From assembly GCF_000389635.1 (NCBI RefSeq), contig NC_021182.1, positions 3,613,925-3,637,924 on the forward strand: 24,000 bases of DNA, read 5' to 3'. Position 1 is the first letter of the stretch. The number at the start of each line of letters is the position of its first letter. A model generated the notes under the pieces. The model was not told the DNA's origin. It made no database searches and worked only from the letters and a program-made list of their open reading frames with translations. This document shows positions 1-24,000 of the stretch, in pieces. Position numbers and translations under genes: made by a program. Source of the stretch: Clostridium pasteurianum BC1. GTDB lineage: Bacteria; Bacillota; Clostridia; Clostridiales; Clostridiaceae.

Positions 1-548
1 ATCCTATCTTCAATTCCTATATAACTGCATATGTCTTCTAATATCAATATGCTAATAATGATTATAGAAATGTCTTTTCCCATATAATTACCAAAGCCAT
101 ATCCACTTTTATATTCATCTAAAATTCTTCCATTATATTTTATATCCATATATATTTCATTTAAAACTGTATAAATTATTTTATAGGAAACAACTATAAA
201 ATCTTGCTTTATTTTATCTTTGCCATTTATTATATCCCATACTATTTTGTTAAGCTTTGCACCTTTATAGTACTGTTCCATTTGAATATTATAGTAATTT
301 CCTATGTATTTGCCTACAATTTTTGAATCAATAATTGCAACTTCACCTTTTGTATTAAACATTATAGAAAATTCCAAATCTTTTTCATCTTGCTTTTTAA
401 TATCATTTAATAGCTCTTTCATCTTATTATTAAAGTAAGTGGTATATCTTGCATCAAAAATAACATATTCTAACTCCCTGGAAGCAGCTAAAGAAATAAA
501 ATCGTAAAAATTTTTAAAAAGTTTCCCCATGTAATCTTTATTATTCAT
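1..548 (-). CDS. hypothetical protein, N-terminal 182 codons (gene runs off the window start)
   Basis: Not in the ORF track because it is edge-truncated. Manual reverse translation from ATG 548..546 (MNNKDYMGKLFKNFYDFISLAASRELEYVIFDARY...) stays open to position 1. A GAGAGGA Shine-Dalgarno-like motif lies about 12 nt upstream. No family recognised. Confidence 0.6.
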   Translation of the reverse strand, partial: MNNKDYMGKLFKNFYDFISLAASRELEYVIFDARYTTYFNNKMKELLNDIKKQDEKDLEFSIMFNTKGEVAIIDSKIVGKYIGNYYNIQMEQYYKGAKLNKIVWDIINGKDKIKQDFIVVSYKIIYTVLNEIYMDIKYNGRILDEYKSGYGFGNYMGKDISIIIISILILEDICSYIGIEDR

Positions 549-680
549 AATTATGCAGCACATCCTCTCTTAATTTCAACTACATCCACTGTTTTAAATA
601 ATATTATATACTTCCCTTTAAAAATTTTTTTACTCAAATAAATACAAGACTTCATTTAAATTTGTAATTTTTATAGGTAA

Positions 681-721
681 ATAAAAACACTATCAAATTT
701 ATATATAACAATTTGATAGTG
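681..721 (-). terminator. Rho-independent terminator after the 113-aa gene
   Basis: Perfect 12-bp stem CACTATCAAATT (688..699) / AATTTGATAGTG (710..721). On the minus strand it is followed by TTTTTATTT. Confidence 0.7.
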
Positions 722-757
722 ATGATTTTTTAATTATTAATTGTACATTTAATAATT

Positions 758-1099
758 TTAATCTTCATTTATTCTCTTTAGATTTTTCTGCTCCATTACT
801 ATAGTGTTAAATTCAATATATCCCTTCCAACGCCATCCAAGTTTAATTAATTTTTTCTCATGTCTTAGTGCTACCCTTCTCATATCTATACCTTCTTGAG
901 ATAATTTATTAAGCATTCCAAGGCACATCTGCATAGTATCAAATAATTCTTCTGCAATATATCCCTTATTCATTCCACCTTTTATTGCATTATCCAATTC
1001 TTTTTGTTCAATCTCTAACTTTTTAGATAATTCCTCTAGAGTATATTTATCATTATCCACATCTAAAGAACTATTTTTACTTAATATGGGAAATTTCAT
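758..1099 (-). CDS. hypothetical 113-aa protein, possibly a MazG-like all-alpha NTP pyrophosphohydrolase fold
   Basis: Complete ORF with AAGGGGG RBS 7 nt before the ATG and its own terminator. The segment EELFDTMQMCLGMLNKLSQEGIDM...HEKKLIKLGW resembles the EExxD...helix...GID pattern of small MazG-type proteins. This is a motif impression only. Confidence 0.6.
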   Translation of the reverse strand: MKFPILSKNSSLDVDNDKYTLEELSKKLEIEQKELDNAIKGGMNKGYIAEELFDTMQMCLGMLNKLSQEGIDMRRVALRHEKKLIKLGWRWKGYIEFNTIVMEQKNLKRINED

Positions 1100-1422
1100 T
1101 ATATAACCCCCTTATATTATTAAAGGTATAATATTCTAAATTCTGTATATTGTGTCTATTATTAAAATAACCCTTTTTTCATATTTTATACTTATTTTAT
1201 TCCACCAAATAGAAATGTTGCTAGTTATAGGAATTTTAAAATTTAAATTGTATTCTTATTTTTCTAATAATAATCTATTCTTTAGTATTCATCTATCAAA
1301 TTTTATATTAATTTTGTTAAAATATTTTTACTCACTATTGTTTAAAAAAATATATATTGTCAAGAATTATGGATGAGCTAACTTTTATCATAATATTACC
1401 ACCATAAAATCAACCTAAAATT

Positions 1423-1469
1423 TTAAAATAAAAATAGGATATCTAAATTAGGTATCCTATTTTTATTTT
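1423..1469. terminator. symmetric (bidirectional-looking) hairpin in a gene-less stretch
   Basis: ATAGGATA (1434..1441) / TATCCTAT (1453..1460), flanked by AAAATAAAA upstream and TTTTATTTT downstream. No convincing ORF ends here on either strand. Confidence 0.45.
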
Positions 1470-1577
1470 AAAAACATCATTTTACATATATTTCTTTGAA
1501 TTAAAATTTTTATTTAAAGCAAACTATAATTATTAATAATTTTTACTGATTGTAAAAAATAAAAGGAGGCTTTATCC

Positions 1578-1730
1578 ATGGTAAGGAAAGAAAAAACAGC
1601 TACTAATAATCAGTGGGCATCAATTCCTGAAGAGTCACCAGAAAAAATAAATTCTTCTCATAAACAAGAAAAAACAGCTACTGACAATCAATGGACATCA
1701 ACTATAAAAAATCATGTTAATGAAAAATAA
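1578..1730 (+). CDS. small hydrophilic 50-aa protein with an internal tandem repeat
   Basis: Not in the ORF track. ATG 1578 is preceded by AAAGGAGG with an 8-nt spacer. Translation is MVRKEKTATNNQWASIPEESPEKINSSHKQEKTATDNQWTSTIKNHVNEK, stop TAA 1728..1730. A strong terminator follows at 1801..1826. Confidence 0.65.
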   Translation: MVRKEKTATNNQWASIPEESPEKINSSHKQEKTATDNQWTSTIKNHVNEK

Positions 1731-1797
1731 TATGGTAAATTAAAACAGAGACATGTATAAAAATATCTCCCGTGAAAGCTTATAAATAAATCTGATA

Positions 1798-1830
1798 ATA
1801 AAAACACTATGAATTCATAGTGTTTTTATT
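1798..1830. terminator. bidirectional terminator
   Basis: Perfect 26-nt palindrome AAAACACTATGAA/TTCATAGTGTTTT (1801..1826) with an A-run on one side and a T-run on the other. Confidence 0.75.
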
Positions 1831-1953
1831 ATCTATACTATTTCTTCTATTTCTACGTCAATTTCTTCCTCTGATTTAGTTGATATGTCAATTATTTTGT
1901 TCTACTATTCAAGTTTGAAAATATAGACTCTTAATACTACTCCAGTTAAAATA

Positions 1954-1982
1954 TTGACATATATAATGCTAATTGATATAAT
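1954..1982 (+). promoter_or_regulatory. perfect-consensus sigma-A-type promoter (TTGACA-17-TATAAT)
   Basis: TTGACA at 1954..1959, exactly 17 nt of spacer, TATAAT at 1977..1982. The nearest downstream plus-strand start codon with an RBS is 2331, about 340 nt away. Confidence 0.6.
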
Positions 1983-2256
1983 TAAATTTAAGAAAACGTT
2001 TACTCACTAAATATAATGTCGTATGTTAAAGAAAAATTTTAATTTTACAAAAAAAATTAATTTTATTTTCTAAATAATTTTTAATTTTTCTATTACAAAA
2101 ACTACTTATACTTTTTTTATGTAAAACTAGCTATGATGGGAACTTCGCAAAACTAAAAATCAATTTATAAACAAAATATTTTCTGCCAAAAAAAAATATT
2201 TACAATGATGCTTTAATTTCATTTACATTTTTTTACATTATTTTTATACCATCTTG

Positions 2257-2265
2257 TGTTATAAT
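2257..2265 (+). promoter_or_regulatory. extended -10 element (TGtTATAAT) proximal to the 3D-domain gene
   Basis: TG 2257..2258, TATAAT 2260..2265, about 65 nt upstream of the TTG start at 2331. The -35 is poor, and TTTACA hexamers lie upstream. Confidence 0.45.
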
Positions 2266-2330
2266 ATAAAACAGTAACAATTTCTAAACACAAAAATAGG
2301 TTGATAACCAGTCTAAGGAGGAACAGGATA

Positions 2331-3389
2331 TTGAATAAAAAAGCGGTGTCTATCGTTATGATGTTAGTATTAACTATCACCATAAGCAGTAATGCATTTG
2401 CTGCACCGACCACTGATGAATCAGCTGAACTAAAACAAACTCAAGATAATAAGAAACAAATACAGGGAAAAGTTAATACTTTAAATAAACAAATCGATGA
2501 TATTATAAAAAGTGTCGATAAAAACAAAAGTGATATGAATAAAATTGATGAGAATATCAAAAGTACAGAAGCTAAATTGAAAGATCTAGAGGAGCACTCA
2601 AAAGAGCAGGATGACTTATTTAAAAAGAGGCTGAGAGCGCTATATATAAGTGGTGGCGGCAGTAACTATTTGGACGTAATTCTAGGTTCTAAAACTTTGA
2701 GTGATTTCATATCATCTGTAGATTCAATCTCTACAATAATGAAATACGATAATAATCTTGCTTCTCAGCTACAGGAACAGAAGGATACCATAACAAAGCA
2801 AAAAGATGCTTTGAATTATGAAAACAACAGATTATCAGCTTTAAAATCAAGTAATGAAGCTACTCTAGCTAATCTAAGTAATGATATAAAACAACAAAAT
2901 CAATTGCTTGCTCAAGCCACTTCAAAAGAAAATACTTTAATAGCACAACAAAAAGCAGAAGAAGCTGCTGCACAAGCCGCAGAAAAGGCAAGAGAATTAG
3001 CAGCACAGCAAGCTGCAAACGCATCTAAACAAATAGCTAGCAACAATCCTAATAGTACAAGTTCCCCTATTGCAATAAATCGTGGTGGTTCCTCTCCAAT
3101 AGGATTCTCAAAAGTACTAGATATGGAAGCTACTGCTTATTCAGATGATGGTTTTACTGCAAGTGGTTATAGAACAAGCAGAAATCCAAATGGCTACAGT
3201 ACTATAGCCGTAGATCCTAGAGTAATACCTTTAGGTTCTAAAGTATACGTAGAAGGTTATGGATATGCTATTGCCTGTGATACCGGTGGTGCTATTCAGG
3301 GAAATATAATAGACTTATTTCTACCTTCAAATGATGAGGCAAATAATTGGGGCAGAAGATCTGTAAAAGTTTATATTGTTGGAAATTAA
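2331..3389 (+). CDS. secreted coiled-coil / 3D-domain cell-wall protein (YocH/YabE/YuiC-like, MltA-type double-psi barrel)
   Basis: The ORF-track frame opens at 2301. TAAGGAGGA sits 8 nt before the in-frame TTG at 2331, giving a signal peptide (M)NKKAVSIVMMLVLTITISSNAFA|AP. The N-terminal ~200 aa are heptad-rich coiled coil followed by an Ala/Gln-rich linker. The C-terminus MEATAYSDDGFTASGYRT...IAVDPRVIPLGSKVYVEGYGYAIACDTGGAIQGNIIDLF is a typical 3D domain. Confidence 0.85.
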   Translation: MNKKAVSIVMMLVLTITISSNAFAAPTTDESAELKQTQDNKKQIQGKVNTLNKQIDDIIKSVDKNKSDMNKIDENIKSTEAKLKDLEEHSKEQDDLFKKRLRALYISGGGSNYLDVILGSKTLSDFISSVDSISTIMKYDNNLASQLQEQKDTITKQKDALNYENNRLSALKSSNEATLANLSNDIKQQNQLLAQATSKENTLIAQQKAEEAAAQAAEKARELAAQQAANASKQIASNNPNSTSSPIAINRGGSSPIGFSKVLDMEATAYSDDGFTASGYRTSRNPNGYSTIAVDPRVIPLGSKVYVEGYGYAIACDTGGAIQGNIIDLFLPSNDEANNWGRRSVKVYIVGN

Positions 3390-3417
3390 CAAAATTTCCT
3401 TACTTCTATTGAAGAAA

Positions 3418-3455
3418 AAAGCACATAGATTTCTTTTATACTATCTATGTGCTTT
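3418..3455. terminator. bidirectional terminator shared by the convergent 3D-domain and glycosyltransferase genes
   Basis: Perfect 13-bp stem AAAGCACATAGAT (3418..3430) / ATCTATGTGCTTT (3443..3455). An A-run precedes it and T-rich sequence follows. Confidence 0.8.
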
Positions 3456-3598
3456 CTTATTATGTTTTTATAGCATTATTATTCTTAGGTGTAAAAATTC
3501 TCTTATATAAAAACTTTCAGATATATGTTATATTTATATTCCTAATGTATCCACTGCCTATGCTATGACCATTATACTAATGCTTTCTTTAAAACATA

Positions 3599-4747
3599 TC
3601 AAGCACTAATAACACTATTGTTCTTTTTGCTAATTAAAACGTCATTATAATTATCCATAAGCCCATGAAAAACTTTATTCCATGATCTATTTAATCCAGT
3701 GTTCCTGCCATTTATCTTTAATGTATTCCTTAAATCTTTATTTTGAATTAATTCTGCCATAGAGTTAATTAGTTCGTTAACATTCCTTGCCTTAAACTTA
3801 AGACCATTAACTCCATGTTTAATAATCTCTTTAACTCCACCAGCATCAGCACCTATAACTGGAATACCAGAAGCCATAGCTTCAAGTACTACATTCCCAA
3901 AGGTTTCTGTAGAGGAAGGAAAAACAAAAACATCACTAGATGCATAAATTTGTGCCAATTCTTTTCCCTTCTTAAAGCCAGTAAATATGGTACCTTTAGG
4001 AAAATCATTCTTACACTTTTCTAAGTATGGACCTTCTCCAGTTATAATGAGAGCTATCTTATCTCTATATTTCTCAAAAATTTCTTTATAAGCATCAATT
4101 AAAATATCTAAATCCTTCTCAGGTGAAACTCTTCCTACATATAAAAACACTAATTTATCATTGATACCAAGCTGATTCCTTAACTCTTCACTTCTTAGCT
4201 TTGGATTGAAGCTTTTAGAATCTATACCTCTTGAAAAAATACCTGTATTTGATATTCCTTCCTTTTTAAGAGACCTTCTTATTTCCTCTGATGGACATAA
4301 AGTTAAATCATTTTGATTGTGAAACCATCTCATATAATTCCATATATAATTATTTAAAAAATCTAAATTATAATAATTTAAGTACTGTGAAAAATTGGTT
4401 GTATAATTAGAAATAGTTGGTATTCCATGTTTTTTTCCATACCTCAATCCTGCTCTCCCTATGTTAAACTCAGTCATAATTTGTATTATATCTGGTTTAA
4501 AACTAGACAATGAGGTATTTAATCTAAATGCATTTGGAAAAGCTATTCTACATTCTGGATAGAGAAAAAATTTTATGCTAAAGAATCTTTGTATATTATA
4601 ATTTTCGTTCTTCCTTATATCATTATCTGGTGCGAATATTAAATATTCAATATTATTTGCTTCATAATATTCCATAAGATTATTTAAGGTATTAGTAACT
4701 CCATTTATCTGAGGCAAAAAAGTATCTGTAAAAACAGCTATCTTCAT
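3599..4747 (-). CDS. GT4-family (GT-B) glycosyltransferase, diacylglycerol glycosyltransferase-like
   Basis: N-terminus MKIAVFTDTFLPQINGVTNTL is typical of MGS/UGDG-like GT4 enzymes. EX7E motif ETFGNVVLE is present in FPSSTETFGNVVLEAMASGIPVIG. AGGAGGG RBS. The ATG overlaps the upstream stop (ATGA). Confidence 0.85.
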   Translation of the reverse strand: MKIAVFTDTFLPQINGVTNTLNNLMEYYEANNIEYLIFAPDNDIRKNENYNIQRFFSIKFFLYPECRIAFPNAFRLNTSLSSFKPDIIQIMTEFNIGRAGLRYGKKHGIPTISNYTTNFSQYLNYYNLDFLNNYIWNYMRWFHNQNDLTLCPSEEIRRSLKKEGISNTGIFSRGIDSKSFNPKLRSEELRNQLGINDKLVFLYVGRVSPEKDLDILIDAYKEIFEKYRDKIALIITGEGPYLEKCKNDFPKGTIFTGFKKGKELAQIYASSDVFVFPSSTETFGNVVLEAMASGIPVIGADAGGVKEIIKHGVNGLKFKARNVNELINSMAELIQNKDLRNTLKINGRNTGLNRSWNKVFHGLMDNYNDVLISKKNNSVISA

Positions 4748-5340
4748 ATTATCCCTCCTATATTTTTTGATAGTTTATAGGTTTCTATATTTTCAAATTC
4801 ATTAATATTAAAATAAATTATTGATTCTGTTACCATAGTGATGGTTGATAGCGCATAAATTATATCCGTCAAAAAACACCTCTTTTTTTGAAAATACTTT
4901 TCCTGCATATTAAAAATAATTGATACTACATTTCTTTGAGGTATACTTCTGCTATCAATTATTTTTAGTTTACCTTTTATAAGAAGAATTCTTAGATTAA
5001 CATGAAGAGCTATTTCATAGACTATATGTTTAAAAATATTTTTTTTATTATATTCTTCAGTATGATATATACAAAAATAGTCTGCTGTATAATGGCATAT
5101 CATCCCTAGAATCATTGAGAACTGCTTAATATCTAATTTATTATTAGATAATTCATTAAAATATTCAGACACAATACCTATACTATCCTTTAAAGTATGG
5201 GAACTTTTAAAGGTATCAGGAGAAATGTCAGGCTTAATATTTCCATACATAAAAATATTTTTGTTTAATTTAAAATTTAGTTCTTTTAAACAATGTTTAT
5301 ATACAATTTTAGAAAATAATATATGTGTATTTATTATCAC
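4744..5340 (-). CDS. zinc-dependent phospholipase C-like protein (small cytoplasmic form)
   Basis: GTG start 5340 with AGAGGGA RBS. H83-x3-D87-x5-H93-x11-H105-x3-E109 (HYTADYFCIYH...KHIVYE) reproduces the spacing of the alpha-toxin zinc ligands H126/D130/H136/H148/E152 (numbering recalled from the literature). N-terminal H6 and a KPD motif are also present. No signal peptide. Confidence 0.7.
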   Translation of the reverse strand: MIINTHILFSKIVYKHCLKELNFKLNKNIFMYGNIKPDISPDTFKSSHTLKDSIGIVSEYFNELSNNKLDIKQFSMILGMICHYTADYFCIYHTEEYNKKNIFKHIVYEIALHVNLRILLIKGKLKIIDSRSIPQRNVVSIIFNMQEKYFQKKRCFLTDIIYALSTITMVTESIIYFNINEFENIETYKLSKNIGGII

Positions 5341-5532
5341 CTTTAATCCCTCTTTCTTTATACTCCTAATATAATAATATTTATATAGGTGCCTTTTGAC
5401 TACATATTTATGTTAAGTTTTTGATAAAAATTTAAAAAAATAGTTAACAATCAAATTAATGTGTATATTTGTATTTATTTTTACTAAATAAAAGTAATAT
5501 TTTATAAATTTATACAACGCAAATAAGGCCCT

Positions 5533-5634
5533 CTCAAAAGGAATAAATATTAAGTAAATTTGAGAATGGCTTATTTAATTATTAAAAATCATCTTCTAAT
5601 ACTTATTTTTAATATCAGAATAGTTAAAAGCTGC
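5533..5634. repeat. intergenic repeat, copy A (partner at 12933..13036)
   Basis: Hand alignment to 12933..13036 gives about 80% identity with 2 one-nt indels. Identical blocks are CTCAAAAGGAATAAATATT, TAAATTTGAGAA, TTAAAAATCA, TTATTTTTA and AATAGTTAA. It contains the hairpin CTCAAA-N20-TTTGAG. Confidence 0.75.
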
Positions 5635-5650
5635 CTTCTATGCACAGCTT
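5620..5650 (-). terminator. probable terminator of the ABC transporter operon
   Basis: Stem AAGCTG (5628..5633) / CAGCTT (5645..5650), 40 nt after the permease stop. On the minus strand it is followed by TTTTAACTATT. The stem is short, so this is moderate. Confidence 0.45.
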
Positions 5651-5690
5651 CTTATATATCTATAAATACTATTAATTGAAAAACAAAATT

Positions 5691-8600
5691 TTATTCTGCA
5701 TTTTTAAGTGACTCTATCATATCTATTCTGTCAAATCTTCTATACATCACTAAATTCACTACAAAGGAAAACAATATTGTAAGCATAGCAGAATACAAAA
5801 GGTAAATTGGATTAATTGTCTTTAAAAACATCATTACATTTGTTTCTGCAGTACTTATTATAAGCCTATTAATGAGAATTCCATATATTATTCCTACTAA
5901 ACTACCTATAATGGTTAATATTATATTTTCCCTGTATATGTAAAATGCCAATTCATTATTGTAAAATCCTAAGACCTTTATGGTAGCTAGTTCTCTTTTT
6001 CTTTCATTAATATTTATATTTGTAAGATTATATATTACCACAAAAGCTAAAATTCCTGCTGATACTATAAGCACCAATACTACTGAATTTATACTATTTA
6101 TACCTTTATTAAAATTCACTTGAAGATTATTTTTAAAGCTTACGGATCCTATGCCGTCTATATCAGTTAATATTTTTGATGTATTATTTTGTGCACTGTT
6201 TGAAGTATCCTTTAGGAGTCCATAAAAACTATTAAATTGTATATCTTCTCCAGCGATTTTTTTATAGTAATCAGAACTTATATAAATATAATGCTGAACA
6301 TACTGCTCCGTTATAGCCGATATTTTAGCATTTATCACTTTACTATTTATGGTAATTTGAAAGCTATCCCCTATTTTTTTATTTATAAGTTTAGAAAGCT
6401 TTTCAGTAATTATTACACCATTATCTTCAAGTTTTAAACTATTGTTTTTCATAGTAAGATTTATATATTTATTAAGATTACCTTTGTTTTCAGGTACTAT
6501 TATATAAACATCTTCACTACCAGATTTTTTATTTACAGAAGCATTTTTTGAATAAGTAAATAGTATAGACTTCATATTATTATCTTTAATAATCTTATTC
6601 TTTATATTATTTTTTTCTCCACTATCTATACTTTTAATAAAACTAGCCTGCATATTATATTTATATATCTCACTAAACTGCTTATTCATAGCACCTGTTA
6701 TGCCTTCTTTAAGTCCAAAACCCGTTATCATCAAGCCTGTGCAAGCAGCTATTCCTATTACTGTCATAAAAAATCTCTGTTTATATCTAAATATATTTCT
6801 TGCAGTAACTTTTCTTGTAAAACTAAGTCTTTTCCATAAAAAAGTTATTTTCTCTAATAATATAACTTTACCTGATTTTGGAGGCTTTGGTCTCATTAAT
6901 GAAGCTGGTACCTCTCTTAGTTCACTTAAGGTTGCTGCTATAGCTGCTAAGCTTGTAAATAATACAGCTATTAAGGATGACTCTACTGCAAGTTTTGTGT
7001 TAAATGGTATTAATGCATAAGGAATTGTGTAAAGAGAACTATAAGCATTCATTATAAGTGGTGGAAATAATCTGAAACCAAAGGATATTCCTATTACACT
7101 GCCTATGACACTAGCTAAAAGTGAATATATTAAATAATGGGAAACTATAGCAAGTCTAGAATATCCCAGGGCCTTAAATGTTCCAATCTCAATTCTATTT
7201 TCTTGAACCATTCTGGCCATAGTTGTAAGACTAACCAAAGCAGCTACTAAGAAAAATATTAGTGGAAATGCCTTTCCTATATTATCAATTCTATGACTAT
7301 CCTGCCTGTAATTTTCATAGCCTACATTAAGAGTCCTTCCAAGCACGTACCATTCTGGCTTTTTTATATTCTTAATTTTATCTCTATTACGCTGAAGCTG
7401 GGCTTCTCCAGAGTTAATCTGTGAATTTGTTTTTGACTCCTCACTATTTAACCTTTGAGTATTTTCATCAATAATTTTTTGCCCCTCTACAAGCTGTGCA
7501 TTTGCGTCATTGAGCTTTATAATTCCCTCTTTTTTTTCTTTATTGAGCTCTCTCTCTGAATCAGCTATCTTTTTTTTATTTTCCTCAATCTCCGCTCTTC
7601 CTGCTGCAAGCCTTGCCTCTCCATCCTGTAGCAGCTTATTCTTAGCAGTTATTTGCTTCCTACCTGAACTTATATCCAAATAGGCTTTATCAAAAGTAAT
7701 CTTTAAACTCTTTATATCAAAATATTCATTAAGCTGTTTTACGGCTCCATCATTATTTAAAGCATCATACATATTGTCAAAGTCTTTTCCCTTTATGTCT
7801 TTCTCATAAATTTCATTTAAAGAATTATATTGCGCTATATATACTGGATTAATTGGTAAAGAATCCATATACTTTTTTGCTTCTGCCACTTTTACTTCCA
7901 TTCCTTCTGATATGCTAGCAGCAGCTTGCTGTTTACCTGCATTTAACTTATTTTCAGCTTCAGTAAGCTGATTTTTGGCCTTAGCAAGTTGTAGCCTGCC
8001 ATTTTGTATATCTACTGTATTTGAATTTATCTCATTCTCTGCAGCTTCAATTTGACTTTTGCCCTGAGATATTTGTTTTTCACCATAGGATATTTTTTTA
8101 TCAAAACTAATTTGATTTTCTTGAAACTCTGATTTTCCCTGTTCTAATTTGACTTTTGCGTCATCTAGCTGTCTATGTCCCTCTGCAATTTTATCTTCTG
8201 CTTCTCGCCTTGAATTTCCTAGTTTATCTTCCGCTGCTTGTATTTTATCATTAGCGTCCCTTAAAACCTGAGCATATCTTATTTCATTCCTTTTAATCCC
8301 TATACCCTCAAGCTCTTTTTCTATTCCGGATGTTACATTTTTATATTTATCATTACTTAAAAGACTAGCTTTAGATTCCTCACTATTACATCTCACATAC
8401 ATCTCTGTATAGACATCACTTTTAAAATCCTCAGGAATTATGTATACAAACCCGTTTACATCCCCATCTCCTACAGAACTCAGCTGCCTCTGAGCAGAAA
8501 TATACAGTGGTGACTCTGCTGTACCTACAATTTGAAATTCATTATTCTTAAGCTTATCTTTTATATCACTATCATTATCAGATTGAAGTACTATTTTATC

Positions 8601-9050
8601 ACCTATTTTAGATTTATATTTCTCAAGAAATTTTTCTTCAACTACAGCTTCTCTATCATTTTTAGCTGTTCTCCCCTTAAGAATATTTATTTTATTCATA
8701 CTATCTTCTTTGGGTAATGAATTAACATTAAGTACTATTGAACGGTTATCCTTTTCAACTACTCCATCCATAGAATAAGAACCATCTGCCTTTGTTACAC
8801 CATTTAACTTTTCAATTTCCGCTATATCATCTTTAGTAATGCCAAGGGTAGAAATGACTTTAAAATCCATAAGATTATTTTTATAAAAATAATAATCTCC
8901 TGACTTTTTCATATCCGGACTAGTAGCTCTTACCCCTGCATAAAAAGATACACCAACAGTTATGATTATTACTATTGATAAAAACCTTGAAAAAGTCTTT
9001 TTTATATCTCTAAATAAATTTTTTAAAACCGTCTTTTTCATAATTACCAC
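5691..9050 (-). CDS. ABC transporter permease, fused double FtsX/MacB-type with a large coiled-coil extracytoplasmic insert
   Basis: 1119 aa with an N-terminal TM (FLSIVIIITVGVSFYAGV). The extracytoplasmic domain has a ~300-aa heptad-rich region (about aa 250-560). Then come an FtsX 3-TM block (GKAFPLIFFLVAALVSL...), a second TM, a second extracytoplasmic domain and a second FtsX block. The start may be GTG 9050 or ATG 9041, which lies 2 nt after the ATPase stop. Confidence 0.85.
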   Translation of the reverse strand: MVIMKKTVLKNLFRDIKKTFSRFLSIVIIITVGVSFYAGVRATSPDMKKSGDYYFYKNNLMDFKVISTLGITKDDIAEIEKLNGVTKADGSYSMDGVVEKDNRSIVLNVNSLPKEDSMNKINILKGRTAKNDREAVVEEKFLEKYKSKIGDKIVLQSDNDSDIKDKLKNNEFQIVGTAESPLYISAQRQLSSVGDGDVNGFVYIIPEDFKSDVYTEMYVRCNSEESKASLLSNDKYKNVTSGIEKELEGIGIKRNEIRYAQVLRDANDKIQAAEDKLGNSRREAEDKIAEGHRQLDDAKVKLEQGKSEFQENQISFDKKISYGEKQISQGKSQIEAAENEINSNTVDIQNGRLQLAKAKNQLTEAENKLNAGKQQAAASISEGMEVKVAEAKKYMDSLPINPVYIAQYNSLNEIYEKDIKGKDFDNMYDALNNDGAVKQLNEYFDIKSLKITFDKAYLDISSGRKQITAKNKLLQDGEARLAAGRAEIEENKKKIADSERELNKEKKEGIIKLNDANAQLVEGQKIIDENTQRLNSEESKTNSQINSGEAQLQRNRDKIKNIKKPEWYVLGRTLNVGYENYRQDSHRIDNIGKAFPLIFFLVAALVSLTTMARMVQENRIEIGTFKALGYSRLAIVSHYLIYSLLASVIGSVIGISFGFRLFPPLIMNAYSSLYTIPYALIPFNTKLAVESSLIAVLFTSLAAIAATLSELREVPASLMRPKPPKSGKVILLEKITFLWKRLSFTRKVTARNIFRYKQRFFMTVIGIAACTGLMITGFGLKEGITGAMNKQFSEIYKYNMQASFIKSIDSGEKNNIKNKIIKDNNMKSILFTYSKNASVNKKSGSEDVYIIVPENKGNLNKYINLTMKNNSLKLEDNGVIITEKLSKLINKKIGDSFQITINSKVINAKISAITEQYVQHYIYISSDYYKKIAGEDIQFNSFYGLLKDTSNSAQNNTSKILTDIDGIGSVSFKNNLQVNFNKGINSINSVVLVLIVSAGILAFVVIYNLTNININERKRELATIKVLGFYNNELAFYIYRENIILTIIGSLVGIIYGILINRLIISTAETNVMMFLKTINPIYLLYSAMLTILFSFVVNLVMYRRFDRIDMIESLKNAE

Positions 9051-9748
9051 TCTATGCTTTCTATGGATACTGGATTTGGATTTTTTTCTATATTTTCAAC
9101 CTTACCACTTTTCACAGTTATTACTTTATCTGCTATTGGTGCTATAGCCGAATTATGAGTTATAACTATTACAGTCATATTATATTTTTGTGATGTATCA
9201 ACTAATAATTTCAGTATAGCCTTACCTGTATTATAATCCAAAGCTCCTGTAGGCTCATCACATAGTAACAGTTTTGGATTTTTAGCCAATGCTCTAGCTA
9301 TGGATACTCTTTGCTGCTCTCCTCCTGAAAGCTGTGAAGGAAAATTATGTAATCTATCTTTCAGACCAACATTTCTAAGTACCTGTACCGCTTCCATTGG
9401 ATTTTTACATATTTCTGCTGCTAACTCTACATTTTCTACTGCATTTAAATTTTGCACTAAATTATAAAACTGAAACACAAAGCCTATATCTTCTCTTCTA
9501 TATTTTGTTAACATTTTTTTATTATATTTACTTATTTCATTTCCATCTACATAAATACTTCCTTCGGTGATATGATCCATGCCTCCTAGTAGATTGAGTA
9601 TAGTAGATTTTCCTGCTCCACTAGCACCAAGCACTATTACAAATTCTCCCTTATTTATAGAGAAGGAAACATCGTCCACAGCCTTAATAACTACTTCTCC
9701 CATGTTATAACTTTTCTTCACATTTTTTAGTTCTATGAAGCTTCTCAT
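9044..9748 (-). CDS. ABC transporter ATP-binding protein (MacB/LolD/FtsE-like)
   Basis: Walker [10 protein letters not shown], signature [15 protein letters not shown], Walker [13 protein letters not shown] and the H-loop ITHN. GGGGAG RBS. Abuts the permease gene. Confidence 0.92.
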
Positions 9749-9953
9749 ATTACATTTCTCCCCACTCTTATGATGTATTCATCAATAATAAAATTCCTCA
9801 ACATTTACCTTATTATACTAGTCAATTTTAAAATGTAATTGATATCGTTCCCAATTATATGCAAGCTAACATAGGAAATTTAAAAGGGACTATCCTAAAT
9901 TTAATAAAATGTATAATTTTAATTGCAACCTATATACATAAAAAAGCACTAAT

Positions 9954-10004
9954 TATAAAAAAATTTGAGCTTAATGAAAGTCACTTCTCTCATTAAGCTC
10001 AAAT
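9954..10004 (-). terminator. Rho-independent terminator after rpiA
   Basis: Perfect 15-bp stem ATTTGAGCTTAATGA (9963..9977) / TCATTAAGCTCAAAT (9990..10004), followed on the minus strand by TTTTTTT. Confidence 0.85.
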
Positions 10005-10027
10005 TAGTTATCTCAGTATAAGTCTAA

Positions 10028-10708
10028 TCAATTTTTAGAAATTACTCTAGTACCTTCTTCATCAGTAATTAAAACCTTAGTAACTACTTTAGTAAATAAG
10101 GAAATATCAATAACTCCAGTAATATCATTTAAGTCCTGTTCAAGTTTTTCAATATTTTTTACATCCTTAAAAGCTACATCAATCAGGAAATTTCCACTTT
10201 CAGTTATCGTTCCTCCATCCTTAGCACTGCTGGTTCTAAGTGTTGGTATTCCACCTAATTCTTTAACCTTTCTTTCAACATATTTCAAAGAATCTGGTAT
10301 GGCTTCCAATACTACTGGATGTTTAAAGGTTAATGTTTTTGAAAATTTAGCTTTATCTACAAGTAGTATATAATTTTCAGACATACTTGCAATTAATTTT
10401 TCCCTAGTATGAATTCCACCACCACTTTTTAATGCATTTAAATTTTCATCCACTTCATCACAACCATCAAAGGCCACTGATACTTTATCCACAGAAAAAG
10501 TATGCAAAACTTCTAATCCATTTTCTATACAAAGCAATTTCGTTTTAAAGGAAGGCGTAACCACCTTAACTTTTAAAGCTTTGTTTTCCTTTATATAGCC
10601 TATTAGATGAGATATAGTACTACCTCCACCAAGACCTATTACTGTATCTGTTTTTATATATTTTAGAGCTTCTTTTGCACATTCTTTTTTTAAATCGTCA
10701 CCATTCAA
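10028..10708 (-). CDS. rpiA: ribose-5-phosphate isomerase A
   Basis: 226 aa with GLGGGST, FDGCDEVD and SGGGIHTREK motifs typical of RpiA. TTG start preceded by AAGGAGG with an 8-nt spacer. Confidence 0.88.
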   Translation of the reverse strand: MNGDDLKKECAKEALKYIKTDTVIGLGGGSTISHLIGYIKENKALKVKVVTPSFKTKLLCIENGLEVLHTFSVDKVSVAFDGCDEVDENLNALKSGGGIHTREKLIASMSENYILLVDKAKFSKTLTFKHPVVLEAIPDSLKYVERKVKELGGIPTLRTSSAKDGGTITESGNFLIDVAFKDVKNIEKLEQDLNDITGVIDISLFTKVVTKVLITDEEGTRVISKN

Positions 10709-10755
10709 CTGTTTTTCCTCCTTAATCTAAAAATTCTATTTATATTCTATAATTC

Positions 10756-10784
10756 ATAATAGTATAATATTATTTTTTCGTCAA
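10756..10784 (-). promoter_or_regulatory. sigma-A-type promoter for rpiA (TTGACG-17-TATTAT)
   Basis: On the minus strand, TTGACG is at 10784..10779, then a 17-nt spacer, then TATTAT at 10761..10756, about 45 nt upstream of the start codon. Confidence 0.55.
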
Positions 10785-10860
10785 CACTTTTTATATGAAA
10801 TTAAATTTCATATTCTATGATTTTTTTATATAAATTTATTTTTTAATTTATGTATATACT

Positions 10861-10913
10861 AAAAAACATTACTAAAAGCTATTGTAATTTACAACAATAA
10901 TTTTTTAATAATG
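10861..10913 (-). terminator. terminator after the DJ-1/PfpI gene
   Basis: On the minus strand, CATTATTAAAA...TTTTAGTAATG forms an imperfect long hairpin (one mismatch) with an inner ATTGT/ACAAT helix. TTTTTT follows. Confidence 0.55.
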
Positions 10914-10920
10914 TCTTTAA

Positions 10921-11640
10921 TTAACTTTCTGTTAATCTTTTTACTATGACCTTACAAATAAAATGTACATCAACGGGCCAACGTGCTGAGATAATTTGGT
11001 TATCTTCAACGCAAAAAGGATTAGTCAAGGATTTTCCCCTTATAAAATCCTTCTTATTTTTTAATACCCTAATTATTTCATCTTCTACATATTCAGGATA
11101 TGTACGATAGTAGGTTCCAAGTTTCCAGAAGGTAGCGTAATATGCACCTCTCTCTAATATTTTTGGCAAAGCACTGATTTTATGGCCATATAAAATACTT
11201 TTGCCTGTTTTTGGATCAATTGTTCTTGCAAGTATAATAGGTCCATGACAAATAGCTCCTATTAATTTCTTTTGTTTATAAAAACTCAATACTTTTTCTC
11301 TTAATATTTCACTTTCTAAATACTGACGCATTTCCTTTGCATGTCCACCCGGTAAATAAATGCAGTCATAATCATTAACAGTAATATCTGAATATTGAAT
11401 AGGTTTAAGAAATTCAGAGGCCTCATTAAGTTGTTCATAGGCGCTTATTGCTTCTGGTTTTGCTCCTAATTTACCAAAAATAACACCACTTAAAAGTAGC
11501 GGATCAGCTTTTCCTATTTTACCTGTCTCCGTACTAAAAGTAACTTGAAATCCATTTTCATAAAAATCCCTCCATGCTACAGCTACTTCTGTAGGACAGA
11601 AACCTTCATCTGGTATGGGAATCAAAATTTTTTTATTCAT
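10921..11640 (-). CDS. DJ-1/PfpI (class I glutamine amidotransferase-like) family protein
   Basis: 239 aa. The nucleophile-elbow motif IGAICHGP follows YLPGGHA. AAGGGGG RBS. Lies 47 nt downstream of the gldA-like gene. Confidence 0.8.
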   Translation of the reverse strand: MNKKILIPIPDEGFCPTEVAVAWRDFYENGFQVTFSTETGKIGKADPLLLSGVIFGKLGAKPEAISAYEQLNEASEFLKPIQYSDITVNDYDCIYLPGGHAKEMRQYLESEILREKVLSFYKQKKLIGAICHGPIILARTIDPKTGKSILYGHKISALPKILERGAYYATFWKLGTYYRTYPEYVEDEIIRVLKNKKDFIRGKSLTNPFCVEDNQIISARWPVDVHFICKVIVKRLTES

Positions 11641-11687
11641 AATCTACACCCCCTTAGTTTTCACAAATGTAAAAATCTAAGTGTGAT

Positions 11688-12776
11688 TTACAAGGCTTTT
11701 GTATATTTATAATCATATTTCTCCAATTCCAAGATTGAATCCTCTATCATTTTATAAGTAATTTCATAAGGTACATGAACTATATCTCCTGTTTGTGAGG
11801 CTTTATTGATTACTGGTTCCAGTTCCTCTTTTGTAACCTCCAGATCTGCAAGTCTTGTTGGTAAACCTACACTCCTGCAGAACTTGTACACTTTATCTAG
11901 TTCATCAAATTGTTTATCGCACAATAGCAATACCAATACGCCATAGGCAACAACTTCTCCATGTAAGTGATTTTTTTCAATCTGTTTTAATACTGTCATA
12001 CCATAGTATATAGAATGAGCAAGACAGCTATTGTAATCATTAATAACAAGATTGGAAACAAGCCCTGTACTAATAATAATGTCAAGAGCAACCTGTTCTA
12101 ATTCATAACTTGCAATATTTGCTTTGCAGTCCTCTAAAGCCTTTTTACCATTCTTCAACAAAGGCTCCGTACATATTTTACTAATTTGAACTCCTAATGC
12201 ATTGAAATGCTCAAGTTCATCATTACGAGAGGAAAAAGTGCATTCATATTTTTTGCTTAAAGCATCACCAATACCTGCCCATAGAAATACTTTAGGTGCT
12301 TCTGCAATTATTTGGGTACATATAAAAGTGTGATTAGCTGGTTTATCTCTAAAATACAACTCTTTAAAAACACCTTTATTATCATACATAACACATACGG
12401 ATGTACAAGGTGCACAGTTGGAAGCAATGGTAGGAAAGGTAAATATAGGTTTATTTAAATGATGCGCAAGCACTTTACAAGTATCTATCGCACGACCACC
12501 ACCAACAGCAAATATCATATCTGCTTTATGTGCTAAAGGATTCTCTTTTAACATTTCAACATTTTCAAAAGAAGAGTCTCCGCCATACCAAATGAAATCC
12601 AGAATTTCAAGTGTGCTGTCTTTAACAGCAGTTTTTATCTTTTCCTTTGCTTTTTCCATAGCAGTTTTGCCACCAATAACAACTACAGTTTTACCGTAAC
12701 TTGGACAGAGTTCCTTTATTTTATCATAAACATCTGTTCCTATACTGTAACTTGGTAAAAAAACACTATAACTCAT
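11688..12776 (-). CDS. iron-containing (group III) alcohol dehydrogenase, glycerol dehydrogenase-like
   Basis: VGGGRAIDTCK glycine-rich motif, metal-ligand region D...H...HG (LAHSIYYGM...LHGEVVAYG). Size and order are typical of GldA. The ORF track starts at 12785, but AGAGGGA lies 8 nt before ATG 12776 (MSYSVFLPS...), which I prefer. Confidence 0.82.
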   Translation of the reverse strand: MSYSVFLPSYSIGTDVYDKIKELCPSYGKTVVVIGGKTAMEKAKEKIKTAVKDSTLEILDFIWYGGDSSFENVEMLKENPLAHKADMIFAVGGGRAIDTCKVLAHHLNKPIFTFPTIASNCAPCTSVCVMYDNKGVFKELYFRDKPANHTFICTQIIAEAPKVFLWAGIGDALSKKYECTFSSRNDELEHFNALGVQISKICTEPLLKNGKKALEDCKANIASYELEQVALDIIISTGLVSNLVINDYNSCLAHSIYYGMTVLKQIEKNHLHGEVVAYGVLVLLLCDKQFDELDKVYKFCRSVGLPTRLADLEVTKEELEPVINKASQTGDIVHVPYEITYKMIEDSILELEKYDYKYTKAL

Positions 12777-12888
12777 ATTAATCATCCCTCTATTATTTTT
12801 AATTAACTACTAATTTTTAATACTTTATTTGTAATAAAATTTGTTTTTCAGAAATTTAAAATTATTAATTTATCTTACTCACATAATT

Positions 12889-12917
12889 ATTATAACTAAT
12901 TCATATTTGTATTACAA
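12889..12917 (-). promoter_or_regulatory. sigma-A-type promoter for the gldA-like/DJ-1 pair (TTGTAA-17-TATAAT)
   Basis: On the minus strand, TTGTAA is at 12917..12912, then a 17-nt spacer, then TATAAT at 12894..12889. The -35 abuts the distal edge of repeat copy B. Confidence 0.55.
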
Positions 12918-12932
12918 CTTAAGTGGGGCTGC

Positions 12933-13036
12933 CTCAAAAGGAATAAATATTCATTAAATTTGAGAACGTCCTCATTTATTTGTTAAAAATCAGATTTTAA
13001 TAATTATTTTTAGTAGTAAAATAGTTAAGAAGCTGC
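12933..13036. repeat. intergenic repeat, copy B (partner at 5533..5634)
   Basis: See copy A. It has the same orientation and the same context: immediately 3' of a minus-strand gene's terminator and 5' of the next minus-strand operon. Confidence 0.75.
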
Positions 13037-13079
13037 TTCACAATGTATAGATATATTGTGAAACAGCCCCTCTTTTTTT
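13032..13079. terminator. bidirectional terminator after the GGDEF/HD-GYP gene
   Basis: Stem GCTG-c-TTCACAAT (13032..13044) / ATTGTGAA-a-CAGC (13055..13067). The plus strand continues CCCTCTTTTTTT and the minus strand continues TTCTTAACTATTTT. Confidence 0.75.
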
Positions 13080-14766
13080 AATAATTAATATTATCTTTAT
13101 TTTCTTTAATAACTTCTATAAATGCATTAGCAATAGAAGGATCAAATTGAGTACCGCTGCATTTCTTTAATTCTCCCATTGCTTCGTCATAAGTTTTTAC
13201 CTTTGAATATGGCCTGTTAGATGTCATGGCATCAAAACTATCCACAACTGTCAAAGCCCTGGCAAGATAGGGTATATTCTCTCCTTTTAGGTTTCCAGGA
13301 TAACCCTTCCCATCATATCTTTCATGGTGATGTAATATTAGTGGAGAAATATTCTTCAGTGATTCAACAGGCTTTATAATTTCCACTCCATTTTCCGGGT
13401 GCTGCTTTAATATTTCCCATTGTTCTTTAGTCAATGGCATCTTTTTAATCAAAATTTCTTTTGAAATATTGATTTTACCAATATCATGCATATAAGCTCC
13501 ATATATTAGTTTTTTCTTATCTTCCTCACTAAGTTTAAGTTTATCTGCAAGTAATCTGCTATAAATAACTACCCTTTCAACATGACCGTAAGTATATCTA
13601 TCTTTTGCATTAATAACACTTATTAATGTCTTTATAGACGTAACAAGATCTATATGCCTATCTTCTATGTCCTCTTTTAACTCATCCAGTATAGAATGAT
13701 AGGTTTCAACTCTGTTTTTATTAAAGAATTTAGCTCTATAAAGTGCATCATCTGCGCTCTTTATAAGTTCAACATCACTCTTAGCTTTATCAGGAAAAGT
13801 AGATATCCCTATTGAGGCAGTTAGCTTCCCTTTTGGCTGATTTTCTTCACCATCAAAATGAGTCTCCTCAATTTTACATCTTATATTTTCAGCTATTTTT
13901 ATTCCATCCTCTTCTGAGGTATCAGGCAGTATAATAGCAAATTCCTCTCCACCATATCTTGCTGCAACATCCCCATCTCTCACATTGTTCTTTAACAATA
14001 ATCCTATAATTTTAAGCACCTCATCACCCTTTTGATGTCCATATAAGTCATTATAATTTTTGAAATGATCTATATCTATAAATATCAACGAAATAGGCTT
14101 ATTATCCTTTTCATATGATGTTACTTTCTCTCTTAAAGCCTCGTGAAAATACCTATGGTTGTACACTTCAGTAAGTCCATCTTCATTTGCCAGGCTTTCA
14201 AGTTTCTTGATATGGTCACTTTCAGTTTTTACATAGAACCCAAGAGGCCATGCTGTAAGTATAAAAACACCCGCCATTATCAAATCTTTTTCAAAATATA
14301 TATTTTCACCTGAATAGGGACCATATACTAGGTCTACTATTAATACTATGATTGAAGAAATACAGGCAATTATTACTCCTTGCTTTATTCCAGATTGTAT
14401 AGTCGTGGTTATTATAATAAATAAAAATAAAAATTTAAATTCACTTTTATGTGCACCTGTAAGAAATACAATAACAAAGAATATTAAAACAAATGAATAA
14501 TTTTCAATTATCTGAATTCTAGCAACGTATTTTTCATTAAATTTCTTAGTGGTAGAAAATGCCCATATAGAGTAAACCAGAGTTAATACAAGTACTCCAA
14601 ATAAGATTACATCTATTGTTAATGTATAATTAAAATTACTTATATTTATTTTATACTTATTAAAAATAAAGTTATAGAATCCCATACCTGAAAATAATAG
14701 CGAAGTTAATTTTACTACAGATACTATATCATTTATCTGCTTTCTTTTATTATCAATTTTATTCAT
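13078..14766 (-). CDS. membrane-anchored bifunctional c-di-GMP enzyme: 6-TM sensor + GGDEF diguanylate cyclase + HD-GYP phosphodiesterase
   Basis: About 180 aa with six hydrophobic spans. The GGDEF domain has RYGGEEF and an RxxD I-site (RDGD) five residues upstream. The C-terminal HD-GYP domain has HDIGK and HHERYDGKGYP. Confidence 0.88.
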   Translation of the reverse strand: MNKIDNKRKQINDIVSVVKLTSLLFSGMGFYNFIFNKYKINISNFNYTLTIDVILFGVLVLTLVYSIWAFSTTKKFNEKYVARIQIIENYSFVLIFFVIVFLTGAHKSEFKFLFLFIIITTTIQSGIKQGVIIACISSIIVLIVDLVYGPYSGENIYFEKDLIMAGVFILTAWPLGFYVKTESDHIKKLESLANEDGLTEVYNHRYFHEALREKVTSYEKDNKPISLIFIDIDHFKNYNDLYGHQKGDEVLKIIGLLLKNNVRDGDVAARYGGEEFAIILPDTSEEDGIKIAENIRCKIEETHFDGEENQPKGKLTASIGISTFPDKAKSDVELIKSADDALYRAKFFNKNRVETYHSILDELKEDIEDRHIDLVTSIKTLISVINAKDRYTYGHVERVVIYSRLLADKLKLSEEDKKKLIYGAYMHDIGKINISKEILIKKMPLTKEQWEILKQHPENGVEIIKPVESLKNISPLILHHHERYDGKGYPGNLKGENIPYLARALTVVDSFDAMTSNRPYSKVKTYDEAMGELKKCSGTQFDPSIANAFIEVIKENKDNINY

Positions 14767-14788
14767 ACTTTCACTACCTTATATTAAT

Positions 14789-14821
14789 CTAAAAATAGTA
14801 AGGCCGGTAAAACCGACCCCT
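14789..14821 (-). terminator. weak, strand-specific hairpin/attenuator between agrD and the GGDEF/HD-GYP gene
   Basis: The minus-strand RNA GGUCGG-UUUUA-CCGGCC forms 6 bp including one G-U pair, extendable by G-U pairs, followed by UUACUAUUUUU. On the plus strand the same position is a C-A mismatch. Confidence 0.4.
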
Positions 14822-14823
14822 CT

Positions 14824-14949
14824 TTACTCTTCTCTTAAGCATTTTGGTTCTTCTGGCTGATAAAAAAATATAAAGCATGCTGATGAAGCTACCACAGCAG
14901 CAACTACAGTTGCAACAGAAGCAAGCAAAGTTAATAATCTTTTTTTCAT
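14824..14949 (-). CDS. agrD: AgrD autoinducing-peptide precursor (41 aa)
   Basis: Not in the ORF track. ATG 14949..14947 lies 1 nt after the agrB stop, with AAGGAGG inside the agrB 3' end. Translation is MKKRLLTLLASVATVVAAVVASSACFIFFYQPEEPKCLREE. That is an amphipathic leader, a Cys-containing core and an acidic PEEPK tail, very close to clostridial AgrD as I recall it (C. perfringens ...TSACLWFTHQPEEPKSLRDE). Confidence 0.85.
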   Translation of the reverse strand: MKKRLLTLLASVATVVAAVVASSACFIFFYQPEEPKCLREE

Positions 14950-14950
14950 T

Positions 14951-15613
14951 TTAATTACCTCCTTTTTTAATTATTAATATATGATTTGAAAAAGCATCGA
15001 TTTTATTCATTGTGCTATGTCCAACTCTAGTAAGAGTAAATATCTGCCAAGCTGTACCTCCATATATGCATAGAGAATAAATCAAAAACCTCGTATCTCT
15101 GAAGAAAATATAGATAGCAACATTAATCACAACAATTATCATGTAAGTACTTAAAACAAAAGCAGACCATTTTTTCATCCTGATTTTTTTTTCCTTTGTT
15201 TTTATTGGTTTTGCTGGACTGTCTATCGGAGCTAATTTATAAATTAAATAATAAGACCATACAAAAATCACAATGCCTAGAAATAACAATAATTTAAGAT
15301 TAATTACAGAACCAAATAAATATAATAACAGCAATGCTTGTCCAATACAAATAATAGTACCTATAGTAGCACATTTACCTGGGGAACTTGCATGAGCACC
15401 ACCAGAATATTTTCTCAGTATGCTCCCCGAAAAGCAAACAATAAGTGCCTCTATTGTAACATGAAACATGAGACCAAAAATAATAACAAGAATTATAGAT
15501 AGAGCTATATGAATTAAAGCAAACATCCCATAGGCAATTATCTCTCTACTATTATTATCAAGCTTTAATTCTGCTGCAACTTTATTAGCAATATTATTCG
15601 TTAACTTTTCCAT
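14951..15613 (-). CDS. agrB: AgrB, AgrD-processing membrane endopeptidase
   Basis: 220 aa and polytopic. The conserved segment LRKYSGGAHASSPGKCATIGT carries the catalytic His/Cys pair pattern of AgrB. It lies directly upstream of agrD. Confidence 0.88.
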   Translation of the reverse strand: MEKLTNNIANKVAAELKLDNNSREIIAYGMFALIHIALSIILVIIFGLMFHVTIEALIVCFSGSILRKYSGGAHASSPGKCATIGTIICIGQALLLLYLFGSVINLKLLLFLGIVIFVWSYYLIYKLAPIDSPAKPIKTKEKKIRMKKWSAFVLSTYMIIVVINVAIYIFFRDTRFLIYSLCIYGGTAWQIFTLTRVGHSTMNKIDAFSNHILIIKKGGN

Positions 15614-16082
15614 ATGAAATATATTTCAACTCTTTTCTTTTACATAATCTAATATAATACACTATTACTATACAACCAAAAATCAGCAATGATGGGCTAT
15701 TATATAATATTTTTAATATTTGATCTCTAAAAAGAAAATTTAAATCTTTTCCCAATATAAACTGAAGAAAAAAAATATTTACTAATTCACATATAAACTC
15801 AAGAAGCATTATGACAATACATACTTTGATAGATTGAATAACAGGAAATCCATTTGCAAAAATTGCCAATGTAATAAAAACAATTAGGTTTAGCATAGAA
15901 TCTGCTCCATTTTCAATTGGAAGAAGTCTAATAAGATATACAATAACAGATAGTAATATAACGGAAATTAAGTATCTGTTTAATTGAATCTTATTTTTTG
16001 TAAAGGCATAAGCTGCTAAAAATAATAATAATCCCTCAGGAATTCCTCTCATTATAAATTCTAAGAATGATACTTTTAACAT
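15594..16082 (-). CDS. small polytopic membrane protein (about 5 TM), unknown function, co-operonic with agrB
   Basis: 162 aa. GAGGAG RBS. Its 3' end overlaps the agrB start by 20 nt. No terminator on either side. Confidence 0.75.
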   Translation of the reverse strand: MLKVSFLEFIMRGIPEGLLLFLAAYAFTKNKIQLNRYLISVILLSVIVYLIRLLPIENGADSMLNLIVFITLAIFANGFPVIQSIKVCIVIMLLEFICELVNIFFLQFILGKDLNFLFRDQILKILYNSPSLLIFGCIVIVYYIRLCKRKELKYISYGKVNE

Positions 16083-16153
16083 ATTCTTCTTCTCCTCAGT
16101 AAATCGTTAAAATCTTATTTTTTAAGACCAATATAAAATGTATTTTTAGGAAC

Positions 16154-16696
16154 TTAGTTTTTAATTTTATTAATGCTCTTTATGGTATTAAAAATAATTA
16201 TAAAAGTAAAAAGTCTTATAAATATGTCTCCAATACTTAAAATACTGTATCCTAAATCAATAGTATCAGTTAAAAATTTTAGTTTACTGGCTTCATTTCC
16301 CAGAACATGTATATCCTTAACTTTTATGAAGACATCCGGTTTAACATAACCGGTTAAATATGATAATGTTGGAAACACAGGCATTTTACCACCATTAGCT
16401 GAAATTGCTATCTTATTTAGTATAGTGCCTGTAATAATGCAAGCTGACCCTATAATGGCGCTGAAATATTGTTTATATTTAATAATTAAAATTAAAAATG
16501 TACAGATATAAATGGGTTCTAATATACCAGCAAATTTTATAAAATTATAATTTTCAAAGAACACTGTCATATTTAAAAAAATATATATAACCATAAATGC
16601 TAATACAGGATATACTTCCCAAGACATAAAAAATGGTTTCAGCTTGTACCCTCTTATTTTTGCCGCCAACATAGCTATGAGTATAGTTTCTAGCAT
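16154..16696 (-). CDS. small polytopic membrane protein, unknown function (possibly DUF5317-like), first gene of the agr operon
   Basis: 180 aa. GAGGGA RBS 8 nt before the ATG. Carries the motifs NGGKMPV and SIGD in an otherwise hydrophobic protein. The DUF5317 resemblance is from memory and unverified. Confidence 0.75.
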   Translation of the reverse strand: MLETILIAMLAAKIRGYKLKPFFMSWEVYPVLAFMVIYIFLNMTVFFENYNFIKFAGILEPIYICTFLILIIKYKQYFSAIIGSACIITGTILNKIAISANGGKMPVFPTLSYLTGYVKPDVFIKVKDIHVLGNEASKLKFLTDTIDLGYSILSIGDIFIRLFTFIIIFNTIKSINKIKN

Positions 16697-16812
16697 AATA
16701 CATGTCCCTCAATCTTTTGTCATATTCTTAATATTGATAGTTTATTTTTATTAAATAATTTCATGTATAATTATAAGATTATGAACTTGTTATTTTCGCT
16801 CTAATTAGCTAT

Positions 16813-16821
16813 ATTATAACA
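16813..16821 (-). promoter_or_regulatory. extended -10 (TGtTATAAT) candidate promoter of the agr operon
   Basis: The minus strand reads CTGTTATAAT, with TATAAT at 16818..16813 and TG at 16821..16820, about 115 nt upstream of the 180-aa gene. The -35 is weak. Confidence 0.4.
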
Positions 16822-17097
16822 GTATTTTTTATTAAATGCTATTTCTTTTTTATTTTATAATACTCATTAGTGATTAATTTACTTTGATTTAACACTAGAT
16901 TAAAAATTTCACATAGAAATTGCTGTTTAAATTGCTAAATTATCCAAAAATCATGCTAATATGTATGTTAGAAATTATTATTAAACTTTTGCTTACGTCA
17001 AGCAAATATTCTCAGAAATCTTTATTTTTAATGTTATAGTACAATTGACCTTGTATAATTCTAGCTTGAAAACCGTATTGAATTTTTTTAATGAATA

Positions 17098-17778
17098 TTA
17101 CAGTTTCTTTAATTCTGCTACTTCTTCCTCTGTAAGATTACGCCAGTTACCCATATCTATACCATCAATTTTTATATTAATAATTCGAATACGTTCTAGT
17201 TGCACAACTGTATATCCAAAAACCTTACTCATTCTTCTAATTTGTTTATTCAGTCCCTGTGTGAGAATAATACGAAAAGTATCTCCTTTAACTCTGCTCA
17301 CTTTGCAAGGTCTTGTCTTAACCCCACAAATTTTCACTCCTTCAGACATTACTTTCATGAAAAAATCATCAAAGGGCTTATTAACAGTTACTATGTATTC
17401 TTTCTCATGTTTATTTTCTGACTCCAAAATTTTATTGGCTAGCTTCCCATCATTTGTCATTAATATTAACCCTTGAGATGCTTTATCTAATCTGCCAACA
17501 GGGAAAATATATTCTGGATAATTCATAAAATTAATTATATTGCTTTCTACTTCCTTTGCTGCCGTACAGGTAATTCCCACCGGTTTATTTAATGCAATAT
17601 AAATTTTATCTTTCATAGGAATAGGCTTATTATCAATGAGGATAATATCCTTCTCCTCTACCCATTGCCCCAGTTCACAAAGTCGCCCATTTACAGTTAT
17701 TCTATTTTTCTCAATAAGTCTATTGGCTTCTCTCCTTGAACAAAAACCAAAATTACTAAGAAGTTTATTAATTCTCAT
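17098..17778 (-). CDS. RsuA/RluF-family rRNA pseudouridine synthase with N-terminal S4 domain
   Basis: S4-like N-terminus MRINKLLSNFGFCSRREANRLIEKNRITVNG. The catalytic motif GRLDKASQGLILMTNDG is present. Confidence 0.88.
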   Translation of the reverse strand: MRINKLLSNFGFCSRREANRLIEKNRITVNGRLCELGQWVEEKDIILIDNKPIPMKDKIYIALNKPVGITCTAAKEVESNIINFMNYPEYIFPVGRLDKASQGLILMTNDGKLANKILESENKHEKEYIVTVNKPFDDFFMKVMSEGVKICGVKTRPCKVSRVKGDTFRIILTQGLNKQIRRMSKVFGYTVVQLERIRIINIKIDGIDMGNWRNLTEEEVAELKKL

Positions 17779-17943
17779 TTTAAAATATTATCCTTTCATT
17801 TCTATCTACGAATTATAAAACTTATTATATCTTAAACATATTACAAGAGGATTTAGTATTGCAATGTTCAATCTAATGCATGAAACTCTGTTTATCGCCT
17901 CAACTAACGTACATACAAAACCATAAATTAGTTTACACTATAA

Positions 17944-18039
17944 CCACCTAGTTTAAAAGGTCATGATATTTTGTCTCCAGAAGAAAAAGCATATATTGCT
18001 GGAATAATAGATGGTGAATGTACATTTTTTAATAATTAA
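17944..18039 (+). pseudogene. remnant of a LAGLIDADG-type homing endonuclease N-terminus
   Basis: The stop-to-stop frame reads PPSLKGHDILSPEEKAYIAGIIDGECTFFNN*. AYIAGIIDGE(G/C)TF matches the LAGLIDADG signature. There is no ATG, only 31 codons, and it lies just beyond the ssrA 3' end. Confidence 0.35.
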
Positions 18040-18053
18040 CAGTTTTCATATGC

Positions 18054-18089
18054 TAAAAAACCCACATTAAAATCACTTTTAATGTGGGT
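18054..18089 (-). terminator. Rho-independent terminator of ssrA
   Basis: Perfect 13-bp stem ACCCACATTAAAA (18060..18072) / TTTTAATGTGGGT (18077..18089) with a 4-nt loop. On the minus strand TTTTTT follows. It starts 10 nt after the tmRNA CCA end. Confidence 0.85.
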
Positions 18090-18099
18090 TTATCTTCAT

Positions 18100-18456
18100 T
18101 GGTGGAGGCGAGGGGTATCGAACCCCTGTCCGAAAATAGTAATATCTAAGCATCTCCGAGTGCAGTCTCCCTTTTAACATTCCCTCCATCAGACGCCAAG
18201 AGACAGGCTTCCGACTTTAGTAGCTTCATAAATCCCGTTTCTAGGTCAAAGCTTTCCTAGACTCGTTTCCCCACTGTCGACGCCCATCCTTAAGCCGTGG
18301 GACTCAAAAGGCGGACGTAGCAGACTACGCTGCTAAAGCTAAATTATCGTTTTTAGCGTTTATATTTAATCCCATAGTTTTTTGACGCGGGTCCACAGGT
18401 TCCCTCGACTCGCTTCCTAGGTACAACGTATCCCCGTCGAAACCAAGTACGCCCCC
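18100..18456 (-). ncRNA. ssrA: tmRNA (transfer-messenger RNA)
   Basis: The minus-strand 5' end is GGGGGCGTACTTGGTTTCGACGGGGATACG. The 3' end is GGGGTTCGATACCCCTCGCCTCCACCA, giving a T-arm, an acceptor stem with the G3-U pair, and CCA. The tag frame GCT AAA AAC GAT AAT TTA GCT TTA GCA GCG TAG (18357..18325) predicts AKNDNLALAA. Confidence 0.95.
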
Positions 18457-18673
18457 TTGTCATATTACCTTCATAAATATGAAAGTATTTATTGTAAAAT
18501 ACTAACCACTCAGTGGAACTAATATTTCACATTGCAACAAAGGTCATACGCAAAACAATAGCTTTCACAAATATATTAAATTTTTATTTGTTTATCAATT
18601 ACTGTAACTACATATTACACTATGTGCACAAGTTAATCAAGTATTATTTTTAAGTAAAATTTGTAAATTTTTT

Positions 18674-19147
18674 CTACTGTTTCATTCTTTCCTTCATTTG
18701 TCTGTCAATTTCTCTTTTTGCAGCTTTTTCTAACATAGCATCTCTTTTATCATAATCCTTTTTACCTTTAGCTACAGAAAGCTGTACCTTAACTCTGCCA
18801 TTTTTAAGATATAAAGATAGGGGAACTAAGGTATATCCTTTTTGTGAAGTATATGCCTCAAGTTTTCCTATTTCTTCTTTATGCAAAAGAAGTTTTCTCT
18901 TTCTAAGAGGATCTCTATTAAATATATTTCCCTGTTCATAGGGACTTATATGTACATTACACATAAATACTTCCCCATTATTTATTTCTGCATAACTATC
19001 CTTAAGATTAGCTTTGCCTAGTCTTATAGATTTTACTTCTGTACCTACAAGTTCTACTCCACATTCCATGGATTCTTCTATGAAATAATCATGTCTAGCT
19101 TTTCTATTTTCAGCTAATGTCTTATTAGTCTTACTCTGTTTAGCCAT
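18674..19147 (-). CDS. smpB: SsrA-binding protein SmpB
   Basis: 157 aa. [12 protein letters not shown]...GTEVKS...ISPYE...[12 protein letters not shown] is the canonical SmpB pattern. Adjacent to ssrA. Confidence 0.95.
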
Positions 19148-19180
19148 AAAAACACCTACTTTAGTTTATTGCAGTAATTT

Positions 19181-19209
19181 ATTATACTGCAAATATTCAT
19201 ATACGTCAA
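19181..19209 (-). promoter_or_regulatory. sigma-A-type promoter for smpB (TTGACG-17-TATAAT)
   Basis: On the minus strand, TTGACG is at 19209..19204, then a 17-nt spacer, then TATAAT at 19186..19181, about 35 nt upstream of the smpB ATG. Confidence 0.6.
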
Positions 19210-19271
19210 TTTTAAATTTCTATATTATTCCATTTTATCTTCAATTAACAATTAAAGTTATTCACATTATT

Positions 19272-21542
19272 TTATTCCTCTTCATCACTTATTTCAGGTT
19301 TATACACATTACCTATATCTTTCACTGCTCTTGGAAGATGAATTTCTTCTATTTTCTCTTTTGAATCTAAATCTTCATTTTCTTCTAGTTTTTCTTCCGT
19401 TAGATTATTATCTCTAGCTTCATCTTCCTTTTCCTTAGGAATCTTAAAATAAATTTCATGAGAAGCTAAATCAACCTTTTGCACCTCTATTCTCACTTCA
19501 TCTCCAAGTCTATATATTTTTTTAGTTCTTTCGCCAATAAGACTTAAATGTTTTTCATCGTATATATAGTAATCATCACTTAAATCACTTATATGCACTA
19601 GTCCTTCAATAGTATTAGGAAGTTCTACAAATATTCCAAAATTCGTTACAGAAGATATTATACCATCATATTCTTCACCAATCTTATCCTTCATGTATTC
19701 AGCCTTTTTAAGATCATCTACTTCTCTTTCCGCTTCCTGGGCTACTCGTTCCATATCTGAAGACTGTACAGAGGCATAGTCAACAATTCCAACTAATTTT
19801 TTTGATCTTTCCCCATCTATTTTTCCATGTAGAAACTCCTTTATTATTCTATGTATCATAAGATCAGGATATCTTCTTATAGGTGAGGTGAAGTGGCAGT
19901 AATATTTAGCAGCAAGCCCAAAATGCCCTACACATTCAGGAGAATACCTTGCTTGCTTCAGGGATCTTAATAATAATGTACTTACTACGGCTTCTTCCTT
20001 TTTCCCCTTTACTTCCTCAATAATTTTTTGCAATTCCTTTGGATGAACTTTACTTCCCCATTTAACTACATAGCCAAGATTATGGGCAAATTCATTAAAA
20101 TGCTCCAGCTTTTCTGTGTCTGGATCTTCATGAATTCTGTAAACAAAGGGAAGATTAGTCCAAAACATATGCTCTGCTATAGTTTCATTGCATACCAACA
20201 TAAATTCTTCTATTACCCTATTTGCTACGGCCCTTTCGTAGGGCTTTATATCAATTGGTTTTCCCTGTTCATTTAATATAATTTTACTTTCTTGAAAGTC
20301 GAAGTCTATGGCTCCTCTATTCATTCTCCTTTTGTACAGAATATCGCATAGTTCACCCATAGCTATAAAGTCTTCATATAAATAATCATATTTTTTTATA
20401 GTTTCCGTATCTTTATCTCTAAGTATCTTAGTTACATCTGTATAAGTCATTCTCTCATTTGTTTTTATTATACTTTCAAATACATCGTGATTAACCACTT
20501 CACCACTTTTATCTATTTCCATAAAACAACTAAGTGCCAATCTATCTACTTTAGGGTTTAAACTGCATATGCCATTAGAAAGTTTCTTTGGGAGCATAGG
20601 TATAACTCTATCTATGAGATAAACGGAGGTTCCTCTTAAAATAGCCTCTTTATCTAGTGGATTCTTTTCTCTAACATAGTTAGAAACGTCCGCAATATGA
20701 ACACCCAGATAATAGTTGCCATTATCTAATTTTTGTATAGATACGGCATCATCCAAATCCTTTGCATCTTCTCCATCTATAGTAACCATTTTAATATCTC
20801 TTATATCTTTTCTATTTTTATACTCTTCTTTTGGTATAGTATCTGGTATATTTTCTGCAAATTTTAATACATTATCAGGAAATTCCTCTGGAAGCTTGTG
20901 CTTTTTTATAATAGTCAGTATGTCTACTCCCTTATCCTCTTTTTTACCTAATATTTCAACTATTTTACCTTCTGGATTTCTTCTCTTTTCTGGCCATTCT
21001 ATTACTTCTGCAATAACTACATCTCCTGTTTGGGCTTTTCCCTTAACACTCTTAGGTATAAATACATCCTGGTGTATTCTAACATCATCAGGAACTACAA
21101 AGCCAAAATTTTTACTATCTTCATATACTCCTATTATGGTCTTATTAGCTCTTTCCAATATTCTTATTATTTCACCTTCACATTTTTTCCCACCATTTTC
21201 TTCTCTTGTTATCTTAGCTACTACTCTATCTCCATTCATAGCTCCATTCATAAAAGAACTGGGTATAAAAATATCCGGTCTTTCCAGTTCACATATTACA
21301 AAACCAAACCCCTTGGCATTTCCTTGAAGTTTACCTACTACAAGTCCCATTCTCTCTGGTATACCATAATGTTTTGTCCTATTTTTAACAATAAGTCCTT
21401 CTTGCTCCATATCATTTAAAAGCTTCTTAAAATTATTTGTTTCTGATTTTCTGATATCAAATATTCTTGAAAGCTCTAATATATCCATAGGCTTATATGC
21501 TTGTTCTCGCATAAATGGCACTATCATTTCTCTTAAATTCAT
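19272..21542 (-). CDS. rnr: ribonuclease R
   Basis: HTH/cold-shock N-terminal domains. The RNB core has DGEDAKDLDDAVS and TSPIRRYPDL, and there is a C-terminal S1 domain (GIISSVTNFGIFVEL) plus an acidic tail. The ORF track opens at TTG 21560, but ATG 21542 (MNLREMIV...) has GGAG 9 nt upstream and is preferred. Confidence 0.93.
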   Translation of the reverse strand: MNLREMIVPFMREQAYKPMDILELSRIFDIRKSETNNFKKLLNDMEQEGLIVKNRTKHYGIPERMGLVVGKLQGNAKGFGFVICELERPDIFIPSSFMNGAMNGDRVVAKITREENGGKKCEGEIIRILERANKTIIGVYEDSKNFGFVVPDDVRIHQDVFIPKSVKGKAQTGDVVIAEVIEWPEKRRNPEGKIVEILGKKEDKGVDILTIIKKHKLPEEFPDNVLKFAENIPDTIPKEEYKNRKDIRDIKMVTIDGEDAKDLDDAVSIQKLDNGNYYLGVHIADVSNYVREKNPLDKEAILRGTSVYLIDRVIPMLPKKLSNGICSLNPKVDRLALSCFMEIDKSGEVVNHDVFESIIKTNERMTYTDVTKILRDKDTETIKKYDYLYEDFIAMGELCDILYKRRMNRGAIDFDFQESKIILNEQGKPIDIKPYERAVANRVIEEFMLVCNETIAEHMFWTNLPFVYRIHEDPDTEKLEHFNEFAHNLGYVVKWGSKVHPKELQKIIEEVKGKKEEAVVSTLLLRSLKQARYSPECVGHFGLAAKYYCHFTSPIRRYPDLMIHRIIKEFLHGKIDGERSKKLVGIVDYASVQSSDMERVAQEAEREVDDLKKAEYMKDKIGEEYDGIISSVTNFGIFVELPNTIEGLVHISDLSDDYYIYDEKHLSLIGERTKKIYRLGDEVRIEVQKVDLASHEIYFKIPKEKEDEARDNNLTEEKLEENEDLDSKEKIEEIHLPRAVKDIGNVYKPEISDEEE

Positions 21543-21662
21543 AATTTCAACTCCATTCAAAATAATATATATCTTAATTTTTAACTATTAAAGATATAAT
21601 ATTCATAAATAATTATATTTTTAGACCTAATTAGTAAATTTTATAAAATTAATTTCTATAAT

Positions 21663-21700
21663 AAAAAAGGTATAATTCTAAGTACTAATAGAATTATACC
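21663..21700 (-). terminator. Rho-independent terminator after secG
   Basis: Perfect 12-bp stem GGTATAATTCTA (21669..21680) / TAGAATTATACC (21689..21700), followed on the minus strand by TTTTTT. Confidence 0.85.
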
Positions 21701-21710
21701 TCACTTAATC

Positions 21711-21953
21711 TTATTTTTGTATAAATCTTGGTAAATTTTGTGCAATAACCGAAAGTGCAAATATTACGGAAAAAACAATAGTTACTCTAGCAAGCATAGA
21801 TTCACGAGTCTTAGATTTATTTCTTGAAAAAAATGTATCTGTGGTTCCAGAAACAAAATTAGTAAATCCATCCATTTTACTAGGTTGCATTAGAATAGAA
21901 ACTATAACAACAATAGCTGCTATCACCTGAATAATTATTAATAAATTGTGCAC
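21711..21953 (-). CDS. secG: preprotein translocase subunit SecG
   Basis: 80 aa with two hydrophobic helices. ILMQPSKMDGF sits in the position of the SecG LLQxGKGxG loop. GTG start with AGGAGGT 7 nt upstream. The eno-secG-rnr synteny is conserved. Confidence 0.8.
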   Translation of the reverse strand: MHNLLIIIQVIAAIVVIVSILMQPSKMDGFTNFVSGTTDTFFSRNKSKTRESMLARVTIVFSVIFALSVIAQNLPRFIQK

Positions 21954-22143
21954 AAGTAAAACCTCCTATAGGCAATTTAAACATCTAAAAAATAACACTA
22001 TACTACCCACTTATTATCTTTAAAAAACAGCTTAATCTGTTATATGTAAAAACAAATTTTACTATGATTATTTATATTTAATTTTAGGCATTATGTTCAA
22101 CATTATTCATTTTAGCATATTTAATTAATTATTACAATATAAA

Positions 22144-22177
22144 GAACCACTTGATGAATTAATTCATCAAGTGGTTC
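22144..22177. terminator. strong palindromic terminator downstream of eno
   Basis: Perfect 34-nt palindrome GAACCACTTGATGAATT/AATTCATCAAGTGGTTC. It lies 126 nt after the eno stop. Confidence 0.8.
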
Positions 22178-22303
22178 CCTATATATAACCTAGGTCATCT
22201 TCAAATAAATAGCCAAGATGTCTAAGGCATCTGAAAATAAATAACAATTCAAAGATGCGACGTATATTTTGAAGATGTCTAATTTAAATTTAGCTTAAAA
22301 TTA

Positions 22304-23641
<1,338 letters not shown>

Positions 23642-23766
23642 TTAATCATAATGACCATAAAAATTAAATATAGTATTATTCAAACCCTTAGAATTAAATT
23701 TTAATCCTTGCATTTTATTCTAATAAATATTACCCAAACAATACCATCAATAGTGTAACCTTTTTG

Positions 23767-24000
23767 TTATTTTTTTATTAAGCTTTTTCCAGTCATTTCA
23801 GCTGGTGCTTCAAGTCCCATAACCTCAAGCATTGTAGGTGCTATATCTGCCAATACTCCATCATCTCTAAGTTCCTTTGAATCATTGCTTACATATACAA
23901 ATGGTACAGGATCAGTTGTATGTGCTGTCATTGGCTTTCCTGTAGAATAATCCAACATTTGCTCTGCATTACCATGGTCAGCTGTAATAAATACAGTACC
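23767..24000 (-). CDS. gpmI: 2,3-bisphosphoglycerate-independent phosphoglycerate mutase, C-terminal 77 codons (gene continues beyond the window end)
   Basis: The frame is open to position 24000 and reads [34 protein letters not shown]...[10 protein letters not shown], the conserved iPGM C-terminus. Located upstream of eno, as in glycolytic operons. Confidence 0.9.

Follow-up and report, generated by a model that had tools for sequence, protein, structure and literature searches.

An agr-type quorum-sensing block of Clostridium pasteurianum in which a six-helix membrane module may sense the AgrD peptide with c-di-GMP as output

A self-contained agr-type module for quorum sensing, of a kind typical for Clostridium sensu stricto, is encoded by five genes on the minus strand of the 24-kb stretch of Clostridium pasteurianum DNA analyzed here (the window), in the order DUF5317 protein, p162, AgrB, AgrD, a 57-nt spacer, and a 562-aa protein with six transmembrane helices (6TM), GGDEF, and HD-GYP domains. 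We assign a probability of roughly 0.55 to the reading in which the 6TM module is the cognate sensor of the AgrD peptide and has c-di-GMP as its output. The gene after agrD would then encode a cognate membrane sensor that is, in sequence, unrelated to AgrC. The module's fusion partners, a GGDEF cyclase and an HD-GYP phosphodiesterase, are both intact; binding of the peptide would therefore tip the enzyme toward making or degrading c-di-GMP instead of driving a phosphorelay. Peptide binding and the direction of the switch are both putative. This points to an undescribed receptor family that would tie peptide signaling directly to a second messenger; no earlier description of an agrD-linked 6TM-c-di-GMP sensor was found in the literature searched.

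The block opens with the gene for a 180-aa DUF5317 membrane protein (16154..16696, minus strand, as are all features below; Pfam PF17248, E 7.7e-26), followed by the ORF of the 162-aa membrane protein p162 (15594..16082), which has no family match in Pfam or NCBIfam. The p162 stop codon lies past the start of agrB, so that the ORF overlaps agrB (14951..15613; 220 aa; PF04647, E 4.9e-42, aa 6-194) by 20 nt (15594-15613). The AgrD precursor of 41 aa, MKKRLLTLLASVATVVAAVVASSACFIFFYQPEEPKCLREE, is encoded at 14824..14949 (NCBIfam TIGR04223, E 2e-15). From AgrD, the processing and cyclizing peptidase AgrB would make a thiolactone peptide of high hydrophobicity with the predicted ring CFIFF (residues 25-29; codons 14863..14877), the ring position being set by alignment to CLWFT, the ring listed for C. 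perfringens AgrD in a table of PMC12312760. The presumed operon promoter lies in the upstream intergenic region (16697..17097), which has consensus-type promoter matches at 17001..16974 and 16723..16695, their count not exceeding that in shuffled sequences; a search of this region for Rfam elements, c-di-GMP riboswitches among them, found none.

The sensor/enzyme ORF (13078..14766) encodes a 6TM sensor module (aa 1-185; 14212..14766), a GGDEF diguanylate-cyclase domain (aa 193-351; 13714..14190; PF00990, E 2e-47) with a GGEEF motif and an RDGD I-site, and an HD-GYP phosphodiesterase domain (HD_5; aa 380-545; 13132..13629; PF13487, E 2.7e-37) with HDIGK and HHHERYDGKGYP. Among 63 orthologues, GG[DE]EF is intact in all 63, as are the HD and GYP motifs, and RxxD is present in 46. 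The gene order, the 20-nt overlap, the 57-nt gap with its G-U-containing hairpin, and the domain composition of the 562-aa protein had been described in a sequence-only reading of this DNA, and the sequence, AlphaFold2, and Pfam bear them out. The same reading had noted the lack of a histidine kinase or LytTR regulator in the window, and neither domain occurs in the other 13 sizeable ORFs.

The spacer between agrD and the sensor gene (14767..14823) contains a terminator-like hairpin identified by a terminator scan (14800..14820; dG -11.6 kcal/mol), GGGGUCGGU-UUU-ACCGGCCUU followed by ACUAUUUUU, which begins 4 nt past the agrD stop codon, and then a ribosome-binding site, AAGGTAG, at a distance of 8 nt from the ATG. 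A hairpin is found at the same place in all 77 related spacers (median dG -17.9, median z -4.9); spacer length ranges from 50 to 140 nt with the structure conserved, and all eight pairs in the RNAalifold consensus show compensatory double changes. The distance from hairpin to start codon is about 19 nt (median of the 77 loci). The ~20 nt left between the hairpin and the ATG make a separate promoter there unlikely, and the earlier proposal that there is no room for one between agrD and the c-di-GMP gene holds across the 77 spacers. The sensor gene may be co-transcribed with agrD and most likely owes its expression to transcripts that read through a leaky terminator part of the time, an arrangement that would yield much AgrD and little sensor; the hairpin could equally mean that most transcripts end after agrD.

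Gene neighborhoods support the pairing of agrD with this gene. Each of the 80 related loci that were informative, from ~80 species, has agrD immediately 5' of the sensor gene, so that the succession of agrD and a TM-GGDEF-HD-GYP gene, for which a neighborhood survey had been proposed, is kept despite unrelated flanks. The flanking genes vary among loci, and none of those in the window is common as a true neighbor; the 104 flanking ORFs of 19 loci span 150 Pfam families, among which no recurrent two-component system was found. Most loci belong to one genus-level clade; linkage of the module to agr is also seen in Alkaliphilus and Fonticella. The DUF5317 gene is upstream in most related loci, is missing within 5 kb in five (L040, L063, L067, L073, and L079), and sits downstream of the sensor in another (L082), and is thus an accessory part.

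The output of the protein is exchangeable. The 6TM module family is small (202 representatives among 1.84 billion proteins), and representatives of at least 440 aa carry GGDEF+HD-GYP (28), PAS+kinase (12), or kinase alone (9); in other lineages the module is fused to PAS-HisKA-HATPase_c or HisKA-HATPase_c. In C. tetanomorphum (L073 and L082) a 6TM-PAS-histidine kinase directly follows agrD, as it does in L088, which has two more p162+sensor pairs; in Alkaliphilus (L086) a 6TM-kinase lies ~1.1 kb from p156-agrB-agrD. The C. botulinum/sporogenes group has both forms, GGDEF/HD-GYP after agr-1 and PAS-kinase after agr-2, and a separate p162 paralogue goes with each; at L009 the PAS-kinase after agr-2 has the same 6TM module as the GGDEF/HD-GYP sensor after agr-1. 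The TM module, and not the output, is therefore what is kept beside agrD, as expected of a cognate receptor.

The sensor probably works together with p162. This protein has five long predicted helices (AlphaFold2 pLDDT 85), and its homologues always stand alone, at 150-175 aa. A p162 paralogue lies beside each examined sensor copy except in L087 (hmmsearch E-values 1e-25 to 1e-41), including copies without nearby agrBD (L083, L088, and L089), and accompanies the module in six of seven informative kinase-form contexts. The constancy of this partnership had gone unremarked in the sequence-only reading.

Variation in the peptide is concentrated in the ring. The AgrD alignment keeps the frame SSAC-xxxx-YQPEEPKCLR, with four hypervariable residues after the Cys; 48 distinct cores occur among 63 species, and the mean difference is 70% in the ring vs. 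36% in the rest of AgrD. The sensor is least conserved at ~aa 30-62, which comprise the outer ends of TM1 and TM2 and loop 1, within a hypervariable part (aa 1-120; 14407..14766) delimited by per-column conservation and pairwise nucleotide identity. Closely related species whose AIPs differ (pairs L060/L046, L039/L037, and L029/L019) drop to 54-67% nucleotide identity, vs. 85-95% elsewhere, in a block that abuts agrD and covers just the spacer plus ~350 nt at the 5' end of the sensor gene; a pair with a common AIP (L009/L037) has no such drop.

Sequence comparison suggests that, in aa 1-~120 of the sensor, alleles tend to cluster with the AIP type and not with the species. Between L060 (WWAM) and L046 (FWAM), the catalytic domains differ by 4% and sensor aa 1-120 by 48%, and the sensors closest to that of L060 are those of other WWAM species; the sensor of L039 (VWCV) is 52-58% different from those of YWCV species, which differ by 18-29% among themselves. 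Where nearest neighbors disagreed, the sensor neighbor was closer in AIP in 19 cases and the catalytic-domain neighbor in 9 (sign test, p = 0.044, with non-independent cases). A test on independent pairs gave p = 0.29, partial Mantel tests did not tell the sensor apart from DUF5317 or AgrB in AIP covariation, and L030 and L062 have different AIPs and nearly identical sensors; statistical support for AIP-sensor covariation is weak.

The proposal that a c-di-GMP enzyme senses the AIP is thus favored by the linkage, the output swapping, and the tendency of the N-terminus to track the AIP type, from which we infer direct peptide sensing. As for the further proposal that the enzyme acts instead of AgrC/AgrA, neither is present in the window, but 24 kb cannot establish such a replacement, and in C. 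perfringens VirS is a documented AIP receptor (PMC7492741). The enzyme might instead be a co-expressed output and not a receptor, made by read-through upon agr induction, for example by unlinked VirS/VirR, so that quorum sensing would reach c-di-GMP through transcription only, and the 6TM module with p162 would sense another cue (membrane state, lipid, or other peptide). We consider this unlikely. It agrees with the spacer architecture, with the weak covariation, and with C. perfringens, where VirS binds AIP and VirS/VirR raises agrD expression (PMC7492741); moreover, the sensor-p162 pair occurs without adjacent agrBD (L083 and L089), so its primary ligand could be something else. It leaves unexplained why the TM module rather than the output stays beside agrD through output swaps, why each paralogous agrBD cassette has its own sensor paralogue, and why sensor alleles are sorted by AIP type against the species tree.

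The structure of the module bears on another alternative. The AlphaFold2 model of aa 1-196 (pLDDT 86.9, pTM 0.81) has six long helices (2-41, 47-72, 78-102, 109-125, 127-148, and 156-195) joined on the outside by predicted loops of just 5-7 residues. An AgrC-like N-terminus had been suggested; the general topology is indeed alike, but homology to the S. aureus AgrC sensor was not detected (hhalign probability <1%). The only family similarity is a weak one to Pfam 6TM_PilS (PF25323; best member E 1.2e-6, 28.8 bits, cut-off 27), and Foldseek found no significant solved-structure match (best, ImcA, 8wcn, E 0.12, TM ~0.5). The PilS-like similarity, the short outer loops, and the small membrane protein as constant partner would fit an intramembrane inventory control, as with PilS and pilin, in which the module and p162 monitor not the external AIP but AgrB activity, or the AgrD precursor or leader while it is inserted in the membrane, and feed back on production through c-di-GMP or phosphorylation. 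This is rather improbable, given that the window protein scores below the Pfam threshold (13.5 bits), that the hypervariable region occupies the outer ends of TM1/TM2 and tracks the AIP ring residue, and that AgrD varies less in its leader than in its ring. That the c-di-GMP gene is merely an ancestral agrBD neighbor in Clostridium, as the predominance of a single clade might suggest, is very improbable and already strongly disfavored by the intact block amid fully reshuffled flanks, the persistence of the module after agrD through output replacement and cassette duplication, the linkage in Alkaliphilus and Fonticella, and the short, structurally conserved spacer.

The PilS-like family PF25323 and the TM domain of P. 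aeruginosa ImcA are, like the module, six-helix membrane-embedded inputs with minimal loops and signaling outputs; we know of no ligand or genomic context common to them and the window module, and the scores are at or below significance. Similar logic is found in Burkholderia RpfR (PAS-GGDEF-EAL), a BDSF receptor through which a quorum signal directly controls c-di-GMP turnover, and in Xanthomonas RpfC/RpfG, where DSF acts through the dedicated HD-GYP output RpfG. These differ from the window in their fatty-acid rather than peptide signals and Gram-negative hosts; the RpfR sensor is a cytoplasmic PAS, RpfG is reached by phosphorelay, and, to our knowledge, AgrB and AgrD are absent from both systems.

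The block shares with S. aureus agrBDCA an AgrB peptidase and AgrD thiolactone precursor, a polytopic short-loop membrane sensor encoded immediately 3' of agrD, and a hypervariable block over the peptide core and the N-terminal half of the sensor. Unlike S. aureus agr, the window has no HPK10 kinase (AgrC) or LytTR regulator (AgrA), its output being GGDEF+HD-GYP, and has two extra upstream membrane proteins; in the clostridial loci, agrD and the sensor gene are set apart by a conserved terminator-like hairpin, and the hypervariable block does not extend into AgrB. The L091 locus of a close C. perfringens relative contains all five genes, one of them coding for a GGDEF/HD_5 protein of 562 aa, and its AgrD is 84% identical to what we take to be the C. 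perfringens AgrD. The agr-1 and agr-2 loci of C. botulinum/C. sporogenes are reportedly those of Cooksley et al. from 2010. Of these, agr-1 matches the window's block, and its AgrD1 (..ACYWCVYQP..) corresponds to AIP-1 in PMC12312760; reviews treat agr-1 and agr-2 as agrBD pairs and say of their sensing pathway that it "remains to be defined" (PMC3406050, PMC9229411). The C. perfringens genes CPE1563-CPE1562-agrB-agrD have the same four-gene order and are probably orthologous (PMC2706048). In published C. perfringens models the operon ends at agrD and the unlinked kinase VirS is the receptor (PMC7492741, PMC12828898); no discussion of the gene after agrD (CPE1560) was found in the literature searched. 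An AIP pull-down gave an unidentified ~75-kDa band (PMC7492741), and the literature leaves room for further AIP receptors.

The agr block in the window lies on the minus strand and encodes a DUF5317 protein (180 aa, 16696..16154, assigned by family match), a 162-aa membrane protein without family (p162; ORF at 16082..15594), AgrB (220 aa, 15613..14951; PF04647, E = 4.9e-42, 143.8 bits vs. a cut-off of 23), AgrD (41 aa, 14949..14824; TIGR04223, E = 2e-15, 56.5 bits vs. a cut-off of 19), and a 562-aa sensor (14766..13078; calculated mass 64.4 kDa) in which a six-helix transmembrane (6TM) module is fused to full GGDEF and HD_5/HD-GYP domains. The p162 ORF overlaps agrB by 20 nt, and 57 nt separate agrD from the sensor gene; all features listed in an earlier sequence-only reading (ORFs, overlap, spacer, hairpin, and domains) were found where it had placed them. 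AgrD carries its Cys five residues ahead of an acidic C-terminal tail, and this C-xxxx-YQPEEP frame is kept across 63 orthologues. By these profile and motif matches, the signal-production half of the block qualifies as a genuine agr system. The half that would receive the signal, judged by domain content, lacks the defining features of AgrC and AgrA: the gene after agrD encodes GGDEF and HD_5 domains instead of an AgrC-type kinase domain (HPK10, HATPase_c_5), and no AgrA-type Response_reg or LytTR domain was found among the window ORFs scanned or as a recurrent element around 19 related loci. The other sizeable window ORFs are without kinase, receiver, or LytTR domains, in keeping with the earlier statement that the window holds no histidine kinase or LytTR regulator. 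A tblastn search of all loci for the AgrA and AgrC kinase of S. aureus, which is of low sensitivity, gave no match, and an Rfam scan, aimed at a c-di-GMP riboswitch or any further element, returned tmRNA alone.

The GGDEF domain of the sensor (PF00990, E = 2e-47) spans profile positions 1-160 of 161 and includes GGEEF, and the HD_5 domain (PF13487, E = 2.7e-37) includes HDIGK and HHHERYDGKGYP. Across the sensor orthologues, the GG[DE]EF motif is unbroken in 63/63, as are the HD motif (63/63) and the GYP motif (63/63), and 46 of the 63 have an RxxD I-site where the alignment places it. Because the GG[DE]EF, HD, and GYP motifs are intact throughout, both cyclase and phosphodiesterase activities are probably retained, making the sensor a candidate bifunctional switch.

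A terminator-like hairpin, G-U pairs included, was located in the spacer at 14820..14800 (-) by a terminator scan (dG -11.6 kcal/mol), confirming the one described earlier; its U tract is interrupted (ACUAUUUUU). A strong hairpin opens all 77 agrD-to-sensor spacers, which have a median length of ~60 nt, with a median dG of -17.9 kcal/mol and a median z of -4.9 vs. shuffles. Its 3' end lies a median of 19 nt ahead of the start codon (77 spacers), with a GAGG-type ribosome-binding site just downstream of it. RNAalifold applied to 67 spacers gave an 8-bp consensus stem with compensatory double changes at every pair. The spacer hairpin has the make-up of an intrinsic terminator, namely a G+C-rich stem-loop with a U tract and a conserved structure. 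Most of the 77 spacers are too short 3' of the hairpin to hold a sigma-A promoter, as had been argued for the window; thus, the sensor mRNA is expected to start upstream and to include the hairpin. A promoter scan gave matches as frequently in shuffled sequence, with no excess. Leaky terminators are common after peptide structural genes, and on the simplest reading a leaky terminator, with presumed read-through, would set a high AgrD-to-sensor ratio.

The linkage of agrD and sensor is conserved. A profile built from the N-terminal membrane domain only, scanned against one genome per species, identified relatives in 122 species, of which the best 80 loci were kept. By tblastn with the window proteins, the order DUF5317, p162, AgrB, AgrD, TM-GGDEF-HD-GYP was recovered in essentially all kept loci, and the sensor gene is directly preceded by agrD in 80/80 informative loci. 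Of three apparent exceptions, two are a contig edge (locus L008) and a change of output domain (locus L073, C. tetanomorphum). In the third, a variant locus (L040:9261-11716), a p163, AgrD, and a GGDEF/HD-GYP sensor are encoded without agrB or DUF5317; the AgrD of this locus (..SASACIWCSYQPKEP..), directly upstream of the sensor, was missed by tblastn and recovered by ORF reading.

Only 202 relatives of the 6TM module were returned when 1.84 billion representative proteins were searched exhaustively with its profile. Among those of at least 440 aa, the outputs are GGDEF + HD-GYP (28), PAS + HisKA + HATPase_c (12), and HisKA + HATPase_c (9). The C. tetanomorphum locus encodes p165, AgrB, and AgrD followed by a 6TM-PAS-kinase, with no response regulator nearby, and locus L082 encodes AgrD, a 6TM-PAS-kinase, and DUF5317 in that order. 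Of three 6TM-PAS-kinases in locus L088, one follows agrB-agrD and the other two each lie immediately after a p162 paralogue; in Alkaliphilus metalliredigens (L086) a 6TM-kinase lies ~1.1 kb from p156-AgrB-AgrD. The C. botulinum / C. sporogenes / C. tepidum group has three units within one 10-kb stretch: agr-1 (DUF5317, p162, AgrB1, AgrD1 (..ACYWCVYQP..), and a GGDEF/HD-GYP sensor), a lone pair of p150 and 6TM-PAS-kinase, and agr-2 (p155, AgrB2, AgrD2 (..ADSACVVGI..), and a 6TM-PAS-kinase). Such sets of three "p162 + 6TM sensor" units were seen in C. botulinum ATCC 25763 (L009:12841-20591) and in loci L022, L037, L039, and L081; the agr-2 unit of C. botulinum ATCC 25763 is apparently a tandem duplicate, with copies at 15396-18546 and from 18850 that have identical tblastn scores.

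Through duplication and domain replacement, the constant neighbor of agrD is the 6TM module and not the c-di-GMP enzymes, which is the behavior expected of a cognate receptor with an exchangeable output. On the most likely reading, to which we assign a probability of roughly 0.55, the 6TM module would act with p162 as cognate sensor for the peptide derived from the neighboring AgrD, and in the window it would control c-di-GMP turnover. The earlier proposal that the peptide may be sensed by a c-di-GMP enzyme is supported in part and is strengthened by the output swaps and paralogues; in sequence, the sensor has no detectable relation to AgrC. Three 6TM contexts have no agrBD nearby, with p162 and sensor only (L083-85 and L089) or the sensor alone (L087). 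These would be orphan receptors if the 6TM module is a cognate peptide sensor, or would respond to another ligand under the rival readings. The first such rival, that the sensor is a co-expressed output sensing another cue, could accommodate these contexts, and we consider it rather unlikely given a module that is kept beside agrD while its outputs change.

An AlphaFold2 model of sensor aa 1-196 (pLDDT 86.9, pTM 0.81, 42-sequence alignment) has six long helices with very short connecting loops. A Pfam search with the 6TM module gave no significant match; the best was 6TM_PilS (PF25323, PilS-like 6TM), against which the window protein scores 13.5 bits (E = 0.06; gathering threshold 27). Within the family, the best member reaches E = 8.8e-4 against 6TM_PilS, and one member (P0090) passes the PF25323 threshold of 27 with 28.8 bits. 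A profile search of solved-structure sequences with the module gave no matches, and a PDB fold search with the sensor model gave nothing at E <= 0.001, the best being the ImcA and AC9 TM domains at TM ~0.5. The sequence-only reading had likened the N-terminus to an AgrC sensor module in size and topology; an hhalign comparison of the sensor profile with the S. aureus AgrC sensor gave a probability of 0.7%. The PilS-like matches are compatible with intramembrane monitoring of AgrD or p162 by the sensor, a second rival that we regard as improbable.

Beyond the block, neighborhoods are unrelated. The nine neighbor genes in the window are not neighbors elsewhere, save for one RluF match and paralogous ABC ATPases, and the flanks of 19 loci (104 ORFs, 150 Pfam families) contain each family in no more than six ORFs, with no recurrent two-component system among the 104 ORFs by Pfam. 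The block also occurs, with different neighbors, in a metagenomic locus (L001) and in a C. perfringens-like locus (L091). A meaningless synteny of agrD and sensor is thus very hard to credit when it recurs in all informative loci amid unrelated flanks, and the block behaves as a unit held together by selection.

In the window, the block is preceded directly upstream by an ordinary trans-translation cluster, comprising tmRNA at 18100-18456 (-) (Rfam RF00023, 172 bits), SmpB at 18674-19147 (-), and RNase R at 19272-21560 (-); an RluF-type pseudouridine synthase is encoded at 17098-17778. A MacB/FtsX-type ABC pair comprises a permease at 5691-9050 (-) (1119 aa; two FtsX domains plus a MacB periplasmic core) and an ATPase at 9044-9748 (-) (234 aa), with a 7-nt overlap. 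A 198-aa zinc-dependent phospholipase C domain protein (4744-5340 (-); PF00882, E = 2.5e-20), far shorter than clostridial alpha-toxin-type phospholipases, is encoded by a gene that overlaps a family-4 glycosyltransferase gene (3599-4747 (-)) by 4 nt. The sole sizeable plus-strand gene of the window, at 2301-3389 (+), encodes a PcsB-like coiled coil with a C-terminal 3D domain, and is probably a cell-wall hydrolase.

Homologues of p162 are stand-alone proteins in every case, 150-175 aa long, with five long predicted helices and invariant polar residues R12, E16, and E99; the window p162 is 100% identical to a Clostridium pasteurianum protein in NCBI. Comparison of p162 with protein families and solved structures gave no similarity, a fold search with a model was uninformative, and hhalign comparisons with the S. 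aureus AgrC sensor and with the sensor itself gave no relation. p162 is present in every GGDEF/HD-GYP locus that has enough upstream sequence, and a paralogue lies beside the kinase-form sensor in 6/7 informative contexts (all except L087). In L088 and in the C. botulinum group, every paralogous sensor comes with a p162 paralogue of its own; L088 has four p162 paralogues for three sensors. We take this companionship, with an own p162 paralogue per sensor, as a sign of a specific partnership, in which p162 acts, for example, as a co-receptor or modulator. Pairs of a p162-family gene and a 6TM kinase with no agrB or agrD nearby occur at L083:7509-9860, L088:2887-7869, and L089:1287-3430. MroQ has a role in AgrD maturation in S. 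aureus, and by analogy p162 might alternatively serve AgrD maturation; this is harder to square with the p162 copies that have no adjacent agrBD.

The AIP core, i.e., the four residues after the AgrD Cys, is hypervariable (48 different cores among 63 species) and rich in W, F, and Y. In the sensor, the least conserved region is approximately aa 30-62, comprising the outer ends of TM1 and TM2 and loop 1, and TM4-TM6 are nearly invariant. Sister species were compared by sliding-window nucleotide identity along the loci. Three pairs of loci that are otherwise 85-96% identical have a trough from approximately -100 to +350 relative to the sensor start, restricted to the spacer and the first ~350 nt of the sensor gene and with sharp edges: L060/L046 (cores WWAM/FWAM; trough 54-67%, background 92-96%), L039/L037 (VWCV/YWCV; 54-64%, background about 93%), and L029/L019 (TWFS/SWFS; 56-70%, background about 86%). 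The pair L009/L037, both with YWCV, has no trough. From their abruptness, the troughs look like products of recombinational allele replacement and not of gradual divergence. Between L060 and L046, the catalytic domains differ by 4%, AgrB by 10%, and sensor aa 1-120 by 48%; this segment of L060 is closest to those of other WWAM species (22-23% difference), the catalytic domains of which differ by 21% from L060. The L039 segment differs by 52-58% from those of three YWCV species, which differ from one another by 18-29%. In these distance matrices, the clustering of sensor aa 1-120 tends to follow AIP type and to run counter to the species signal. Where the nearest neighbors by sensor and by catalytic domains were discordant, the sensor neighbor was the more similar in AIP in 19 cases vs. 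9, with 7 ties (p = 0.044, with reciprocal pairs double-counted), and a phylogenetically independent pair test for excess sensor divergence in same-AIP vs. different-AIP pairs (n = 6 and 13) was not significant (p = 0.29). L030 and L062 have different AIP cores and nearly identical sensors. Because these statistics are weak, AIP-sensor covariation is suggestive, not established. A partial Mantel test (AIP vs. protein distance, controlled for catalytic-domain distance) gave p = 0.001 for all membrane proteins; it was discarded as sensor-specific support because DUF5317 gives p = 0.001 too and the sensor is not set apart.

The question on which these loci bear is how clostridia sense the peptides of "orphan" agrBD loci, which in C. 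botulinum, C. perfringens, and relatives govern sporulation and the production of toxins. The 6TM sensor family and p162 are named here as candidates, beside agrD in about 80 species. We see an even chance that clostridia have a second, AgrC-unrelated thiolactone receptor family, consisting of a hypervariable 6TM module and five-helix p162, plugged into c-di-GMP enzymes or orphan PAS-histidine kinases (C. botulinum agr-2, C. tetanomorphum). If so, the "orphan" agrBD loci of clostridial pathogens would not be orphan, and the GGDEF/HD-GYP form would convert a peptide quorum signal straight to a second messenger, without phosphorelay. Were the peptide bound by the GGDEF/HD-GYP form, this would be, to our knowledge, the first peptide quorum-sensing receptor with direct c-di-GMP output; in Gram-positive anaerobes it would couple motility, pili, biofilm, and perhaps sporulation to cell density, and it would account for agr phenotypes independent of known two-component systems. 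The natural allele swaps between sister species are ready-made specificity experiments.

The agr signal machinery is known; the receptor family and its second-messenger output are undescribed in the searched literature. A full-text search for papers that connect agrBD or agrD of Clostridium sensu stricto with a neighboring GGDEF/HD-GYP gene, or with the 6TM family, returned none; the founding agr papers lay outside this search, and an earlier mention is possible. "CPE1560" was mentioned in a single paper, solely as a landmark, and "DUF5317" was not found. In C. perfringens, agrD sits between CPE1561 and CPE1560 (PMC2706048), and CPE1560 is very likely the GGDEF/HD-GYP sensor because of homology with L091. 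The accepted, and sole proposed, AIP receptor of this species is the unlinked kinase VirS (PMC7492741; PMC12828898), whose authors allow for others: Li and McClane reported a ~75-kDa protein of unassigned identity in a C. perfringens AIP pull-down and considered a second receptor possible (PMC7492741). It is possible that this band is the sensor; with 64.4 vs. ~75 kDa, this is a lead only. The C. botulinum agr sensing pathway has been described as undefined (PMC3406050; PMC9229411); AgrD1 corresponds to C. botulinum AIP-1 and AgrD2 resembles AIP-2, both of which are listed in a 2025 primer (PMC12312760).

Among known systems, the C. perfringens CPE1563-CPE1562-agrB-agrD operon is the same block as that of the window, and C. 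botulinum combines the c-di-GMP form of the window (agr-1) with the PAS-histidine kinase form (agr-2). The S. aureus agr specificity groups likewise have a variable block, but here AgrB lies outside it. As a concept, the closest precedent is Burkholderia RpfR, in which a c-di-GMP enzyme is also the direct receptor of a quorum signal, BDSF.
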